Source: a virus. Taken from it: a stretch of DNA of 64,000 nucleotides. The notes below the pieces were generated by a model. It was not told the DNA's origin, did not search any database, and saw nothing but the letters and a program-made list of their open reading frames with translations. Shown here piece by piece: positions 1 through 64,000 of this stretch. The stretch lies in IMG/VR virus record IMGVR_UViG_3300045988_016718. One strand, written 5' to 3'. The translations under genes and the position numbers were made by a program. Every line of letters starts with the position of its first letter. Position 1 is the first letter of the stretch.

Positions 1-27
1 TATACTTCAAATACTTCATTCACTAAC

Positions 28-1584
28 ATGGATGGTATTGTGGTACAGACTCAAAAGGAACAAGTAACAAATACAGGATATGTCATTGACTTTGAACAAG
101 ACTTTGATTCTGCTGTTACTGCCTTTAGGTCTAAATTCTATACCAAGCATGGTAACTGGGGTGGATATAATGGTGGTGTAAACTCTAACCTTGTGTATGC
201 AAGTAGAGCTGAAAAGAGCTTGATACTTGAAGCACATGGTGACTATTATCCTGAAAGCGGTCAAGTATGGGGTGTAGGAAAAGAAGCATGGGTAACAGAA
301 GCTGGTAAACAGTACACAGGTTATGGAGAAAACATGTACTACTATGCAGAGAATGATGCTAGGAAAGGTACTACTCCTTTCAAACAAAGAGTAGGTTGTA
401 CACTTAGAACAGTTGATTACTTTGCTTATGGTAAGTACACAGTAAGAATGGCTATCCCTGAATTAAAGGCTGGTCAGGATAACTGGGGATTATGTCCTGC
501 ATTATGGTTCTTCCATTATCAGGAGTTTGGTGAAGGTTCTACTGGTTATAACAAGTGGATGTCTTCTACTAATCCTGTAGGTAGAATCTATAACAAGGAA
601 GGTGATGCAGAGAATGGATTCTATTGTGTTGTCAATAATGAAATTGACATGGAGTTACCTTCAAATGATACACAGGACTTCTTCCCTACTGCTGCTGTTG
701 GTGGTACAAGATATACTCCTTGGGACTTTGTTAAGTGTGCATACTTTGACCCTATAACTACTAACCCTAAGGCTACAGTATCTACTGCTACTAATCCTCC
801 ATATAGAATAGGTATTGTTGATGATAATACTCTTCCTTATGAAGATGTTGGTAGATTCATACTGAAAGACCCTGCTAAGCCTAATGACAGAGCAAGTTGG
901 GAACAAGAAAGAGAAACTTTTGTTCAGACTAATTATCCTAACTTCTGTAATTGTAAGTTTAATAACTGGCAAGGTGAATACAGTTCAGGTAATGGATGGG
1001 AATCAAGACAGGATTATCTACCTGCAAAGGTTAATGGTGCTATGCCTGCTGATGCTGTAGCAACAGCTCAAGCAAACAACATGGACTACTATAAGAATGA
1101 TACTACTTATAAAGAGGAGTATGTAGCTTATAAGACAGCACTTGCTGATGAAAGAGTAGCACCTAAAGGTTATGCTGATGGTAGATTCCATGACTGGACT
1201 ATGGTATGGTATCCTAACCACACTGAATTATGGGTTGATGGAGTCAAGATAGAAGAGAACTGGGGATTTGTTCCTTTTAACTGTATGCACTTTGTAATAG
1301 GTATATGGTTTCCTACTCTTGGTGTCAAGAAGATTGATGGAGTATGGAAGGTTCTTGACTATGATAAAAAGACTCCTGTAAATAATGTAGCTACTCTTGA
1401 AAGTACAGGTACATGGGCTGGACTTAATGCTAACTTTGAAGCATGGCATCTAAAGATAAGCAAGGTAAAGTATGAACCTTTAACTACAGAGGAGCTTAAT
1501 GCTAATACAGCTAATAGACCTACACCTGAATTACTCTATGATGGTGAATCCTTCCCAGAGTCAGGTATGAGGTTTATTATCTAA
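28..1584 (+). CDS. Tail fibre / receptor-binding protein with GH16-like (concanavalin-fold) glycanase domain
   Basis: 518-aa ORF. The ATG at 28 lies 1 nt after a TAA (24-26) that closes another frame. The same stop+1nt+ATG spacing occurs at 7232/7236 and 16273/16277, so 28 is taken as the start, although the frame is also open to the window edge. 'YGKYTVRM..GLCPALWFFHYQE' and 'NNEIDMELPS' fit GH16 strands and the ExDxE catalytic motif. It is a paralogue of the C-terminus of the next ORF. Confidence 0.6.
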   Translation: MDGIVVQTQKEQVTNTGYVIDFEQDFDSAVTAFRSKFYTKHGNWGGYNGGVNSNLVYASRAEKSLILEAHGDYYPESGQVWGVGKEAWVTEAGKQYTGYGENMYYYAENDARKGTTPFKQRVGCTLRTVDYFAYGKYTVRMAIPELKAGQDNWGLCPALWFFHYQEFGEGSTGYNKWMSSTNPVGRIYNKEGDAENGFYCVVNNEIDMELPSNDTQDFFPTAAVGGTRYTPWDFVKCAYFDPITTNPKATVSTATNPPYRIGIVDDNTLPYEDVGRFILKDPAKPNDRASWEQERETFVQTNYPNFCNCKFNNWQGEYSSGNGWESRQDYLPAKVNGAMPADAVATAQANNMDYYKNDTTYKEEYVAYKTALADERVAPKGYADGRFHDWTMVWYPNHTELWVDGVKIEENWGFVPFNCMHFVIGIWFPTLGVKKIDGVWKVLDYDKKTPVNNVATLESTGTWAGLNANFEAWHLKISKVKYEPLTTEELNANTANRPTPELLYDGESFPESGMRFII

Positions 1585-1596
1585 ATAAATTAAGAT

Positions 1597-4500
1597 ATGG
1601 CAGTTCCTACATTTAATGAATATACTTATAAGATAAGTTACAAGGTAGGCTCAAGTGATGAGATTATCCTTAGTGAGGAACTTGTTATTCTAGTGGCTTT
1701 GACAAGTGAAGTAATTGATGGTAATGTTGTACAAGTACAGAATCCAAACTATGATTACTTCATGAATACTCTAAGTGTAAGTGTGGCTCCTGTTGATGGG
1801 GCTACACTTTTCATTAGAAGAAACAAGATAATGGATGGTGAAATTGTAGTAGCAGAAGAGAAACTGGTGCATCAAGGTGCATTTAGTTTTCCTGATTATG
1901 ATACTAGGCAATCACTGGTCATTACTGATACAGAAGTTAATGGGAGTACCTCACATACCATACTTGTCCAAATACTTAATGTAGTTGGAGAAGAGAGAAT
2001 ACCTTGCAATTACACATTACCCAAACTAGAGTTTGCAGCACAGATTACTGATAGCCAACATGTGGATATACAATATAAACAGGTTGGTTCTACAGATTAT
2101 ATCACTTTAGGTACTAATGTTATTGTGCCTCCTACAGGTAAAATCAATAATATTAGCTTGGGACAATTACCTGATGATACAGAGTATCTCTTAAGGATAT
2201 ATCATTATGAAATGGATGAAGAGAAATTCTTCCTGTTTCATACTAATCTTATACCTACTCTTGGTATTAATCCCATTATAGGTAAAGTAGAATGGAATGG
2301 TAGAATAGTATTACTTGATGCTCCTAATGTAAAGGCAAGAATGTATCCAAGTCCTGATAAACTGGATTGGATGTTTCCTATGGATTACAGCACTAAGTCA
2401 TTTGATAATATCTTATCTTCCTTGTGGACATCTGATGATTACTTAGGTAAGAATGAGAACTATCACTTTGAGATGAGAACCAGTACTGATAATCCAGAAG
2501 AAACTTATATAGGTTGTGCTATCAACAAAGACCATTATATTGGATTACCTTTTGATTATGTAAATGACAAGCTACCAGACCAAGGTGCATCAATGAACAT
2601 ATTCTATAAGGACTTGTTTACTGTATCTAATCCTGCTACTGATAGAAATGCAATCATAATGAAGTTCTATGCAGACCCTACTCATGTAGGTCCATTAAAG
2701 CTCTTAGGGATAAACCATAACAGTGAACATGATAATACCAATTACTTAGGGTTTAATTTTAACAAGGCTGGAGATTGTAGAGAGGTAAATGTATTTGGTA
2801 AGGTAATGTTGACTAGTTCTACTGGTGACCCTCTTATTACTAGTGGCAAATGGTATACATTACTACTTGTGACTAATGGTGATAAGATAAATTACCTATC
2901 AATTAGTGACTACAGTAATTATAGTCAGACAACTATACCTATTAATGCCGGAGCACATGTTGGTAATGTAGACCTTAAGAATAAGTTATACGATGCTGGT
3001 AGGCTGCCTGTGACCATAGAACTTACTTATGATTGCACACAATATACTTCTGAAATTGGTCTATGTATAGATTATGCTACTTATCAATACATAGAAGACA
3101 ATGACACTAATAACCAAATTGAGAAGGGTAACAGTATCTATAAATCTCCTGAATATGGTACAGGCAAAAAAATTACTGTTACTATACCTAATGATGCTGC
3201 ATATGGAATAGCAGTTGGTTATTCTTTAGGTTTTCTAAAGGGTGGAACTACTGTGGCTGGCAAAGTAACTATCACAGACTTTAAGGTTAATGGTGTCAGT
3301 ATATTCAGTGATTTAACTAACTATCCTTTTAAGGTTGATGAGGCTGCAAGTGCTTATATAAGTGGTACTAAGACTGACATGATTTGGGCTAAGACTGGTG
3401 ATTCATTGCCTACTCCTATTGGTGGTACAGTATTTGAAGATGTAGAACTTAATCAGAACATAGAGCTTAATGCCAGACTATTTGTAGGATGTCCTGTTCA
3501 ATCAGGTGATATGACTAATGCAAGTTATGTTGTATCAAGGATTGGTCTACATAAGTCTACAATAACTGGTACAGATAGTTGGGACACTCCTTATCAATAT
3601 ATAGACCCTACAGTCATGGAAGCATTGGGTGCTGGCTATAAGAAGATGCCTAAACTTAAGTGCACAAATGATAATGGTACTGTAACTGTTATTCCAACAT
3701 CAGAGATGACTGAAATGAAGGATGCTACTGTGAGATTCTTACTTGAAGGATTGCCAATAGGTAAAACAAGAATAGAGGTAGAATCTGGTGAGGATATTCT
3801 ATCTTCTGTGTCAAGGGAAATCAAGAGTGTTAAACTTACTCCTGCACAGGCTGATTATGACATAAACTTTGAAGGTGATTTTGATGCAGCTGTAACAGAG
3901 TTCAAGAAGAGGTATTATGCCAAGCAGAAAAGGTGGGGTGGAAACATGGGTGGTGGAACTAATGGTAATTTGATATATTTCAACAGAGGACTTAAGTGTC
4001 TTATCCTTGAGCAGCATGGAGATAAATATAGAGGAATTGTTCCTGCTGTAGCTCCTGCTGGTGCTAATGGTTATGGACTACCTGTGGACTTAGTTGAAAA
4101 TCCATTGAATTATATACCTAACACAAGCCAGAGAACCTCAAGAGTTGGTGGTCTTATTCAGTCAGTTGATTATCATCCTTATGGTATGTTTGACTGCTGG
4201 TTTAAGGTACCAAAAGGAATGATAGGTTTAGCAATCTGTCTATGGTATTTCCACTATCAGGAGATATATAACTATGACAAGACATTCAAGTTCTGGACAG
4301 AAACTGGTGTTAAAGGTTATACTTATGCTGATTCTGTAAAGAGTGGCTATGGTGCAACTTGGGTAGTTATCAACAATGAGATTGATATGGAGCTTGGCTC
4401 AGAAAATACACCTTACAGGACAGTAATGAACCCTAATAGTGATACTAGTATTATGTGGTATGTTCCGGGTCTTAGTTATAGACAAGCTATAGGATGTACT

Positions 4501-5193
4501 GCAACTGGTGCTGACTATGGTACATGGATGATTGACTGGGAAGCAAGCAAGGCAGCTATAGATGCTGTTACAGAAACAGACCCACAAAACTCTGCATCCT
4601 ACTTGAGGTCTAATCAGCTTAAATGGGTTAAGATAATGGATACTATTGATGAAGTCAACTATGGTGCTAATGTGAGGTCATGCAGATTCAATAACTGGAT
4701 GAATGAAGCATGGAATGATGGTTGTGGAGTATATGGTACTATTGCTAATTCACAATTAGGTAAGGGAGAACTCTCTGTCAATAATAGAACTCCTTTAGGT
4801 TCTATTGACCCCAAGGCAGTACAACAAGCTGCAAGATATGTAGAACATTACTATGATGATGGACAATATCATAAGTGGTCAATTGACTGGAAAGGGGATT
4901 ACACTGCATTGTATATTGATGATGAACCTATAGCAATATGTAAGGCATTTGTGCCATTCAATCCTATGACAATGCTTGTAGGTTGTTGGTTCCCAAGTGG
5001 TAATGCTTATGATAAGAATGTGTTATTAGGTGAATGGGGAACTTGGTCTGGAGTTCATGCTGATTGGGAAGTAGGACTCATGCAAGTTAAAAGAATCAAG
5101 TTCAAGGCATATACTGAAGAAGAAGCTCCAACTACAGACATGAGATATGATTGTGAAACTTATGCAGAAGATGGATTAAGAGAGATTCTGTAA
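1597..5193 (+). CDS. Long tail fibre/spike protein: unassigned N-terminal ~750 aa plus C-terminal GH16-like glycanase domain
   Basis: 1198-aa ORF with its ATG 12 nt after the previous stop. From 'DYDINFEGDFDAAVTEF' onward it aligns by eye with ORF 28-1584 ('LWYFHYQE', 'NNEIDMELGSE', 'CRFNNW', 'FVPFNPMTMLVGCWFPS', 'YDCETYAEDG'). Confidence 0.6.
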   Translation: MAVPTFNEYTYKISYKVGSSDEIILSEELVILVALTSEVIDGNVVQVQNPNYDYFMNTLSVSVAPVDGATLFIRRNKIMDGEIVVAEEKLVHQGAFSFPDYDTRQSLVITDTEVNGSTSHTILVQILNVVGEERIPCNYTLPKLEFAAQITDSQHVDIQYKQVGSTDYITLGTNVIVPPTGKINNISLGQLPDDTEYLLRIYHYEMDEEKFFLFHTNLIPTLGINPIIGKVEWNGRIVLLDAPNVKARMYPSPDKLDWMFPMDYSTKSFDNILSSLWTSDDYLGKNENYHFEMRTSTDNPEETYIGCAINKDHYIGLPFDYVNDKLPDQGASMNIFYKDLFTVSNPATDRNAIIMKFYADPTHVGPLKLLGINHNSEHDNTNYLGFNFNKAGDCREVNVFGKVMLTSSTGDPLITSGKWYTLLLVTNGDKINYLSISDYSNYSQTTIPINAGAHVGNVDLKNKLYDAGRLPVTIELTYDCTQYTSEIGLCIDYATYQYIEDNDTNNQIEKGNSIYKSPEYGTGKKITVTIPNDAAYGIAVGYSLGFLKGGTTVAGKVTITDFKVNGVSIFSDLTNYPFKVDEAASAYISGTKTDMIWAKTGDSLPTPIGGTVFEDVELNQNIELNARLFVGCPVQSGDMTNASYVVSRIGLHKSTITGTDSWDTPYQYIDPTVMEALGAGYKKMPKLKCTNDNGTVTVIPTSEMTEMKDATVRFLLEGLPIGKTRIEVESGEDILSSVSREIKSVKLTPAQADYDINFEGDFDAAVTEFKKRYYAKQKRWGGNMGGGTNGNLIYFNRGLKCLILEQHGDKYRGIVPAVAPAGANGYGLPVDLVENPLNYIPNTSQRTSRVGGLIQSVDYHPYGMFDCWFKVPKGMIGLAICLWYFHYQEIYNYDKTFKFWTETGVKGYTYADSVKSGYGATWVVINNEIDMELGSENTPYRTVMNPNSDTSIMWYVPGLSYRQAIGCTATGADYGTWMIDWEASKAAIDAVTETDPQNSASYLRSNQLKWVKIMDTIDEVNYGANVRSCRFNNWMNEAWNDGCGVYGTIANSQLGKGELSVNNRTPLGSIDPKAVQQAARYVEHYYDDGQYHKWSIDWKGDYTALYIDDEPIAICKAFVPFNPMTMLVGCWFPSGNAYDKNVLLGEWGTWSGVHADWEVGLMQVKRIKFKAYTEEEAPTTDMRYDCETYAEDGLREIL

Positions 5194-5211
5194 CATACAT
5201 ACAACTAAATT

Positions 5212-5265
5212 ATTAATACTCTTGCACAGGTAAATCAAAATACTTACCTTTGCAGGAGTATTAAT
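5212..5265 (+). terminator. Long imperfect hairpin downstream of the fibre gene (terminator or operator-like)
   Basis: ATTAATACTCTTGCACAGGTAA / TTACCTTTGCAGGAGTATTAAT gives 22 stem positions: 20 Watson-Crick pairs, 1 G-U pair and 1 mismatch. The loop is 10 nt (5234-5243). It is followed by GTTTAT, which is only a weak T tract. Confidence 0.4.
5221..5252 (+). promoter_or_regulatory. Bacteroidota-type promoter (-33 cTTG / -7 TACCTTTG)
   Basis: CTTG at 5221-5224, a 20-nt spacer, then TACCTTTG at 5245-5252, which matches TAnnTTTG. It lies 35 nt upstream of the ATG at 5287 and sits inside the hairpin arms. Confidence 0.45.
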
Positions 5266-5286
5266 GTTTATAGACTAAATGAAATT

Positions 5287-5991
5287 ATGAATACTTACAG
5301 ACAGCTAGTATATATGGTACTTGATGAGCTTAAGGGTTCAGCAGATGACTTCACTTTTACTGAAGACCATGTGATGTTCCTTCTATCAAAGTACAGGGCT
5401 TTCTTGTTAAAGCAAAGATATGCAGACATCAAGAAGCCAATGCCAGAGTCCAATTATCAAACTCTATGTCTTGAGCTTATTGAGGTACCAGCAATAGCTG
5501 GAGTACCTTGTGAAGGTGGTTCATACTTGAGGACTAAAGCCAAGATACCTTTTACTATGAAGGTAGGTAATCCTAAGGTATATCCTGTTGATTACTTCCA
5601 AGGAAGCAACATTACATTTATCAGCAGAGACAGAATGAGATATGTTGGATATAACAAGTTTATGCAGAACATCATTTACTGCACACTTGGTCCTGACAAT
5701 TATCTGTATCTTCAATCAAATAATCCACAGTTCATCTATATGGAAAACATAAGATTTACTGCTGTATTTGAGGATTCAGAAACAGCATCAGAACTTGAAT
5801 GTAATGAGGATGGAAAAATATGTGATACCATAGACAGGACATTTCCAATTGAAGAAGCTCTTGTTCCACCTCTTATTGAACTTGTAGTCAAAGAGTTAAG
5901 ACAAGCTGAATATACACCAGCAGATGAGAAGAATAATGCAAATGATGATTTGGATAATGTAGCAATGACAGCAAACAGGCAGAGTAGATAA
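5287..5991 (+). CDS. Virion structural protein (tail/neck module), function unassigned
   Basis: 234-aa ORF with an ATG start. It is the first gene after the promoter-like element, its stop overlaps the next ATG (TAATG), and it lies between the fibre genes and the large tail protein. Confidence 0.5.
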   Translation: MNTYRQLVYMVLDELKGSADDFTFTEDHVMFLLSKYRAFLLKQRYADIKKPMPESNYQTLCLELIEVPAIAGVPCEGGSYLRTKAKIPFTMKVGNPKVYPVDYFQGSNITFISRDRMRYVGYNKFMQNIIYCTLGPDNYLYLQSNNPQFIYMENIRFTAVFEDSETASELECNEDGKICDTIDRTFPIEEALVPPLIELVVKELRQAEYTPADEKNNANDDLDNVAMTANRQSR

Positions 5992-6545
5992 TGGAAGGAT
6001 TACAGGAGTTCAAGAGAAGAGTTAGAAGAAGCACAGAACATCATGAGCATAAGATAAGAAACTCATGGGGTATCTATGATGGGTATAAGTACTATAGAAA
6101 GACTAAACCCAAAGACAAGGAATATGTGCTAACAGAGAGTCAGTACTTTGCTATAACCAGAAGGATAAATAACCTTATGGCAGAAGAAATAGCTAATGGT
6201 AATGACTTCAAGATACCACATAGAATGGGAGTAATTGAGCTAAGAAAGTATGATGCCCGTATCAAGATTGGAAGTAATGGTGAGGTATATGATAACTTGC
6301 CAGTAGATTGGAACAAAACCTTAGAACTATGGTATGAAGATGAGGAATCATATAAGAATAAGACACTTGTTAAAATGGAGGAGAAGGAAATCTTTACCAT
6401 ATACTATAACAGGAACAGAGCTACATACAGGAATCAGTCCTTCTATGACTTCAAGTTCAACAGGGACATGAAGATAATGCTTAAACAAAAAATCAAAGAG
6501 GGAGCAGTAGATGCTGCTTACTTGAAAAAGAGAGAATACTTATGA
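5991..6545 (+). CDS. Virion structural protein (tail/neck module), function unassigned
   Basis: 184-aa basic ORF, translationally coupled on both sides (TAATG at 5991, ATGA at 6542). Confidence 0.5.
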   Translation: MEGLQEFKRRVRRSTEHHEHKIRNSWGIYDGYKYYRKTKPKDKEYVLTESQYFAITRRINNLMAEEIANGNDFKIPHRMGVIELRKYDARIKIGSNGEVYDNLPVDWNKTLELWYEDEESYKNKTLVKMEEKEIFTIYYNRNRATYRNQSFYDFKFNRDMKIMLKQKIKEGAVDAAYLKKREYL

Positions 6546-7234
6546 CAAACAATGTAAACTTTATTAACATAAGGGAGATACTTAGCAGAGTAACAAGACA
6601 TCCCTTAATGTCTGATATAGGGCTTGAATCTGCTATCCAGTATACACTGGACTTTATTGCAGCTATGGGACTTCCTAAGATATATGTGGACAAGGTGGCT
6701 GATGTTGATATTGAGAATTACAGGGCTTTGCTTCCATGTGATTTAATCTCAATCATACAGGTGAGAACTAAACATGGTGACTGCTTGAGGTCAATGACAG
6801 ACAGCTTTGGTAGTTGTCCTGTAGATAGAAATCAGGAAAGAGGAGAAAGTACATTCAAGACTCAAGGCAGAGTTATATATACTTCCTTTAAGGATGGCAG
6901 CATACAAATAGCTTATAAGGCTATACCTGTAGATGATGAAGGACTTCCTATGTTACCTGATAATCCAATATTTCTTAAGGCACTTGAATTATACATAAAG
7001 AAAGAGTGGTTCACAATACTGTTTGACTTAGGAAAGATACAACCGGCAGTGTTAAATAACACCCAACAGGAGTATGCTTTCAAGGCAGGGCAGTGTAACA
7101 GTGAATTTACTATACCTTCTCCAAGTGAGATGGAATCCATAAGTGGAATACTTAACCAAATGGTACCAAGAGTTAATGAATTTAGAAAAGGATTTAAGGA
7201 CTTGGGAAACAAAGAATTTTTAAAGCTACACTAA
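6542..7234 (+). CDS. Virion structural protein (tail/neck module), function unassigned
   Basis: 230-aa ORF. Its ATG overlaps the previous stop, and its own stop lies 1 nt before the ATG of the next gene. Confidence 0.5.
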   Translation: MTNNVNFINIREILSRVTRHPLMSDIGLESAIQYTLDFIAAMGLPKIYVDKVADVDIENYRALLPCDLISIIQVRTKHGDCLRSMTDSFGSCPVDRNQERGESTFKTQGRVIYTSFKDGSIQIAYKAIPVDDEGLPMLPDNPIFLKALELYIKKEWFTILFDLGKIQPAVLNNTQQEYAFKAGQCNSEFTIPSPSEMESISGILNQMVPRVNEFRKGFKDLGNKEFLKLH

Positions 7235-7235
7235 T

Positions 7236-10200
7236 ATGGCAATGAAACAAGAACAACATGTTATCAAAGGTATGCAAAGGGACTTGACTGTAAGTAAGTT
7301 CAGTCCTGAATATGCCTATGAGAACATGAATATAAGAATAACTGCAAGGGAACATAGTACTCTTTTATCTGTCACTAATGAGAAAGGTACTAAGGAAATA
7401 TCTGTGCCTTCATTCAGACAGCCTAACAAGATTATTGTAGAACCTACAGGAAAGATAGTCATGCAGTATCCACTTGCTTCATCAATTAGAGGCGGTATCC
7501 TTACAGAAACAAGTGATGGAGTACAGTATAAGTATGAAATAGTACTTGAATCAGGTCAATCAGAAAGTACTGCATATGAAGGACATCTGCCTATAACACA
7601 AAGTGTTAAGGGATTCTACTTTATAGATGACTTAGTATATGATGATACATACCAATATTGGAGTGACTTACATCCACTTGGGTTTATACCCGGTGGTGAT
7701 ATTAAGGGTGTTCCTCTTGGTAGTTGTACTATTGGTAAGTACATAGTCATATTCACTAAAGATGAAGCAGAAGGTATAGACTATATCTACAGACTTGAAG
7801 GTATAAATGACTACTTTGAAGTGACTATATTGTATCAAGGTAACTTGAACTTCAGTACTGCATATCCTATACAAACTCTTGGTACATATGAGAATGAAAA
7901 TATTCAAAAGGTATACTGGGTTGATGGTCTTAATCAATCAAGGGTAATCAATATAGTGGCAGAAGTGGGAACTTATAATGGAAATGATAAGTTTGACTTC
8001 ATTAGAGGATTTGATACAGGTGCTACAACTACTGTTGAGAAAGTACCAAGTGGTACAGGCATATTCCCTTCAGGAGTGGTTCAATATGCTCTAACTTATT
8101 ATAATAGTTATGCACAGGAAAGTACAGTATTTTACATATCTCCATTGTTTTACACTTCCCCTACAGGCAGAGGTGGTAGACCTGATGAAGTAGTGAATAA
8201 TGAATTTAGGATTATGGTTAATAATCCTGATACAAACTTTGATGGTATTAACATATACTCTATTATAAGGACTTCACTTGATGGTACTCCTAGTGTTAAG
8301 AGAGTAGCAAGTGTGGAATTAAAAGCAAGATATAGCATATATAACAAGCTGGAGATTAGCCAGACTTATGCTTACACTACACAGATAGTAGACCCTTCAG
8401 TAGTTGAGGTTTTCAAGTCAGGTAGTAAGGCATTATTGACTGATTATCCTTATGATGAAGTAGATGGAAAGCTCAAGTGGAGAATAAATGTAGAAGGTAA
8501 TTCAGGCATCATTATCAATAAACAATATGACCCTGAACATGAGATATACTTCCTAGACTTTGATAAAGCTGCTGGTGGAGTTGCTAATATAACCTATGAC
8601 CCATTTACTCATCAAATCAAGCTTGAGAGAAAATCAATTGATTATGGTTATATATTTGTGTATGTAGCTTCTATCAGTAATAGAACTTATGTGGATTATT
8701 CAGATAATAACACTACTGGTGAAACATTAGACCCTACAGAGTTACTGTATAAGGGTGGTGAAGAAGTTGTACCTTATACAATTACACAGAAGGATAATAC
8801 TCTGTTCCTAGGTAATCTTACTATCAAGAGGAGTGCAATTCCTCAAGACATAAGACTTGGGGTAGGTGATTTACCGTTGACCACAGAAGGTAAGGATGTT
8901 ACAGTTCTTGCTCCTGAAGATACTGATGTATATCCATACAAGAGTAATTTGAGTTTTGATAATGGTGTGATTACATCATTTAAGCAAGGTGAGACTTATA
9001 GACCCGGTCTTGTGTTCTTACATAGAACAGGTAAATGGTCAGAAGCTATACCTATAAGAGACTTTGAAGTAGATAGGTACATAACTGCTGAATCCTATAA
9101 CAAGATAGTAAGTTCTATTGGTTCTACTCTTATTAACAGGTTAATAGACTTAGGTTATGTAGCTGTAAAGCCAGTAATGGTTTATCCTAGTTATACTGAC
9201 AGGACTGTAGTATGTCAGGGCATCATTAATCCCACTTTGTTTAAGGCTAATGACAGACCTGATAATTCACCTTACTCAATATCTTCATGGTTCTTTAGAC
9301 CATTATTTGCTGGATTTTTTGATGATGGCGGTTTAGACTGGGCAAGAAGTCCAAGAGATGGTGGTGTAGTTCTTGAGTTCAGACATAAGAGACCATTGCC
9401 TTCAAGTTTCAATTTTAATGGTGAGATACAGTCACAAGATTGTATTTCAGATGTTTCTACTGAAGCTGGTACACAGACTTGTCCTGATGAAAGTGAAGGC
9501 AACTTTAAGGTTGATGGTAGTATATGTACATTCCATTCACCTGACATTGAGTTTGATGAAACTGTAAAGTCTCTTGTAAAAAGCTGTCAGATAAGGTATG
9601 TAGGATATGCAAAGTGTAAAGCTAACTATAGTGATTACAGTATAATTGGACCTAATTCTTTCCTTAAGACAACTAGGTCATCAGGTTCTAATTATAGAAT
9701 CATAAACCATGATTACAGTACAATGTACACCAAGTATGGTGGTACTAATTATTGGAATGGTAGTGCCAATGAAAGACATAGTTCTGTGAAGAAAATATGT
9801 GCACTTCCTGTATATGTAGATGGTGTATTGACAAGAAGAGACCCAAACAAGAATGATGATTGGGATGTATTAGGAAATGATGGTGGTGATGGTAACTGGA
9901 TTAACTGTGCATGGATAGTATATCCTTGGCATAGGGAAGCCTCTCTTAACAATGATATGGACAAGACAGGAACAGAAGGTCAATCATTAGTCAGAACAGG
10001 TCAATATACTAAGAAGATACTGTCAAACTTACAGTACACAGACACTTACTATATAGATAAGGAAGGATACTATCATAGGTCAACTCCTCCTACATTATAT
10101 CTTGAAGGAGACAGCCAGTTTACAGGTATTGCAGAGGTTGCAGTATTTGACAGTAATGAGGATACAATCATTAAGTTACCTATCATTAAAAATGCACTTG

Positions 10201-12479
10201 ATGAGCAACAAATTGAAAGAGTGTACAGAGGTAATTATAATGGTTATCATGGTGGAACAAGTTATCCTTTCACTATGTGTCAGATGAAGGGTCAATATAA
10301 TCCCAATGTTGCTAATCCTCTTGCAAATCCCGGTGCACTTACTGAATGGAGACAGCCATATACAAATGACCAATATTACTGGAATGGTAGTACTATTAGT
10401 GGTTTAGCATCTGAATATGGTAGAAGCCAATCATGGAATACGTTAGCACAAAGGTGGCAACAAGATGGTACTGTGTATCCTGTACTTAATACAACTGATA
10501 TAGTTCCTATAAGATTTAAATCAACTCCTCATGCAGTCATCCAGTTTAATAACACCACTTATGGTCAACAAGCTGCTATGCCAGTATTAGGATGGAATGG
10601 TGGAGATTATTGGAATAAAGGTGACCTTCCTACAAGAAGTAAGGGATATGATATACAGATAGTAAGCTCATTTGGAGAAGCTACAAACACAAATGTAAGA
10701 GCATTCATAAAGGAAGCATCAAGTACTGAAAACCAACTCTTTGGAAAGATGTATAAATACAATACTACATCTAAAGAATGGGAAGAGGAAGAAATGGTTG
10801 CAGACCCATATACACAATACAGGGCATATTCTGTTGGTACATTATATGTACTTGTTAAGAAACCTAGTATGGCTTATAAGCAGTATCTTGCTCCTATTAC
10901 TGATGATGTTAAATCAACTTCCAGACCATTTGGTCCTAGAGCTATCATGCAACAAAGAGTTGATATTGCTGGTAATGTATTTTCACAGAAAGGTGGAGAA
11001 CTTGGAGAGTATGATGGTGGATACATTATAGTTGATATGTACAGACCTGTAGTTGAAAACAGGTTTGGTGGAACAGGAGATGCAGCATATACTAACAATA
11101 TATGGCATCCTGCTGGTAGCACAGTTAACTTCTATAATGTAGATGGCACTGTCAAACCTAGTGTGAACATTGAATATACAGAGGGGGATACATTCTTCCA
11201 GAGGTATGATTGTTTAAAGACTTATCCTTGGAGTAATGATGAGAAGAATCAAATAGTTGATTTGACTTCATTTATGTGTGAGACAAGGGTTAATATAGAT
11301 GGAAGATATGACAGGAATAGAGGTAATAAGAGTAATCTTACTGCAACACCAGAGAACTTCAATCTATTGAATCCTGTATATAGCCAGAAGAACAACTTCT
11401 TCACATATAACTATACATCAAGGGACATATCCTCTATTGACAGATTCCCTAATACAGTAACTTGGACAAGTGAGAAAACTAATGGTTCTGTAGTTGATAC
11501 TTGGACTAATATCACATTAGCTTCAACACTTGACTTAGATGGTGATAAGGGTGAAGTAATATCACTTAATACCTTGAACAATGAAATCTTCTGTTTCCAA
11601 GAACAGGGATTGAGTAATATTATCTTTAATCCTAGGGTACAGATTCCTGTTAGTGATGGTGTACCTGTTGAGATTGGTAATAACTACAAGGTACAGGGTA
11701 AGAGATATGTAAGTAACCTTATAGGTTGTAGCAACAAATGGTCTATATGCCAGACTCCAGCAGGTATATACTTCATAGATAATCTGACTAATGGCTTATA
11801 TACATTTGATGGTCAATCTATAAGTTCATTGAGTGACAAACTTGGTTTCAGACAGTTCATAGGTGCTAACAACACTCTTGATAGATGGAATCCTGTTGAC
11901 TTCAAGAACTTCAGAACATTCTATGACAAGACTAATGATGATGTATACTTTATCAATGATAAGTATTGTCTGGCTTATTCAGAGCTTATAGGTCAATTTA
12001 CCTCATTCATGAGCTATGAAAAGACTCCTGTAATGTTAAACTATAGGGATAAATTCTATGCAGTCAATAAGAATAAGGTATGGGAAATCAATGGTGGTGA
12101 CTATAATATGTTCTATGGTGAGTTTAAACCATTCTATGTGACTATAGTAGCTAATCAGGATGAACCTGTTGACAAGATATTCAATACTGTCGAATACAGG
12201 GCTGATGTTAAAAGAGATGGTGAACTTATGCCTAATGAAACATTCACTCAATTGGATGTATGGAATGAGTATCAGCATGGTACTTTAGAACTGGTTAACA
12301 GGGTTGGTTATCCTTCTCCACTTAAGAGAAAGTTCAGGATATGGAGAGCTAACATACCAAGAGATAATGGTAATAGAAATAGGATAAGAAATACATGGGC
12401 TTATATTAAATTGCAGATGAATAAAGAGAGCACTGATAGCATGGAGCTTCATGACATTGGTGTGAGTTTCTTTGAGTAG
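7236..12479 (+). CDS. Large tail hub / muzzle-type structural protein (putative)
   Basis: Uninterrupted 1747-aa ORF. Its position matches the crAss-like gene order: after small ring/adaptor-like ORFs and before the cargo proteins and the virion RNAP. No catalytic motif was recognised, so the call rests on size and synteny only. Confidence 0.45.
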   Translation: MAMKQEQHVIKGMQRDLTVSKFSPEYAYENMNIRITAREHSTLLSVTNEKGTKEISVPSFRQPNKIIVEPTGKIVMQYPLASSIRGGILTETSDGVQYKYEIVLESGQSESTAYEGHLPITQSVKGFYFIDDLVYDDTYQYWSDLHPLGFIPGGDIKGVPLGSCTIGKYIVIFTKDEAEGIDYIYRLEGINDYFEVTILYQGNLNFSTAYPIQTLGTYENENIQKVYWVDGLNQSRVINIVAEVGTYNGNDKFDFIRGFDTGATTTVEKVPSGTGIFPSGVVQYALTYYNSYAQESTVFYISPLFYTSPTGRGGRPDEVVNNEFRIMVNNPDTNFDGINIYSIIRTSLDGTPSVKRVASVELKARYSIYNKLEISQTYAYTTQIVDPSVVEVFKSGSKALLTDYPYDEVDGKLKWRINVEGNSGIIINKQYDPEHEIYFLDFDKAAGGVANITYDPFTHQIKLERKSIDYGYIFVYVASISNRTYVDYSDNNTTGETLDPTELLYKGGEEVVPYTITQKDNTLFLGNLTIKRSAIPQDIRLGVGDLPLTTEGKDVTVLAPEDTDVYPYKSNLSFDNGVITSFKQGETYRPGLVFLHRTGKWSEAIPIRDFEVDRYITAESYNKIVSSIGSTLINRLIDLGYVAVKPVMVYPSYTDRTVVCQGIINPTLFKANDRPDNSPYSISSWFFRPLFAGFFDDGGLDWARSPRDGGVVLEFRHKRPLPSSFNFNGEIQSQDCISDVSTEAGTQTCPDESEGNFKVDGSICTFHSPDIEFDETVKSLVKSCQIRYVGYAKCKANYSDYSIIGPNSFLKTTRSSGSNYRIINHDYSTMYTKYGGTNYWNGSANERHSSVKKICALPVYVDGVLTRRDPNKNDDWDVLGNDGGDGNWINCAWIVYPWHREASLNNDMDKTGTEGQSLVRTGQYTKKILSNLQYTDTYYIDKEGYYHRSTPPTLYLEGDSQFTGIAEVAVFDSNEDTIIKLPIIKNALDEQQIERVYRGNYNGYHGGTSYPFTMCQMKGQYNPNVANPLANPGALTEWRQPYTNDQYYWNGSTISGLASEYGRSQSWNTLAQRWQQDGTVYPVLNTTDIVPIRFKSTPHAVIQFNNTTYGQQAAMPVLGWNGGDYWNKGDLPTRSKGYDIQIVSSFGEATNTNVRAFIKEASSTENQLFGKMYKYNTTSKEWEEEEMVADPYTQYRAYSVGTLYVLVKKPSMAYKQYLAPITDDVKSTSRPFGPRAIMQQRVDIAGNVFSQKGGELGEYDGGYIIVDMYRPVVENRFGGTGDAAYTNNIWHPAGSTVNFYNVDGTVKPSVNIEYTEGDTFFQRYDCLKTYPWSNDEKNQIVDLTSFMCETRVNIDGRYDRNRGNKSNLTATPENFNLLNPVYSQKNNFFTYNYTSRDISSIDRFPNTVTWTSEKTNGSVVDTWTNITLASTLDLDGDKGEVISLNTLNNEIFCFQEQGLSNIIFNPRVQIPVSDGVPVEIGNNYKVQGKRYVSNLIGCSNKWSICQTPAGIYFIDNLTNGLYTFDGQSISSLSDKLGFRQFIGANNTLDRWNPVDFKNFRTFYDKTNDDVYFINDKYCLAYSELIGQFTSFMSYEKTPVMLNYRDKFYAVNKNKVWEINGGDYNMFYGEFKPFYVTIVANQDEPVDKIFNTVEYRADVKRDGELMPNETFTQLDVWNEYQHGTLELVNRVGYPSPLKRKFRIWRANIPRDNGNRNRIRNTWAYIKLQMNKESTDSMELHDIGVSFFE

Positions 12480-12484
12480 AAATT

Positions 12485-12527
12485 AAGGGTGGCTAAGTCA
12501 AATACTTGGCTGCCCTTATTATTTTTA
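12485..12527 (+). terminator. Rho-independent terminator
   Basis: AAGGGTGGCTAAGT / ACTTGGCTGCCCTT forms a 14-bp stem (three G-U pairs) with a 5-nt loop. It is followed by ATTATTTTTAT and lies 5 nt after the stop of the 1747-aa ORF. Confidence 0.6.
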
Positions 12528-12535
12528 TAAGGTTT

Positions 12536-12567
12536 ATTGCATATTACAAAGTCTTTATGTATCTTTG
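12536..12567 (+). promoter_or_regulatory. Bacteroidota-type promoter (-33 aTTG / -7 TATCTTTG)
   Basis: ATTGCATATTACAAAGT..TATCTTTGCACA with a 20-nt spacer, 18 nt upstream of the ATG at 12585. It shares TTGCATATTA, CAAAGT and TTTGCACA with the promoter at 33400-33434 on the minus strand. Confidence 0.55.
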
Positions 12568-12584
12568 CACAAAATGAATTAATT

Positions 12585-14678
12585 ATGGCTAACAAGATAA
12601 AGAAGAAAAGGTTTCCTGTTAAACCTAAGGAACAAGGAGTACTTCCTTGGTTGGTTGACCATCAAGGCAATATTTATGCTGGTGGTGGTATATTGGGAGC
12701 ATTGACAGGAGCTAATAAGGCTATGGATGCTTCAAAATTAGGTGGACTAATGGGTGGTGCCAGTGGTATTAGTGGTATTGCAGGTGGCATAGTAAGTGCT
12801 GCATCAAATGCAATATCAGGTGGTATGTCTACTGGTGTAGGTGGAGCTATGCAAACTATTGGTGGTATTGCATCTAATATCCCCGGTGTAGGTGGTCTTA
12901 TTGGAGCAGGTGTTAATGTACTGGGTGGTCTGGTTAATAGAGCATTTGGTAGTCAAATTAATGAGGAATTTGTTAATGAGACTAAGGCACAAACAGCAGA
13001 AGCAGCTAATACACAATTTGACAATAGTTCTATTGAGTCTGTAATACAACAGCAAATGGAGCATCAGGACTTAGGTAATGTACAAAAGTCACAGGTTGGT
13101 AAAGATGGATGGTTTAGTAGTAAGGCTAAAGACCTGACAGCAAAACTAAATAAGCAAAGACAAGCTGTTAATTTAGTTAATGATGAGAAGATTAATTTGG
13201 CACTTGAAGGAGCAGATGAAATGCAAGACTTGGATTTATTAGCAAACTTTGCTGCCTATGGTGGACAACTATTCAAAGATGGTGGCGGTATCCACATAAA
13301 GAAAGCAAATAGAGGAAAGTTCACAGAATATTGTGGTGGTAAAGTAACTTCTGAATGTATAGCAAGAGGCAAAAGAAGTAGTAGTCCTGCTGTAAGAAAG
13401 AGAGCTACATTTGCACAGAATGCAAGAGGCTGGCATCACAGTTTTGGTGGCTGGTTAAACACACAAGGTGGGGACTTTAGTAATGGTATTACCATGATTG
13501 GCAATGGTGGTACACATGAACAGAATCCATTTGAAGGCGTACAAATGGGACTAGACCCACAAGGAGTACCTAACTTAGTTGAAGAAGGTGAAGTAGTATT
13601 CAATGACTATGTATTCAGCAATAGACTTAAGGTACCTAAGAAAGACAGAAAGAGACTAAGATTAAAGGAAGGTACTTTTGCAGATGCAGCAGAAAAGCTA
13701 CAAAAGGAAAGTGCTGAAAGACCTAATGACCCAATAAGTAGAAGAGGACTTGAAGCAAGTATGAACAGACTAGCAGGAATACAAGAGGGAGTAAGGGAAA
13801 GAAAGAGTGGAAATAAGTTTGCAGATGGTGGTAAGAAGAAAAATTACAGGGATGTTGAAGTTCCTATGGCTGGTATAAATACTGACTATAGTGGTCAATT
13901 GCCAACAAGACTTACTGCACCTAAAGGAGTAATACCTATTGAGGAACAAGTACCTGATAGTGAATTAGCTCCTACTTGGATGAGATATGCACCAGCAGTT
14001 GGTTCTGCATTAGGAGTATTCAGTGATGCAATTGGTCTTACTAATACACCTGATTATGCACCAGCAGAGATGATAGGTGGAGTAATAACTCCAGTTAAAC
14101 CGGTAGGTGCAAGACAGATTAACAACAGACTTACTTATAAGCCACTTGATACAAACTATGAACTCAATAAGCTTGATGCTAATCAGGCTGCACAAAGGAG
14201 AGCATTAATCAATACTTCTGGTGGTAATAGGGCTACTGCTGCTGCTAACTTGATTGCAGCTAATGCTAATTATGGCAATCAGATGGGTGATTTACATAGA
14301 CAGGCTGAACTGTATAATCAACAACAAAGACAGCAAGTTGAAGGATTCAACAGAGGTACTAACCAGTTCAATGCAGAGGCACAAATGAGAGCTGATTTAG
14401 CTAATGCACAACAAGCTCAACAGATGAATGAACTAAGGTTGAAGCAGAAGTCAGCACAGGCTCAAATGTATGATACAGCTAATATGAGAAGCTCAATGGG
14501 CAGGGCAGCCAACCTTACTAATCTATTTGAGAATATAGGTGGTATTGGACAAGAGAACTTCTCAAGGAATATGATAACAAGTAACCCAGCTCTTCTATAT
14601 GATTTAGATAGTTCAGGTAGAGTACAATATAAGAAGAACAAAAAGAAAAAAGGGGGAAGATTGACTTATGGCAGGTAA
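12585..14678 (+). CDS. Virion internal (cargo/ejection) protein with Gly-rich hydrophobic N-terminal region (putative)
   Basis: The track ORF starts at a TTG (12537) inside the promoter, so I use the ATG at 12585 ('MANKIKKKRF'). About 90 aa of G/A/S/I/L-rich repeats follow ('GGGILGALTGA..GGASGISGIAGGIVSAA..GVGGLIGAGVNVLGGLV'), and the C-terminus is Q/N-rich. Placing it in the virion is an inference from its position. Confidence 0.5.
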   Translation: MANKIKKKRFPVKPKEQGVLPWLVDHQGNIYAGGGILGALTGANKAMDASKLGGLMGGASGISGIAGGIVSAASNAISGGMSTGVGGAMQTIGGIASNIPGVGGLIGAGVNVLGGLVNRAFGSQINEEFVNETKAQTAEAANTQFDNSSIESVIQQQMEHQDLGNVQKSQVGKDGWFSSKAKDLTAKLNKQRQAVNLVNDEKINLALEGADEMQDLDLLANFAAYGGQLFKDGGGIHIKKANRGKFTEYCGGKVTSECIARGKRSSSPAVRKRATFAQNARGWHHSFGGWLNTQGGDFSNGITMIGNGGTHEQNPFEGVQMGLDPQGVPNLVEEGEVVFNDYVFSNRLKVPKKDRKRLRLKEGTFADAAEKLQKESAERPNDPISRRGLEASMNRLAGIQEGVRERKSGNKFADGGKKKNYRDVEVPMAGINTDYSGQLPTRLTAPKGVIPIEEQVPDSELAPTWMRYAPAVGSALGVFSDAIGLTNTPDYAPAEMIGGVITPVKPVGARQINNRLTYKPLDTNYELNKLDANQAAQRRALINTSGGNRATAAANLIAANANYGNQMGDLHRQAELYNQQQRQQVEGFNRGTNQFNAEAQMRADLANAQQAQQMNELRLKQKSAQAQMYDTANMRSSMGRAANLTNLFENIGGIGQENFSRNMITSNPALLYDLDSSGRVQYKKNKKKKGGRLTYGR

Positions 14679-16275
14679 TATGATAGTAATAGGAAGCAAG
14701 TTCAAGCCATTCAGCTATGATGAAATGATTAAACCCATACAGGTAGCTGATGCTGAACATAAAGCTCTTGAAGGTGAAATGGGGGAACTCTCAACCAGAG
14801 CAGGAGTATTTGAGAAACTTGCTAATGAACAGACAGACCCCGAAGCTTATGCTATGTACAAACAGTATTCAACTGACTTAGCTTCACAGGCTGAATCACT
14901 TGCAAAGAGTGGTCTTACACCTGATAGTAGAACTGCACTCTCAAAGATGAGACAAAGGTATAGTCAGGAGATTACTCCTATTGAACAGGCATATAAGAGA
15001 AGAGATGAATTAACTAAGGAACAAAGGGAAGCAATGTTGAAAGACCCTACTCTGATGATGAGTCAGGCAGCTTCAACACTTTCTTTGGATGATTTGATTA
15101 AGAATCCTAACCTAAGTTATCAGGCTTACAGTGGTAATATGCTTACTCAACAAGCTGCTCAAGCTGCAAGAGAATTAGCTAAGTATCAACAGGAGAAACC
15201 AAGAGAATGGAGAAAAATTCTTGGTGGTCAATACTTTGAAAGCATGATGAATAGGGGGTATACTCCTGAACAAGTTATCATGGCTGCAATGGATGACCCT
15301 AATGCACCTAAGGAACTGAAGAAGATAGCAGATGATGTATATGCTTCATCAGGTATTGATACATGGGGTGATGACATAACTAAGCAAAGAGCTAAAGAGT
15401 TTATAGGTAGAGGATTATACAGTGCTATTGGTGATACACAATATCAACAGGTGCAGAATCAAGAATACCTTGACCCACTGCAAAGGGCTAAACTAGCTGC
15501 TGCTCAAGGTGATAATAGTAATCCTAGATTAGGTTACAGACCAGTACCAAGAACTACAGTAAAGGATGCTGAAACTACTCAATTACAAGATGAAATCAAC
15601 TTCCTTCAACAGGTAAAAGAGAACCCTGATATATTGAAAGAAGAGGCTGAAAGAGAAGTAAGAAATGAAGCAAGAGCTTATGGTGCTACTTGGGGTTCTT
15701 ATGGTACTAAAGAGAAGTATCAACCTAATAGAGAGAAGTTAAAGAGAATCACTGATAAGTATGGTACAACTGACCCTGACTTTATTATACAAAAGGCAAA
15801 AGCTGAAATCAAAGGAGCAGCCATAAGAGACTTTACTTATTCAACTAATTTAGCTGATAATAGCTTGTTAAATGATGTGGTAACACAGAACTTAGCTACT
15901 ATGGCTATTAAGGATAAGATACCAGCTTATGAGTTCAAAGATGGCAAGAAAGGCAAACAGCTTGAATCTGATGAACTGGCTGAAATTAAGCCTAACTCTG
16001 GTCACTTAGACTTTGACCCTCAAAGTGGTAACTTAGTCTATGTATATAGAGACAAGAAGGACAAACTTAAAAAGGCTGTACTTGACCCAGAAGTAGTAGA
16101 TGATAAGAACAGAACCTTAAGGAACACTCAACAGTTAATAGAAGAAGCTAAAGAGAAGAAAGATTATGCAAGCATGAGCTTATTGATTGACTTCTATATG
16201 AGTGAACTTGATGGTAAGTTCAATACCCTTGCTAAGACTCAAGGCAAGACAGACAGTAAATTGTTTATGGAATAA
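14668..16275 (+). CDS. Virion-associated protein, helical/charged, function unassigned
   Basis: 535-aa ORF whose ATG overlaps the previous gene by 11 nt. It is rich in K/E/Q/A, and no motif was recognised. Confidence 0.45.
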   Translation: MAGNMIVIGSKFKPFSYDEMIKPIQVADAEHKALEGEMGELSTRAGVFEKLANEQTDPEAYAMYKQYSTDLASQAESLAKSGLTPDSRTALSKMRQRYSQEITPIEQAYKRRDELTKEQREAMLKDPTLMMSQAASTLSLDDLIKNPNLSYQAYSGNMLTQQAAQAARELAKYQQEKPREWRKILGGQYFESMMNRGYTPEQVIMAAMDDPNAPKELKKIADDVYASSGIDTWGDDITKQRAKEFIGRGLYSAIGDTQYQQVQNQEYLDPLQRAKLAAAQGDNSNPRLGYRPVPRTTVKDAETTQLQDEINFLQQVKENPDILKEEAEREVRNEARAYGATWGSYGTKEKYQPNREKLKRITDKYGTTDPDFIIQKAKAEIKGAAIRDFTYSTNLADNSLLNDVVTQNLATMAIKDKIPAYEFKDGKKGKQLESDELAEIKPNSGHLDFDPQSGNLVYVYRDKKDKLKKAVLDPEVVDDKNRTLRNTQQLIEEAKEKKDYASMSLLIDFYMSELDGKFNTLAKTQGKTDSKLFME

Positions 16276-16276
16276 T

Positions 16277-19200
16277 ATGGCACAGGATAATTTTAACTAT
16301 GGTACTCCATTAAAGGGAGTAAATAGAAGACAAGGTATACTTGATGAGTTAAAAAGGAATGGATATGATGTATCATTTGCAGACCCTACACCCGGCTATG
16401 CTGCAAGACAGCAGGAGATGAATATAAGCACTCCTGCTGTGCAGGAGATTGGTGTAGCAGGTCTTAATGATAGCATGTATGATAAGGACATTACTTCTGC
16501 AACTCAACTTGATGACCTTAATAACACAAGAGGAGAACTTCAACCTTGGTATGCACAATTAGGTGCAGGTCTTGGTAAAGGTGTAGTACTTGCTGGTACT
16601 ACATTTCTTGATGGTACTCTTGGTGTAGTAGTAGGTGCAGCTAATGCTATAGACAAAGGTGAATGGTCAGGGTTCTGGGATAATGACTTTGCTAAAGGAA
16701 TGAAGCAAGTAAATGATTGGTCAGAGCAAATGATGCCTAACTATAGAACCAATGAAGAAATTCAGAATGACCAAAATGGTGAATGGTACAAGAATATATG
16801 GACAGCTAACTGGTGGGGTGACAAGTTCATCAAGAACTTAGGTTTTACTGCTGGTGCTATGGCTACTGGTAATCTTGTATCAGGTGCACTTAAAGGTGCT
16901 CCTGCTATGGTTAGGTCTATAGTTGGTTCTGCTGTATCTGCAATCAATGAAGGTAAGATAGAAGCATATAACAATGCTAATGAATGGTATGACTTTGAGA
17001 AAGCAAAGGTAGATGATGCTTATCAACAAAGACTTCAAGCTATAGACCAGAACTATAAGGGTACTGAAATGTATAATGCACTTATGCAAGATGCAAAACA
17101 GACTTATGACCAGTCCCTTGCCAAGTTAAATGAGGATAAAGCCAAAGTGGGTAATGTAGACTTGGCTCTTAATATACCTATTCTTACAGCATCAAACTGG
17201 TTTATGTGGGGTAAATTGTATTCTAAGGGTGCTAATACAGCAATCAGAGATACAAAGATAGCCATGAAGAATGGTAAATATGCTTCAACTAGAATGCCTG
17301 TCAAGGCTGCTGCTGGTTTCTTATCAGAAGGTGCTGAAGAAATGGAACAGAAGATTGCTGCTACTATCCCCGGACTTAAGTATGGTTCAGAGGTAGAGAA
17401 CTTCTATATGTCCAAGTGGGACCCAGAAGCTGCACAGCAATCACTTAATTGGTTACAGGCATCAGCTAAGGGTATTAGTGATACAGTAGGTGACCCAGCT
17501 TCATGGGAAGAATTTACTATTGGTGCTATGACTGGTGCTATGGGTATGCCTATGTTCAGAAGTGCTAAATCAAGTGAAGGTAAATGGAGAAGTCCTGTAA
17601 CTATTGAAGGTGGTATAGTTGGTGAATTTAGAGATTATCAAGAGGGTAAAGCCAGAGATAATGAGATGATTAACTACTTGAATAGTAGAATTGAAGACCC
17701 TAATTTTCAGAACTATTATCAAGGATTAGTAAGACACAACTATTATCAGAATCAAATGGATGCTGCTGCTGCTGAAGGAGATGTTGCAGGATTCAAGGAT
17801 GCAGAATCATCACAGTTTATATCTGATATTGTCATGTTTGACAATGCAGGTAAACTGAATGACCTTACTGAAATGATTAATCAGGCATATGATACTTCTG
17901 ATGAGAACCTCGATAATATCATTAAGAATACTACTGATGAGAATGGTAATGGTCCTTTCTCTACCAATGGTAATGCTATGGACAGAGAGGATATGATTCA
18001 AAGTCTTACAGAAGATAGAGATGATATTCTAAGGAAAATCAAGGATTACAGAACTACTAAGGACAAAATCATAAGAGTAGGAAGTCCTGACCTTACAAGT
18101 GAACAAGTGTCAGAACTTACTTGGCTTAACATGAAGCATGGTGACTATGTTGAGAGATTCAATGAGGTTGCTGATGATATAAGAGAGGCATTGAAGATGA
18201 ACTTTGCAACTCTTGAAAAGGAAGGTAAAACTATGGATAGAACCATACTTGACCTTAATAACCAAGAGCTGCTTGCAGTACTTGCAGACCCTAAGAATGA
18301 AAGCTTTGTAGCAATGCAAAGTGCTGTCAGAAAGATTCTGAATGACAGTTACAATATTGACAAGGTTGATATTGAACAATCTGTTAAAGACCTTAAGAAG
18401 TTAGCAGAGAAAGCTGTAGAGTTCAGTAACAGGTTTACTGACTTGCTGACACATCCTGAAAAGATGCAGGAAGCAACATCAGCAGCTGATGAACAAGTAG
18501 CTAATAGGGCACAAGAAGAGCAACTTGCACAAGTAAGAGGACAACTTACTAATGCTCAATCATTCAGTGATATAGCAGATATAGTAGGTGAAAACAATGT
18601 AGGTGATGAACTGTTAAGCGAGAATACTAATCCACTGGCTAAGGACTTCAAGAAAGCAATGTCATTTGGTGCTGAAATGGGTAAGCTTATCAATGAATCT
18701 GAACTATCAGATGCAGATAAAGAAGCTCTTAATGCATTACTTGACAAGAGATTCAAGGAAGAAAAATCACTTGCTGATTTAACTAGTCCTGAACTTATTA
18801 CAGAACCAGAAGGTGAACTAAGTGAAGCAGCTGCTAATCTATTTCAGAATATGATAGCAGAAGCTGCAACTAATGCACAGGAAAAGGATGCTATTCCTGA
18901 TGCAACTCCTACACCCAGTGGTAGAGAAGTTGGTAAGGAAACTACAGGAAGTGATGCTACTACAACAATACCTACTGAAACCAAGAATCCCTATAATGAC
19001 CTTATAGGTGAAGTAAGTCAGACTATTGACAAAGAGTATCTTGATGATTTAAGTCTGGCTCCAAGAATTAGAACACTTGAAACTTTAGTAGCTAAGGCTG
19101 CTTCAACCAAAAGTGAGGAAGATATAAGAAAGGCATCATCAGAATTAAACAATCTTATAGATGATATAGGTGGTTTACCTGAAATGTCAAGTGAGGATAC

Positions 19201-22200
19201 TTATAATAAGGTACAGAAACTAATAGGTACTATTGCAAGTAGAATACCTCAAATACCTTCTGCTTCTATTACTAATGAACAAGAGCTGAATTACCTTGAT
19301 AAGGATACTGAATCTGTTACTTCTACAACAGAGAACAGATACTATAGACCTGCAATTAGTGAATATAATACTCAAAAGCTAGCTCAAGGTATATTTGAAC
19401 CACTTATTGTAAGTAATCCTAATTATCAAGGTATATATAACTTCTTACAGTCTAAAGGTGCATTTGATTATGTCAATAATGGAAATGTTCATGAAGGAGA
19501 TACTCTCACACTTAAGGCAGAAAGAGTAGGAGATTACGATGAAATAGTAATGTATAAGGGTAACCAAGTAGTTGGTACTTTACCTTCACTTGCTACTGCC
19601 AAGAGTAAGAACTATGTGGGACTTGCTAACTTGATTACTAGAGTTGGTAAAGGAGAACAGGCTACACTTACTGTTAATAAGGTAATGTTAGGCAGATTCA
19701 AGTATGATAGAAACCAGACTCAATCTGTTAAGGATGTAGTTAAAGGTAATGCTGTACTCGGTGTAATGAAGAATATGAACTTACAGACTAATGGTGATGT
19801 AAATGCCGAACCAGTATATGATGAAGTTCACTCTGATGGTAAGGTATATCTATTACTTAAGAACAGTAGAGGTACATACTCTCCTAAGCTAGTAAGAGTC
19901 AAGCATTTTAATGCTGAAGAATTTAATCTTGGACAATTAAGTACATCAGGCAATAAGTCTGCACAAAAGATTCATGCTGCAATAGATAAGTTGTCTAAGA
20001 TAAGTAATCCTGACCAAGCATTAACTGCACTTAATGAGTTAGGTAAAGTACTTCATCTTGATAATACTTTCCATATAAGTCTTGACAACATGGGTAATAA
20101 CAAAGTACTTACTGTTAGATGGCTTAAAGATGGAGAATATATTAGGAAGAATATACTTGTTGAAAGAGGTGGAAGTGGAGTAATGACTCTTGACCCTGTT
20201 CAAGGTATGCAATATGATGAAGCTGTACATTCAACTCCTGAAGAGATATATGATGGCATACTTAATGCTCTATATGAGTATAATCCACCATTTAATATAT
20301 CAGCAGGTAAAGTTAACACAGGTACTTATAATCAAGATATACTGAATGATGACTTACTTTACACACACTTGACTGACACTCAAATGACTGGTAGTTGGTT
20401 CACTACTAACTATTATGATGATGCAGGTACAGAACAGAAAGCAGTTAACCCAAAGGGTAGAAGCTTTAACCCTGCAAGTGGTAAAGAAGGTGTTAGTGTA
20501 ACAGTAGGTGGAAGTAGATTCTATGTAGAGAATGGTAACATCTATGATATTAATGAGAACCTAGTTACTCCTTCTAATGCTGGTCTTATCAGAGACTTGG
20601 CTTATGCTGAATCATTATATGGCACTAAGACTAATGGTGCTACTATGGATAGAAACAGAATAGTATTACCTGATGGCAGAGTGCTTAATAGGTCTACTCA
20701 ATCTTATTTATCTACTAGTGAAGCTGATGATGTCAAGAGAGCTATTGAAGGCAGACAGAGTAAGGTAGCTATCATTAACTCAACTCTTCAGAGATTACAG
20801 GAAGACCAGCAAAAGGTCAAGAGAAATCCTGATGGTACAGCTGATACTTCTTCAGGTTCTTATATGGTAATGGAAGAAGATGGACAATACCATGAATATA
20901 GTAGAGTTCATACTGTTATAGGTAGTAACTGGACAGGAGAATTTAGTGGAAACAATGCAGCTACAATGGGTAACCTTGTGGATGATATTGCAAGAAGATT
21001 CTTTGGTTCTAATGAGAAGATTGAGAAACCTTCAAACATGAGCCAGCCAGCATTTAATGCATTGATGAAAGCTCTTAAGCAAATGAGAGTTAATCTTGAA
21101 AATGCAGGTGAGAAACTACTTACTAACAGGATAGTTGTATTCCATAAGTATGAAGATGGTACCAGAGTTGCTGGTGAACTTGATGCTCTTAGTGTTAATG
21201 AACTGACAGGTGAATTTAATATATATGACTTCAAGACTAGCAGATACAGCTTCCATCCTTTTAAGGATAAGTCAGGTGCTGTTATAGATTACTTTAGCTC
21301 TGTTGGTAGTAGACAAACTAGAAGTACAAGAGACCAATATACACTACAGCTTAGTGCATATAAGAACCTGTTTGACAGTAGTTATGATGGTACTATTAAT
21401 TCCTTAGCACTTGTACCATTTGTATTGAACTATACAAAGGATGAATTACAAGGAGTTACAGCGGAGAAAGGAATTAAGTTAACTTATAATCCACTTGTAC
21501 CAGTTAAAGCTGCACAAGGGGTTAAGATACCTGAAACTCCACCTGTAGTAGATAAGTCTAATGAGTTATTACAACCAGAAGTTAAACAGGCTCCAGCTCC
21601 TAAGAATGGATTACCTAATGCAGTTGAAGGTTATGTGATACTTAATGGACAAGTCACTAAGGGCAACATCAGACCTCTTATAGAGGTTGAAGGATTACCT
21701 GTATATTACTATAGAGAACCTGTTGTGACTAAGGGACTTGGTCAAGAAGAAACTACATTATACAAACACTATGCAGTGTTTAATAATGGTAAAATGCTTC
21801 AAATTGTACCAGGTTTACATGGTGAAGATACTATGTCAGAAGAGAAAGCATACAACATGATTAAGGATGCTATAAGTAGGAATCCTGCAAGAGTTGTAAC
21901 AGAATCTCAAGATGTAACGGAACTTAGTGGTAAGCCTATTGTGGTCCAAAAGAAGAATAAGTTACTAGAAGCTATGAAGGATTTGCAAGATGTTAATCAG
22001 AATAATCCTGAATATACAGAGGGGGGTATACCCAAGGTGGCTGAATCTCCACAAGAGAATACAGTTAAACCTGAACCTTATGATTCATTATTCAATGACA
22101 GTCATAGGAAGTTTGATGACTTGGATATTGAGACTCAAGAACTGCTTGAATTAGCAGGTTGGAGTAGTGATTCATGGAATGATGCTTCTGTTGAAGAAAG

Positions 22201-22234
22201 AGATAAAGGTCTTGAACAATTAGGTTGTTTCTAA
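16277..22234 (+). CDS. Giant virion (cargo/ejection) protein with embedded PD-(D/E)XK (RecB/Cas4-like) nuclease domain
   Basis: The track start at 16202 overlaps the upstream gene. The ATG at 16277 lies 1 nt after the TAA at 16273-16275, giving 1985 aa. The N-terminus has Gly-rich hydrophobic segments. Near the C-terminus are 'YHEYSRVHTVIG', 'GNLVDDIARRFF', 'AGELDAL..(13 aa)..IYDFKTS' and 'QLSAYKNL', which are the D...(D/E)xK and QxxxY motifs. Confidence 0.6.
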   Translation: MAQDNFNYGTPLKGVNRRQGILDELKRNGYDVSFADPTPGYAARQQEMNISTPAVQEIGVAGLNDSMYDKDITSATQLDDLNNTRGELQPWYAQLGAGLGKGVVLAGTTFLDGTLGVVVGAANAIDKGEWSGFWDNDFAKGMKQVNDWSEQMMPNYRTNEEIQNDQNGEWYKNIWTANWWGDKFIKNLGFTAGAMATGNLVSGALKGAPAMVRSIVGSAVSAINEGKIEAYNNANEWYDFEKAKVDDAYQQRLQAIDQNYKGTEMYNALMQDAKQTYDQSLAKLNEDKAKVGNVDLALNIPILTASNWFMWGKLYSKGANTAIRDTKIAMKNGKYASTRMPVKAAAGFLSEGAEEMEQKIAATIPGLKYGSEVENFYMSKWDPEAAQQSLNWLQASAKGISDTVGDPASWEEFTIGAMTGAMGMPMFRSAKSSEGKWRSPVTIEGGIVGEFRDYQEGKARDNEMINYLNSRIEDPNFQNYYQGLVRHNYYQNQMDAAAAEGDVAGFKDAESSQFISDIVMFDNAGKLNDLTEMINQAYDTSDENLDNIIKNTTDENGNGPFSTNGNAMDREDMIQSLTEDRDDILRKIKDYRTTKDKIIRVGSPDLTSEQVSELTWLNMKHGDYVERFNEVADDIREALKMNFATLEKEGKTMDRTILDLNNQELLAVLADPKNESFVAMQSAVRKILNDSYNIDKVDIEQSVKDLKKLAEKAVEFSNRFTDLLTHPEKMQEATSAADEQVANRAQEEQLAQVRGQLTNAQSFSDIADIVGENNVGDELLSENTNPLAKDFKKAMSFGAEMGKLINESELSDADKEALNALLDKRFKEEKSLADLTSPELITEPEGELSEAAANLFQNMIAEAATNAQEKDAIPDATPTPSGREVGKETTGSDATTTIPTETKNPYNDLIGEVSQTIDKEYLDDLSLAPRIRTLETLVAKAASTKSEEDIRKASSELNNLIDDIGGLPEMSSEDTYNKVQKLIGTIASRIPQIPSASITNEQELNYLDKDTESVTSTTENRYYRPAISEYNTQKLAQGIFEPLIVSNPNYQGIYNFLQSKGAFDYVNNGNVHEGDTLTLKAERVGDYDEIVMYKGNQVVGTLPSLATAKSKNYVGLANLITRVGKGEQATLTVNKVMLGRFKYDRNQTQSVKDVVKGNAVLGVMKNMNLQTNGDVNAEPVYDEVHSDGKVYLLLKNSRGTYSPKLVRVKHFNAEEFNLGQLSTSGNKSAQKIHAAIDKLSKISNPDQALTALNELGKVLHLDNTFHISLDNMGNNKVLTVRWLKDGEYIRKNILVERGGSGVMTLDPVQGMQYDEAVHSTPEEIYDGILNALYEYNPPFNISAGKVNTGTYNQDILNDDLLYTHLTDTQMTGSWFTTNYYDDAGTEQKAVNPKGRSFNPASGKEGVSVTVGGSRFYVENGNIYDINENLVTPSNAGLIRDLAYAESLYGTKTNGATMDRNRIVLPDGRVLNRSTQSYLSTSEADDVKRAIEGRQSKVAIINSTLQRLQEDQQKVKRNPDGTADTSSGSYMVMEEDGQYHEYSRVHTVIGSNWTGEFSGNNAATMGNLVDDIARRFFGSNEKIEKPSNMSQPAFNALMKALKQMRVNLENAGEKLLTNRIVVFHKYEDGTRVAGELDALSVNELTGEFNIYDFKTSRYSFHPFKDKSGAVIDYFSSVGSRQTRSTRDQYTLQLSAYKNLFDSSYDGTINSLALVPFVLNYTKDELQGVTAEKGIKLTYNPLVPVKAAQGVKIPETPPVVDKSNELLQPEVKQAPAPKNGLPNAVEGYVILNGQVTKGNIRPLIEVEGLPVYYYREPVVTKGLGQEETTLYKHYAVFNNGKMLQIVPGLHGEDTMSEEKAYNMIKDAISRNPARVVTESQDVTELSGKPIVVQKKNKLLEAMKDLQDVNQNNPEYTEGGIPKVAESPQENTVKPEPYDSLFNDSHRKFDDLDIETQELLELAGWSSDSWNDASVEERDKGLEQLGCF

Positions 22235-22246
22235 GCAAGAAAAAAT

Positions 22247-22276
22247 AAAGGGAGATAGAATTAACTATCTCCCTTT
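22247..22276. terminator. Bidirectional rho-independent terminator at the convergence point
   Basis: Perfect 12-bp stem AAAGGGAGATAG / CTATCTCCCTTT with a 6-nt loop, an A-run upstream and a T-run downstream. It lies between the plus-strand stop (22234) and the minus-strand stop (22282). Confidence 0.8.
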
Positions 22277-22281
22277 TCTTT

Positions 22282-25200
22282 TTATCTAGCATCCATTTTA
22301 AACCACCTTGCTGGTTGGTCAGGGTCAAGTGCATTAAGTACTTGTTTCCTGAATGGAAGTAAATCAAATATGTATTTTTCAGCTTTGGTGTATCCCTTAT
22401 ATGGTCCAGTCTCAATGACTTCATTATAGCTTTCAGGATAGAACAACTTGATTACATTCCTTAATTTCTTCATTGTAGGAATAATAACAGTTGGGTCATC
22501 AAGTAGCTTAAGAGATTCATCAAGCATTGTAGGACTTGGAAGCATAACACCAATATCACTCTTTAGCCTTAGAGCTGAATATGCAGCCATTCTAAGTACC
22601 CAAGGTTTATCTTCATCATCACCACCTGCTTCTTCAAGCAGACCAAGTAACAATGTAAGACCAATATAGGTTCCTATCTCCATTAATCCCTTTCTGATAT
22701 TACCTTTCTCAAGAGGAGTAAGCCCCTTCCATTGACTGATAATATCAAACTCCGATTGCTTGATGTCCTTATACATTTGCTTCAAGAACCTGTAACCAGT
22801 TTGGTAATAACCCTCTGTATAGTCCTGTAAGTCAAAGTTATATTTACCTCTACCAAATCTATTTAACCATAATGGTCTCATCCAGTCTCTATACATCATA
22901 GCCATTCTACCAACTGCTAGTTGTTTTGCAGCTATTCTGTCCTCACTGTTATATATACCATACAGGTTATTTTCAATACCTCTTACTCTATTTGAGAAAG
23001 CAAGTATATCATCTTGAGTAAACTGACTTCCATCAGCCTTTGTTACACCTTTCTTAAGCTGTAATTTAGCACCCATGTTCTTGTTTTTCCCATCAATAGG
23101 AACTACTTCAAGTGCATTCCAAAGACTAATGTTATTACCATTTGCATCCTTCAATTTGAACCTGTCAGCAAGAGCAATAGCAATCCTGTTTTGTGTCCAA
23201 TGGTCACCGGCTTGAGTAGTGAAGAATATAGCATTTTCTCCTATTAATCTTGTTGCCCAAGTCTTTTTGTTCCAATTCACATTTCTGACACTTTGCTTGT
23301 AGTCCTGTTGAACATTAAACAATTCATCAAATAGTGCAATCTTGCTTGTCTTGATTCTATTACCAATCTCTGCAAGATATGCTGGAAGATGAGTACCATA
23401 TTCCTTATCAGCATAAGCTAATTCCAAGTGATTGAAGAACCTGCCTGATGCAGCTTCAATGTTACTTGTTGCAAAGTTCTGTAACATGTTGGCTGTACCT
23501 GTGAGTAAGCTAAGAGCTGTAGTACTGTAACTTGTCATCTTCATAAGCAAAGCCACTGCCTTATTGGTATCAATCTTACTCTCACCAATAGTGCCACTAT
23601 CCTTCATGTATCTACCATATACTTGCATCTCCATGAATGAATTAAGCTTATCCATGAAGAAAGAGTTACTGCCTTTCTTAGTTAATAGGTTCTTTACTTC
23701 AGCCCCTAATACTTTGAATCCTTCAACTCTTCTTCTATCACCTTCAAGGTCTGCTACTTTCCTTTCAGCAAGCACAAGTCTGCCTACTTCAAGTGTATCA
23801 AGTACTTCATTCATTCTATTGAAATCATTGACCATAGAAGCATAAGCTATCATAGATGATGTAGAGTCAAGAGACAAGTCTCTCATATCCTCAAGTTGTC
23901 TTGTATAATATATGGGTAACTTATTAACTGGATTACCCTCAAAGTCCATTAGTACAGACTTATCATCCTTATATTGTACATCAACATCATCTTCTCTTCT
24001 CACTAAGGTATCCTTCATAGTTTCCCAAAAGTATTTGGCTTTGTTACCACTTCCTAGCATCCTTTGTAAGAAGTCTCTCCTAATCTGTGGTGCCCTATTT
24101 ACTTTGGTATATTCCTGTGGCAGGATATTATCTAACTTAGCCTTGAGGTCCATAATGAACTTGTAATACTCCTTTTGTGCAGAATTAAGGCTTGCAAATG
24201 CCTTGCTCTTGTATTTAGTCATGCTAGGGACAATATTGTTATGTTCGTCCCTGCTACTGTTTTCTGCATACCATATAGCTATTTCCCTTGACCTTTCAAG
24301 TAAGTCCTCACCTTCAGGATTCTCTCCATACTTATTCTTAAGATAATCATTGAACTTTCTCTTTTCAGCCCTATATGTTGCCCAGTCCACAGGTTGTACA
24401 AAGTAACCTGTTGGTACACCATTGGCATCTCTTTCATACATCCAGTCAGTATTCTTGATACCAGCTTTCTCAAGTTTCATAGCAGCATATTCAATATCCT
24501 TTTGCATATTGATAGTATCCTGTCTAGCTTCAAACTTTTGCTTCTTGACTACTTGGTCATAGATTTGTAACATAGGGTCTGAACTGTCAGCCATACTGTC
24601 AAGCCATCTGTCAAAGAAAGTAATGTCTCTGTCCATTGAAGTAACAAGTTCTTCTGCTGTATAAGTCTTTTTGTACTTATCTCTAGCAATAGTGATACTT
24701 AATCCTTCACCAACAAATGGTTTAATAAAATCAGTAAATAATGTCTTACTTACATCATAGAAGTCAGCACTTAAATCCTGTATGATAACAGTATTCTGGT
24801 CAAGAAGATTCCTCAACTTATCCTTGAATCTATTATCACCTTCTGCTGATGCAGCATTCATATCCTTCCTGATTTCAAGTATGATACTACCATAAGATGA
24901 CATATAGTTTCTGATGTTCCTTAATGCAGACATCTTCTCATTGAGAGGTGCATCCATATCCACTACTGTACTTAATCTGCCTTGTAGCTTCTCAAGTACT
25001 CCAAGACTGGTTTGTATATACTTATAAATACCTTCCAGTGCTTGATTTTCTGCAATAGATTGATTCAACTCTTCAATATATGCTTGCTGGGATGCATTAA
25101 AGTCTTCCTTCTTACCATATATCTTCAACCTCTTAAGCTCTTGTTCTATGATTCTATTAAGTAGATTGACATCTCTGTCAACCTTAGAAGTAAGACTGTA

Positions 25201-26274
25201 GAACTGTCTGTTATATTGAGGACTGTTAATCCTTAGATTAAACTTGCCTGTAGTAATATCCTGTGCTATCTGATTAGCCTCATTCTGTGCCTGTTGTACA
25301 ATAACATCAATATCAGAACCATTGAATCTTGAGAAGAAATTTTTTAGAGAGGTTAGGAACCTCTGGAACAAACTGGGACTTGGAGAATAAATGTCATTGT
25401 TGACAAGGGCTTTAGCTACCATTTTACCTAGAGCTTCTTCAGCTAACATTCTCAAGTCTCCATTATACTTGGCTGAATAGTTATCATAGTCAGTACCAAG
25501 TATTCTCCTTAGTGCTTCTTCATTAGTTAATGAGTTGATTGCTCTTGTCTTTATAGGATTCTCTCCCATAGCTTCAATAGCAAAGTGAGCAAACTCTTCA
25601 GGAAGAGCAGCTTGTCCTTCTTCGCCCTTAGCAAGTCTGATTACTTGTCTAAGTCCTGTAGCAGCATCCATTGCTACACTTAAGTCCATAACACCATTAA
25701 CACCTAGTCTTTCTTCAAGACTAGTGAGTGCACCAATACCAATACCCCATGAATTAAGTAAGCCCTCAAGCTTCTTGTTCAGACTATAATTAACAGCAAG
25801 TCTTTGTGGCTCACTATTCCTCTTTTCCCTATTAGGTTTAACAATAATAGTAGCACCACTGTTCTTGCCATCATAAGCTTCCTCTACTGTGGCAAAGTAC
25901 TTGTCTCTAAATGGACTGTTGTTATTGAACCTTACAGCCTGTTCCTGCAATGCAGATACATGACCATAGTCTTTAGGTTGTAATACCACCTTACCATTTT
26001 GTGTATGTCCTATCTCCCTATTAAGCATAGAAAGAGTCTCACTCTCATCTTTCAGCTTGGATATACCAATCTTGTTAAGTAAGTCATCAAATAGTGGCTC
26101 ACCATATTTATCATGCCTTACACTAGGGAACTTCTTTTGGAAGTCCACACTCTTAGCTCTAGTGTACCAGAACATAGCATCTTTCCTGTTGCCAAAGAAA
26201 TTCTCTAATTGAGAGTAGAGAGGGGATACTATCCCCTCAACTACCTCTGGTCTTAATTTACATTTTTTTGCCAT
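22282..26274 (-). CDS. Large virion-packaged protein encoded next to the virion RNAP, function unassigned
   Basis: The track start (26322) overlaps the upstream gene. The ATG at 26274 ('MAKKCKLRPE') lies 7 nt after the RNAP stop, giving 1330 aa. A hydrophobic segment ('IGTYIGLTLLLGLL') lies near the C-terminus. No catalytic motif could be supported. Confidence 0.45.
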   Translation of the reverse strand: MAKKCKLRPEVVEGIVSPLYSQLENFFGNRKDAMFWYTRAKSVDFQKKFPSVRHDKYGEPLFDDLLNKIGISKLKDESETLSMLNREIGHTQNGKVVLQPKDYGHVSALQEQAVRFNNNSPFRDKYFATVEEAYDGKNSGATIIVKPNREKRNSEPQRLAVNYSLNKKLEGLLNSWGIGIGALTSLEERLGVNGVMDLSVAMDAATGLRQVIRLAKGEEGQAALPEEFAHFAIEAMGENPIKTRAINSLTNEEALRRILGTDYDNYSAKYNGDLRMLAEEALGKMVAKALVNNDIYSPSPSLFQRFLTSLKNFFSRFNGSDIDVIVQQAQNEANQIAQDITTGKFNLRINSPQYNRQFYSLTSKVDRDVNLLNRIIEQELKRLKIYGKKEDFNASQQAYIEELNQSIAENQALEGIYKYIQTSLGVLEKLQGRLSTVVDMDAPLNEKMSALRNIRNYMSSYGSIILEIRKDMNAASAEGDNRFKDKLRNLLDQNTVIIQDLSADFYDVSKTLFTDFIKPFVGEGLSITIARDKYKKTYTAEELVTSMDRDITFFDRWLDSMADSSDPMLQIYDQVVKKQKFEARQDTINMQKDIEYAAMKLEKAGIKNTDWMYERDANGVPTGYFVQPVDWATYRAEKRKFNDYLKNKYGENPEGEDLLERSREIAIWYAENSSRDEHNNIVPSMTKYKSKAFASLNSAQKEYYKFIMDLKAKLDNILPQEYTKVNRAPQIRRDFLQRMLGSGNKAKYFWETMKDTLVRREDDVDVQYKDDKSVLMDFEGNPVNKLPIYYTRQLEDMRDLSLDSTSSMIAYASMVNDFNRMNEVLDTLEVGRLVLAERKVADLEGDRRRVEGFKVLGAEVKNLLTKKGSNSFFMDKLNSFMEMQVYGRYMKDSGTIGESKIDTNKAVALLMKMTSYSTTALSLLTGTANMLQNFATSNIEAASGRFFNHLELAYADKEYGTHLPAYLAEIGNRIKTSKIALFDELFNVQQDYKQSVRNVNWNKKTWATRLIGENAIFFTTQAGDHWTQNRIAIALADRFKLKDANGNNISLWNALEVVPIDGKNKNMGAKLQLKKGVTKADGSQFTQDDILAFSNRVRGIENNLYGIYNSEDRIAAKQLAVGRMAMMYRDWMRPLWLNRFGRGKYNFDLQDYTEGYYQTGYRFLKQMYKDIKQSEFDIISQWKGLTPLEKGNIRKGLMEIGTYIGLTLLLGLLEEAGGDDEDKPWVLRMAAYSALRLKSDIGVMLPSPTMLDESLKLLDDPTVIIPTMKKLRNVIKLFYPESYNEVIETGPYKGYTKAEKYIFDLLPFRKQVLNALDPDQPARWFKMDAR

Positions 26275-26281
26275 AATATTA

Positions 26282-29200
26282 TTATAAACAGAAACTTTCA
26301 CCACTTGCAGGGTCAAAGTCATTAGGTGTTAAATTAGCAAGTTCATTTATCATATCTTCTGATACTTCATACCCAAGTACTCTAGCTACATCACTTATAG
26401 GATGTGGAACATCTCTAATATCTCTTGTATCTTCTACTGGAGTATAATCATCATATATATCATTGAATGAAGTACTTGGTTCAGCACTTGAAACAACACT
26501 TTCCATAGCACTTGCATCCATTCCATATTGATATTCAACATACTGGTTCTTTAAACCCAAAGGCTTAATCCTGCTGTACTCTGCTGTACCAGCATCAACA
26601 TTAATCAGTTGGAAATACATGTCCCTACCCTTAACATTGAAGTAAACATATTCATGATATGTGAACTCCTTGTCAGTACTTGGGTCAAATGGCTTAGCCA
26701 ACTGTTTATCATCAAATGATGAGTACTTATCAAGTTTGATATTGAATCCTTCTGTATCAACACCAACCTCAATTGAACTCTTACTTACATCAGGTACAAG
26801 ACTTCTGTTATCCATGTGATTCCTTACATATTGTCTCCAGAAGTTATTGACATCAATTGGATTGGTCATTACTTCTCTAAGACTTCTGATATAGTCTCTA
26901 CTGTTTAACTTAACCTGTGTACTTGTCAGATGCCCAAAACCTGAAGGACTGAATCCAAAACCTTTGAAATAATTATATGTGAACAAGTCTTTAGCCATTT
27001 GAGAGGTTTCCTCATTCATATATAACAATGTAGTCCAGTCTCTGATATATTGTTCCTTTTGCATAGGAGTTATCTTACCTACATTTGTGAACACTATAGA
27101 GGGAACAGGATTATATTTAGTCCTACCAATAACCTTAAGTCTATTGATGAATGACAATTTACTTAGTTCAGGATGAGCTTCTTTAAACTTAGCAAATTCC
27201 TGTGGGAATTGATTGATAAAGTAATCTCTTTTCTCTTGAGCTGTTCTTGTGTCATCTGCACCAAATTGACTGTATTGACTCATATAATAAGTCAGAATGT
27301 CATTGTAGATACTATTTCTGGTCTTTTCATCAAGTCTGCCAAACTTTGTTACATCCTTAAGCATTGCAATTGCCTTGTTGTAATTGTCATTATAGTAAGG
27401 TACATAAGGCTTAAACATATCCTCTGTTCCTTCAATACCATAAGTGAACATTGCTTGAAGAATAGGAGTAGGACTATTAATGATTGTATTTTCATCCATT
27501 CCAAATCCAATGAAGTCTATGCCAGTTAAAGGATAACCTTCTTGCTGTGACTTCTCAAGTAAATCATCCACTCTTTCAATCTTAACAACATTAGCTGCAA
27601 TAGATGGACCAGCTGCACCATTCTGTGTATCTGCTCTAGTTGCTTGAGTCAAGTCTCCTAGGGCAGTTGATAACTTGCTTAACTTGCTGAACATGTATCC
27701 AACCATAAGCTGATTACCAAAGAACTGTGCTTCTTCGATGTTTGATGAATTACCTGAAGGATTATTGGCTGCTGCAATGTTACTTGCAAGCTCACTATCT
27801 GTGAAGTTATGAGAATTAATCTTGTCCCTTGTGTTGATGTTTTCACCACCTGCAAGTTTCTTATATTTCTCAAGTACTTCATTGATAACATCAGTCATTC
27901 CTCTTCTAGTATTCTCAATCATTTCAGTTATCTCTCTGACAATAGGCTGACTGATAATCAAACCTGTAGTCATAGGAGAATGACCCATTCTTAACAGAGT
28001 AAATGCTATATCAGCAGTTACCATGTTGAAGTTCATATCACCTGCAATAGGGTCTTTAGCATTATCCACAAATGCAGCAAGGAAACCTGATACATTTCTG
28101 GTAATAAACTTACCCTCTGCATTCTTTATGTCATGGAATGAGTTATACTGGTGTCCATTGATTGTCAGTACATACTCTGGTGCTATACCCAATTGGGTAC
28201 TCTGCATTAGAGCATGTGAAGCATTATGGTTAGCAGCAATACCAATCAATGATGCTCCAGACATATTCCTTTGATGTAGATTAACCCATGTATCTGGTGT
28301 AAGAGGATTCAATACCTGCTTACTTTCTTTAACAATATTATCCAGTTCATCAAGGCTATAGTTAAGTAGTTTATCTACTCCACCATACTTGCTTTTAAGC
28401 TGGTCTAATGTGTTATTTTGTAAGATAGTAGCAAGTCTTGCTGTTCTCTTTTGTTCATCAAATCCACCTGGGTTAAGGAACTTACCAGCAGTATCACTGT
28501 TAGTAAGTACTGACCACATAAGGTCTATCATCTGACTGTCTCTCTGTGGCTTGTTGTTAGCCTTTGCATTGTTATAGATGTCCATCTTGGAGTCACCACC
28601 TACCTTATTATAATTGTACTTATAAGGTACAACTTTAGGTGTATCATGTCTATACATATCCTGATTCTCTTTGAACCATTCCTTATATACATCATTCTCC
28701 TCAATATCTTCTTCAAGACCAAGCATTTGGTTAATCAAGTCAGCAGTACCAGCATTAGCCTTTTCAAAGTCCTTTCTGGCTCTTGCTCTGTCAAAGTCCT
28801 CAAGATAGAAATCATGGAACATGACATACATCTTATCCACATCAAAGTCAGAACCTGCAATAGTTGTAATATCCTCTGGTAGAATAATTACTGAACCAAC
28901 TTGTCTTGGAAGGAATCCAATTACTCTTAATGGAGCCATTGAATACTTATCCTCTGTTGGAACCCTGTAACCTATTACTTCCCTTAGCTTCTCTGGTACA
29001 ATGAATTTACCACTCTCATCCTTCTTGTTTATGTCAAGTTCATGTGTATTAGGGTCTAACAGTAAGTCATACAGTTTCTCTGATGGACAAGGAAGATAAC
29101 ATTCCATATATTTCAATTTCTTGTTTTCACCCTCTCCCTCAAATACCATTTGAGGCTTCCTTGCTAAACCATAAGCACTTGCTTGAATAAGAGCACCACC

Positions 29201-32200
29201 TTTGATTTTCTGTTTGGTAATTCTACTCTTGATAACACTATTCAGCAATGATTGTATTCTCAAAGCTTGTGAAGGGTCATCAAGTGGTATTGTAAACTCT
29301 CCTTGTTCATTAAGGGATAATGCTTCAAGTAGGTCTGTACCATACCTTGGATTGTTTCTTACTTCACTTTGAAGAATCTTCTCAACTTCTTTTGGACTAC
29401 CAAATATCTTCTGTACTTCTTCAAACTTCTCTCTGATATTGGCAACATTAACTGCATTGAAGTAGTCAAACCATTGGGCTTTAGTCATTGATTTCTTACC
29501 ATAAGTAAGTATTGCATCATCTGCAATATCAGCACCTATTAACCTTCTAATTTGAGTACCTACTAACTGTTCTTTGTCAATACCATGTTCAGGAGTTGCA
29601 GTCTGAATACCATAGTCATTATAGTCAAACTCATGCACATAATTAGGATTAGCCATACCTGATGCTACACCAGTACTTTGTTCAAGTACTTCCATAACTT
29701 CTTCATAGCTTTCAACACCATTTATGTCAATTACACCTTGTTTACCATCCTTGACTGTGCTCTCAAACTGTATGACATCTATCTCATACTTCTTCATGAA
29801 GTCTGACATAGCTTTCATTTTGGGAGAAGCAAGTATTTCACCAAAGATAGCCTGTGTCAAAAGAATCATCTCCGAGTTCTTATTTTGTGTAGGAACCCTT
29901 ATCTGACCTTCATCAACCTGATTACTTTGGTTACTTTGAGTATATAAGTAAGGCTTTCTGGTATTCCACAGTACAGTGAAATCTCTTGCTGACCACTTAT
30001 TATCCTTGAAGTTATTATATGCATCCTCTTCTTCTTGTGACCACATATCAGCCATGATTTGAGTAGCTCTAAAGCTATCAAGACTTCTATATGCTTGAGC
30101 ATCAGCAACATTCACCTTTTCATACTTACCTAAGATGACAGCTCTATCATAATCAGTAAGTTCTCCTTTGGCTACCTTTGCATCAACTACTTCCTTAATG
30201 TCATCAAAAGATAAGGATTTGTGCTCATCATCCTTCAAGTATATAGTCCTTTCCTTTCTAGGTTCACCATTAGCATCCCTAGCCAGTACAGGATTTCCAT
30301 TCCAAGTAGCAAGAGTATTCAGTCTCTCTGATGGAGCATGAACCTGTTTGTTTCTCTTCTGAAAATCCTCAAGGTCTTTATAATAAGCTAAGTCAGTAGT
30401 AAGCATTTGTATCATCTGACTTTGGGCATAAGTACTATTCCAATACCATTCCTTTAAGTCTGATATTACACCATCTTCACTGTATCTATTGAAGTTTACA
30501 AACTTGGCATCTTTGGCATCACTTACTCTGTCAAATACACCAATCTTTCTCCAATTCTCAACTGCAAGATTAAACCTGTCATTCATGATATCTGTTACAG
30601 TATCCTTGATGAACTGATTTACTTCTTCCAATGTGGCATTGTTCTTGATATTGGCTAATGCTTCTTCAAAGCTTAAACCATCAAACTTCATTGTATTGAG
30701 TTCAGGGAAGAACTTAAATTCAGCACCACCTTTTGACTTCTTGGTAATATCAAAGTTTCCTATCTCATCAACACCAGATTCAGCTCTTTTCTTGACTAAA
30801 GCTATCCTGTCTAGTTCCTGTTTAACAAGTGTAATCATCTTATCACTTATAACATTCTCATAGTCAGCAATATATCTCTTCTGTCTAATGAACTCTGCAC
30901 TCTGGCTATCTGACAACATAGGTACTTGATACCAAGCAAAACCTGTATCTTCCTTACTAGGTTCAGCAAAATATTGGTTAAACAAAGCTAATGTAGCATC
31001 AAGTGCACTCCACCTGCTATATTCCTTTCTGTTGAACTCAAGAAGAACCATGTGGTCAAGTTTATCTCTTACCCTTTGGTCATTCCTTATATCCTCAATC
31101 CATTGATTTCTCCATACTCCATTCTTGTTGAACCATTCTACAGCACCATACTCTGCATCAATAAACTCTTCAAAACCTTCTCTCCTTAGCTTCTTAAGTA
31201 AGGTAGTCAAGTATGAAGGATTCACATGAGCATATCTGGTTTTATCACCTTGTCTTACACTACTTTCAACAGTATCTTCATCAACAAAGTTGAATACTTC
31301 TGCAATACTATTGAACTGACTACCATAGATGTTTACCAAGTCTGCTGGTTGTCCATCAGTTACCTTATCATTGCCTTTATTAAGGTCATAATATATGGTT
31401 CTTAATGCCTCAAGTACTTGTCTGATTGCTACTGGATAGGAAGTATTATCTATTGCATAATTCAGAGACTCTTGCAATGTTTGTTTTCCAATGGAAATAC
31501 CCAACATATTAAGTGCTTTCATAAGGTCATCGTTGACCTTAGTGTCATTAGACAATCTAATCTCATCTTCTCTATCAACTCTTGAGAACTGGCTAAGGAT
31601 ATTGTTAACAAGTTCAAGACCAGTTTTAGCTTTAGATAGATGAATGTCACCATTCTTATCATATAAGCTGTCACTATCCAATATGTTACCAAATTCATAG
31701 TTGTCTCTCCATTCATCAAAGTAATGAGCTGTACCTTCTGCCTTATTGATAGACATAGTTTCAGTCTTGAATGAACCATCACCTATTGCTTTTCTTTTCT
31801 GAATCCAATAGCTTAAATAATCCTTTCTATATGCTCTGTAGAAGGCAGTGAATACTTGATTGTCAGACTCAACTTTCTGCAATATCTGTCTAGCCCAAGG
31901 TTTCCTTGATGCAAGTTTATTAAGCATAGGTATCATGTCTCTAGCATCTACCATATCCCTAAGACCTTGTATCAATTCTGAATGAACATAAGAAGGTTCA
32001 AGATACTGTTCATAGCCCAAATCATCATAGTCATAAGTACCTCTTCTGTTAAGTCTTGGTATCTGTCTTATGATGTTTCTAACTCTGTTACTAAGACTAC
32101 TGTATGAAGCAACTTCTCTTACATTAGTCATCCAACCATCCTTATAGTTCTCTTCCTTGTTCTCTGCACTGTCATCAATAGAATTACCCTCTTCATCAAC

Positions 32201-33376
32201 TGCATCAGTATTAGTATCCTCATCAAGATTATAGTCATTCCTTATATCCATAACTACTCCTTCTGTAAGACTAAAGTTAGCACTTGCTTCTTCTGCTAAT
32301 GCCTGAAAGTTATCAAGTATCTTCATGAATGACTTATACTGTCTGTCTGCCTTCATTTGAGCAGCCTTAAGCTTCTGTTCATCATTAAGTCTTGCAGCCT
32401 TAGGGTCAGCATTAATATTAGCAAGTTCTAATTCAACTCTTTCCTCTTGAGTAGCTTCTGTATATGCACTGAATGTCTGTCTTACTTTCTTGAAGATATT
32501 TGAAGGTCCTAATCTTCTTATCACTTGAGGTCTGGTGAGCTTTGTCATATCATCAATAAGCTCCCTCTGCTGTTCATAACTAGTAGCTGCCTCAATTCTT
32601 TTATTGAGGTTACTCTTCATTATTTCCAAAGCTGATGTTACCTTATTGCTGAATAACCTAGTAATCAGGTTGACTCTGTTCTTCCTTTCAATAGGAGTGA
32701 AAGTCTGACTAACCTTAGCTAAATCTTCTCTGAATGAAGTAGTCTCTTTTTCAGAAGCAAACTTGCCAGAATTAACCCATTTGTCACTGAAATATACATT
32801 AGCTGGTATATCACCTGCTTCAAGGAACATATTAATCATTTCCTCACCAGTATATCCATTAAGAGACTTTTCATTCAATCCATGTGTATATGCTACCTTG
32901 AACTGTTTATCAGGGTTCTCTCTGGCAACTTGGTACATTTTCCTGATGTTCTCAACAATTTGTTCTGTAGAGATACTTCTAAGACCATTATTTTCCTTAA
33001 CTCTAAGGTCTTTTGTTGGTAGAGCATAAGCATTTCCTTGTAAGCCCTCACCTTGACCATAGACAGCACCAAATTTCTCTCTTGCTACCTTAGCTGCTCC
33101 TGCACCATGTCTGCCTTCTGGATTACTTCCAAATACAAATATAGTATTTTCTTCAGGCTCTATATAACCTGAATAACTATTAACACCAGTGGTTGACTTT
33201 CTTTGTTTAGCCCTGAAATCATTCAGTTCTTTAACTGTAGGAAAAGTATCTATATCCTTGTTGTTCTTCTCCTGCCATAGTGCAATTAAAGCCTTGACAG
33301 AAGCAACAGTTTCACCTTGAAGTTTTCTAGCTAGTTCTTCTACCTCTTTGGTAGTGGGAATGCATCTTATAGCCAT
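26282..33376 (-). CDS. Virion-packaged single-chain RNA polymerase (crAss-type vRNAP) with an extra N-terminal alpha/beta domain
   Basis: 2364-aa ORF containing 'IAGSDFDVDKMYV' (DxDxD metal-binding motif, nt 28832-28849). This fits the giant two-barrel RNAP typified by gp66 of crAss-like phage phi14:2. The size and the position beside other giant virion proteins also fit. The N-terminus carries 'FVFGSNPEGRHGAGAAKVAREKFGAVYGQGEGLQGNAYALPTKD'. Confidence 0.8.
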   Translation of the reverse strand: MAIRCIPTTKEVEELARKLQGETVASVKALIALWQEKNNKDIDTFPTVKELNDFRAKQRKSTTGVNSYSGYIEPEENTIFVFGSNPEGRHGAGAAKVAREKFGAVYGQGEGLQGNAYALPTKDLRVKENNGLRSISTEQIVENIRKMYQVARENPDKQFKVAYTHGLNEKSLNGYTGEEMINMFLEAGDIPANVYFSDKWVNSGKFASEKETTSFREDLAKVSQTFTPIERKNRVNLITRLFSNKVTSALEIMKSNLNKRIEAATSYEQQRELIDDMTKLTRPQVIRRLGPSNIFKKVRQTFSAYTEATQEERVELELANINADPKAARLNDEQKLKAAQMKADRQYKSFMKILDNFQALAEEASANFSLTEGVVMDIRNDYNLDEDTNTDAVDEEGNSIDDSAENKEENYKDGWMTNVREVASYSSLSNRVRNIIRQIPRLNRRGTYDYDDLGYEQYLEPSYVHSELIQGLRDMVDARDMIPMLNKLASRKPWARQILQKVESDNQVFTAFYRAYRKDYLSYWIQKRKAIGDGSFKTETMSINKAEGTAHYFDEWRDNYEFGNILDSDSLYDKNGDIHLSKAKTGLELVNNILSQFSRVDREDEIRLSNDTKVNDDLMKALNMLGISIGKQTLQESLNYAIDNTSYPVAIRQVLEALRTIYYDLNKGNDKVTDGQPADLVNIYGSQFNSIAEVFNFVDEDTVESSVRQGDKTRYAHVNPSYLTTLLKKLRREGFEEFIDAEYGAVEWFNKNGVWRNQWIEDIRNDQRVRDKLDHMVLLEFNRKEYSRWSALDATLALFNQYFAEPSKEDTGFAWYQVPMLSDSQSAEFIRQKRYIADYENVISDKMITLVKQELDRIALVKKRAESGVDEIGNFDITKKSKGGAEFKFFPELNTMKFDGLSFEEALANIKNNATLEEVNQFIKDTVTDIMNDRFNLAVENWRKIGVFDRVSDAKDAKFVNFNRYSEDGVISDLKEWYWNSTYAQSQMIQMLTTDLAYYKDLEDFQKRNKQVHAPSERLNTLATWNGNPVLARDANGEPRKERTIYLKDDEHKSLSFDDIKEVVDAKVAKGELTDYDRAVILGKYEKVNVADAQAYRSLDSFRATQIMADMWSQEEEDAYNNFKDNKWSARDFTVLWNTRKPYLYTQSNQSNQVDEGQIRVPTQNKNSEMILLTQAIFGEILASPKMKAMSDFMKKYEIDVIQFESTVKDGKQGVIDINGVESYEEVMEVLEQSTGVASGMANPNYVHEFDYNDYGIQTATPEHGIDKEQLVGTQIRRLIGADIADDAILTYGKKSMTKAQWFDYFNAVNVANIREKFEEVQKIFGSPKEVEKILQSEVRNNPRYGTDLLEALSLNEQGEFTIPLDDPSQALRIQSLLNSVIKSRITKQKIKGGALIQASAYGLARKPQMVFEGEGENKKLKYMECYLPCPSEKLYDLLLDPNTHELDINKKDESGKFIVPEKLREVIGYRVPTEDKYSMAPLRVIGFLPRQVGSVIILPEDITTIAGSDFDVDKMYVMFHDFYLEDFDRARARKDFEKANAGTADLINQMLGLEEDIEENDVYKEWFKENQDMYRHDTPKVVPYKYNYNKVGGDSKMDIYNNAKANNKPQRDSQMIDLMWSVLTNSDTAGKFLNPGGFDEQKRTARLATILQNNTLDQLKSKYGGVDKLLNYSLDELDNIVKESKQVLNPLTPDTWVNLHQRNMSGASLIGIAANHNASHALMQSTQLGIAPEYVLTINGHQYNSFHDIKNAEGKFITRNVSGFLAAFVDNAKDPIAGDMNFNMVTADIAFTLLRMGHSPMTTGLIISQPIVREITEMIENTRRGMTDVINEVLEKYKKLAGGENINTRDKINSHNFTDSELASNIAAANNPSGNSSNIEEAQFFGNQLMVGYMFSKLSKLSTALGDLTQATRADTQNGAAGPSIAANVVKIERVDDLLEKSQQEGYPLTGIDFIGFGMDENTIINSPTPILQAMFTYGIEGTEDMFKPYVPYYNDNYNKAIAMLKDVTKFGRLDEKTRNSIYNDILTYYMSQYSQFGADDTRTAQEKRDYFINQFPQEFAKFKEAHPELSKLSFINRLKVIGRTKYNPVPSIVFTNVGKITPMQKEQYIRDWTTLLYMNEETSQMAKDLFTYNYFKGFGFSPSGFGHLTSTQVKLNSRDYIRSLREVMTNPIDVNNFWRQYVRNHMDNRSLVPDVSKSSIEVGVDTEGFNIKLDKYSSFDDKQLAKPFDPSTDKEFTYHEYVYFNVKGRDMYFQLINVDAGTAEYSRIKPLGLKNQYVEYQYGMDASAMESVVSSAEPSTSFNDIYDDYTPVEDTRDIRDVPHPISDVARVLGYEVSEDMINELANLTPNDFDPASGESFCL

Positions 33377-33399
33377 ATTGTTTCTTTAATTAAAATTAT

Positions 33400-33434
33400 G
33401 TGCAAATATAAGGGTTACTTTGTTAATATGCAAG
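33400..33434 (-). promoter_or_regulatory. Bacteroidota-type promoter (-33 cTTG / -7 TATATTTG) for the vRNAP operon
   Basis: The minus strand reads CTTGCATATTAACAAAGTAACCCTTATATTTGCAC. The spacer is 20 nt, and the -7 box (33403-33410) lies 27 nt upstream of the ATG at 33376. Confidence 0.55.
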
Positions 33435-33490
33435 TTATTAAGGATAAAAGTTCTATTTGGCATATCAATATACTTAAGGGTTAATAAGTA

Positions 33491-33517
33491 AAGGGCATGA
33501 TACTATACCATGCCCTT
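33491..33517 (-). terminator. Hairpin terminator candidate
   Basis: Perfect 9-bp palindromic stem AAGGGCATG / CATGCCCTT with a 9-nt loop, 11 nt downstream of the stop at 33528. The trailing sequence on the minus strand (TACTTATTAAC) is only moderately T-rich. Confidence 0.45.
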
Positions 33518-33527
33518 GCTTTATAGA

Positions 33528-34157
33528 TTAATTAACAATCTCAATCAATTCAGGTGGAATTCCAACTCCTTTACCTTCTGAAATGTCTTTTAGAGTCAGT
33601 TTAACCTTTTTAGGTTTAACCTTATGCACTCTTAGTTCATTGACAGTATGGCTGCTCATACCACTAGTAGTTACTTCTAGAGCCATCAACTTTTCAAGAA
33701 GGCTATCAGTGACACAGATATATATCTTTTCACCATCACCTTTGTCAATAATGGATATAACATTCTTATATCTCACTTCTATCCTTTTTCTTGCTCTGTC
33801 ACCTCTGTTGGAGAAATCTGCTATTACCTTACTGCCTACTTTGATTTCGTCAGATTGCTCTTGTTGCTCTACTGGTTTCTCAATAGTTTTTCTTGCCACT
33901 TCTTTGGTTACTTCAATCTTTGGTTTAGGGATAGCAATCTCAAACTTGTGACCATTATGAATACTACTCCAAAACATAGGTCCTTTTACAGACTTGCCCC
34001 AAGTAAAGCCACCTTCAAAGTATCCAGCATCAGCCTTCTTTTGAAATACTGCCACATTTCTGGGATTACCTTGTCTTTCTTGTTCATCAAGCATAAGCTC
34101 AACAACATGAGGTGGGTAACCCTCAATAGCTTCAATACAATCTTTTTCTGTTACCAT
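33528..34157 (-). CDS. Hypothetical protein
   Basis: The track start is a GTG. The adjacent ATG at 34157 overlaps the upstream TGA (TGATG), giving 209 aa. No motif was recognised beyond a 'GGFTWGKSVKGPMFW' stretch. Confidence 0.6.
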   Translation of the reverse strand: MVTEKDCIEAIEGYPPHVVELMLDEQERQGNPRNVAVFQKKADAGYFEGGFTWGKSVKGPMFWSSIHNGHKFEIAIPKPKIEVTKEVARKTIEKPVEQQEQSDEIKVGSKVIADFSNRGDRARKRIEVRYKNVISIIDKGDGEKIYICVTDSLLEKLMALEVTTSGMSSHTVNELRVHKVKPKKVKLTLKDISEGKGVGIPPELIEIVN

Positions 34158-34771
34158 CACTCAACAATATATTTAGTTCCACCAATCTGTAACCACTTTA
34201 ATGTGTTGATATTAACAGGTCTGATGTTATCTTCACCATCAATGTCCATATCAATACAGTTGTATCTTCCATCTCTTGATTCAAATTGAATCTTGAAACC
34301 TCTCAATATCCTATCTTCACCTTCTTCATAAGGAAGAATAGGCTCTTTAATTAACTCTGTAATCAGAGTTTTAGCCCTTTCTGCTACTCCTTTCTTGCTG
34401 GATTTAACCTTGTCAATATCAGTACAGAACTGATTCACCAAGTAGTCAATCTCTGCCTGTAAAGCCTTCTTAGTCTTAGGTTTATCCTGCTTCTTAAAGC
34501 ATACCGTAAATACTTGAGGAGTGTGAATACCTTCAAAGATAGACCTAATACCTTTAGTACCATCTCTTTTATCTTCTTTGGTAACTTTGACTTCCTCAAC
34601 TACTTCATCAGCACTCTCAATATAGTTGCTGACATACTCCTTTCCAAGCCTTACCATATCACCACTTTCAAGGTGTTTGGCTTGTACTACACTTCCAGTT
34701 ATGGAGTTTACTACATAATGTGATGTTTCACTAAGCACATCACCTACTTTTAATTGTTTGATTTCTTTCAT
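34157..34771 (-). CDS. Hypothetical protein
   Basis: 204-aa ORF with an ATG start, coupled to the downstream gene. No catalytic motif was found. Confidence 0.6.
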   Translation of the reverse strand: MKEIKQLKVGDVLSETSHYVVNSITGSVVQAKHLESGDMVRLGKEYVSNYIESADEVVEEVKVTKEDKRDGTKGIRSIFEGIHTPQVFTVCFKKQDKPKTKKALQAEIDYLVNQFCTDIDKVKSSKKGVAERAKTLITELIKEPILPYEEGEDRILRGFKIQFESRDGRYNCIDMDIDGEDNIRPVNINTLKWLQIGGTKYIVE

Positions 34772-34775
34772 AATG

Positions 34776-35168
34776 TTATTCTATTGGTTTGAATTTATAA
34801 CCATACTGTATACCAGTCCTATCTGACTCCATTTCTGCCATATCAGGTAGAGCATACTGTTTACACCATTCTTCAGCCCTGAATACTTGCGCCCTTAAGT
34901 CAGGTAACCAGAATGAGCTACCATCAGGATTATTTTGAAGAGACCAGTAGTCAGCAACTCCGACTAAAATAGTGAAGCATATATGCAAGTCATTTACACC
35001 TCTAGGATGTAGCATTATTCCATAGCAATCCCCCAGAATATAAGCTCTAGGGAAGTTACTTTGTGTATGACTTACAATATTATTATGTACTACTTCACCT
35101 TGAGGATGTCTATTCAAATCAGTTCCAATAAAATCCTCAAGATGCTTCTGTAAGTTAAAGACTTCCAT
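34776..35168 (-). CDS. Hypothetical protein
   Basis: 130-aa ORF with a TAATG overlap with the upstream gene. No motif was recognised. Confidence 0.6.
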   Translation of the reverse strand: MEVFNLQKHLEDFIGTDLNRHPQGEVVHNNIVSHTQSNFPRAYILGDCYGIMLHPRGVNDLHICFTILVGVADYWSLQNNPDGSSFWLPDLRAQVFRAEEWCKQYALPDMAEMESDRTGIQYGYKFKPIE

Positions 35169-35410
35169 TAAATGAACTCTTTAAGTTTACTCATGTAAGT
35201 CTCTGTATTCTTCACAAGCTCACTGGTTTCAGCTATCCTAGTCTCAATAGTTTTGATAGTCTCTCTATCCTTTTCAATATCTTCCAACATTTCTTTTGAT
35301 AAAGACTCTGCCTCATTATATGCAGAAACAAACATTGATTTTACCTTACCCAATCTGTCAGCAAATGACAGTTTAGGCTCTACTGCTTTTGTTTTCTTAC
35401 TTCCAATCAT
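35168..35410 (-). CDS. Hypothetical coiled-coil protein
   Basis: 80-aa ORF with a heptad-like charged sequence. It is the first gene after the promoter at 35441-35448. Confidence 0.55.
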   Translation of the reverse strand: MIGSKKTKAVEPKLSFADRLGKVKSMFVSAYNEAESLSKEMLEDIEKDRETIKTIETRIAETSELVKNTETYMSKLKEFI

Positions 35411-35440
35411 GTTATTTTAAATTAAATAGTTTTACTATTA

Positions 35441-35448
35441 CAAATATA
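35441..35448 (-). promoter_or_regulatory. -7 box TATATTTG (Bacteroidota-type promoter)
   Basis: The minus strand reads CCTTATATTTGTAAT, 31 nt upstream of the ATG at 35410. The nearest TTG upstream is 25 nt away, so the -33 element is uncertain. Confidence 0.4.
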
Positions 35449-35466
35449 AGGAACATAATAGTTCCT
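35449..35466 (-). terminator. Short hairpin after thyX (weak terminator candidate)
   Basis: AGGAAC / GTTCCT forms a 6-bp stem with a 6-nt loop, followed on the minus strand by TATATTTG. It lies 25 nt after the thyX stop. Confidence 0.3.
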
Positions 35467-35490
35467 GCTATACCAAGTATTATACCTAAA

Positions 35491-36366
35491 CTAAACAGCA
35501 ACATATCCTCTTTTAATGAACTCTTCATGCAGAGGATGTGCTAACTCATAAGCTTGAGGATGTGCACTACCTGCATCTCTTAACTTGAAGAAACCTTCCC
35601 ATTGTTTGATAGTACCAGTTACAACAAGTTCAGTCTTAAGACTATTAGGTAATACATCTCTAGCCTGTTGAGCTTTCCAGTTTAATTCCAATAGGTCAAA
35701 GTACTCTCTCTCTGCATGACATAGTGCCCTTACAAAGGATGCTTCTTCAGCATTCTTGCACCTATCAATAATAAGACATTTATCATACTTCTCTTCAACA
35801 TCTTCAAGAGAGTAAGAACCTTCTTCAAGACCTAACCAGCTAGGTATAATACAAGTAAGTTGATACCCAAACTTGCCCTTAGAGTAGTTACAATATCTTG
35901 TACTTTCTTGAGCAAATGAGAATACTCTATGTCTTACAAACTCATGACTTACACCTCTGTCACATACAAACTTGACAGTGATTCTCTTCTCATGATACTC
36001 TGTAGGTTCACATTGATATTCTAGGTCATTGAGCCAGCCATTCTCTACTAGTACTCTTAGATTAGTAGTTATATAACTACTGTCCACATCAGATGATATA
36101 CTAGTGGAATATGGATTACGCATATACTTCTCAAACTTCAACCTTGAGACACCATAGTCAGGTATTTCAAGATATACAGTACCATGTTCTAACATAGCAC
36201 CATGACCACTTGCTATCATTCTATCAACAAATGCTTTGGCTGTACCTTCTGCTATCTTGTCTTCTGACTTATAACATACTCTACCAGCTCGTTCTATTTG
36301 TTTATATACTCCTTCAAGACCTGATTCTTGTTCCCAGATTTCAAAACTTGGTTTAATTAATCTCAT
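35491..36366 (-). CDS. thyX: Flavin-dependent thymidylate synthase ThyX
   Basis: 291 aa. 'RHRVFSFAQESTR' is an exact RHRxxSxxxxSxR ThyX signature. Confidence 0.9.
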   Translation of the reverse strand: MRLIKPSFEIWEQESGLEGVYKQIERAGRVCYKSEDKIAEGTAKAFVDRMIASGHGAMLEHGTVYLEIPDYGVSRLKFEKYMRNPYSTSISSDVDSSYITTNLRVLVENGWLNDLEYQCEPTEYHEKRITVKFVCDRGVSHEFVRHRVFSFAQESTRYCNYSKGKFGYQLTCIIPSWLGLEEGSYSLEDVEEKYDKCLIIDRCKNAEEASFVRALCHAEREYFDLLELNWKAQQARDVLPNSLKTELVVTGTIKQWEGFFKLRDAGSAHPQAYELAHPLHEEFIKRGYVAV

Positions 36367-36367
36367 A

Positions 36368-36805
36368 CTACTCTTGTATTATTTCAAATTCATCTATTGT
36401 CCATGTACCACCTAATGCTTCATGAGGTCTGAATATAGACTTCTTGGCAAAGGCTTTAATCTCTTCCTCTGTTGAACCTTTAGGAACATGAATTGACATA
36501 CTTTTGCTGTATGTAATACTAGCAAGTACTTCTACTTCCTCATAAGGTTCTTCATTGAAAGGTGCTCTAGGGTCATCTTTAGCCCCTGCTGGTAAATTAT
36601 CCATCTTCTTCAATTTCTTTATGTCCAATTCCAAGCTGTTTTCTTTAATTAGTCTTCTAGCAATAACACTTTCAAGTTTAGCAGGTATACTTATATGCCT
36701 TCCTTTATCATTCAAGTAAATAGCATGGTCTCCACTATGTCTGTCATAATGGAAACCATTTGCCTTTACTATCTTGACAAACTCTCTATGTGTATATTGT
36801 TTCAT
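36368..36805 (-). CDS. HicA-like domain fused to a HicB-like C-terminal region (putative)
   Basis: 145 aa. The N-terminus 'MKQYTHREFVKIVKANGFHYDRHSGDHAIYLNDKGRHISIPAKL..IARRLIKE' follows the HicA/YcfA pattern (G-f..R..G-H..y.......iP). The C-terminus 'SMSIHVPKGSTEEEIKAFAKKSI' resembles the HicB N-terminal pattern. Confidence 0.5.
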   Translation of the reverse strand: MKQYTHREFVKIVKANGFHYDRHSGDHAIYLNDKGRHISIPAKLESVIARRLIKENSLELDIKKLKKMDNLPAGAKDDPRAPFNEEPYEEVEVLASITYSKSMSIHVPKGSTEEEIKAFAKKSIFRPHEALGGTWTIDEFEIIQE

Positions 36806-37107
36806 GCACCTCTTTGAATCTCTACAACTTGTTCAGCCAATAATCCAGCACATGGTGGTTCAATGATTTCTTCAACCCTTGTAACCTCATATAGATGCTG
36901 TCTTCCATTAAACACTCCTTGAGCTTTAAGTAATCCTTCTGCCTGCTTAGCATTGCCAGCTTTAACAACTGCACAACCTTTGCCTATGCCAATTACATTA
37001 AACTCAACTACCCATAACCTCATAGGTACATTGCTAACAGGACAGACTTCTCTGTCTCTATTAGGTGATGTATCTATTGGTCCACAATATATTCCTGTTT
37101 GTCCCAT
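36802..37107 (-). CDS. Hypothetical protein
   Basis: The track start is a TTG at 37116. The ATG at 37107 ('MGQTGIY') lies 1 nt after the upstream TAA, giving 101 aa. Confidence 0.55.
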   Translation of the reverse strand: MGQTGIYCGPIDTSPNRDREVCPVSNVPMRLWVVEFNVIGIGKGCAVVKAGNAKQAEGLLKAQGVFNGRQHLYEVTRVEEIIEPPCAGLLAEQVVEIQRGA

Positions 37108-37108
37108 A

Positions 37109-37552
37109 TTAACCAATTATATGTTTATATTTTTCATAAGTGGCTCTTATGACTTCTTCACCTATTGGATTCTCTCTTTTGGAGTCTCTCTCAATACAAA
37201 CCTCAAGAGGAGTAAAGAAGTCCTTATACTCTATAATATAATGCTTACAAGAATCATCTTCAAACCTATCATGATGAGCTGCCATATCTCTATAGGCTAC
37301 ATACTCATGGCTACTTAAGTTCATATTATCTATAACTATATCGTAACCATCATCCATAGCTTTATGTACAAAAGAGTCTCTTAAGAATCTTACAAGACTT
37401 TCCCTTGATGTAACCCAATATTTACCAAGCATATTTCTGATGTCATCATTGTTGAATCTTACTCTATGCTCTGGGTCTTCAAGCACCCATTTTCTAGCCC
37501 AAGTAGACTTACCACTACCTTGTATTCCTCTACATAATATAATCTTAGGCAT
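37109..37552 (-). CDS. P-loop kinase resembling the T4 polynucleotide kinase (Pnk) kinase domain
   Basis: The ATG at 37552 gives 'MPKIILCRGIQGSGKSTWARKW..FNNDDIRNML'. 'VIDNMNL' and 'ERDSKR' parallel the T4 Pnk N-terminal kinase domain. No phosphatase domain is present. Confidence 0.65.
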   Translation of the reverse strand: MPKIILCRGIQGSGKSTWARKWVLEDPEHRVRFNNDDIRNMLGKYWVTSRESLVRFLRDSFVHKAMDDGYDIVIDNMNLSSHEYVAYRDMAAHHDRFEDDSCKHYIIEYKDFFTPLEVCIERDSKRENPIGEEVIRATYEKYKHIIG

Positions 37553-37880
37553 TGTCACACTTCTTTTGATTGTCCATCCACATGACAGTCATCACACAGT
37601 AGTTAGCCATATCAAGTAATGTGTCTCTGATAGACTCATCCTTAACTAATGCTTCCTCACCTTTGGACAACTTCTTGAATCTTAACCACTTATCACCTAG
37701 TCTGATTCTTGCAGCAGCAAGACCTTCCTCATTACATGACCTTTCAAATGAATTACCATAATCATGATTCTTCTTCACAAAGGTTTCAATCATACCTTTG
37801 ACTATCCCTGTAAAGTCATGTGCTGGACTAGCTAATGTTGCAGTGCTTGTTTCCTCTGCTACCTTTATCATTTCTTCCAT
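37545..37880 (-). CDS. DUF1599-like / MazG-clan all-alpha nucleotide-associated protein (putative)
   Basis: 'KKNHDYGNSFE..GLAAARIRLGDKWLRFKKL..ESIRDTLLDMANYCVM' fits the DUF1599 pattern (K..DYG...R..DK..R...D.l.D..nY). The track start is a TTG at 37907, and I use the first ATG at 37880. The start remains uncertain, because 37871 is also an ATG. Confidence 0.5.
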   Translation of the reverse strand: MEEMIKVAEETSTATLASPAHDFTGIVKGMIETFVKKNHDYGNSFERSCNEEGLAAARIRLGDKWLRFKKLSKGEEALVKDESIRDTLLDMANYCVMTVMWMDNQKKCDNA

Positions 37881-38148
37881 TCTTCTTCCATTGTTTATAT
37901 GTTTCAAACTTGACTATAAAGTCATTTTCTTCTCTCACAAACAGCTGACCTGACTTAAGACTTCTATATGAAATACCTTCAACCCATTTCCTAGTTGTAG
38001 GGTCTTTAATCAGGCACTTCTCACATAGAAAGTACTGATTACCCTTGTATACATATACCTTGGTCTTTTCAAGTTTATCAGCTATAAACCACATAAGGAA
38101 CAGTAGACCTATTAAGCCTACTGTCACTATAGTTGCTATTATAATCAT
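37828..38148 (-). CDS. Small membrane protein (N-terminal TM helix)
   Basis: 106 aa with its ATG 1 nt after the polymerase stop. 'IIIATIVTVGLIGLLFLMWFI' is a TM segment. The 3' end overlaps the next gene by about 50 nt. Confidence 0.5.
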   Translation of the reverse strand: MIIIATIVTVGLIGLLFLMWFIADKLEKTKVYVYKGNQYFLCEKCLIKDPTTRKWVEGISYRSLKSGQLFVREENDFIVKFETYKQWKKNGRNDKGSRGNKHCNIS

Positions 38149-38149
38149 A

Positions 38150-40540
38150 TCAATGAATCCAAAATTTACCTACTTCTGCTTCAGCAGGAATAGGAAGTTT
38201 AGTACAAAATACACCTGCTGCTTCTTCCATAAAGAACTTAAGTTTATCTGCTATTTCTGGCATAGATTCAGGATACTCAATACATGCTTCATCATGCACT
38301 AAATTTACTATCTTAACTATTCCAAGCAGGTTGTTTTCAACAATCCATTTAAAGAAGTTAGTCATAGCATATTTAAGTATGATAATGCCTGTGCCCTGTG
38401 TAGGTGAATTAAGACCTAATCTACCCCATTTACTAACAGCCTTGAAGTGAAGAGATACTCTTCTTTTCATCCAAGTCTTATGAAATTCATCACCAAGTTC
38501 TTCCTTCTTTCTTCTATATTCATCCCAGAAGTCACTGTCAAATTTAGCACCTTCAATTAACCAATATGAATGGTCACTCCAGTACACCTTATGTCCAGTT
38601 AAAGGATTAATAAGAATATACCCATTCTTCTTTACAGACTCTAAAGCTCTCTTACCAAAGGCAGTTACCCCCGGAAAACCCTTATCATAAGCATCACCAA
38701 TCTTGTCAGCTTCCTCTATTGGGATACCTAAAGAATCTGCAATTGAAGAGGAGCCACCACCAAACTGTTTAGCAAACTCTGGTGCTTTGGCTTTCTTTCT
38801 TAAATCAGGTCTTTTCTTCTTGATATCCTTAACTTCAATACCCTTAAGTTCTTCAGGAAAACATGCCTTGGCTACCAGAGAATGCATATCACCTGAACCA
38901 TGAACAAACTCATGAATCATTGACTTCTCATTATAAATGTCAGCCCCTAATCTTGATTCAAGTGCACTATAGTCACAACTACAGAATAGGTTTCCTTCCT
39001 CACATATAAAACAACTTCTTGTTCTATTGTTGCCCGGCAAATTCTGTACTTGAGGATAAGCACATTTGAGCTTATTGTTCTTGGTATTAAGTGGTAGCTT
39101 CTTTAGCCTAGCCAAGTCAGTGTTAACCTTTTGAGAACCACATGACATTCTGCCTGATGATGCACCAAGTTGCTTGAATACAGTATGTATCCTTCCTGTC
39201 TTAGGATTAATAGCATTAAGGTATGATTGTCCATAAGTAGAACATACCTTATCAGCTTCCTTATAGTCAAAGTAGACCTTAAGGAAAGCATCATTAATGC
39301 CCTTTTGTTTGGATAGTACCTTTTCAAGTGCTGAATCAGCTTCTTCTCCTGTGCTCTTACTGATGATTGTAGTGTTGAATCCAAGTGTCTTAAGAATAGG
39401 AACAACTTGTCTTGAACTATCCCAGTTAATCACACATATTGGTTCAGTATTAAAGCCTGAAAACAAGTCACCTTGCCTGTTTATCATAACATATTTACTA
39501 GGGAGTCTCTTCTTAATCTTACATTTGTAAGCTTCAAATTGTGCTCCACAAGAATCTGTTATGTCAAGCTCTGGTGCTCTAAGTTCATTCTTAAATGACT
39601 TTCTTTCATCTTCTATATCATCTTCCTCTTTGTCAGACAATGATATATAGGCTGTGAAATACTCCTTACCAGTACATGAACTGACTATGAAGTCATTAAG
39701 TGAACTAAGAAACACTTTCTGAATCACTTCATCAAATACCATCTTCTTCTTCCACTTGACTTCATCAAGTTTAATACCACACCATTCAAGATAAGATATA
39801 ACAGGCACAAATTCACATTCAAGTCTTGCCCCATTAAGTAAGCCCTTAGCTCTAAGGACCTCAACCTGTTTGTTCATTATAGCCCCAAGATACATGACAT
39901 CTCCTGCTGCATATTTAATGACAGAAGTATCAATACCTCTCCATATAATTTCACCTCTGACTGTCTTGTCAATATCTATTCCTAGATACCTGTAAGCAAT
40001 AGCCTTTAAGGATGCTCCTGAATGGTTGTATATAAACTCTGCTACATCAGGTACATTGTTATACAGTAATGCTTTCTTTGTATCAGAGTCAAGCTTGTCA
40101 TATCCTTCATAGTTATAGGCAAAGTCACAATATTGGTTCATTGTTTCATTGTCCATACCTACTAGAAAGAATGGATAACCAAGATAGATTAACTGTTCCA
40201 CAATCATAGTATCATAGCATTGAGTAACTATTATACCATAATTAAAGAGAAACTGTAAGTCAAACTTTAGATTCTGACCTATCATAAAATGAGTCTCAAT
40301 GTACTCTTTGTATACCAAAGGAGAAATAGTGGTAACATCTACCACTATTTGATTCTCCCCTTCAATATCTCCAAATTGCATCATCAAAACATCATTAATA
40401 TGTACATCCCTGCCATTAGTTTCAGTATCAAACTGAAACATATTCCAAGCAGACAGCATTCTTAATGATTCCTCTACACTTATCTTGGTATAGGCATCAT
40501 CAGTGAATAGTTCAGATTGACCACTTACAAAATAAATCAT
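38150..40540 (-). CDS. Family A DNA polymerase with 3'-5' exonuclease domain
   Basis: 796 aa. The motifs are Exo I 'FDTETNG', motif A 'CDYSALESRLGA', motif B 'RKKAKAPEFAKQFGGG' and motif C 'LVHDEACIE'. Confidence 0.9.
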   Translation of the reverse strand: MIYFVSGQSELFTDDAYTKISVEESLRMLSAWNMFQFDTETNGRDVHINDVLMMQFGDIEGENQIVVDVTTISPLVYKEYIETHFMIGQNLKFDLQFLFNYGIIVTQCYDTMIVEQLIYLGYPFFLVGMDNETMNQYCDFAYNYEGYDKLDSDTKKALLYNNVPDVAEFIYNHSGASLKAIAYRYLGIDIDKTVRGEIIWRGIDTSVIKYAAGDVMYLGAIMNKQVEVLRAKGLLNGARLECEFVPVISYLEWCGIKLDEVKWKKKMVFDEVIQKVFLSSLNDFIVSSCTGKEYFTAYISLSDKEEDDIEDERKSFKNELRAPELDITDSCGAQFEAYKCKIKKRLPSKYVMINRQGDLFSGFNTEPICVINWDSSRQVVPILKTLGFNTTIISKSTGEEADSALEKVLSKQKGINDAFLKVYFDYKEADKVCSTYGQSYLNAINPKTGRIHTVFKQLGASSGRMSCGSQKVNTDLARLKKLPLNTKNNKLKCAYPQVQNLPGNNRTRSCFICEEGNLFCSCDYSALESRLGADIYNEKSMIHEFVHGSGDMHSLVAKACFPEELKGIEVKDIKKKRPDLRKKAKAPEFAKQFGGGSSSIADSLGIPIEEADKIGDAYDKGFPGVTAFGKRALESVKKNGYILINPLTGHKVYWSDHSYWLIEGAKFDSDFWDEYRRKKEELGDEFHKTWMKRRVSLHFKAVSKWGRLGLNSPTQGTGIIILKYAMTNFFKWIVENNLLGIVKIVNLVHDEACIEYPESMPEIADKLKFFMEEAAGVFCTKLPIPAEAEVGKFWIH

Positions 40541-40807
40541 TTATTCAAATGTTACACTATAACCCTTCCCCATGATATGAACAATAGACTTGACAACTGC
40601 ATCAGCTTCTTCAAGTCTCTCACCTTCAACTATCATTGGTCCACCTGATGGGTCTATGAATTTCTTGCCACCTGCCATGCCAGACCTTATCATTTGGTCA
40701 CTAGTCTTTAACAGGTAAGTCTTTGATTCTTCTCCATTAGGTTTCTTCAATAGTTTAAGGGTATTATTCTCACCATACCTTGAGTTAAGTTTGATTAATT
40801 CTTTCAT
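40541..40807 (-). CDS. Hypothetical protein
   Basis: 88-aa ORF packed directly against the polymerase start. No motif was recognised. Confidence 0.55.
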   Translation of the reverse strand: MKELIKLNSRYGENNTLKLLKKPNGEESKTYLLKTSDQMIRSGMAGGKKFIDPSGGPMIVEGERLEEADAVVKSIVHIMGKGYSVTFE

Positions 40808-41313
40808 GTTGTTGAGTAGGCTACCAGTTCATCAAAATCAATCACATATTTGTACTTTTGAAAGAAGCTATTACCTAATACACCATGCAGGTTTACTCCA
40901 CTTTCTTCCTTAATCATACCAAAGGTATTACTTAAATCAAGTACTTGGAACATATCAGCATAATCCACTCCTTTATACTTTAAATCTATACTGACATAAC
41001 TGACTTCAACTTGTGCACCACCTGCACCATATACAGTACCTTCAAGGTTAAGCTTTGTATGTTCAATAGTATCAAGTAAGTTACTATCTATGATACAATA
41101 ATTAGCACCAGTATCAAGCAAGAAGTTCAACTTCTTACTACCTACTTGAAAGGTAATAATTGGCAGGTCTACCAAGTCCATAGTCTCTCTGAAAGAAATC
41201 TTTCCTGCTGGGTCAATATTCTTTCTATGTCTAGCTTTTTCAACAATGTATGCAATTGCTGCAATAGCAAGCACTAACAACACTGTGAATATCAGTTTAT
41301 AAATAAACTCCAT
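40804..41313 (-). CDS. Membrane-anchored retropepsin-like aspartic protease
   Basis: 169 aa with an N-terminal TM helix ('LIFTVLLVLAIAAIAYIV'). This is followed by 'KLNFLLDTGANYCIIDS' (DTGA active site) and the 'GVLGNSFFQKYKYVIDF' pattern typical of clan AA single-lobe proteases. Confidence 0.7.
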   Translation of the reverse strand: MEFIYKLIFTVLLVLAIAAIAYIVEKARHRKNIDPAGKISFRETMDLVDLPIITFQVGSKKLNFLLDTGANYCIIDSNLLDTIEHTKLNLEGTVYGAGGAQVEVSYVSIDLKYKGVDYADMFQVLDLSNTFGMIKEESGVNLHGVLGNSFFQKYKYVIDFDELVAYSTT

Positions 41314-41334
41314 GTTTTCATTTCTGTTTATAGT

Positions 41335-41799
41335 TTAGTTAGTACTTCCTATACCACCTCTTGAATTATTGCCAAGATGGTCTACTTGTACTAGCTCTAC
41401 CTTATTACTAAATACCCATTTAAGCTTCTGCCATGCAGTTGCAAATTGGGAGGGAACAATCTCAAATTGACAAATCCTAGTACCTTTGGGTATAGTGGTT
41501 GCCTTAATAGCAAGTAATGGAGCCTTCCATTCATCTTCATCACCATTATAAGTATTATCAATAATACCTATACTATTGGCAATCTGCACATTCCATTTAC
41601 TTGGTGTGCTACTCCTACTATATACTTTAGCAATCATACCTTTTGGTAACTCCATTGCTACACCTAGTTTAGCCACATAAAGTTCACCTTTCTTCAAGGT
41701 TACATCTTCTGCTAATACTAAGTCAAAGCAATCTGATTTGTCTCCTTCTACTCGTATGGGCATACAGCCCAATGTTATCTCTTTAACTTTTACTTTCAT
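41335..41799 (-). CDS. dut: dUTP diphosphatase
   Basis: 154 aa. 'YSRSSTPSKW', 'IGIIDNTYNGDEDEW' and the C-terminal 'NSRGGIGSTN' correspond to dUTPase motifs 2, 3 and 5. Confidence 0.85.
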   Translation of the reverse strand: MKVKVKEITLGCMPIRVEGDKSDCFDLVLAEDVTLKKGELYVAKLGVAMELPKGMIAKVYSRSSTPSKWNVQIANSIGIIDNTYNGDEDEWKAPLLAIKATTIPKGTRICQFEIVPSQFATAWQKLKWVFSNKVELVQVDHLGNNSRGGIGSTN

Positions 41800-42253
41800 T
41801 CCAAAACCTATTTGTTATATCTATTAATTCTCCTTTACTAATCTTGTACATTCTCTGGTTAGTATTAGGGTTATTAAGTGGTCCATATTCTTCATCATAA
41901 TGACCCAACTTGATGTAATCAAAATTACTAATGTAAATATGTTCACTTAACTCATCTCTTCCACTATACCATGCAACCTTCAATGACGGAAAACACTTTC
42001 TAACAAATTCTGCTAACCCATCTATCCTAACAGTATCATTATCTCCACCCATAAAAGAAACACAAGTAATGCCTTGATTCTTCTTAATGAGATATTCCAG
42101 AACATCAAGTGTTAGGACTTTTCCAATATCCTCTGCCAAGTAAGAGCTATGACAGCCTTTGCAGTTATTTTTACACCCTGTAATGTTGATGCAAAGAGTA
42201 ACTTCATCAGGAACCTCAGCAAATGTCACTTTCGTATCTAAATACTTCAACAT
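41783..42253 (-). CDS. nrdG: Anaerobic ribonucleotide reductase activating protein (radical SAM)
   Basis: 156 aa. 'ITGCKNNCKGCHS' is the Cx3Cx2C cluster. It is encoded downstream of nrdD. Confidence 0.85.
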   Translation of the reverse strand: MLKYLDTKVTFAEVPDEVTLCINITGCKNNCKGCHSSYLAEDIGKVLTLDVLEYLIKKNQGITCVSFMGGDNDTVRIDGLAEFVRKCFPSLKVAWYSGRDELSEHIYISNFDYIKLGHYDEEYGPLNNPNTNQRMYKISKGELIDITNRFWNESKS

Positions 42254-42935
42254 ACTTTTTAATTAATTTGTAATTCTCTATAGACAAGGAACATTCTTTC
42301 ATTAAGATGTCAAGATACTTCATATCTTCATTTCTCTTATAGTTCCTAGCTTCCTCTAAGGTTTTGAAGTTCTTATTAATCTTAAGGAACTTCCTTCTTA
42401 ATCTAACACAATATGTATTACGAGGAGTAAGATATATTCCCTTGCCTATAGTTGAAATGAATACATTAGCTTCTGGAGGTAGGAGAATACAAGTATCAGG
42501 TGAATAAGTTTTATGAAGTCCTAATATGAGAGACTTGCAATCTTTGTCTAATTCAAGACTGTAGTCCCCCATACATTCCTTCTCATACCAGTTTCTAAAG
42601 TTTGAATAAACCTTAAAATCATCTGACACTGTAACTCCTTTACCTCCATAAGTATCATAGGCAAAACTCTTTGGGTCATAACATCTTCTTGCCATATTTT
42701 TCCAAACATTATAGATGTGTCTGTTGATATTAGATTCATCACAAATGAATCCATTCTCATCTCTTTTATCTGGATTAGACACAGTACCATATTGAGCACT
42801 ATCTAATCTAAAATACAGCTTTCTATCATACCCATCAAAGTGTCCTACATAATAATACCTATTCCTTACCTTCTTTGTTGATTTGCCTTCTATCACCAAG
42901 ACATCACCGCAATTTTGTAAAATTTTATTTTCCAT
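42216..42935 (-). CDS. AP2-domain DNA-binding protein, free-standing homing-endonuclease-like gene
   Basis: 239 aa. 'IYNVWKNMARRCYDPKSFAYDTYGGKGVTVSDDF' is a motif I recall from phage HNH/AP2-type proteins. The C-terminal 'KGIYLTPRNTYCVRLRRKFLKINKNFKTLEEARNY' fits the AP2 pattern. The gene is inserted between nrdD and nrdG and has its own promoter. No nuclease catalytic motif was identified. Confidence 0.45.
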   Translation of the reverse strand: MENKILQNCGDVLVIEGKSTKKVRNRYYYVGHFDGYDRKLYFRLDSAQYGTVSNPDKRDENGFICDESNINRHIYNVWKNMARRCYDPKSFAYDTYGGKGVTVSDDFKVYSNFRNWYEKECMGDYSLELDKDCKSLILGLHKTYSPDTCILLPPEANVFISTIGKGIYLTPRNTYCVRLRRKFLKINKNFKTLEEARNYKRNEDMKYLDILMKECSLSIENYKLIKKYVEVFRYESDIC

Positions 42936-42949
42936 ACTAAATCAATTTT

Positions 42950-42984
42950 GATGCAAAGTTACTAAAAATAATGCAAATAACAAA
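42950..42984 (-). promoter_or_regulatory. Bacteroidota-type promoter (-33 TTTG / -7 TAACTTTG)
   Basis: The minus strand reads TTTGTTATTTGCATTATTTTTAGTAACTTTGCATC. This is an exact TTTG, a 19-nt spacer and TAnnTTTG, 19 nt upstream of the ATG at 42935. Confidence 0.6.
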
Positions 42985-43001
42985 ATTATAGGGACAGATT
43001 A

Positions 43002-45146
43002 TTATACACTTTTACTATATACTCTTTGAGTAGCATCCCAATACCTTCCCTTATCATAACCATCAATAGGTCTTAAGAATCCTACCACTCTAGTCCAAAC
43101 TCTCATAGGATGTCCACACTTAGGGCAACTGTCCATAGGATATTTGGCTATAAAGTGACATTCCTCATTAGTACACTCACTGTTTGGTATGTTATAAGTA
43201 AAGTATGAAGTACCTTTCTTGGCAGCATAATCCATTAGTGTAAGATATTGAGACTTACTCAAATGTTCCTCAAGATTACAATGTAATCCTACACCACCAT
43301 CCAATAATTCTGTGAACTCTTTACCATGTAACCTGAACCTGTCAAGTACACTAGTATGAGGGTTCCAAGCATTATAGAAGTAACTGTTATAAATCTTGGT
43401 GTCTTCTGGTACCCAGTATCCATCTTCTTTATCCCAGTTATAGTTCTTGGAGCTTAAGCCTTCAGCAGGAACCAGTTCAGTATTGAACTTGAACTTCTTG
43501 CTATTGTGTAGCTTGTTCTGTTCACTGATAGTACCTGTAATAAGTCTACAGAACTCCTTATATTCTTCATTGTAACCTACCTCAATTCCAAAGTATCTTG
43601 CTGCCTCATTTATACCATTAATACCAATAGTACAGAACAAGTCTTTCATACCAATATATCCAGCAGTTGAAGCATTGAACATACCTCTTTCCTCCCATTC
43701 ATATAGAATAGTCTTATATGCTGTATGATACTTATATACTCTCTCAAGAATACTAACTAGATAGTCTCTAATGAATGAAGTATTCTCCTTCCATCCTCCA
43801 TGTAGACCGTATTCTTTTGTACAGTCTTGTACAATTCTGTTTAGGTTGAGGGTAATCACATTACAACTACCTGTCTTAACACCAGTAAGACCATTGGTGA
43901 AACTGAATACATTCTCTTCAATCTCATTCCTTAATCTACAACATGATGCAAGACCATTAGGGTTATCACTTATATAGACAAAGAATGAGTGTCCTTCACT
44001 GTGCATTTCTGCTGTAAAGTCCTTATATTCTTCATCCAGATAATTACCTTTCTTATCAGTCAAAAGTGCCATAGTTTCAACAGGGAAAGTAAGCATAGCT
44101 TTAGTTCTTTCTCTATTAAACCATTTCATGAACTTCTTCTGTAGATAGGATACTCTTTCCCATGAAGGCTGTGTGCCATCAGGGAAGTAGAAGTTCTCAA
44201 ACAGAGCCTTCCAGTACTCCTTATCATAATAAGAAATGTTGGTAAATGGTGACTGCCAACCCCTATTCTGTGCAGGTTGATTGATGTAATATACAATAGT
44301 CTGAAAGGCAGCTTCAATCTTCTGTCCTATTGTCTTTCTATCTCTTACATGCTCTGAATCTGCATATACTTGCTCCTTCAAATGATAGTCTTCACCATAG
44401 TCCTTGACACAATAATAGTCAAAGTAATTGAAGAACTCACCAAAGGCTACTGCACCTTTACATTGTGCTGAAAGAAGGAACACCAGATTGTTAAATTGAC
44501 CACAGAAGCTAGACAGATGATTGGCTATCTTAGGAGTCACACCATCCATATCCTTGATGCCGTTACTTATCAATGGATATAATGAAACAGCTTCACAATA
44601 GTTCTTAGGTACTGCTGAACTGGCTTCATCATGAATATAAATGATGTGGTGCTCTATATCCTTCTCATACTGTTTGGCTACATCAGGAAACATGACATTG
44701 AGTTTCTCCTTCATTCTGGCTCTCTGAATGATTCTATTCTTAACCTTAGGTACTTCAGATTCAAGAGTGACTACATTCTTCATGGATATATTGGCATTGG
44801 CATCTGTCTCTGATGATGCTGCTGCATTCTCTGTAGACTTGCTATATTTCTCCATATAATCCAATCTGTCTTTAATCTCTCTTGCTTCCTTATGTCTTTC
44901 CCTATAGATGATATAAGATTTGGCTGCTTCAAAATGATTGTCATTCATCAGAATCTGCTCAATCTTGTCTTGAATCTCTTCAACATTGATGTTATCTTTG
45001 TTTGTAAGACCCAAGATGTTAGGTATCATTAGGTTAAGATATTCAGGCATTAATTGCCCAACAGAGTTAAATGCCTTAGTTACTGCAATGAGTATCTTGT
45101 CAAGGTTAAACTCTTCAATTGTTCCATCTCTTTTTGTTACTAACAT
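43002..45146 (-). CDS. nrdD: Anaerobic ribonucleoside-triphosphate reductase (class III)
   Basis: 714 aa with an N-terminal ATP-cone-like 'MLVTKRDGTIEEFNLDKILIAV'. The C-terminus has a Zn ribbon 'CTNEECHF..CPKCGH' and the glycyl-radical motif 'TRVVGFLRP'. Confidence 0.9.
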   Translation of the reverse strand: MLVTKRDGTIEEFNLDKILIAVTKAFNSVGQLMPEYLNLMIPNILGLTNKDNINVEEIQDKIEQILMNDNHFEAAKSYIIYRERHKEAREIKDRLDYMEKYSKSTENAAASSETDANANISMKNVVTLESEVPKVKNRIIQRARMKEKLNVMFPDVAKQYEKDIEHHIIYIHDEASSAVPKNYCEAVSLYPLISNGIKDMDGVTPKIANHLSSFCGQFNNLVFLLSAQCKGAVAFGEFFNYFDYYCVKDYGEDYHLKEQVYADSEHVRDRKTIGQKIEAAFQTIVYYINQPAQNRGWQSPFTNISYYDKEYWKALFENFYFPDGTQPSWERVSYLQKKFMKWFNRERTKAMLTFPVETMALLTDKKGNYLDEEYKDFTAEMHSEGHSFFVYISDNPNGLASCCRLRNEIEENVFSFTNGLTGVKTGSCNVITLNLNRIVQDCTKEYGLHGGWKENTSFIRDYLVSILERVYKYHTAYKTILYEWEERGMFNASTAGYIGMKDLFCTIGINGINEAARYFGIEVGYNEEYKEFCRLITGTISEQNKLHNSKKFKFNTELVPAEGLSSKNYNWDKEDGYWVPEDTKIYNSYFYNAWNPHTSVLDRFRLHGKEFTELLDGGVGLHCNLEEHLSKSQYLTLMDYAAKKGTSYFTYNIPNSECTNEECHFIAKYPMDSCPKCGHPMRVWTRVVGFLRPIDGYDKGRYWDATQRVYSKSV

Positions 45147-46174
45147 GTCTCTAGTTTAATTTTCATTATACAACCATTTGCAAGTGCTTCCTTACTGTAC
45201 CTAGTGGAATTATTCTGATAATATACAAGGTCTGTGAGTATCTTTCTCCAATCCCTTAGTATATTACCGTTAGAATCCTTAAGGTCAACTTCACCAAAGT
45301 TTCCATCAAATTCCCATATCAATGGAGCCACAGTCCTTCTGTTAATGACTATGAATTGATAGTATGCTATCTTGAAGTCCTTGAAGTATTCATCTTGTGC
45401 TATTACCTGTGATAATATGTAACTGTACAACTTAGCCTGTATGTCATATCTCCATTGACTGAATGAGCCATTAAACTCCTCTTCAGGATGCCCAGTAGTC
45501 TTTAGGTCTATGGGATATATAACCTTGTTTCTATGGTCTACAATAAGTTCATCAAACATACATCTTACAGGTATACCATTATAGGTAGCCTTAAATTTCA
45601 ACTGAAAGACCTTCTCAATATCTTTCACAAAGGGATTCATGGTGAAGAATGAACTTGTGGCAACATTGTTCCTTAGTTCTTCAACACACCTGATAACATC
45701 TTGATAGTCATCAGTTGAGAGTACAGTCTTACCTTCTGCAAGTGTAAGTAAGTTGTAATACTCATTACAGCTTTCCTTGACATTCTTGACCCTGTATGCT
45801 GCATACTTTGGATTAGCATAGTAATTATTAGCCAGAGCCACCATGTCTATATCTGAATCAGGTATTGTATCTACCTTCCTATGTGTCTCTTTAAACTTCC
45901 TATGCAGTTCCTTTGTAATAGCAATAAGGCTATCAGATAAGCTTGGAAACTCACATACTACATAATTCTCATAGAAGGCATCTTCACCATCAGTTAACAT
46001 GGTATCAACTGCTGAACCAAACTGTAATGATGGAGTATCTATCTTATCATAAAGACTTGATAACTTCCTGAAACCTTCTCTTTCAAATCTGCTTAATGTA
46101 GAGTAACTTATTGCAGGGTCAGCCCTATATTCAGGTTCTGAAACATTCCATGCTATTTCTTTAATACTCTTCAT
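45140..46174 (-). CDS. PD-(D/E)XK family exonuclease (RecB/Cas4-like fold)
   Basis: 'CMFDELIVDHRNKVIYPIDLKTTG' (D..D/ExK) and 'IQAKLYSY' (QxxxY). The track start at 46219 is a TTG, and ATGs occur at 46216, 46210 and 46174. I chose 46174 ('MKSIKEIAWN') because it gives the least overlap, but the start is uncertain. Confidence 0.7.
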   Translation of the reverse strand: MKSIKEIAWNVSEPEYRADPAISYSTLSRFEREGFRKLSSLYDKIDTPSLQFGSAVDTMLTDGEDAFYENYVVCEFPSLSDSLIAITKELHRKFKETHRKVDTIPDSDIDMVALANNYYANPKYAAYRVKNVKESCNEYYNLLTLAEGKTVLSTDDYQDVIRCVEELRNNVATSSFFTMNPFVKDIEKVFQLKFKATYNGIPVRCMFDELIVDHRNKVIYPIDLKTTGHPEEEFNGSFSQWRYDIQAKLYSYILSQVIAQDEYFKDFKIAYYQFIVINRRTVAPLIWEFDGNFGEVDLKDSNGNILRDWRKILTDLVYYQNNSTRYSKEALANGCIMKIKLETC

Positions 46175-46436
46175 ATTCTTCCTCACTTGGCAGTTGTAGT
46201 TGTTCAACATAAACATCAACTTCTGCCTTTAATTTCTTCAACTCCCACAGGTCAACCTTAAGGTATTCTTCCTTTGGATTATCACCTCTGACATTCTTAT
46301 TTACTCTAAAGATTGCAGAGTCCACTAGTTCTTGTAAAGACTCAAATTGTCTTTCACTGATAAACCTTTCTCCCAGAGGTATATCACTCTCTGGCAGATT
46401 GTTTATCAACTTCCTCATTCTGTCTACTGCCGCCAT
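46161..46436 (-). CDS. Hypothetical protein
   Basis: 91-aa ORF with an ATG start (an alternative ATG lies at 46418). It overlaps both neighbours. Confidence 0.5.
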   Translation of the reverse strand: MAAVDRMRKLINNLPESDIPLGERFISERQFESLQELVDSAIFRVNKNVRGDNPKEEYLKVDLWELKKLKAEVDVYVEQLQLPSEEEYEEY

Positions 46437-46884
46437 AACTTTTAATTACTTTAATTGCTTCCAACAACTGCCTTTTACCAAATATTTCAAATATGAGATA
46501 CTTGTCATGGTCAGGAAAGCTTTCAATAAGCTGTCTGAACATCTTGAATTTAACAGGAAAGACGTCATTGACTTGTCCTTTAGCTTCAATAAATACCTTC
46601 ATACCTTCATATTCAAGGTAAAAGTCTGGAGTGTAAGTAATATCACGTAACTTAGTAAGGTCTAGCTTTAGTAGTTCTTTCTTAGACTTTGTATAAAAAG
46701 GTACAGTAGGTTTACCTCCACTCCATAACACATACTTATGTGACTCATATTGTGGTTCAAGTCCATTATCAACTAAGGTCCTATAAACCATAGCCTCAAT
46801 CTTGGACTTGAACTCAATATTAGCATATTGCGTTGGAGTAGCATTTTTAATCCTTCTGTTTTCCACTCTTTTTAGGTCTGGCAA
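46384..46884 (-). CDS. T7 endonuclease I-like Holliday junction resolvase
   Basis: 166 aa. 'ITYTPDFYLEYEGMKVFIEAKGQ' parallels the T7 gp3 'YTPDF...VE.KG' active site. Only non-ATG starts are available (TTG 46884, GTG 46866), so the start is uncertain. Confidence 0.7.
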   Translation of the reverse strand: MPDLKRVENRRIKNATPTQYANIEFKSKIEAMVYRTLVDNGLEPQYESHKYVLWSGGKPTVPFYTKSKKELLKLDLTKLRDITYTPDFYLEYEGMKVFIEAKGQVNDVFPVKFKMFRQLIESFPDHDKYLIFEIFGKRQLLEAIKVIKSYGGSRQNEEVDKQSARE

Positions 46885-47407
46885 ATAATTCTTTCATTGG
46901 AACCTTCAGGATATGCTTAGCTGCCATGGCATCATCCAATGTTCTGAAGGCAGCAAAGTTTCTGAAGTTCTTGATGAGATGTCTCTTGTTTTCAGGTACT
47001 TTACCGATTTCACCTGTTGCTAGACTGATAATCCAGATTTCCTTACTCCTTTCAATATGGTCAGGATACTTCTGGTCAAGCACAATGGCAACTTCTCTCA
47101 ACAGAATTTGGAATACTGCTGTAGGATAAATCTTATACAGGTTATCCAGATACTTCACCAAGTTACTCATCTTCCAGCCAATTCTGTCAGCAAGATGTTC
47201 AACATAGAACTCAATGCTAAGATGAGTACCACCTTCAGTGCTGCCAGCAATAGTTAATGCACCATCTGCAACAGCTTTATCCAACACTTCTTCTGTAGCA
47301 ACAACTAATTCTAGTGTTCTTTTACCAGTTTCAGTGTTGAGGATTTTACAAGCAAGAAGTGCACCTACATGAATCTCATTGCCACGTTTGTCTAAATACT
47401 TTTTCAT
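46847..47407 (-). CDS. Hypothetical protein
   Basis: 186-aa ORF with an ATG start. No motif was recognised. Confidence 0.55.
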   Translation of the reverse strand: MKKYLDKRGNEIHVGALLACKILNTETGKRTLELVVATEEVLDKAVADGALTIAGSTEGGTHLSIEFYVEHLADRIGWKMSNLVKYLDNLYKIYPTAVFQILLREVAIVLDQKYPDHIERSKEIWIISLATGEIGKVPENKRHLIKNFRNFAAFRTLDDAMAAKHILKVPMKELFARPKKSGKQKD

Positions 47408-47424
47408 GTTACTTTATTTATAAA

Positions 47425-48096
47425 TTAATACTCTTGATACCACTTGATAGTGATACCATATTTACTTTTCAATTCCCTGTTAATATCAGTGAACAGTTTA
47501 GGGTTCATTTTAGTCTCTGTTCTTGCATTATATGCAGGATGAGGTACTTTAATCACTGTTCCTGTTTTAATATAAGGCTGAAATGTACCAGCCTGACTTC
47601 CAAATAATACATATATCAGACCGGGATTAGTTTCTGATATGTTCTTCAACAAACTGCTGATAAATGGTCTCCATAACATAGTATGACTACCAACCTTATT
47701 CATCTCTACAGTCAATGCTGAATTAATCATCAATATCCCTTGTCTTGCCCAACTTTCTAAGGTTTGGTCAAAGATAATGCTATTATGTGGAACCTCAAAG
47801 TTAACTGCTGCTTCTTTAACAACTTTTAAAGAAGGAGACAACCCATCCTCTGGTACATCAGCCCTGTTGCCAAATAATATTCCTGTAGCCACATCCCTTT
47901 GTGGATATGGGTCTTGTCCTATAAATACTACTTTCAACTCATTATAAGGACATAAATCAAAGGCTCTGAATACATTTTCAGCTGCTGGACAGACTTTCTT
48001 TGAGCCATAAAGCCTGTTCATTGCATCAATAACTATATTCAGTTCCTTTTGATTTATGACTCTTATCCAATCACCAAAGTATTCCTCTAGGCTCAT
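47425..48096 (-). CDS. Uracil-DNA glycosylase-like protein (divergent family 1)
   Basis: 223 aa. 'VVFIGQDPYPQ' corresponds to GQDPYH, 'GILMINSALTVE' to LLLN..LTV, and 'VPHPAY' to HPSP. The catalytic-motif variants make the activity uncertain. Confidence 0.65.
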   Translation of the reverse strand: MSLEEYFGDWIRVINQKELNIVIDAMNRLYGSKKVCPAAENVFRAFDLCPYNELKVVFIGQDPYPQRDVATGILFGNRADVPEDGLSPSLKVVKEAAVNFEVPHNSIIFDQTLESWARQGILMINSALTVEMNKVGSHTMLWRPFISSLLKNISETNPGLIYVLFGSQAGTFQPYIKTGTVIKVPHPAYNARTETKMNPKLFTDINRELKSKYGITIKWYQEY

Positions 48097-48893
48097 ATCT
48101 TCATATATTCTCTCATAAGTCCAATGTTATCCTTTAGGAAACTATTGACTTCTTCATCATTGAAGTGAGATAAATCAGGCATATCAGGTTTATGAATGAA
48201 CCTATCACTTACATCAGCTACAATAATTTCAGGCATCTTCTTTACAAATTGAGTTCTTGGTCCATCAGGAAAGTTGAACTTATTAATCACTGAAGAAGTC
48301 ATTGCACTAAGAGATGCCCCATGTGTTATTACAGTAGGTATGAGCTTCTTAAGGATATTCTTCTCAACTGGTCCATCACCTGTAAACACTTTAGGACTGA
48401 TATACATAACTGACTTTATGAGTTCAGGATAGTTGTTAGTTAAGTTATACTTGATAGTATTTAATAACAGCAACTCCATTTGACTGTTGAATATGACACC
48501 AGCACCACCATAATATACAAGATCTGCATTAGTTGTTACTTTACATAACTTATAATGAGTAGATGTCTCAAGCATGGCTCTTATCATAGAATCTGATGTT
48601 CTTTTGGTCTGTTCCATGCCAACAAATAGAGGAGTGATATAACATTCAACAATCTCATCTTCATGTCCAGCAGTAATCCTAAGGTCCCTATTACTAACAA
48701 GAATATCTTGAACCTCTCTTCTACAGAATACAGGAACTTCAACTTCATCACCTCTCAGGTCTACCTCAAAGAATCTTTGAAATACATTGTTACCATTGAA
48801 GTTAGTGATATCAGTGTCAATAGGTCTTGTGTATGAAGTATTTCTAGTAAAATCAAGACTTGCTAGTACTGTTCTTTCATATATTCCTGCCAT
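48093..48893 (-). CDS. Hypothetical protein, last gene of the E1/JAB cluster
   Basis: 266-aa ORF. Its ATG overlaps the E1-like stop (TAATG), and its own stop overlaps the UDG ATG (ATGA). No motif was recognised. Confidence 0.55.
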   Translation of the reverse strand: MAGIYERTVLASLDFTRNTSYTRPIDTDITNFNGNNVFQRFFEVDLRGDEVEVPVFCRREVQDILVSNRDLRITAGHEDEIVECYITPLFVGMEQTKRTSDSMIRAMLETSTHYKLCKVTTNADLVYYGGAGVIFNSQMELLLLNTIKYNLTNNYPELIKSVMYISPKVFTGDGPVEKNILKKLIPTVITHGASLSAMTSSVINKFNFPDGPRTQFVKKMPEIIVADVSDRFIHKPDMPDLSHFNDEEVNSFLKDNIGLMREYMKI

Positions 48894-50221
48894 TACATTT
48901 CAACTTTAAAATACATTGTATCAGCTGCAAAGGAAGTGTAGAATGGCACATCTCTTGGCATAATAGGATTACACTCATTGGCTACAAAATTTACAAAGAT
49001 GTTGACCATAAGTGATGCAATCATATTAGCCATGAATGTAGTCTGTTTATAACTACATACAGTAGCATCAGCAGCTGCATCACTAAATAACCACTCTCTT
49101 TGATACTGTTCCATTGCTCTTGTGTCATTACCTTGAATAGCCAAAACCTGTAACTCTTCTGCTGCAAGTCTACCATCAATAAGCAAGCATTTACCTCTTT
49201 CTTCTTCTGGTTTAGACATTACATGAGCACACCATTTACTAAATACAAGTTTCCTTGCAGCCATGTTATCAAATCCACAAATCATGATATCATCAACACC
49301 ACTGGTTTCATCATAAAGCCTATTCATAGCAATAATACTATGATAGTCAGCATAATTAGCCACCATATCAGCAAGAGCATCAACCTTTGGATTGCCAATG
49401 TCACTTCTGCCATATAACTGACCTGACATATTGACAGCTTCAACAACATCATTGTCATAGATAATAAGTCTTGCTGGTTTCATTCTAGCTAACAAGAAGC
49501 CAATATAACTACCAATACCACCAACACCAGCTAAGATAATGTTCTTAGTCTGTAGTTGTTCATACCATATTGCACCACTGAACCTTGTAGTGGTTTCATC
49601 AACTGCCAAAGACCCTGAGTTAAGAGGAATCTCAATATGATTAGCTAATGCAAAGGCTCTACCTTTAGCATCTGCTTCATCAAATCTTGTACTCCAATAG
49701 TTATTAACCCAAAACTCTTTCATGTTGTTACCTGCACCAGCGTTGTTCTCTTTAAGAACAATTCTCCATACACCATTATTAGGTGCACTTGCATCACTTC
49801 TTTCACGACGATGAAGTGCTCTGTTTGCTTTTTGGATTATGTACCAAGTACCTGCTTCAATTCTCTTGATATATGTTTCAAGTTCTGTAGGTCTACCTTG
49901 TGGACTATAGCCACAACATACATAATCATTCTCATAACCTAAAGGTGGTTCTGGTTCTGGTGGAACTGGCAAAGGTTGTTCAGGCACAGCTACAGGTACA
50001 GGCTCAAGTTCAATTTCTCCATTAGCAGTCACTTCTTCCATAGCTGCTTGAAGTTGTTGCATTAACTCTATTGATTCAGGAGTTAATTCCACTTCAATAC
50101 CATTAGGAGCACTAAGACTCTGTGCTATGGAAGACTCTGTGGATACTACTCCTTCAGTAATTTCACGAGTTATTATTCTTCTTAGCTGCTCAACAGCAGC
50201 ATCTCTTATTTCTTCATTCAT
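48893..50221 (-). CDS. ThiF/MoeB/E1-like adenylyltransferase with unassigned ~200-aa N-terminal extension
   Basis: 442 aa. The Rossmann motifs are 'NIILAGVGGIGSYIGFLLA', 'IIYDNDVVEAVNMSGQLYGRSDIGNPKVDAL' and 'CGFDNMAARK', which fit the E1-family pattern. Confidence 0.75.
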   Translation of the reverse strand: MNEEIRDAAVEQLRRIITREITEGVVSTESSIAQSLSAPNGIEVELTPESIELMQQLQAAMEEVTANGEIELEPVPVAVPEQPLPVPPEPEPPLGYENDYVCCGYSPQGRPTELETYIKRIEAGTWYIIQKANRALHRRERSDASAPNNGVWRIVLKENNAGAGNNMKEFWVNNYWSTRFDEADAKGRAFALANHIEIPLNSGSLAVDETTTRFSGAIWYEQLQTKNIILAGVGGIGSYIGFLLARMKPARLIIYDNDVVEAVNMSGQLYGRSDIGNPKVDALADMVANYADYHSIIAMNRLYDETSGVDDIMICGFDNMAARKLVFSKWCAHVMSKPEEERGKCLLIDGRLAAEELQVLAIQGNDTRAMEQYQREWLFSDAAADATVCSYKQTTFMANMIASLMVNIFVNFVANECNPIMPRDVPFYTSFAADTMYFKVEM

Positions 50222-50232
50222 GTTTAAATCTC

Positions 50233-51522
50233 CTATAAAATATAATCATCAAGGAGCTTGATGTATAATTTAAGCCACACATTGGTAGGCAACTCCATAA
50301 GAGCATTTCTTACTTCATAAGCAAGAATAGCTATCATCTCTGTATCATCAAGCACATTAACCAATGTTTCATCTGTTGTATAATTGACAAGGAAATCAAC
50401 ATGATTTGATGCCCAATACTCAAACTCCTTAACAGAATCAAATCTGTCAGAGTAGAACTTATCCATGCTGCCTGCCCACTTGTTGATATCTACCTTATTA
50501 TCAACAGGAAGAATAATACTACCTGTGATAATCTGTTTAACCAGCCAGTCAATGACTTTAGCATCAGCCCTTACAACATTATAAGGGATAGCATAATCAG
50601 AAGCTTCAAATGGAAGCTCCTTTTGAGTTGGAGCAGCAGTTTCTTTAGCTTGTCCTTGAAAGGGATAACTAGATTTATGTTCTTCAAACTCTTTCTTAGG
50701 TTGACCAAACTGACTTGGGGGTACATAAGTTCCACCTGTTGCTGGTTTCCCAGTAGCAGCACCTACTGTTTGAAGTCCGGGGTATCTACTCTGATATGCA
50801 CTGGTTCCATAGCTATTGTAACCACCATAAGTAGCACTGGGTGTATATACTTTCTTAGCTTTCTCTGCATCAATCTCTTTCATGCGAGCAAGCATTTCCT
50901 TCTCAACTTCATCAACAGGAACAGTCTCTTTCTGAATCTCAAGAGGGAACCATTCAAGATACTCTTCTTCAGCTTCAAATTCATCAGTACCTTTGATTTC
51001 TCCTTCTTTCCAAGTAGGGTAAGTAAACTCTTCTTTCACCTGTTGTTTAGCCTTATACCTTCTGGTAACTGCTGCACTATAAGTACCAGCATTGTTTACA
51101 ATCAAAGACACAAAGTGTGCCATATCTTCACCCTCTTGACTTAATGTTCCTGTATCAGTTCCACTAAAGAAAGTAGCCATATTGTTATGACTATGAATAA
51201 GCCCTTGGAACACATCTTCACTAAGCAATTCAGGATGGTCAATCATATAACTTACTATGTCAGGTGACACATTAAATTCAGTATAACCACCAGTTCCTTT
51301 GTCCATCTGAAAGATGTCCACACACTTGATAGTCAAAGGATTGTCTTTATCATTAAAAGCACCTTCAACTTGATAGAACAGTACTCCTGACCATTCTACT
51401 TGGCTAATGTGAGTACACAATAACCTGATTTTCTTTTCTACCTCTACAGGTATGATTATTTTATAGGGTAAATCTGGTTTTCTTTTTATCAATTCCAGAC
51501 TTGGCTTTTTTGCTGTTTCCAT
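50233..51522 (-). CDS. JAB/MPN (JAMM) metallopeptidase domain protein with long C-terminal extension
   Basis: The track start is a GTG at 51528, and I use the ATG at 51522 ('METAKKPS'). 'VEWSGVLFY' supplies the Glu, and 'HSHNNMATFFSGTD' is an exact HxHx7Sx2D motif (nt 51154-51195). The start overlaps the upstream ORF by 62 nt. Confidence 0.8.
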   Translation of the reverse strand: METAKKPSLELIKRKPDLPYKIIIPVEVEKKIRLLCTHISQVEWSGVLFYQVEGAFNDKDNPLTIKCVDIFQMDKGTGGYTEFNVSPDIVSYMIDHPELLSEDVFQGLIHSHNNMATFFSGTDTGTLSQEGEDMAHFVSLIVNNAGTYSAAVTRRYKAKQQVKEEFTYPTWKEGEIKGTDEFEAEEEYLEWFPLEIQKETVPVDEVEKEMLARMKEIDAEKAKKVYTPSATYGGYNSYGTSAYQSRYPGLQTVGAATGKPATGGTYVPPSQFGQPKKEFEEHKSSYPFQGQAKETAAPTQKELPFEASDYAIPYNVVRADAKVIDWLVKQIITGSIILPVDNKVDINKWAGSMDKFYSDRFDSVKEFEYWASNHVDFLVNYTTDETLVNVLDDTEMIAILAYEVRNALMELPTNVWLKLYIKLLDDYIL

Positions 51523-52753
51523 ATTCACAATTTAATAATTCTAATATTGCACAAACATACTCTCTTACTATATCTGTATTGAGTATTGTAGATGTATTTC
51601 TTACACCAGTTGCTAATCCATTGATTACAAGATTAACATCCTTGCCTTTAAAGGTTAATACCTTCCTTCCTACATATTGACTATAGTCCCTACTTGCATT
51701 TGAATTAGGGTCAAATATAGCACCATTAGCTATGATAGCCTGTTTAAGCACACCATCACCTTGAAGGTCATATAAAGCTGGCATATTTGGTGCTTTTCTA
51801 TACTCATCATTATACCAGTCAATGAAAGCATTACTTATGGTCAACACAGTATCAGTGAATGTATGAGCCAATCCATAGGAACCTTTTCTATAGTTGAACT
51901 TAAGTATGTTATTGGTAAACAAATAATCAAGGAACTTACTTGATAATTCCTTTGTGAAATACTCCTTCGAGATATGATTGTTCTGTTCTATAGGAAAGTT
52001 ATCCCTCTTGTTACTACCATTAGCACCAATATTCTCCATTCTTCTATAAGGACCACCAGTAAGCGATTCTGTACCCATATACCTTTCAAGTTCAAGACAG
52101 AATAACTGCCATATAGGTTCATCAAATCCTACTGTAAGACTGCTCATAGTATTATTGATAGGACCACTACCAGTACATACACTTCTGAACTTAAATTCAA
52201 AGTCAATACCACTTACATGAGAGTGCATATAGTCAGACTGCATATGTACAACATCATACTCTGACCTGTTCATTTTGAACCAGCCTTTGCCTTTACCTTC
52301 CCATGTTACAGGAACCTTTGCCCACAGATTATCAACTTCTACAGTTCTATCATATTCATTCCTGATAGTCACATGAGGAAAATGTATTATAATAGGTATA
52401 TCTATGAACCACCTATTCCCTATGAACTCTTTCATATAAGGAACAAATCTATCAAATATTGCCACACTTTCAGTTACAGGATACCTGTGCATCGTATTCC
52501 TAAAATCTGAAATTATATCCTCATTATGATTGCTCCTCATATAAGAGCTGGTTGCAAAGGTGCTTGCACTGCCTCCTACTAAATCATACATAGAATATTC
52601 ATTCAAGACACTAATAAAGTCTTCCAAGCTAATAGGCTGTAAATCAACTCTTTCCTCACCATAGAAGTCATTGAATATCTCTGTAACTGCTCTTGGTAGT
52701 TCAAGCAACTCTCGATAGAGAGTCTCTACTTTCTGTTTTAATTCTTCATTCAT
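51461..52753 (-). CDS. Hypothetical protein of the E1/JAB cluster (weak E2-like active-site resemblance)
   Basis: 430-aa ORF with an ATG start. The stretch 'YMHSHVSGIDFEFKFRSVCTGSGP' (nt 52162-52233) follows several predicted beta strands and loosely recalls the E2 HPN...Cys flap. This is only a hypothesis. Confidence 0.4.
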   Translation of the reverse strand: MNEELKQKVETLYRELLELPRAVTEIFNDFYGEERVDLQPISLEDFISVLNEYSMYDLVGGSASTFATSSYMRSNHNEDIISDFRNTMHRYPVTESVAIFDRFVPYMKEFIGNRWFIDIPIIIHFPHVTIRNEYDRTVEVDNLWAKVPVTWEGKGKGWFKMNRSEYDVVHMQSDYMHSHVSGIDFEFKFRSVCTGSGPINNTMSSLTVGFDEPIWQLFCLELERYMGTESLTGGPYRRMENIGANGSNKRDNFPIEQNNHISKEYFTKELSSKFLDYLFTNNILKFNYRKGSYGLAHTFTDTVLTISNAFIDWYNDEYRKAPNMPALYDLQGDGVLKQAIIANGAIFDPNSNASRDYSQYVGRKVLTFKGKDVNLVINGLATGVRNTSTILNTDIVREYVCAILELLNCEYGNSKKAKSGIDKKKTRFTL

Positions 52754-52770
52754 AACAATTTAGTTACAAG

Positions 52771-52808
52771 AAAAAAAGAAGGAGAAGGCTTATACAGCTT
52801 TCTCCTTC
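52771..52808 (-). terminator. Rho-independent terminator
   Basis: The minus strand reads GAAGGAGAAAGC-tgtataa-GCCTTCTCCTTC, a 12-bp stem with one mismatch, followed by TTTTTTTCTTG. It lies 8 nt after the stop at 52816. Confidence 0.75.
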
Positions 52809-52815
52809 AAATTGT

Positions 52816-53526
52816 TTAACCTAAAACAAAGTCAAACATCTTATTTACTTCCTCTTTGGGCATCTTTTCAGATGCAGTGGCTTCTGTTGCACCGCCATTC
52901 AGAGTACTCATGACTTTATCATAAGTATCTTCCTCAATGGTGTCATTACCATACAAGTCCTCAACAAGGATTTTCAAAGCCTGTTCACAGTTACCTGATG
53001 CAGGTGCTGCTACTACTGCCGGAGCTTCAGGAGCTTCTTCTTTCTTAGTTTCAGCAACTGGCTTCCTTGCAGCTTTCTTTGCTGTAGGAGCAGCTGCCGG
53101 AGCTTCAACTTTTGCTTCTTTTTTACCTTGTGATTCAATCAAGTCAATCAGGTCCTGAGTCTTGCACATAGTGAAGTTCTTGCCAAACTTTGCTACACAA
53201 GCAGCCTGCAAGCCATTAGCCTTGATTGCATCATAGGCTTCACTTCTTGTCATGGCACCTGACTTGATTTTCTTTTCCGGAGCTGTCAACAGGAATGTCA
53301 AATCATTGACAATCTGACCTTTGTAAGGAATATTGGTAGGCAGTGGAGCTGCATCATCTTTCAATTCAGCTCTCATGTGACCTTCAAAGAAAGTCATACC
53401 TTCATAGTTGATGCCAAGTTCCCTCATTTCAGCCTTCAACTCACCAAGGTTAGTTGCACTAGATGCCTGAATGATTGATTGTTTCTGAGTCTTGTTATTG
53501 ATAATTGTTACTTTACGAGTTTCCAT
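52816..53526 (-). CDS. Hypothetical protein: possible N-terminal beta-grasp-like region, HeH/SAP-like segment and A/P/K-rich linker
   Basis: 236-aa ORF with an ATG start, followed by a strong terminator. 'KVTIINNK..QSIIQASSATNLGELKAEMRELGI..MTFFEG..AELKDD..DLTFLLTAPEKKIKSG' has a strand-strand-helix-strand-strand-strand pattern. 'KTQDLIDLIESQG' is HeH-like, and 'APAAAPTAKKAARKPVAETKKEEAPEAPAVVAAPA' is low complexity. Confidence 0.4.
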   Translation of the reverse strand: METRKVTIINNKTQKQSIIQASSATNLGELKAEMRELGINYEGMTFFEGHMRAELKDDAAPLPTNIPYKGQIVNDLTFLLTAPEKKIKSGAMTRSEAYDAIKANGLQAACVAKFGKNFTMCKTQDLIDLIESQGKKEAKVEAPAAAPTAKKAARKPVAETKKEEAPEAPAVVAAPASGNCEQALKILVEDLYGNDTIEEDTYDKVMSTLNGGATEATASEKMPKEEVNKMFDFVLG

Positions 53527-53547
53527 AATGTTTTCTGTTTTAAAATG

Positions 53548-54546
53548 TTACTTAAATAGACCTAAAATTATTTCTTTGAACAACTCTTTGTTCTGGAGCT
53601 GCTTGTAGAGGTCTGCTACATCTTTTGCCCCATTTATATTAGGTAAGATTAAGTTAGTGAATCCAGTAGACTCTGATAGTTTCTCTCCATCTTTGAGACC
53701 AGCTTCATCATTGTCCAGTAGTATATAGACCTCTCTATATCTCCTTCTTAATTCACTAACTGCTGTTTCACTCATGCCATAGCCCTCACCTTGTATAGCT
53801 ATAGCTGGAATGCCTGTATTAGCCCACAGACAAAGGGCATCCTTCATGCTTGCACAGATACAGATTCTTGTACCAAACTCTGGTACTTTAGTCCATAAAC
53901 TTATAACAGACCTATCATGCCTGTTACTCCATTTATATCCCTTAGTGTTGAATGGTTGGTATATCTTAAGTGTAATATTGCCTTCTTTTCTTTCAACATA
54001 GGCATAGGCATATTTGTCTGCCCCAAACACATACTCTTGACCATTCTTTATCACTATCTTATGACTTATAGGATATATATCAGCATAATCTAGCCATTCT
54101 AAGGTTATTCCAAAGGATTCCCAGAACTCTATATCATGCTTAGCCCAAGGTCTGACCTTGCACTTCAAGTCTATTGACTTTGGTTGTTTATGAAGTACCT
54201 TATCTGAATACTCTGTAGTTTTAACATTGAACACTGGATTGGTACTGGAGAAATTAGGTAAGTCCTCCCATACTCTGGTTAATACCTGTATGTAACTCAC
54301 CCCCCAATATAAGCCAAGTAGGTCCCATAGACCCCCTCTATCTCTTGTTGCATAGTCTACAAAGTGAACTCTTTTTCCATCAGATGAATATAAACCAAAA
54401 GAAGGTTTTCTATCTTGCCTTAATGGAGAGTTTATTATCACAGGTAGTTCACTAACACCAAAATAGTGATTGAGTACATCAAATTCACTTACTTTATTGA
54501 GCAATTCTTCCAAGGTTACACTTGGCTTACCAGTACCAAAAGCCAT
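53548..54546 (-). CDS. DnaG-like primase (Toprim domain, degenerate zinc-finger region)
   Basis: 332 aa. 'NSPLRQDRKPSFGLY' resembles the CHC2 finger core 'CPFH.EK.PSF' without the Cys/His residues. The Toprim motifs are 'ICICASMKDAL' and 'ILLDNDEAG'. Confidence 0.7.
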   Translation of the reverse strand: MAFGTGKPSVTLEELLNKVSEFDVLNHYFGVSELPVIINSPLRQDRKPSFGLYSSDGKRVHFVDYATRDRGGLWDLLGLYWGVSYIQVLTRVWEDLPNFSSTNPVFNVKTTEYSDKVLHKQPKSIDLKCKVRPWAKHDIEFWESFGITLEWLDYADIYPISHKIVIKNGQEYVFGADKYAYAYVERKEGNITLKIYQPFNTKGYKWSNRHDRSVISLWTKVPEFGTRICICASMKDALCLWANTGIPAIAIQGEGYGMSETAVSELRRRYREVYILLDNDEAGLKDGEKLSESTGFTNLILPNINGAKDVADLYKQLQNKELFKEIILGLFK

Positions 54547-54565
54547 AATTCAATTAGTTAAAATG

Positions 54566-55495
54566 TTATTTATTCCAAGCAGCCCAAGGTGCATTGGTAG
54601 GAGCTGATTTAGCACCAAGAGGGTCATTTGCAGGTGATGAGAAGTCTGTACTCTCAACGGCATACTCCTTAATAGGTTCAGCAAGGAACTCTACAGTAGG
54701 ATATGCACCGGCATTCTTTCTTGCCTGCAAGTCTTCATCAAGTTTTGAATAATCACTGATGACATTCTTCAAGAACTTCTTTGTGTAAACTGCCTGATAC
54801 TGATTGTTATCATCAGTAGTTCTTACACCAAACATAGCTTTCACCCTGTTGTTTGGTTGTAAGTTGATTACACTCTTAAGTTCACTGATATCACCTCTGA
54901 AATAAGACTCAATCTTGTCAAGTCTTGCTTCTGCATCAGCCAAGTTCTTGATGAACACTGTTTCATCACCTTTCCTGTATGACTTGTTAGGGATATTCAA
55001 GAAAGCCTTGATGAAAGCAGTCAAATCTGATTCACCAATATAGGCAGGTCTCATACCTGATGTGTCATACCACTTCATGTTGTCAGGAATAGCTTCTGAA
55101 CCATTGAGACAACCAATAGGTAAATAGGTGGATTCACCATACTTATTGATTACTTCAACCTTGCTTCCATCCCTGTTGAAGTTCTGATGTTTGTTCAGGA
55201 AGAAAGTGATTTTATCAGTCAGTTCAACACCACATTTCTCTACATCAGTCTTAACAATGAAGTCAATCCTAATCTGTGGTACTTTGATTCTGTTACCATC
55301 AGGTCCCACTTCACTTTCACCTACATAAACAGGAGCATCATCAAGTGTTCTGTTGAACAGTTTCTCATACTCTGCCTTGTTAGGATTAACACCAATCACA
55401 AACACTGGTGCTACACCAATATACAGTTTTCTTACTCTGTCTTTGCTTTCTGAACCAGAAGCAAAAGCCATCATAGCTACACTTTTATTCTTCAT
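54566..55495 (-). CDS. Hypothetical protein (possible ssDNA-binding protein by position only)
   Basis: 309-aa ORF with an ATG start, lying between the primase and the recombination-type ATPase. No motif was recognised. Confidence 0.4.
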   Translation of the reverse strand: MKNKSVAMMAFASGSESKDRVRKLYIGVAPVFVIGVNPNKAEYEKLFNRTLDDAPVYVGESEVGPDGNRIKVPQIRIDFIVKTDVEKCGVELTDKITFFLNKHQNFNRDGSKVEVINKYGESTYLPIGCLNGSEAIPDNMKWYDTSGMRPAYIGESDLTAFIKAFLNIPNKSYRKGDETVFIKNLADAEARLDKIESYFRGDISELKSVINLQPNNRVKAMFGVRTTDDNNQYQAVYTKKFLKNVISDYSKLDEDLQARKNAGAYPTVEFLAEPIKEYAVESTDFSSPANDPLGAKSAPTNAPWAAWNK

Positions 55496-55518
55496 TTCTT
55501 ACTATTGTTTAAATGATT

Positions 55519-55890
55519 TTACAAATAAGGAATAGGTTCATCACCTACAGGAGCAAGAGGTGATTCAACAGCAGGGTCAATAGCAACTGCTTCTTGGGCA
55601 GCTACTTCAACTTCTCCAACTGTAGCACCTTCATCTACTGTACCTTCAGGTGCAGCATCTGTTGCTTCTGCTACTTCCATGACTCCATTCAGGATTTCTT
55701 CTGATGTGAAACCACCAGACATTTTGATAATAGGAGCTTCAAAGCTATCAATCACTGTGTTCACCATGTCAAGTTCTGCTTGAAGGTCAGCAATCTTGCT
55801 TTCAAGTTTTGCTTTCTTTCTCCTTTGCATACTAACATTTTGTGCAGTCCTTTTAACTGCTGCAAGCTCAAATTTACTTAATTCTTTCAT
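55519..55890 (-). CDS. Hypothetical protein with coiled-coil N-terminus and acidic C-terminus
   Basis: 123-aa ORF. 'KAKLESKIADLQAELDMVN' is followed by an E/A/V-rich tail. Confidence 0.5.
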   Translation of the reverse strand: MKELSKFELAAVKRTAQNVSMQRRKKAKLESKIADLQAELDMVNTVIDSFEAPIIKMSGGFTSEEILNGVMEVAEATDAAPEGTVDEGATVGEVEVAAQEAVAIDPAVESPLAPVGDEPIPYL

Positions 55891-55895
55891 ATGTT

Positions 55896-56177
55896 TTAAA
55901 ATATTTGCAGCAACCTTCTGTTACCTTGAGGTTCATACATACTCTCTGCTGCGTAAAGTTTTGTTATTGAAAATTCCCTTTCAGCCCAATCAAGTGCCTC
56001 ATAGAACAAGTCTATAAGGATTCCTTTCTTGGATGCTACTGTTACAAACAACTTTGATTGTTGAGGGTCTTTGCCCTTATGTACACAATATTGCCATACA
56101 AATAGCTGGGCACCATAGTTACTTAAGGTGTTAAAGTTCAATTCCCTTGAAGCTCTAACTACATCCTCTCTAGTCAT
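55896..56177 (-). CDS. Hypothetical protein
   Basis: 93-aa ORF with an ATGA overlap with the upstream gene. Confidence 0.5.
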   Translation of the reverse strand: MTREDVVRASRELNFNTLSNYGAQLFVWQYCVHKGKDPQQSKLFVTVASKKGILIDLFYEALDWAEREFSITKLYAAESMYEPQGNRRLLQIF

Positions 56178-56875
56178 TGTATCTTGTAATACTTCCTAAC
56201 AGCATCATCTACAAGTTTCAAACTGTTAGGTATTTCAAACTTGTCAAACATACCAAGAGGAGTCTTTGCACTTGAGTGATTAGCTTTAGTCTGAAACCAA
56301 TACTTGTTGTCACCATTATCACCAAATTCAACCCTAGTCATTATGACTATAGGATAGAATCCTTCAGGTGGAGTCTTGGTCAGTTTCTTACCAATTACAG
56401 AGAACACAATCTTCTCTGTTCCATCAGGTTGAGTCTGCAACATAGTATGACCCATGATATATACTATCTGGTCTTCCCTAAGCAATGTATTACAGAGCAT
56501 ATTCAGCTCAATAACATCATTTGCAGCATCTCTCCATTGGTCAAAGGTCATCTTCTTCCTGTCATTGAACTCCTTCATTGCAAGATAGATATTGATAGTA
56601 TCAATACTGACAGACTTAATGTGTTGCTGCTCTGCAATCCACTTAAGTATCTCTCTTATCTCTGCAAATGAAGTAGGTTCAGCATAATTTCCCTTCTCCA
56701 ACTCCCAAATACCTGCTGGTATTGGCAAATCTTTCCTGTCAAGATTCATAATGAAATGACTCTTTGGGTTCATACCTTGATAGTCCTCAAGGTTAAAGCT
56801 TCCATCAGGATTGATTACAGTTGAAGTGGTTTTACCATCACCACTTTGTCCTAAAATTGCTACTATTTTTGCCAT
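56174..56875 (-). CDS. RecA-fold P-loop ATPase (AAA_24 / Sak4-like)
   Basis: The track start is a CTG at 56896. The ATG at 56875 ('MAKIVAILGQSGDGKTTST') lies 7 nt after the upstream TAA. It has a Walker A motif, 'QIVYIMGH' is Walker B-like, and the size (233 aa) is typical. Confidence 0.65.
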   Translation of the reverse strand: MAKIVAILGQSGDGKTTSTVINPDGSFNLEDYQGMNPKSHFIMNLDRKDLPIPAGIWELEKGNYAEPTSFAEIREILKWIAEQQHIKSVSIDTINIYLAMKEFNDRKKMTFDQWRDAANDVIELNMLCNTLLREDQIVYIMGHTMLQTQPDGTEKIVFSVIGKKLTKTPPEGFYPIVIMTRVEFGDNGDNKYWFQTKANHSSAKTPLGMFDKFEIPNSLKLVDDAVRKYYKIQ

Positions 56876-56882
56876 TCTTAAA

Positions 56883-58127
56883 TTATTTACCTGCAAAGGT
56901 AAGGAATTTCTTCCACCTGTGCAAACTTACTTTCACTTTTCTAATTCCTCGCTGTCTACCAAAGGCTAACATTGCTACACTTGGCTTTCTCCTGACTACA
57001 GTGTCAATATACTCCATCACCTGCCTTAGCTGGTCTTTCTGTTCAGGTAAAGGCAATTCAGCAAATGAACTGACTGCACCATCAAAGAATAATGGACATA
57101 TTTGACCTGCTGAACCATTATCCCTGTCCTCAATAACATAAAGAAATCTTATATTATTTCTGAACTTGGTAATATCATACTTCTCATGTTCCTGTAATCC
57201 ATACTTAAAGGGACTATATAGCCCCAATACTAGGTTTGCATCCCTAGTAGTTGTCTTACAGTCAGCTAATCCATCTGATGATGGATACAGCTTGTTCAAC
57301 TTCTGATTCTCAATACCTTCCTGTGCTTGAGCCTGATGCTGAATAGCAATGAAATTAAGGTCAAATGTATCTCTTAACTCTATTGCATATTTACTCATCT
57401 TTTCAATGGTTTGCATCTTATTCATTCCACTCTCTTGCATAAGATTGGAATAATTATCAAGCACACAAAGAATGTATTCATTCTCATCCTTGTACTGAAA
57501 GTAATCAATTACTTTTCCTGCTTCCATTTCACCTGTAAACTCATTCCTCTTTAGTCCCATCTTATACTGAAATGCTCCTCTGGTCAACATGTGATTCCTG
57601 ATATACTTATATATACCAGTAGGATTCCTTTCAGTATCAATATAGGACACCATTTCCTTGAACTTATTGATATACTCCTGATACTTATCAGATGCAATCA
57701 AGTCAAGTATTTCTTGAGGTACAGGCTTATCAGCTGAAGTACTCTTGAGGTCAGTAGGAGAGATTCTTATACCATCCAGTCTGAATAACAAGTGACAGAG
57801 AAACTCATAGAATTTCTCCTTCTTGCCCATTTCCAGAGTGAAATAAAGAACCTTTAACCTTAGTTGGTCAGGATGTTCTATGGCATAAAAGAAAGCCTCA
57901 TACACAAATGTATAATCCACCAATTTGGATTTACCAACCTTCTGATTGGCTGTTACAATTGTGTATCTTCTCTTTTCTATGCCCGGAAGCCAGTTTCTAA
58001 GTCTAGGATAACATAATGGTATACAGTTAATTAACCCATGAAGTATCCTGTTCCTTCTAGTCACTAGTTCTTCTAGTGCTCTGTCAAAACTGTCTCCTGT
58101 ATCAGTTGATGCTACTTGTCCAGTCAT
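56883..58127 (-). CDS. DnaB-like replicative helicase (RecA-fold ATPase domain)
   Basis: 414 aa. 'TIVTANQKVGKSKLV' is Walker A, 'ILCVLDNYSNLM' is Walker B, and 'FIAIQHQAQ' recalls the DnaB 'sQLnR' region. Confidence 0.7.
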   Translation of the reverse strand: MTGQVASTDTGDSFDRALEELVTRRNRILHGLINCIPLCYPRLRNWLPGIEKRRYTIVTANQKVGKSKLVDYTFVYEAFFYAIEHPDQLRLKVLYFTLEMGKKEKFYEFLCHLLFRLDGIRISPTDLKSTSADKPVPQEILDLIASDKYQEYINKFKEMVSYIDTERNPTGIYKYIRNHMLTRGAFQYKMGLKRNEFTGEMEAGKVIDYFQYKDENEYILCVLDNYSNLMQESGMNKMQTIEKMSKYAIELRDTFDLNFIAIQHQAQAQEGIENQKLNKLYPSSDGLADCKTTTRDANLVLGLYSPFKYGLQEHEKYDITKFRNNIRFLYVIEDRDNGSAGQICPLFFDGAVSSFAELPLPEQKDQLRQVMEYIDTVVRRKPSVAMLAFGRQRGIRKVKVSLHRWKKFLTFAGK

Positions 58128-58698
58128 AACTATTTGGATTTACTTGGTCAGCATTCTCTATCCATTCAGCTAATTGAGAGACTTGAACTACTTCACCATC
58201 TCTATTTTCATCCTTCCAAATGAAGTACTTAAGTAACCTCAAGTACAGGTAACTACCATTGAATGATTCAACATATCTCTTGGTTGCATCCAAGATTTGT
58301 TCATCAGTGTAGTTATCACCATATCTTTTGAAGAATGATACCAGCTTCTTCTTGATGTCAGGGGTATTTCCCCTATAATAATAACTTGTTCCTTGCATCT
58401 TGCCTTCAGGATAAATATCCCTTAACTTTGCTGCAAGGTCAGCTATTCTATCCTGTGCAGACTGTGTAGGTCTGTCACTCTCAAGTACTACATCACTGAA
58501 TAGACTAATACCTCTATGAGTAATGGTGTATTTCTTGTCAAGTTCAAACATGGAACCATTAGCTCTAGTAATGTATCCCTTGTTGATTAGACCTTGATAA
58601 ACATCATCATTCCCATATTGTATAGCTCCTAATACTAGAACTTCCTCTTTGGTAACATTGTGCTTAGAACAGATTTCATCATCAATTCTCACAATCAT
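58102..58698 (-). CDS. Hypothetical protein (possible wHTH replication accessory or helicase-loader-like protein)
   Basis: 198-aa ORF immediately upstream of, and overlapping, the helicase gene. 'EEVLVLGAIQYG..GLINKGYITR' is winged-helix-like. The function is inferred from position only. Confidence 0.4.
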   Translation of the reverse strand: MIVRIDDEICSKHNVTKEEVLVLGAIQYGNDDVYQGLINKGYITRANGSMFELDKKYTITHRGISLFSDVVLESDRPTQSAQDRIADLAAKLRDIYPEGKMQGTSYYYRGNTPDIKKKLVSFFKRYGDNYTDEQILDATKRYVESFNGSYLYLRLLKYFIWKDENRDGEVVQVSQLAEWIENADQVNPNSYDWTSSIN

Positions 58699-58805
58699 GT
58701 ATCAAAACCCCCATTTCTTGTGAAATAAAATATGGCTGCTAATACTACAGCAGCTACTATATACTGTGCAGTACTATGTTGTGCTGCTAATAATATGATT
58801 GCCAT
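58695..58805 (-). CDS. Small hydrophobic protein (36 aa), below the ORF-track cutoff
   Basis: The ATG at 58805 lies 1 nt after the upstream TAA (58807-58809). Its TGA overlaps the next ATG (ATGA at 58695-58698). My translation is 'MAIILLAAQHSTAQYIVAAVVLAAIFYFTRNGGFDT', which has one TM-like segment. It fills an otherwise unexplained 108-nt gap. Confidence 0.5.
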   Translation of the reverse strand: MAIILLAAQHSTAQYIVAAVVLAAIFYFTRNGGFDT

Positions 58806-58806
58806 C

Positions 58807-60057
58807 TTAAAATTCCGTTAGGTTATTTACTACTGTTATATACTCTGGGTCAATACCTTCAAGTGCCTTATTCAGATATTCTTCATCTCTTGTACCTTTA
58901 TAGTACATGATGTATATCTCTGGTTCATCAGCTCTCATGGCTCTACCAGATTTCTGAACAAAGGCTCTCTCCTGACCATCAAGTTGAATGATAACACCTG
59001 CCTCAATATCAGTTAGATTCTGTCCTTCTTGAATCATTCCAACAGCATAAAGGCTATTTATTTCCTTATTGTTGAACTTATCAATTATAGCTAAGGACTC
59101 TTTCTTCTTCTCTGAATGAATGGCATTTTCTCCACCTAGTTCATTTGCTTGCTCTATGCTGGAACAGAAGCACACATATCTTTTACCGGCTAATTTAGCG
59201 AGTAGATAAGCAGCCTGACCTTTCTTTAGTTCTCCAAGGTATCTTTTCCTTTGTGAACCATATTGAAGCCATTTGTTCTTGATTGCTGTGCTCCTGTTTC
59301 TCATGAACAAGTTTCTCCAGTAATCAATCTTGGCATCAAACCAGTCATATTTCTGCTGCTCGGTGCATTGAATCTCCAGTCTCAAATTAGGATAATGGAA
59401 CTTATCTTTAAGATAATTCCACCTGTCCTTCATACTGCATTGAACTCTTCTCTTTAAGATGTCTTTGCCCCTCTCTTCAATGATTACCTGATTGGGGTAG
59501 GTGTTATCCAACTTCAAAGGAATGAGATAAATCTTTGGTTTAGGAAGTATGCCCCAGTCAATTGCTTGTTGCATACTGACTTTGAAGCTTACAAACTTGC
59601 CAAATATTCTGTTCAATTCAAGGATTGTATTAGTAGGTAATGTAGCTGAAAGTACAAGAACATTGTCACAGGTTATATCCTCAAGTATATCAAGCCTTAG
59701 GTCTGAATTTGAGTGATGTCCTTCATCTAATATGATTAAGTCATAATGTTCATGTCTATGATTCTTAAGTGAAGCATAAGTGTCTACTGAAACCATTTTA
59801 TCCCATATATAATCCTCAACTTTCCACTTAGTGAACTCCTCCTTCCAGTTCTTCTTATGTGCTGTTTCAGCTACAATAAGGAGTACTTTGAATGGAGTCC
59901 CCTGTCTGGTTTCAAGACTAATATATTCAAGGAATAAGTGCTTCAATATATCAATTGCTGCCTTACTTTTACCTAAGCCTGTACACCATTGGAGCATGAC
60001 TCTTCCATGTTCTTTCATTAGTTCTACAGCTTCATTTTGTACATCATCCTTTGTCAT
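58807..60057 (-). CDS. Superfamily 2 (DEAD/DEAH-type) helicase
   Basis: 416 aa. The motifs are 'CTGLGKSKAAI' (I), 'LIILDEGHH' (II), 'LSATLP' (III) and 'QKSGRAMR' (VI). Confidence 0.8.
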   Translation of the reverse strand: MTKDDVQNEAVELMKEHGRVMLQWCTGLGKSKAAIDILKHLFLEYISLETRQGTPFKVLLIVAETAHKKNWKEEFTKWKVEDYIWDKMVSVDTYASLKNHRHEHYDLIILDEGHHSNSDLRLDILEDITCDNVLVLSATLPTNTILELNRIFGKFVSFKVSMQQAIDWGILPKPKIYLIPLKLDNTYPNQVIIEERGKDILKRRVQCSMKDRWNYLKDKFHYPNLRLEIQCTEQQKYDWFDAKIDYWRNLFMRNRSTAIKNKWLQYGSQRKRYLGELKKGQAAYLLAKLAGKRYVCFCSSIEQANELGGENAIHSEKKKESLAIIDKFNNKEINSLYAVGMIQEGQNLTDIEAGVIIQLDGQERAFVQKSGRAMRADEPEIYIMYYKGTRDEEYLNKALEGIDPEYITVVNNLTEF

Positions 60058-60535
60058 TGTTTATCCCATTTACCAATGTTTTAACTTTACTAATATAGTT
60101 TGGGTCCTCTGCATACCCTATCTCTTCAAGGAATTGATAGTAGTTATTCGGGGGCTTGTATCTATATTGTATGCAGTTAAGATAGGCAACCACACTCTCT
60201 GTCCAATGATTGAACTTAAAGTAGTCCTTATTCTTACTGTCATATAAACCAAACAGGTTATTATATTCCCTGAACACTTTGGACCTAAAGTGTCCTGTTT
60301 CAAGAATAGCCTGTGCTCTCACTATGTCCGGGTACATGACACCATAATAGTTAAGAACCTTAGGTAAATCCTTTTCAGGATTATCTGACATTAAGAACTC
60401 TGGTTGCTCTAACTTAATGCACTCCACTTTTGGTGGATGCTCCAGCTGTGCTATCTTCTTGTGTATCACCCATGATGAATAGGCATTAACTGAAAGAAGA
60501 ATAGCACAAGCCAGACATGTTATAATATGTTTCAT
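60044..60535 (-). CDS. Secreted or anchored N-acetylglucosaminidase-type (GH73-like) peptidoglycan hydrolase, probable endolysin
   Basis: 163 aa with an N-terminal signal/anchor 'MKHIITCLACAILLSVNAYS'. 'RAQAILETGHFRSKVFREYNNLFGL' fits the glucosaminidase/FlgJ pattern (LETG...NN.FG). Confidence 0.7.
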   Translation of the reverse strand: MKHIITCLACAILLSVNAYSSWVIHKKIAQLEHPPKVECIKLEQPEFLMSDNPEKDLPKVLNYYGVMYPDIVRAQAILETGHFRSKVFREYNNLFGLYDSKNKDYFKFNHWTESVVAYLNCIQYRYKPPNNYYQFLEEIGYAEDPNYISKVKTLVNGINNDKG

Positions 60536-61650
60536 CTCACTTGTTTTAAATTAGACTCTTGGCTGTCATTGTAGAATACTCTGTCATATGACAGGTCTGT
60601 ATACTCATCAACAGTTGTTGCTATAGTCTCATGTGTTGGTGCAACTACATAGTCAAATAAATCTTCTCCCATATAGTCAAATCTTCCACTATCCACTATG
60701 ACATCAGTATGAGTAACCACAAGGTTGTACTTTAGATTGTACATCAATTTGTAGTTATCAAGTCTGTGTCTTTCAGCAGCTCTGCGGAGTAATCCTGTCT
60801 CCAAGCATCCTACTTTGAAGTCAAGTTGAAACTCATTAAAGGTATTTGATTCCTTGAATTTCTCAAGGTTGGCTTCAAGTTTGTACTTGGGTTCATACCC
60901 ATTTCCATGTCTGGTAAGGTAACTTCTGGTCACAAGGTACACCTCTGCATCTTTAAGATACTTCTTTGGTACACCATTGAGACCAACTCTTGAAGGAGTT
61001 ACATGAGGATAGAAACCACAGTCCATATCAAGTAGAAGACCTTGTGAGCCTTCAAATATGAGAACATCATACAAACTTAAGTTACTTTGATTGAATGAGA
61101 CACACTTGGCACAGTATATAAACTGTTCTTCAAATGATGTATCTTCTTCAACTTCATAATATTCTCTTACCTTCTTAATATGTTCATACTTATCCATAAC
61201 CCATGCACCATAGCCATTGCCTTCATTGTATCTCTTGAATGTAGGATATATGCCCATACCACAAGTACCATCAGATAAGACTTTGTTGTCCTCTCTGCCT
61301 GCAAATACATCATAAGGTGTAATGACTCTGTTAAACATTGAAGCATAAACAAGAGTTTCTTTGATGCCCTTCTTTTGAAGGACTTTCCTCTCATTGTATA
61401 ATGCAATTGGGTCAATGAATACATCATCAGTATAGTATGTGGGCACACCAAGTAATACACCAGAACCAAAGGATGAACATATATGTTCAATGCCTTCATT
61501 AACTACTGTATGTCCTGCTTGTGGTCCACCACTGAATCTCACAACTGCAACACTTTTTCCTTCTTCAATGGCTTTCTTACATAGCCATTGAACAGTTACA
61601 CCTTTACCTTCATCTCCAAAGGCATAACCCAGTACAATCTTTACTTCCAT
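60532..61650 (-). CDS. Divergent adenylosuccinate synthetase family protein (PurA/PurZ-like)
   Basis: 372 aa. 'GYAFGDEGKGVTVQWL', 'GGPQAGHTV', 'GTCGMGIYP', 'LIFEGSQGLLLDMDCGFYPHVT' and 'TRSYLTRHGNG' align by eye with the E. coli PurA motifs. The 'TTGRRRR' Asp/IMP loop is replaced by 'QLDFKVGCLE'. Confidence 0.7.
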   Translation of the reverse strand: MEVKIVLGYAFGDEGKGVTVQWLCKKAIEEGKSVAVVRFSGGPQAGHTVVNEGIEHICSSFGSGVLLGVPTYYTDDVFIDPIALYNERKVLQKKGIKETLVYASMFNRVITPYDVFAGREDNKVLSDGTCGMGIYPTFKRYNEGNGYGAWVMDKYEHIKKVREYYEVEEDTSFEEQFIYCAKCVSFNQSNLSLYDVLIFEGSQGLLLDMDCGFYPHVTPSRVGLNGVPKKYLKDAEVYLVTRSYLTRHGNGYEPKYKLEANLEKFKESNTFNEFQLDFKVGCLETGLLRRAAERHRLDNYKLMYNLKYNLVVTHTDVIVDSGRFDYMGEDLFDYVVAPTHETIATTVDEYTDLSYDRVFYNDSQESNLKQVR

Positions 61651-61651
61651 T

Positions 61652-62512
61652 CTATCTCAAATGAGTTATAGTTTCACTTTCACTTTTGGTACCTTCTTGC
61701 ACCGCAGGCTTAGCCTTTGTAGCATAGTAGGACTTTAGTACAATACCTGATATGATTTCAGGTATTTCTTTTCCAGTACTGTCTTCTGTATGAATTACAT
61801 GGTCTCCCAAGTAATCCTCAAGACCTTCTTTCACGGATGGTCTGCCACCACTATGGTCATTCAAGTTGATGTGATATACATCCCATGATTCCTTTGCAGC
61901 TTCAAGTAAACTTGAACTTGTTACATCAGCTTCTGGGGTTTCACCAAACAATTGTTTGATACTTGATGCACCAATTGTACCATGAATAGGCTCATCACCA
62001 ATAGTAATAAGTACTCCCTTTTTGCCTCTCTTCAAGGAATCAATGGCAGTATGGAAGGCACCAAAGTACCATGCAAGTGAATATGATTCACCATTATTTC
62101 CACCACCTCTTCCTTCAAGCCAGATGAGCTTAAGCCACTTGTCAAGCAGTTCATCTGATGATTCAAATTGTCCTACTTGAATAGGTGCTCTATCAGTATA
62201 ATGGTCACCAATACCAACAAAGCATACTTGAAGGTCTTGTACACCTTCATCCATAATCTTCTTCATCAGTTTAGGGAAACCTTCTGAAATAAGCTCATAA
62301 GGGATTCTACCCATACTACCTGTGACATCAAGAGCAATGATAACAGGGAAACTGTTAGGATGTTCTTCACTATCCCTTGCTTCCCTTACCTTGTCTTTGA
62401 TACTCATTTCCACACTCATGTATCTTTGGGAGAATACTTCCTCTCTGTCCTGTTTGCTATAGTCCTGTGCCATTGACATAGACCTAGCATAGCTGTAATT
62501 TCCGCCACCCAT
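61652..62512 (-). CDS. von Willebrand factor A (vWA) domain protein
   Basis: 286 aa. 'VIIALDVTGSMG' is a DxT/SxS MIDAS motif, with the later 'GGGNNGESYSLAWYF' and 'VLITIGDEP' strands. Confidence 0.65.
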   Translation of the reverse strand: MGGGNYSYARSMSMAQDYSKQDREEVFSQRYMSVEMSIKDKVREARDSEEHPNSFPVIIALDVTGSMGRIPYELISEGFPKLMKKIMDEGVQDLQVCFVGIGDHYTDRAPIQVGQFESSDELLDKWLKLIWLEGRGGGNNGESYSLAWYFGAFHTAIDSLKRGKKGVLITIGDEPIHGTIGASSIKQLFGETPEADVTSSSLLEAAKESWDVYHINLNDHSGGRPSVKEGLEDYLGDHVIHTEDSTGKEIPEIISGIVLKSYYATKAKPAVQEGTKSESETITHLR

Positions 62513-62916
62513 TATTCGATAGTTGATTTCCAGTTAGGTAATACCTTGAGGATAATGCTCTTGTCAGCAATAGCACCAAAAAGGTACTCATATCTGGCAA
62601 TAACAATCTCAAGTTTGATAATAGCATCTCTCTTATTCAGACCAATCTCTATATCCTTTCTCATGAAAGCAACAGGGTCAAAGTCTGATGGCACAACAGC
62701 ACCATTGCCGGCACTCATAGGAGATAAATCCAGCAACAGATTCTCTCTGTCTCTGTCAAAGTTACGAATCTTATGACATAAGTCTTCAATTTCTCTCTTG
62801 TAGATGATTTCTACATCTTCTGATACACTTTCAGCTCTACTCTCTTTGAGTTGTCTGAATGTTCTCATCAAGTCTTGTTTAAAGACTCCATGCTTGTTTT
62901 CTTCCAATTCTGCCAT
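62512..62916 (-). CDS. Hypothetical protein
   Basis: 134-aa ORF, coupled by a TAATG overlap at both ends. Confidence 0.55.
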   Translation of the reverse strand: MAELEENKHGVFKQDLMRTFRQLKESRAESVSEDVEIIYKREIEDLCHKIRNFDRDRENLLLDLSPMSAGNGAVVPSDFDPVAFMRKDIEIGLNKRDAIIKLEIVIARYEYLFGAIADKSIILKVLPNWKSTIE

Positions 62917-63266
62917 TATACTTTTCTATTTAACCATTTAATCCATCTTAAATAAGGTGCTCTTAACTCAAATCTTCTGTCAATTAGCTCATATCCATCC
63001 ATTCCATCTTTACCACTATATTGTAGGCAGTATGCAAGTACTGTTATTACTGAACATACAAGGTTTACGATGGGAATAACAGACACAGTACATGCTATAA
63101 TAATCATCCAAACAGGTACAGGAACTCTTTTATCATCTTCATCTACCCAAGGACTTTTGTTCCAACAGGTATATTCATCCTCTCTTTCTCTCTTCTGTGG
63201 ATAAGAAAAGAACATCAGTGTACCTAATATAAGTACACTGATTAAGAAACTAATTAACCAAAACAT
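62916..63266 (-). CDS. Small membrane protein (two TM segments)
   Basis: 116 aa. 'FWLISFLISVLILGTLMFF' and 'VWMIIIACTVSVIPIVNLVCSVITVLAY' are hydrophobic helices. Confidence 0.55.
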   Translation of the reverse strand: MFWLISFLISVLILGTLMFFSYPQKREREDEYTCWNKSPWVDEDDKRVPVPVWMIIIACTVSVIPIVNLVCSVITVLAYCLQYSGKDGMDGYELIDRRFELRAPYLRWIKWLNRKV

Positions 63267-63268
63267 AA

Positions 63269-64000
63269 TTACTGTCCTATATTCTTAAATAAGGTAGGAA
63301 CTTGACCATAAATAGGAAGTTTTCCATCCCATTTATCAATCCACATCTGCTCAAGAATAGCAGGAGTAAGAGCTTTAGTCTTAAGCTCATTAGCTTTATA
63401 TTCAGCTTCAGCAGCTACAATAAGTTTCTTGGCTTGTGCTTCTGCTACCCTGATTTCATTCTCTACTTTCATTGCATCCTGTACAGCCTTGTTCTTGGCA
63501 TTTACAGCCTCTACAATAGTTTGAGGATATTTGAGTCCAGAAGTTAGTTGCTCAAGTTGGAAGTTTTCTTTAAGTAATGCTGCTGACAAATGAGTCTCAA
63601 TTGCTCTTTCTATACTATCCCTATTACTTACAATATAATCAGTGGTGAAGTTATTCAATTGTATCCTAAAGGCATCCCTTACATAGTTGAATAGAGTTCC
63701 TTCAATAACTTCATTCAGTTCCTTTCTATACTTCTTGAATACTTCAGGAGACTTTCCATCAACTAATTTCAATGATATAGTAGGGTCTACAGTGAACTCT
63801 GAACCATCTTTGGCATTAATTGTAAATGCTGGATAATCTACAGTCTTCACATAAGTTTCATACTCATAGATAGCTGTAGTAACAGGATTGTAAAATACTC
63901 TACCTGTAACCAAAGCAATATCACCAACACCCTTGTCATTACCATAAAGGTTTACCTTGATACCTTCACAACCAGCATCAATTCTCTCACAAGATGATAG
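63269..64000 (-). CDS. SPFH/Band-7 (prohibitin-like) domain protein, 5' end outside the window
   Basis: The track 'M' at 63913 is a TTG. I translated the frame upstream and it stays open to nt 64000 ('..IDAGCEGIKVNLYGNDKGVGDIALVTGRV'). 'VENEIRVAEAQAKKLIVAAEAEYKANEL' and 'WIDKWDGKLP' fit the C-terminal SPFH/prohibitin pattern. Confidence 0.55.
   Translation of the reverse strand, partial: LSSCERIDAGCEGIKVNLYGNDKGVGDIALVTGRVFYNPVTTAIYEYETYVKTVDYPAFTINAKDGSEFTVDPTISLKLVDGKSPEVFKKYRKELNEVIEGTLFNYVRDAFRIQLNNFTTDYIVSNRDSIERAIETHLSAALLKENFQLEQLTSGLKYPQTIVEAVNAKNKAVQDAMKVENEIRVAEAQAKKLIVAAEAEYKANELKTKALTPAILEQMWIDKWDGKLPIYGQVPTLFKNIGQ

What the first reader, a model, noticed from the sequence alone, without database searches (positions are those of the whole stretch)
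48093..53526. Phage-encoded E1-like adenylase plus JAMM/JAB peptidase cluster: a candidate ubiquitin-like conjugation/deconjugation system
Seen in sequence: ORF 48893-50221 has ThiF/MoeB/E1 Rossmann signatures (GVGGIGS, 'YDNDVVEAVNMSGQLYG..IGNPKVDAL', 'GFDNMAARK') behind a ~200-aa unassigned N-terminal region. ORF 50233-51522, 11 nt upstream on the same strand, has a complete JAMM site ('EWSG' Glu plus 'HSHNNMATFFSGTD'). The preceding 430-aa ORF overlaps the JAB start by 62 nt and contains 'HSHVSG..FRSVCTGSG', a weak resemblance to the E2 HPN...Cys flap. The following 266-aa ORF is coupled by a TAATG overlap. Established knowledge: E1+JAB (+E2+Ubl) neighbourhoods define prokaryotic ubiquitin-like systems, including the Aravind-type operons, PRTRC cassettes, CBASS Cap2/Cap3 and Bil. 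Inference: this crAss-like phage may carry its own conjugation/deconjugation apparatus. It could modify phage or host proteins, or counter host Cap2/Cap3- or Bil-type immunity. I know of no functional description of such a module in Crassvirales.
Basis: partly seen in the sequence, partly recalled or inferred. Interest (0 to 1): 0.8.

Follow-up and report, generated by a model that had tools for sequence, protein, structure and literature searches.

The report
Phage-encoded ubiquitin-like protein activation cassette
A group of crAss-like gut phages carries, inside its DNA-replication genes, a conserved set encoding a ubiquitin-like protein, its activating enzyme, a processing protease and an unknown cysteine enzyme; such systems were previously described only as bacterial anti-phage defences.

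Summary
Five tightly coupled minus-strand ORFs lie between the primase and UDG genes.

- **E1:** the 442-aa ORF has a genuine ThiF/E1 adenylation domain (Pfam 3e-18) with an invariant crossover-loop cysteine.
- **JAB:** the 429-aa ORF has a complete, conserved JAMM site. A profile of it matches Rpn11, CSN5 and JAMM1.
the N-terminal 90 residues of the 236-aa ORF fold as a ubiquitin-like beta-grasp. The domain ends in an invariant (S/A)-Gly. Some phages encode it as a separate 91-92-aa protein ending Gly+2, like a Ubl precursor.
- **p430 (the proposed E2):** this is a large phage-only orphan family with invariant Asn, His-Ser-His and Cys. No profile or fold search links it to E2, so that assignment remains unproven.

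The four-gene core (Ubl fusion, p430, JAB, E1) keeps its order in every fetched related locus with both flanks present. These include ΦcrAss001 (Gp79-76, annotated "ThiF" and "metalloprotease"), DAC15 and FpV4-like Flavobacterium phages.

Most likely mechanism: JAB releases the Ubl, E1 adenylates Gly90, and the Ubl passes through cysteines to unknown targets. A sulfur-carrier role is the main rival. It fits none of PRTRC, CBASS, Bil or Bub. I found no published description.

The parts
52816..53526 (-). p236: a fusion of a ubiquitin-like domain, an HeH-like three-helix domain, a Lys/Ala/Pro-rich disordered linker and a C-terminal helical part with an acidic-aromatic tail (orthologue of ΦcrAss001 Gp79)
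   Evidence: ORF. AF2 model with 50-sequence alignment, mean pLDDT 75.7. About 2135 homologues without Pfam domains. Always the first gene after the primase, or after UDG in FpV4-like phages.
53257..53526 (-). Ubiquitin-like beta-grasp domain, residues 1-90, ending ...KKIKSG. The Gly90 codon is 53257-53259 and is the predicted JAB cleavage and E1 adenylation site.
   Evidence: AF2 gives b-b-a-b-b-...-b with pLDDT 84-92 and a flexible tail at 83-92. Foldseek against the PDB returns mainly DIX, ubiquitin, SUMO, UBX, ISG15 and TINCR Ubl, with probability mostly 0.96-1.00 and target TM 0.5-0.73. G90 is invariant and S89 nearly so in 16 and in 50 diverse sequences. Free-standing 91-92-aa versions end KSG+KF/KC/IL or KAG+CN. 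Coordinates checked.
53122..53247 (-). HeH/SAP-like three-helix domain of p236 (residues 94-135); a possible DNA-binding module
   Evidence: AF2 helices 94-103, 107-114 and 123-135. Conserved 'GKNFT.CKT.DLI.LI'. The HeH assignment is by eye only.
51461..52753 (-). p430: orphan phage-only protein with an invariant Asn132 / His177-Ser178-His179 / Cys193-x-Gly195 / Glu229-Ser230 / Pro235 set (HSH codons 52217-52225, Cys193 52175-52177). Candidate Ubl acceptor or transferase (E2-like role, unproven). Orthologue of ΦcrAss001 Gp78.
   Evidence: Alignments A1 and A5. 2450 50%-identity clusters at E<=1e-3. No family, PDB or fold match. BFVD returns only uncharacterized crAss-like orthologues. AF2 secondary-structure order across 97-223 is helix, four strands, HSH loop, Cys, helix.
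50233..51522 (-). JAB/JAMM metallopeptidase. The catalytic domain is about residues 1-165 (51028-51522), followed by a low-complexity linker and a C-terminal helical domain. Orthologue of ΦcrAss001 Gp77 'metalloprotease'.
   Evidence: In the 17-sequence alignment H110, S111, H112, S120 and D123 are invariant and E43 is conserved in at least 90%. Profile hits Rpn11-like 6fjv at 4e-4, CSN5 and JAMM1. The Rpn11 alignment places HSHx7Sx2D in register. Weak hits to Prok-JAB and PRTRC_A.
48893..50221 (-). E1-like adenylyltransferase. The lineage-specific N-terminal extension with a Pro-rich linker covers residues 1-209 (49595-50221). The ThiF/MoeB/UBA5-type adenylation domain covers residues 210-442 (48896-49594). 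The invariant Cys389 (49055-49057) lies at the end of the crossover loop. Orthologue of ΦcrAss001 Gp76 'ThiF'.
   Evidence: Pfam ThiF 3.2e-18. Nearest solved structures are MccB, UBA5, MoeB and PaaA. Conserved RF213, GxGGIGS, D256xD258, N264, GQ, K279, FDNMxAR, IDGRL and C389..KQT in 22 non-redundant relatives. The N-terminal region is shared only by the closest loci.
48093..48893 (-). p266: conserved protein of unknown function, translationally coupled to E1 (TAATG) and to UDG (ATGA). Orthologue of ΦcrAss001 Gp75. Possible fifth component.
   Evidence: Present directly after E1 in the Bacteroides-type loci that extend past E1. No Pfam, PHROG, NCBIfam or PADLOC hit. The gene in the same position in distant phages is only marginally similar (hmmsearch 6e-4 in a small set, hhalign E 0.005).

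Best explanation
The block is a phage-encoded ubiquitin-like protein (Ubl) processing and activation cascade, expressed with the replication genes. The proposed steps are as follows.

1. p236 is made as a precursor. Its N-terminal 90 residues form a beta-grasp Ubl whose flexible tail ends in the invariant Ser/Ala-Gly90.
2. The JAMM peptidase cuts directly after Gly90. This frees the Ubl and a separate HeH-domain protein.
3. The E1, a minimal and probably homodimeric ThiF/UBA5-type enzyme, adenylates the Gly90 carboxylate with ATP. It then takes the Ubl onto its invariant crossover-loop Cys389 as a thioester.
4. The Ubl passes to the invariant Cys193 of p430. p430 would act as a non-canonical conjugating enzyme, with its own N- and C-terminal domains for target choice, and attach the Ubl to lysines of phage or host proteins at the replication site.
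5. The JAMM peptidase can also reverse the modification.

**Shown here:** the folds and families of Ubl, E1 and JAB, their catalytic residues, the invariant glycine, the split-gene variants, and the strict co-conservation.

**Inferred:** cleavage at Gly90, adenylation, thioester relay, the role of p430, and the nature of the targets.
For: - **E1 domain and active site:**. Invariant Cys389 lies just before the helix that follows the crossover loop, comparable to UBA5 Cys250 as described in PMC11601596.
- **JAMM site and JAMM-only PDB hits:**
- **Ubl fold:** AF2 pLDDT 84-92. Foldseek top hits are mainly ubiquitin, SUMO, UBX, ISG15 and DIX, with probability mostly 0.96-1.0.
- **Invariant Gly90:** it comes after the last strand and is followed by variable sequence.
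- **Free-standing Ubls:** many independent 91-92-aa versions end Gly+2 residues. This resembles the UFM1 (VG-SC) and QbsE (GG-CF) precursors (established knowledge).
- **Split genes:** in L010 and L068 a homing-endonuclease-like ORF sits two codons after the Gly and splits the gene. The two halves therefore work as separate polypeptides.
- **Precedent:** in Bub systems a JAB cleaves a Ubl fusion right after a conserved Gly (PMC11601596).
- **Gene order:** Ubl-p430-JAB-E1 is conserved in every fetched locus that holds all four genes. This covers 5 genera of Steigviridae Asinivirinae, FpV4-like Flavobacterium phages, Dulem virus 41 and environmental contigs.
- **p430 residues:** its invariant Cys, His and Asn are those expected of a thioester-carrying enzyme.
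- **Ubl tail:** SG/AG rather than GG, as in conjugating Ubls such as UFM1 (VG) and Atg8/12 (FG) (established knowledge).
Against: - p430 shows no detectable relation to any E2/UBC family by HMM, profile-profile or fold search. AF2 models its most conserved segment (178-246) at pLDDT below 50.
- The Ubl fold match has only modest E-values, 4e-3 to 2e-2, because the query is a 236-aa multidomain model.
- Sequence profiles of the Ubl domain find nothing in the PDB or against ubiquitin.
- The closest named families for the E1 are sulfur-carrier ThiF/MoeB enzymes.
- No target, no E3 and no experimental data exist.
- The E1 has Gly where MoeB-type enzymes have the Arg of the NxxRQ motif (comparison from memory).
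Confidence: 0.55

Rival explanations
1. Sulfur-carrier pathway. The Ubl is a ThiS/MoaD/TtuB-like sulfur carrier. JAB trims it, as Mec+ does for CysO and QbsD for QbsE. The E1 adenylates it and it is converted to a thiocarboxylate using a host sulfur donor. p430, through its invariant Cys/His site, uses that sulfur to thiolate a nucleotide, DNA or tRNA during replication.
For: - The best named matches of the E1 are ThiF/MoeB adenylyltransferases (NF006395 at 4e-17). Public records call it 'thiamine biosynthesis protein'.
- The minimal single-domain E1 with a Cys near the crossover loop is the ThiF/MoeB architecture.
- JAB plus Ubl plus E1 without a recognisable E2 is the classic sulfur-carrier neighbourhood (PMC1779556).
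- The block sits among nucleotide-metabolism genes: UDG and a class III ribonucleotide reductase.
Against: - All E1 scores are far below the ThiF/MoeB equivalog cut-offs: 62 against 159, and 32 against 449.
- The Ubl ends in Ser/Ala-Gly, never Gly-Gly. Known sulfur carriers end in GG (established knowledge).
- A motif scan of the window's ORFs found no rhodanese, PP-loop ATPase or cysteine-desulfurase motif.
- The Ubl is fused to an HeH domain protein with a Lys-rich linker, which suggests a protein-level role.
Confidence: 0.2
2. Maturation only. The JAB peptidase simply cleaves p236 to release an active HeH DNA-binding replication factor. The beta-grasp acts as a removable chaperone or inhibitory domain, as proposed for lambda TAPI/TAPK. 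The E1-like protein and p430 act on some other carboxylate substrate, for example as MccB/PaaA-like enzymes modifying a peptide or small molecule.
For: - MccB and PaaA are the top solved-structure matches of the E1.
- Phage Ubl plus JAB pairs without an E1 are known in tail assembly (PMC1779556).
- The gene can be split at the domain boundary without loss.
Against: - The MccB/PaaA matches cover only the Rossmann segment, residues 218-292.
- Orthologues have no peptide-clamp N-domain, and minimal E1s are 228 aa.
- The invariant terminal Gly on a flexible tail, together with strict co-occurrence of Ubl and E1 in every fetched locus holding both genes, argues that the Ubl is the E1 substrate.
Confidence: 0.12
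3. Counter-defence. The cassette neutralises host ubiquitin-like immunity (Bil, Bub, type II CBASS). The phage JAB would strip host Ubl or CD-NTase conjugates, or the phage Ubl would act as a decoy substrate that titrates host E1/E2.
For: Bacterial Ubl pathways act against phages by modifying phage structural proteins (PMC11601596 introduction). Weak PADLOC similarity to the Cap2 E1 segment.
Against: - The cassette is a fixed, syntenic part of the replication module across distant phages of Bacteroides and Flavobacterium. Known anti-defence genes are usually variable accessory genes (established knowledge).
- A DUB or decoy would not need its own E1 with an intact active site and a co-evolving Ubl.
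- Similarity to Cap2 is confined to the generic Rossmann part.
Confidence: 0.08

Closest known systems
Bil (bacterial ISG15-like) operons BilA-BilB-BilC-BilD
   Same: Same order of roles along the operon: Ubl, then a Cys enzyme in the E2 position, then a JAB peptidase, then an E1. No E3. The E2-position protein is thought to pick targets itself.
   Different: [quoted passage not shown] The phage E1 is a single adenylation domain, as short as 228 aa.
- p430 is 360-450 aa and is not recognisably UBC-like.
- The Ubl is fused to a C-terminal HeH protein.
- The cassette is encoded by a lytic phage inside its replication genes, not in a defence island.
Type I Bub (6E.1) operons: BubAB (Ubl-E2 fusion) + BubCD (JAB-E1 fusion) + BubE
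   Same: The Ubl is synthesised fused to a downstream domain. A JAB peptidase cleaves right after a conserved Gly. The E1 is a minimal homodimer-type enzyme related to ThiF/UBA5 (PMC11601596). A real example, with Multi_ubiq+Prok-E2_E and JAB+ThiF proteins, was retrieved as L098.
   Different: - Bub E1 and E2 lack cysteines and work through oxyesters. The phage E1 and p430 each have an invariant Cys.
- JAB and E1 are separate genes here.
- The fusion partner of the Ubl is an HeH protein, not the E2.
- There is no DUF6527 protease.
UFM1-UBA5 (eukaryotic minimal cascade)
   Same: A single-domain homodimeric E1 with the catalytic Cys at the end of the crossover loop; UBA5 is among the best PDB matches. 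The Ubl ends in x-Gly rather than Gly-Gly and is made with a two-residue extension that must be removed.
   Different: No detectable specific sequence relationship beyond the superfamily. The processing enzyme is a JAMM metalloprotease rather than a Cys protease. No UFC1-like E2 was identified.
ThiS/MoaD-ThiF/MoeB sulfur-carrier systems with JAB (CysO/Mec+, QbsE/QbsD)
   Same: A beta-grasp with a C-terminal Gly, a minimal E1, and JAMM trimming of a short C-terminal extension.
   Different: The Ubl tail is SG/AG, not GG. No sulfurtransferase partner was detected. E1 scores are far below the equivalog thresholds. The context is replication.
Lambda/T1 tail-assembly TAPI (Ubl) + TAPK (JAB-NlpC/P60)
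   Same: The only previously described phage-encoded Ubl plus JAB pair. There too the Ubl carries a C-terminal Gly and is fused to a further domain through a linker (PMC1779556).
   Different: It has no E1. It lies in the tail-assembly module, not the replication module. There is no p430-like partner.
PRTRC cassettes and type II CBASS Cap2/Cap3
   Same: They combine ThiF-family E1 and JAB domains on mobile elements.
   Different: The PRTRC models score far below threshold, and only the A and ThiF models match at all. No PRTRC B or C hit and no CD-NTase or ParB domain were found in the proteins scanned. The E1 is not fused to an E2.

Membership tests
ThiF/MoeB/E1 adenylyltransferase superfamily (PF00899) | Rossmann-type adenylation domain scoring above the Pfam gathering threshold | tested here: met
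   66.2 bits against a cut-off of 28.1, E 3.2e-18, residues 220-417.
ThiF/MoeB/E1 adenylyltransferase superfamily (PF00899) | ATP/Mg site residues: Gly-rich loop, DxD, Lys, DN...R, N-terminal Arg | tested here: met
   GxGGIGS, D256xD258, K279, FDNMxAR and R213 are conserved in 22 non-redundant relatives. One deviation: NMSGQ where MoeB-type enzymes have NxxRQ.
Thioester-forming E1 | Conserved Cys in or next to the crossover loop | tested here: met
   C389 is conserved in at least 95% of 22 diverse relatives, immediately before the KQT helix. Thioester chemistry itself was not tested.
JAMM/MPN+ metallopeptidase | E ... HxH ... S ... D zinc and catalytic motif | tested here: met
   In 17 diverse orthologues H110, S111, H112, S120 and D123 are invariant and E43 is conserved in at least 90%. 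The motif is in register with Rpn11.
JAMM/MPN+ metallopeptidase | Significant family-level sequence match | tested here: inconclusive
   Pfam Prok-JAB gives 16.4 bits, below the cut-off of 25. A family profile hits only JAMM enzymes in the PDB, best at 4e-4.
Ubiquitin-like beta-grasp modifier | Beta-grasp fold | tested here: met
   AF2 pLDDT 84-92 for residues 1-82. Foldseek hits are mainly ubiquitin, SUMO, UBX, ISG15 and DIX, with probability mostly 0.96-1.0 and target TM 0.5-0.73. No sequence-level match.
Ubiquitin-like beta-grasp modifier | Flexible tail ending in a conserved Gly that becomes the C-terminus | tested here: inconclusive
   Gly90 is invariant and is followed by variable sequence. 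Free-standing forms end Gly+2 residues. Actual cleavage cannot be tested with these tools.
E2/UBC conjugating enzyme (including Prok-E2 families) | UBC fold | tested here: inconclusive
   Foldseek found no PDB hit better than E 0.65. The AF2 model has pLDDT below 50 across 178-246. The secondary-structure order resembles UBC, but the strands and loops are much longer.
E2/UBC conjugating enzyme (including Prok-E2 families) | Sequence or profile match to UQ_con or Prok-E2_A-E | tested here: not met
   No such hit in 31 and 92 members at E<=10 and E<=1. PADLOC and NCBIfam likewise gave none. hhalign against UBE2D2/I/N gave probability 0.2%.
E2/UBC conjugating enzyme (including Prok-E2 families) | Conserved His (HPN-like) upstream of an invariant catalytic Cys | tested here: inconclusive
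   H177-S-H179 and C193 are invariant. The spacing is 14-16 residues rather than about 8, and the motif alone is not diagnostic.
PRTRC system | PRTRC_ThiF, A, B, C, E, F and ParB proteins above the NCBIfam cut-offs | tested here: not met
   PRTRC_ThiF 31 bits against 144.75. PRTRC_A 14 bits against 101.8. No other PRTRC model matched the eight proteins scanned, which include the five cassette proteins.
Type II CBASS (Cap2/Cap3) | E2-E1 fusion protein with an adjacent CD-NTase | tested here: not met
   PADLOC E1-E2 models match only the Rossmann segment, residues 209-348. E1 orthologues are as short as 228 aa. Pfam found no CD-NTase among the eight proteins scanned, from UDG to the ORF upstream of primase.
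Bil system | [quoted passage not shown] | tested here: not met
   The E1 has a single adenylation domain. The N-terminal region is variable and absent in many orthologues. p430 is not UBC-like by any search. Only the gene order matches.
Bub system | JAB-E1 and/or Ubl-E2 or E2-E1 fusions, Cys-less E1 and E2, DUF6527 protease | tested here: not met
   The genes are separate. Cys is invariant in E1 and in p430. There is no DUF6527 hit. A genuine Bub operon (L098) served for comparison.
ThiS/MoaD sulfur-carrier pathway | Carrier ending Gly-Gly; ThiF/MoeB equivalog score; sulfurtransferase partner | tested here: not met
   The tail is Ser/Ala-Gly. The best equivalog scores 62.5 bits against a cut-off of 159. 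A motif scan found no rhodanese, PP-loop or desulfurase motif in the window's ORFs; this was a regex scan only and the window is not the whole genome.

The most novel reading that the evidence does not exclude
Steigviridae crAss-like phages and their Flavobacterium-phage relatives run their own ubiquitin-like protein conjugation cascade during genome replication. The conjugating enzyme (p430) would be a new, non-UBC class of Cys/His enzyme found only in phages. It would attach the 90-residue Ubl to replisome or host proteins.
Probability: 0.25. Interest if true: 0.9.

Novelty: new variant of a known kind. Interest (0 to 1): 0.74.

Why it matters
Ubiquitin-like conjugation in bacteria has been established in recent years as anti-phage immunity (type II CBASS, Bil, probably Bub). 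A complete Ubl, E1 and JAB set encoded by the virus itself, fixed inside its replication module, would show that phages also use this chemistry.

The cassette is present in the cultured crAss model phages ΦcrAss001 and DAC15, so the idea is directly testable. It also corrects a widespread annotation: "thiamine biosynthesis protein" and "metalloprotease domain" are flanked by three "hypothetical" genes in the public records.

The cassette defines two large orphan families. p430 has about 2450 clusters at 50% identity, and the Ubl-HeH protein about 2100 homologues. This gives both families a functional context. If p430 is the transferase, it would be a new kind of Ubl-conjugating enzyme.

Tried and rejected
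**p430 as an E2 — no support found.**
- Pfam on 31 and on 92 members, PADLOC, NCBIfam.
- PDB profile searches.
- Foldseek against PDB and BFVD.
- The AF2 model is poor exactly in the conserved core.

**Ubl by sequence alone.** A PDB profile search and hhalign against ubiquitin both failed. Only the structure prediction showed the fold.

**Membership of PRTRC, CBASS, Bil or Bub.** Rejected after testing.

**Cellular homologues of p430.** The genome scan found only 3 MAG contigs, which are probably phage.

**Plasmid relatives of the E1.** Only weak, unrelated ThiF genes turned up, apart from one Bub operon.

**Bridge through a jumbo-phage protein.** An 892-aa protein lies next to a related ThiF and carries 'IHPHM...GSLCLGS'. 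hhalign lines the motifs up with p430 and with UBE2D2, but not significantly (E 0.08 and 0.02). No relatives could be collected to build a profile.

**p266 orthology in distant phages.** Only marginal.

**Literature.** Eight searches found no paper connecting crAss-like phages with ThiF, JAB or ubiquitin-like systems. The library does not hold subscription-only papers.

Full report
**1. What is in the sequence**

The region lies in the minus-strand half of a crAss-like phage genome. The strand switch is near 22 kb by GC skew. The nearest isolate is Bacteroides phage DAC15, with patchy nucleotide identity of about 79%.

In transcription order the genes are:
- primase (53548-54546)
- p236 (52816-53526)
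- p430 (51461-52753)
- a JAB protein (50233-51522)
- an E1-like protein (48893-50221)
- p266 (48093-48893)
- uracil-DNA glycosylase (47425-48096)

p430 overlaps the JAB start by 62 nt, 11 nt separate JAB and E1, E1 and p266 overlap as TAATG, and p266 and UDG overlap as ATGA. The block is therefore one tightly coupled transcription and translation unit inside the replication module.

**2.

*E1.* The 442-aa protein matches Pfam ThiF at 3.2e-18, well above threshold, over residues 220-417. Its nearest solved relatives are MccB, UBA5, MoeB and PaaA. In 22 non-redundant relatives the nucleotide-site residues are conserved, and so is a cysteine (C389) at the end of the crossover loop.

The first ~210 residues, which include a proline-rich linker, are shared only by the closest five loci. 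Orthologues are as short as 228 aa. The enzyme is therefore a minimal, single-domain E1 of the ThiF/MoeB/UBA5 type.

*JAB.* The JAB call is weak for the single sequence. A profile of 17 diverse orthologues hits only JAMM enzymes in the PDB: Rpn11-like at 4e-4, then CSN5 and JAMM1. H110, S111, H112, S120 and D123 are invariant, and E43 is conserved in at least 90% of the sequences.

**3. The missing piece: a ubiquitin-like protein**

The N-terminal 90 residues of p236 are conserved in all orthologues. They end in K-x-x-(K/S)-(S/A)-G, after which the sequence becomes variable. Gly90 is invariant in 16 and in 50 diverse sequences.

Sequence profiles found no relative. An AlphaFold2 model from a 50-sequence alignment gives residues 1-82 a b-b-a-b-b-...-b arrangement at pLDDT 84-92. 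This is followed by a floppy tail (83-92), a three-helix domain (94-135), a disordered Lys/Ala/Pro-rich linker, and C-terminal helices.

Foldseek against the PDB returns mainly ubiquitin-superfamily domains: DIX, ubiquitin, SUMO, UBX, ISG15 and a TINCR Ubl. For most of these, probabilities are 0.96-1.0 and target TM-scores 0.5-0.73 over about 80-90 columns. The E-values are only 4e-3 to 2e-2, because the query is multidomain.

The database also holds many independent free-standing versions of 91-92 aa that end ...KSG-KF, -KC or -IL, or ...KAG-CN. That is a Ubl precursor with a two-residue extension. In two fetched loci this split is caused by a homing-endonuclease-like ORF inserted two codons after the glycine. 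The two halves of p236 must therefore function as separate polypeptides. This is what one expects if they are normally separated by cleavage at that point.

A direct precedent exists. In Bub systems the JAB domain cleaves a Ubl fusion immediately after a conserved glycine (PMC11601596).

**4. The proposed E2 (p430) is not confirmed**

p430 belongs to a very large family: 728 close homologues and 2450 clusters at 50% identity. The family appears confined to phages, with only three MAG contigs found among 185,579 species genomes.

Nine positions are invariant in 92 diverse members, including Flavobacterium-phage versions at about 20% identity: N132, H177, S178, H179, C193, G195, E229, S230 and P235. 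This is the signature of an enzyme with a Cys/His site.

None of the following links it to E2 or to any other known family:
- Pfam, NCBIfam and PADLOC
- PDB profile searches
- hhalign against three E2s
- Foldseek against PDB and BFVD

The AF2 model (mean pLDDT 73) is unreliable exactly in the conserved segment 178-246. The order of secondary-structure elements around it is helix, four strands, His loop, Cys, helix. That is the order in a UBC fold, but the strands and loops are much longer, so I treat this as a lead only.

A second lead comes from a jumbo Xanthomonas phage. It has a related ThiF next to an 892-aa protein carrying 'IHPHM...GSLCLGS'. hhalign lines this motif up both with p430 and with the UBE2D2 active site, without significance.

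**5. Conservation**

The order p236-p430-JAB-E1 is kept in every fetched locus that holds all four genes (some loci are cut by a contig end, and a few genes are split by insertions):
- the 80 IMG/VR loci retrieved with the E1
- DAC15 and bajarodcaudo virus 1
- ΦcrAss001, where the genes are Gp79-Gp76, with Gp77 annotated 'metalloprotease domain' and Gp76 'ThiF'
- further Steigviridae Asinivirinae genera
- Dulem virus 41
- FpV4-like Flavobacterium phages and related environmental contigs

In the 50,697-genome phage collection, tblastn finds the E1 in 87 records and p430 in 74. The p430 records, and the strong E1 matches, all belong to these phage groups. No other Crassvirales family appears at this sensitivity.

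p266 follows the E1 in the Bacteroides-type phages. The gene in that position in distant phages is only marginally similar.

**6. Mechanism**

The best-supported reading is a Ubl processing and activation cascade:
1. JAB releases the Ubl by cutting after Gly90.
2. The E1 adenylates Gly90 and probably forms a thioester on C389.
3. p430, through C193, is the most plausible next acceptor and ligase.
4. The targets are unknown. The JAB may also deconjugate.

The folds, the catalytic residues, the invariant glycine, the split variants and the co-conservation are shown here. Every chemical step is inferred.

The main rival is a ThiS/MoaD-type sulfur-carrier pathway feeding a thiolation reaction by p430. 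Three points count against it. The Ubl tail is Ser/Ala-Gly, never Gly-Gly. E1 scores are far below the ThiF/MoeB equivalog cut-offs. A motif scan of the window's ORFs found no sulfurtransferase motif.

Maturation-only and counter-defence readings are less likely. The Ubl and an intact E1 always co-occur. The cassette is also a fixed core block rather than a variable accessory gene.

**7. Comparison with known systems**

In function it most resembles three systems:
- Bil, which has the same order of roles and no E3.
- Bub, where a JAB cleaves a Ubl fusion and the E1 is minimal.
- UFM1-UBA5, which has a minimal E1, an x-Gly tail and a two-residue extension.

It fails the membership tests for Bil (E1 architecture), Bub (fusions, Cys-less enzymes, DUF6527), PRTRC (NCBIfam cut-offs) and type II CBASS (no E2-E1 fusion, no CD-NTase). 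It also differs from the only previously described phage Ubl plus JAB pair, lambda TAPI/TAPK, which has no E1 and serves tail assembly (PMC1779556).

Eight literature searches found no description of this module in crAss-like phages. Public records carry only the labels 'thiamine biosynthesis protein' or 'ThiF', 'E1 enzyme family protein' and 'metalloprotease domain'.

**8. Verdict**

The E2 assignment is unproven.

I class the cassette as a new variant of a known kind of system. It is virus-encoded, it sits in the replication module, and it has an orphan Cys enzyme in the E2 position. It can be tested directly in cultured ΦcrAss001 or DAC15.

Noticed in passing
L010:3046-3577 and L068:3270-3722 (IMG/VR relatives): An ORF beginning MEIWKDIVGYEGLYKVSN... 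(L010) or MENWKIIEGTTYRVS... (L068), which looks like an HNH/NUMOD4-type homing endonuclease. It is inserted two codons after the invariant Gly of the Ubl and splits p236 into a 91-92-aa Ubl and a separate HeH protein.
   Followed up: partly
L094:2991-6490 (IMGVR_UViG_3300008406_000002): The JAB gene (2991-3302 and 4616-5530) and the E1 gene (5517-5717 and 5954-6490) are each interrupted by insertions. These could be mobile introns, inteins or endonuclease genes.
   Followed up: no
L084:6663-7751 (Flavobacterium phage Fpv3 gp51) and L090:6690-7994: The proteins encoded directly after the E1 in these phages have long acidic C-terminal extensions ending ...EDLPF and ...EPLPF. These resemble the C-terminal tail of bacterial SSB that recruits replication and repair proteins. 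p236 orthologues also end in an acidic-aromatic motif (E-I-D/N-x-M-F-D/S-F).
   Followed up: no
L104:1241-4615 (Xanthomonas jumbo phage PhiXhv-16): A 227-aa ThiF related to the crAss E1 (family HMM E 7e-26) follows an 892-aa Cys-rich protein containing 'IHPHMAVPSSQESHGSLCLGSF', an E2-active-site-like string. No JAB or Ubl homologue was detected beside it. This may be a different phage E1 system.
   Followed up: partly
window 49595-50221: The E1 of this phage and its four or five closest relatives carries a ~210-aa N-terminal extension with a Pro-rich linker (PVPVAVPEQPLPVPPEPEPP) and a small domain of unknown function. Most orthologues lack it.
   Followed up: partly
window 42175 and 43002-45146: A class III (anaerobic) ribonucleotide reductase lies next to a small ORF with a radical-SAM CxxxCxxC motif, presumably its activase.
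   Followed up: no
window ~22000: GC skew and AT skew change sign near 22 kb. This marks the switch from plus-strand to minus-strand genes.
   Followed up: no
L099-L101 (genome contigs): Three MAGs labelled Bacilli, Acholeplasmatales and Spirochaetia contain p430 homologues on contigs of 1 to 94 kb. These are most likely crAss-like phage contigs binned into bacterial genomes.
   Followed up: no

Follow-up and report, generated by a model that had tools for sequence, protein, structure and literature searches.

Adenylosuccinate synthetase (PurA; EC 6.3.4.4) transfers the gamma-phosphate from GTP to O6 of a 6-oxopurine mononucleotide. In a different class of systems, the MoxR-vWA pairs (CbbQ-CbbO and RavA-ViaA) and the chelatase I/D systems, the gene for a P-loop NTPase of the AAA+ ATPase type is coupled to a gene for a vWA protein with a MIDAS site. 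vWA/MIDAS proteins are typically adaptors of P-loop NTPases, examples of which are discussed in PMC7824862. PurA also has phage-encoded homologues in the same Pfam family (PF00709), PurZ and PurZ0 (6fm1, 7odx, 7vf6), which are 340 to 390 aa long and whose genes lie in Z-clusters with DatZ/MazZ or DutZ/DmtZ. Serine is found at position 13 in 100% of phage PurZ/PurZ0 proteins (PMC12884076), and the TTVT tip of the PurZ Asp loop is strictly conserved (PMC8342488). Additional PF00709 genes adjoin those of DarT-like ADP-ribosyltransferases, in the Lmac_3114 family (PMC12522546).

The locus described here lies in a gut-phage sequence of 64,000 nucleotides, which we refer to as the window. It contains a gene for a PurA-like protein, together with two genes directly upstream:

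62512..62916, minus strand: small helical protein, 134 aa, the third member of the cassette, frequent but not universal
61652..62512, minus strand: partner protein with a predicted vWA/MIDAS fold, 286 aa, PHROG 2971, recognised from Foldseek fold matches and from homologues upstream of PurA-like genes
60532..61650, minus strand: PurA-like enzyme, putative catalytic subunit of the cassette, ATG start, 372 aa, PF00709

A conserved three-gene cassette

The small helical protein, the vWA/MIDAS protein, and the PurA-like enzyme constitute a conserved, horizontally mobile cassette. In a genome scan of 81 loci, including the window and other fetched loci, the PurA-like gene is present in 76, and in 66 the small-protein gene is collinear and upstream of the vWA gene, as it is in 55 of 80 viral loci. 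The order small-vWA-PurA-like, or simply vWA-PurA-like, is found in 74 of the 80 viral loci. Median intergenic gaps within the cassette are 0 to 3 nt, and successive genes of the window abut or overlap at their start and stop codons; translational coupling of the PurA-like and vWA genes recurs in phages and bacteria that differ widely. The arrangement of the genes and their coupling lead us to infer that the three proteins may interact physically.

Matches to the cassette number 401 among viral contigs and 235 among bacterial genomes. The vWA and PurA-like pair is present in crAss-like phages, Vibrio phage Va1, Rhizobium phages (Y65), and cluster-C mycobacteriophages (Pleione), as well as in jumbo-phage contigs, a 176-kb faecal phage, and bacterial chromosomes; the vWA gene occurs with no adjacent PurA-like gene in about nine loci of rumen Bacteroidales and in a few of viral origin. 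The corresponding backbone genes of the crAss001-like phage PhiCrAssBcn2 have no trio between them, and the trio is therefore best regarded as an accessory insertion. We found nothing in the literature on a cassette of vWA and PurA-like genes, and this widespread three-gene arrangement, defined here by sequence comparison, appears to be undescribed. The initial annotation of this DNA is partly supported (see below), but it missed the two upstream genes that provide our main finding. Recognition of the cassette converts a puzzling lone gene into a defined and testable system that is widespread and moves between phages and bacteria.

The small protein is 45 to 78% identical in the contigs L007, L008, and L010, and matches no Pfam, PHROG, or PADLOC family. 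About a quarter of the viral loci lack it, as do Va1, Y65, and Pleione. In 12 viral loci a family of 288 to 400 aa (f4) occupies its place, but this was rejected as an equivalent, as it lacks both a Pfam domain and any resemblance to the small protein. A PADLOC scan of the cassette proteins gave nothing significant (best, the small protein against PDC-M01A, E=0.012), and a known anti-phage defence system was rejected, with no PADLOC match for any cassette protein. NARP3 is not related to the cassette.

The PurA-like enzyme and its rebuilt aspartate loop

The limits, length, and PurA family membership of the enzyme gene were given exactly in the initial annotation. The protein matches PF00709 (E=9.9e-33, 113.9 bits, cut-off 27) and PHROG 1211 (1e-42), and its nearest solved structure by sequence is E. 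coli PurA (E=2e-20). An AlphaFold model (pLDDT 90, pTM 0.91) has the PurA fold, with a Foldseek TM of 0.79 to E. coli PurA 1cg4 (1cg4 and 1ade are both structures of that enzyme). Although the protein is about 60 aa shorter than PurA, its length is typical of its clade (median approximately 371 to 376 aa); a truncated gene or pseudogene is ruled out by the 3,851 homologues, the constant clade length, and the confident model. No close homologue is present among 50,697 phage records searched, the best identity among the matches listed being 33.5%.

A phylogeny, proposed in the initial annotation as a check, places the window protein in a clade apart from both PurA and PurZ. In a neighbor-joining tree built from Kimura distances, with small outgroup sampling, the vWA-linked PurA-like proteins are monophyletic and separate in 100/100 bootstraps and branch nearer PurA than PurZ; with that same small sampling, the Kimura distance from the window protein is 1.76 to PurA and 2.84 to PurZ. 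The PurA motifs that were listed initially are all present, and are shown here with Gln203 and the rebuilt loop; conservation is counted over 142 clade members, and residue numbers such as Asp13, His41, Gln224, and Thr239 are those of E. coli PurA:

61600..61617, minus strand: P-loop GDEGKG (residues 12-17) with Asp13 and Lys16, each in 141/142
61507..61530, minus strand: GGPQAGHT (residues 41-48), in which His47 corresponds to the catalytic His41 of E. coli, H in 142/142
Residues 128-136: GTCGMGIYP
Residues 199-218: FEGSQGLLLDMDCGFYPHVT
61042..61044, minus strand: Gln203, corresponding to E. coli Gln224, which contacts O6/N7 of IMP, Q in 142/142
60898..60915, minus strand: TRHGNG (residues 246-251), with His248 for E. 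coli Val273, H in 142/142 and V in PurA
60808..60840, minus strand: FNEFQLDFKVG (residues 271-281), the rebuilt loop replacing the L-Asp loop GATTGRRRRTG
60703..60714, minus strand: THTD (residues 313-316), counterpart of the PurA guanine-specificity motif TKLD

As judged from the alignments, the phosphotransfer machinery of PurA is complete. In addition to Asp13, Lys16, His41, and Gln224, the clade shares with PurA Thr239 (139/142), L228 (141/142), and the guanine-recognising Asp333 (138/142). The nucleotide site differs in several respects: the IMP-phosphate ligand Asn38 is replaced by glutamine (139/142; Gln44 in the window protein), T129 by cysteine, and Lys331 by histidine or cysteine, and the C-terminal S-x-G-P motif of PurA is N-D-S-Q in the window protein and S-x-S-P in most clade members. 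Because the equivalent of a second IMP-phosphate ligand, Arg143, is insecurely aligned and T129 is a cysteine, the nucleotide substrate may not be IMP.

In the same alignments the site that positions L-aspartate is replaced by a different, equally conserved motif. Throughout the clade T300 is an aromatic residue (Y/F/W), T301 is glutamine (141/142), R303 is variable, R304 is deleted (142/142), and R305 is F or L; the loop is thereby shortened and acquires the pattern [YFW]-Q-G-x-[FL]-[RK], which in the window protein reads F-Q-L-D-(deletion)-F-K. A HMMER alignment sets E. coli NEFGATTGRRRRTGWLD opposite NEFQLDF----KVGCLE of the window protein, so that the initial observation that the canonical loop is missing was right, with its register a few residues off. 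Model confidence is lower in the rebuilt loop (about 72-73). The clade has also acquired invariant residues of its own: Q44, H56 (138/138 in its own alignment set), H248, and Q275.

A degenerate enzyme, one of the options considered initially, is unlikely, as the catalytic residues are invariant in 141 to 142 of the 142 clade members. An ordinary host-derived PurA is ruled out by the clade-wide loss of the Asp loop and by the separate clade. The suggestion of a nucleophile other than aspartate is a reasonable one, because the aspartate-binding loop is gone while the phosphotransfer residues are intact.

The vWA/MIDAS partner

The partner encoded immediately upstream is, on structural modelling, a vWA-fold protein with a MIDAS motif. 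Two of its segments stand out, with conservation counted over 153 sequences:

62315..62329, minus strand: MIDAS-type motif D62-V-T64-G-S66, with D62 and S66 in 153/153 and T64 in 152/153
62501..62512, minus strand: N-terminus M-G-G-G, with M1 in 150/153, G2 in 151/153, and the nearby Y6 in 144/153

The model (pLDDT 85) matches integrin beta-I, vWF-A3, the MDN1 MIDAS domain, and Rpn10 by Foldseek (E 3.5e-5 to 1e-3, TMq about 0.4-0.54), and viral VWFA proteins match as well. The protein has no Pfam match up to E=10 and no PDB sequence match, and its sole PHROG match, 2971, is labelled 'unknown function'. The motif has threonine for the first serine of DxSxS, and D173 is also invariant. Homologues at E<=1e-30 form 724 clusters (50% identity); those in Vibrio phage Va1 (6e-53), mycobacteriophage Pleione (6e-34), and Rhizobium phage Y65 are each encoded immediately upstream of the PurA-like gene. 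For almost all representatives the first profile position coincides with residue 1 of the protein, and residues 1 to 3 are modelled with pLDDT <50. Orphan vWA genes with no adjacent PurA-like gene retain all of the N-terminal and MIDAS motifs and so give no discrimination. We note that the invariant N-terminus could serve in binding or stability, instead of as the nucleophile considered below.

The pairing is reminiscent of the MoxR-vWA and chelatase systems, in which a P-loop NTPase gene is likewise coupled to a MIDAS vWA gene. By analogy, the PurA fold might have been repurposed as a GTPase or sensor that catalyses no ligation, and would only bind GTP and a purine nucleotide to regulate or remodel a target through its vWA adaptor; the missing acceptor site for a third substrate is consistent with this. 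We consider it quite unlikely, as the general base Asp13, the general acid His41, and Gln224, invariant in 141 to 142 of 142 members, are needed for chemistry and not for binding, and the new invariant residues H248 and Q275 line the former acceptor site; together these suggest a reaction that has been changed rather than lost. Unlike the AAA+ ATPases of the MoxR-vWA and chelatase pairs, the NTPase in the window belongs to the PurA-type ligases of the SIMIBI class; the vWA partner here is recognised by none of the Pfam vWA models, and its N-terminus is invariant and specific to the family.

Relationship to PurZ and 2-aminoadenine synthesis

The initial annotation placed the enzyme in the context of PurZ, as possibly making a precursor of 2-aminoadenine, or of some other modified purine, for the phage's DNA. 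The label given to PHROG 1211 is '2-aminooxy adenylosuccinate synthetase', the protein is of similar length to PurZ, and the family-A polymerase (38150-40540) and DUF1599 protein (37545-37907) reported initially are both present in the window. However, PurZ has Ser for Asp13 and a retained Asp loop (TTVT...RR), and the window protein has neither: the position 13 region is GDEGKG where five PurZ/PurZ0 sequences have GS[TE][GA]KG, and the TTVT tip is absent from its aligned loop. PurZ structures are its most remote relatives both by sequence (E=0.79) and by Foldseek (TM 0.61-0.64), in agreement with the tree. In the interval of 37.5 to 63.9 kb, a scan of 30 minus-strand ORFs gave no DatZ-type HD-domain protein, as was noted initially, nor any MazZ/DUF550 or DutZ/DmtZ gene; near the PurA-like gene, a glucosaminidase and a helicase are encoded in addition to the vWA and small proteins. 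Mycobacteriophage and Rhizobium phage proteins of the vWA-linked clade bear this PHROG label as well, and bacterial chromosomes carry the cassette too. A role in Z-genome synthesis is thus exceedingly improbable, and we rejected it in view of the identity of residue 13, the state of the loop, the position in the tree, and the scanned neighbours.

Genomic neighbourhoods

In 24 of 80 bacterial loci the trio is set among NAD+/ADP-ribose genes, and all 24 belong to Flavobacteriia, the neighbours including NrtR, NADAR, Macro, PARG, ARH, SIR2, DUF4291, Nampt-like, PRPP-synthetase-like, and Tpt1 genes. A tellurite-resistance (TerD/TerY) interpretation of these clusters was discarded, the repeated family of roughly 185 aa being NADAR and not TerD. 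This context, which was compared with salvage or processing clusters of the NrtR-regulon and NARP1-like kinds, is confined to Flavobacteriia and found in part in Y65, where a phosphoribosyltransferase-like gene lies upstream together with one for NMNAT/Nudix, and in Va1; NAD/ADP-ribose genes were not found in the window or in 77 of 80 viral loci, and Nampt-like or PRPP-synthetase-like genes lie within 8 kb in only 3 of the 80. TROVE/Ro60 genes are within 8 kb of the cassette in 14 of 80 viral loci and in Va1. The Flavobacteriia clusters parallel the Lmac_3114 family in gene context: a PurA paralogue in an ADP-ribosylation/NUDIX setting, with the difference that no vWA protein is reported in that family (PMC12522546).

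These neighbourhoods also bear on whether the enzyme could be a true adenylosuccinate synthetase, serving the phage as an auxiliary metabolic gene that raises AMP/dATP for an AT-rich genome, with an L-aspartate site built differently and host PurB finishing the pathway. MIDAS sites of vWA domains bind carboxylates, and the partner's metal could conceivably supply that site in trans. No residue for phosphotransfer or for purine O6 has been lost, the tree sets the clade closer to PurA than to PurZ, the GC content of the window is 34-39%, and in L008, a related contig, one gene of the IMPDH/GMP-reductase family and one for NT5C lie 3.5 to 5.5 kb upstream. Nonetheless, T300, T301, R303, R304, and R305 are lost or deleted in 142/142, and their aromatic, glutamine, and hydrophobic replacements are ill-suited to a dicarboxylate; phages with a plain PurA, such as Lak megaphage, have an intact loop and no vWA neighbour. 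Neither the window nor any fetched locus has a PurB homologue, and the Flavobacteriia context is one of NAD/ADP-ribose handling, not purine biosynthesis. We therefore regard a genuine PurA as unlikely.

A candidate reaction

We favour a reading in which the PurA-like enzyme is a GTP-dependent 6-oxopurine-nucleotide ligase that uses a non-aspartate nucleophile and acts with the vWA partner in a mobile cassette, and on the sequence evidence we give this an even chance of being correct. The enzyme would still activate an IMP-type nucleotide with GTP, and the activated C6 would be handed to a nucleophile other than free aspartate, which the vWA partner would either present itself or accommodate by completing the acceptor site in trans. 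The N-terminal glycine of the partner itself, which is invariant and flexible, is one candidate for this nucleophile; alternatively, its MIDAS metal could hold a carboxylate-bearing substrate. If the rebuilt acceptor site takes a new nucleophile, then the PurA reaction is extended to a new class of product.

The setting is probably a phage-host conflict over nucleotides, NAD+/ADP-ribose, or RNA repair, and not Z-DNA synthesis; a cassette acting in NAD+/ADP-ribose or RNA-repair conflicts would be a new player in phage counter-defence. In its most specific form, the proposal is that C6 of IMP or a related 6-oxopurine nucleotide, activated by GTP, is joined to a protein amine to give a protein-N6-adenylate conjugate that is used in a conflict around NAD+/ADP-ribose or RNA repair, the top candidate amine being the partner's N-terminal glycine exposed after Met removal. 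Taken whole, this version is improbable, although if true the conjugate would represent protein-nucleotide ligation of a kind not described before.

Annotation of the vWA-linked clade

Hundreds of phage genes annotated as 'PurA-like' or '2-aminooxy adenylosuccinate synthetase' fall in the vWA-linked clade, including those of about 200 cluster-C mycobacteriophages, Rhizobium and Vibrio phages, and many crAss-like gut phages, and for these the PurA and PurZ annotations are very probably wrong. By HMM search, the fetched loci of Lak megaphage, Sapo, HunterDalle, and BCSR129, whose PurA or PurZ has an intact loop, contain no vWA-like gene, and none is annotated beside PurZ in S-2L or phiVC8, which also have intact-loop enzymes. 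A simple sequence rule, combining residue 13, the loop motif, and an upstream vWA gene, separates PurA, PurZ, and the vWA-linked clade; among the sequences inspected, loss of the Asp loop is always accompanied by a vWA neighbour.

A crAss-like phage encodes a PurA-superfamily protein without the aspartate loop

The gene under study and its two upstream neighbors lie on one strand:

60532-61650, minus strand, PurA-like ORF, 372 aa
61652-62512, minus strand, vWA/MIDAS partner, 286 aa
62512-62916, minus strand, small helical protein

By sequence, the PurA-like protein clearly belongs to the adenylosuccinate synthetase superfamily (Pfam PF00709, E=9.9e-33; PHROG 1211, E=1e-42). The closest solved structure by sequence is E. 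coli PurA (E=2e-20), with PurZ0 (7vf6) at E=0.004 and phiVC8 PurZ (6fko) at E=0.79 in the structure-sequence search. A confident AlphaFold model (pLDDT 90, pTM 0.91; 53 relatives as input) superposes on E. coli PurA with a TM of 0.79, on PurZ0 with 0.70, and on PurZ with 0.61-0.64. Every motif quoted in the initial annotation is found in the protein, and the aspartate loop that it reported missing is truly absent, because HMMER pairs E. coli NEFGATTGRRRRTGWLD with NEFQLDF----KVGCLE. Judged by its sequence, the window derives from a crAss-like Bacteroides phage of the Steigviridae; its PolA and that of Kolpuevirus 'frurule' share 79.6% identity, and DAC15, DAC17, and PhiCrAssBcn give weak DNA matches. 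Among the matches listed from 50,697 phage genome records, no homologue of the PurA-like protein exceeds 33.5% identity.

The vWA protein is an obligate neighbor of the PurA-like enzyme

The gene order ~130-aa protein, ~285-aa protein, PurA-like enzyme is repeated on relatives' contigs, and is common to the window, other crAss-like contigs, a 118-kb phage-like contig, and Bacteroidales chromosomal contigs, with the small protein and vWA partner 45-78% identical to their counterparts at related loci. In the window, the small-protein stop and vWA start overlap by 1 nt, the vWA stop and PurA-like start lie 1 nt apart, and the start of the next gene overlaps the PurA-like stop; median intergenic gaps across cassettes are 0-3 nt. 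Homologues of the partner are encoded directly upstream of the 'PurA-like' genes of the unrelated Vibrio phage Va1 (BLASTP 6e-53), mycobacteriophage Pleione (6e-34), and Rhizobium phage Y65, and likewise in a 176-kb faecal phage.

The partner has no match in Pfam, PDB sequences, or PADLOC, and its sole family assignment is PHROG 2971, 'unknown function'. Its model (pLDDT 85) has a vWA fold, with structural matches to integrin beta-I, vWF-A3, MDN1-MIDAS, and Rpn10, and also to viral VWFA proteins. MIDAS residues D62, T64, S66, and D173 vary rarely or never in 153 sequences, and the same holds for Q112, Q115, F116, E117, G136, G137, and E142. The extreme N terminus, predicted to be disordered, is also conserved (M1 in 150/153, G2 in 151/153, Y6 in 144/153), and nearly all matches of an exhaustive profile search have profile position 1 on protein residue 1. 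The family counts 724 clusters at E<=1e-30 and 1,403 at E<=1e-10, and nearly all members are standalone proteins, 280-320 aa long.

A scan of bacterial and archaeal species genomes with the partner as query gave 235 matches, from which 80 loci were fetched. Among the 81 vWA-like-bearing loci in these, the window, and loci fetched earlier, vWA (81), PurA-like (76), and small-protein (66) genes are the only widely conserved families. The trio alone is also conserved in 80 loci fetched from 401 matches to IMG/VR viral contigs; 52 of the 80 have small-vWA-PurA, 22 vWA-PurA, and six other arrangements. The vWA protein is shown to be an obligate neighbor of the PurA-like enzyme.

The acceptor site is rebuilt, and the protein is neither PurZ nor canonical PurA

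PurZ and PurZ0 are defined by a serine replacing catalytic Asp13, present in 100% of phage sequences (PMC12884076); substrate selectivity is lost when Ser14 is mutated to Asp (bioRxiv 10.1101/2025.10.22.683976), and the TTVT tip of the PurZ aspartate loop is strictly conserved (PMC8342488). In a joint alignment, PurZ/PurZ0 of S-2L, phiVC8, Sapo, HunterDalle, and BCSR129 have GS[TE][GA]KG and TTVT..RR, and canonical PurA of E. coli, Listeria, and a Lak megaphage have GDEGKG and G[ATS]TTGR[RP]RR, whereas the window protein and its relatives combine GDEGKG with [YFW]-Q-G-x-[FL]-[RK]. In a neighbor-joining tree built on Kimura distances from 58 sequences and 351 columns, the vWA-linked clade is recovered in 100/100 bootstraps, nearer PurA than PurZ, although branching order outside it is insecure because outgroup sampling is small. 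The window protein is thus neither a PurZ nor a canonical PurA, and PurZ-like DNA modification is very improbable. The uncultured 735-kb phage LR756501 differs: its PurA (L177:3998-5197) is canonical, the aspartate loop GSTTGRPRR is intact, and no vWA gene adjoins it, so phages can bear either type.

Active-site residues of 142 clade members mapped onto E. coli PurA numbering

Residue: state in clade
D13: kept, 141/142
K16: kept, 141/142
N38: Q, 139/142
H41: kept, 142/142
T129: C, 127/142
Q224: kept, 142/142
L228: kept, 141/142
T239: kept, 139/142
V273: H, 142/142
T300: aromatic (Y/F/W)
T301: Q, 141/142
R303: variable
R304: deleted, 142/142
R305: F/L
K331: C/H
D333: kept, 138/142

These residue states indicate that the phosphotransfer and purine-O6 machinery is under strong selection. 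The clade site (Asp13, His41, Gln224) is shown to be complete for GTP-dependent phosphorylation of a lactam O6 beside N1-H. The guanine-recognizing Asp remains in place, the arginines and threonines that bind the dicarboxylate are deleted, and an invariant Gln, His, and aromatic, all new, fill the former dicarboxylate site. The third-substrate acceptor site is thus rebuilt, not lost.

We infer that the enzyme would still make a 6-phosphoryl purine nucleotide, that the attacking amine would be other than free L-aspartate, and that the vWA protein would present the nucleophile or complete the acceptor site; we give this general reading an even chance. The nucleophile could be the partner's invariant N-terminal glycine (hadacidin, the classical PurA aspartate-site ligand, is a glycine derivative), a carboxylate-bearing substrate on the MIDAS metal, or ammonia or another small amine. 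A true adenylosuccinate synthetase, rebuilt, would suit the retained catalytic residues and sits less easily with the loss of the dicarboxylate ligands; we consider it unlikely. No PurB homologue was found in the window. A noncatalytic GTPase or sensor seems more doubtful still; the near-invariance of Asp13, His41, and Gln224 speaks against it.

We class the clade enzyme as a PurA-superfamily member whose acceptor site is rebuilt and whose vWA partner is obligate. Public labels of clade proteins ('PurA-like adenylosuccinate synthetase' or '2-aminooxy adenylosuccinate synthetase') are both contradicted by the present data. No description of the trio was found in the accessible literature. Were the product a protein-nucleotide conjugate, it would be categorically new.

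The cassette is an accessory insertion

A crAss-like phage origin is probable for some 'bacterial' MAG contigs of ~100 kb; other cassette-bearing contigs are genuinely chromosomal, including Chryseobacterium, Flavobacterium, and Tenacibaculum scaffolds, complete Electrothrix and Electronema chromosomes, and Bacteroidales contigs with transketolase and cytochrome-c biogenesis genes as flanks. The trio is an accessory insertion; it is missing from the same backbone (helicase, glucosaminidase, 108-aa protein, 261-aa protein) in the cultured, crAss001-like PhiCrAssBcn2. Two genes immediately upstream of the cassette belong to that backbone, because PhiCrAssBcn2 has both without the trio:

62916-63266, minus strand, 116-aa predicted membrane protein
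63269-63913, minus strand, SPFH/Band-7 protein (E=1.7e-16)

Small and/or vWA genes occur without an adjacent PurA-like gene at L019, L020, L024, L025, L026, L032, L036, L053, and L069 and at viral L105, L106, and L111; at the Bacteroidales loci of this kind, a TonB-dependent receptor gene comes next, on the opposite strand. All invariant motifs persist in the vWA proteins at such loci. A 288-400-aa family, unrelated to the small protein and with no Pfam domain, takes its place directly upstream of vWA at L105:6962-7996, L107:7135-8001, L118:6935-7999, and nine further viral loci.

Genomic context in some lineages points towards NAD+, ADP-ribose, and RNA repair

At all Flavobacteriia loci (24/80 bacterial), the trio lies inside a co-directional cluster encoding NrtR (NUDIX plus wHTH) with two or three NADAR genes; a 2OG-Fe(II) oxygenase; a Macro-like protein, microbial PARG, DUF4291, and two ADP-ribosylglycohydrolases; SIR2, a Nampt-like gene, and a PRPP-synthetase-like gene; and Tpt1/KptA with a calcineurin-like phosphoesterase. 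The Nampt-like and PRPP-synthetase-like genes represent the same enzyme types as the phage NARP1 NAD+-rebuilding pathway. Phosphoribosyltransferase-like and NMNAT/NUDIX genes lie a few kb upstream of the cassette in Y65, NADAR and TROVE-like genes near it in Va1, and polynucleotide kinase and Ser/Thr kinase genes upstream in Pleione. An independent survey reports a DarT-like ADP-ribosyltransferase family with adjoining PF00709 genes in 60% of cases (PMC12522546). A TROVE plus Ro60-type vWA gene (Ro60/Rsr-like RNA-binding protein) is within 8 kb of the cassette in 14/80 viral loci, L092 among them, and such a gene recurs near the cassette in Va1. Copies lie at:

L092:2514-3923, in the close relative of the window, ~4 kb upstream of its trio
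L115:5247-6836
L004:9369-10877

Transferred to the window, the L092 position falls just past its end, beyond 64000. The Flavobacteriia and phage neighbors therefore point towards a setting of NAD+/ADP-ribose/RNA-repair conflict, a context limited to these lineages: cassette neighbors in most others are unrelated to these themes, and BLAST found no NAD/ADP-ribose gene in the window.

On a crAss-like contig, the TROVE gene has directly downstream of it a 142-nt match to the Rfam tRNA model (L093:3948-4089; 48 bits over the full model). At about double the length of a normal tRNA, this match may represent a Y-RNA-like (YrlA-type) RNA that partners the phage Ro60. On the Electrothrix laxa chromosome, a defence-island setting is hinted at by a SAVED plus 2TM gene (CBASS-type effector; L037:4711-5880) located ~1 kb upstream of the vWA and PurA-like genes. 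The only purine-metabolism neighbors seen are an IMPDH/GMP-reductase-family gene (395 aa) and an NT5C 5'-nucleotidase gene (L008:552-2499), 3.5-5.5 kb upstream of the trio on the 118-kb phage-like contig.

Other features of the window

37545-37907, minus strand, DUF1599 'nucleotide modification associated domain 1' protein, just downstream of the family-A polymerase
40804-41313, minus strand, 169-aa protein matching retroviral-type aspartyl protease families (Asp_protease_2, E=5e-7)
48893-50221 and 50233-51528, minus strand, ThiF/E1-like protein and adjoining Prok-JAB-like protein, replication module

The DUF1599 gene is not adjacent to the PurA-like gene. The aspartyl-protease-like gene adjoins dUTPase and NrdG/NrdD genes, and such a domain is unusual in a phage replication module. 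The ThiF/E1-like match is at E=3e-18 and the Prok-JAB match is weak (E=0.009); the pair could act in ubiquitin-like conjugation and deconjugation. GC and AT skew reverse sign at ~22000-22300, where the gene blocks switch from plus to minus strand, the minus-strand block holding ORFs of 1,346 and 2,364 aa and the replication genes.
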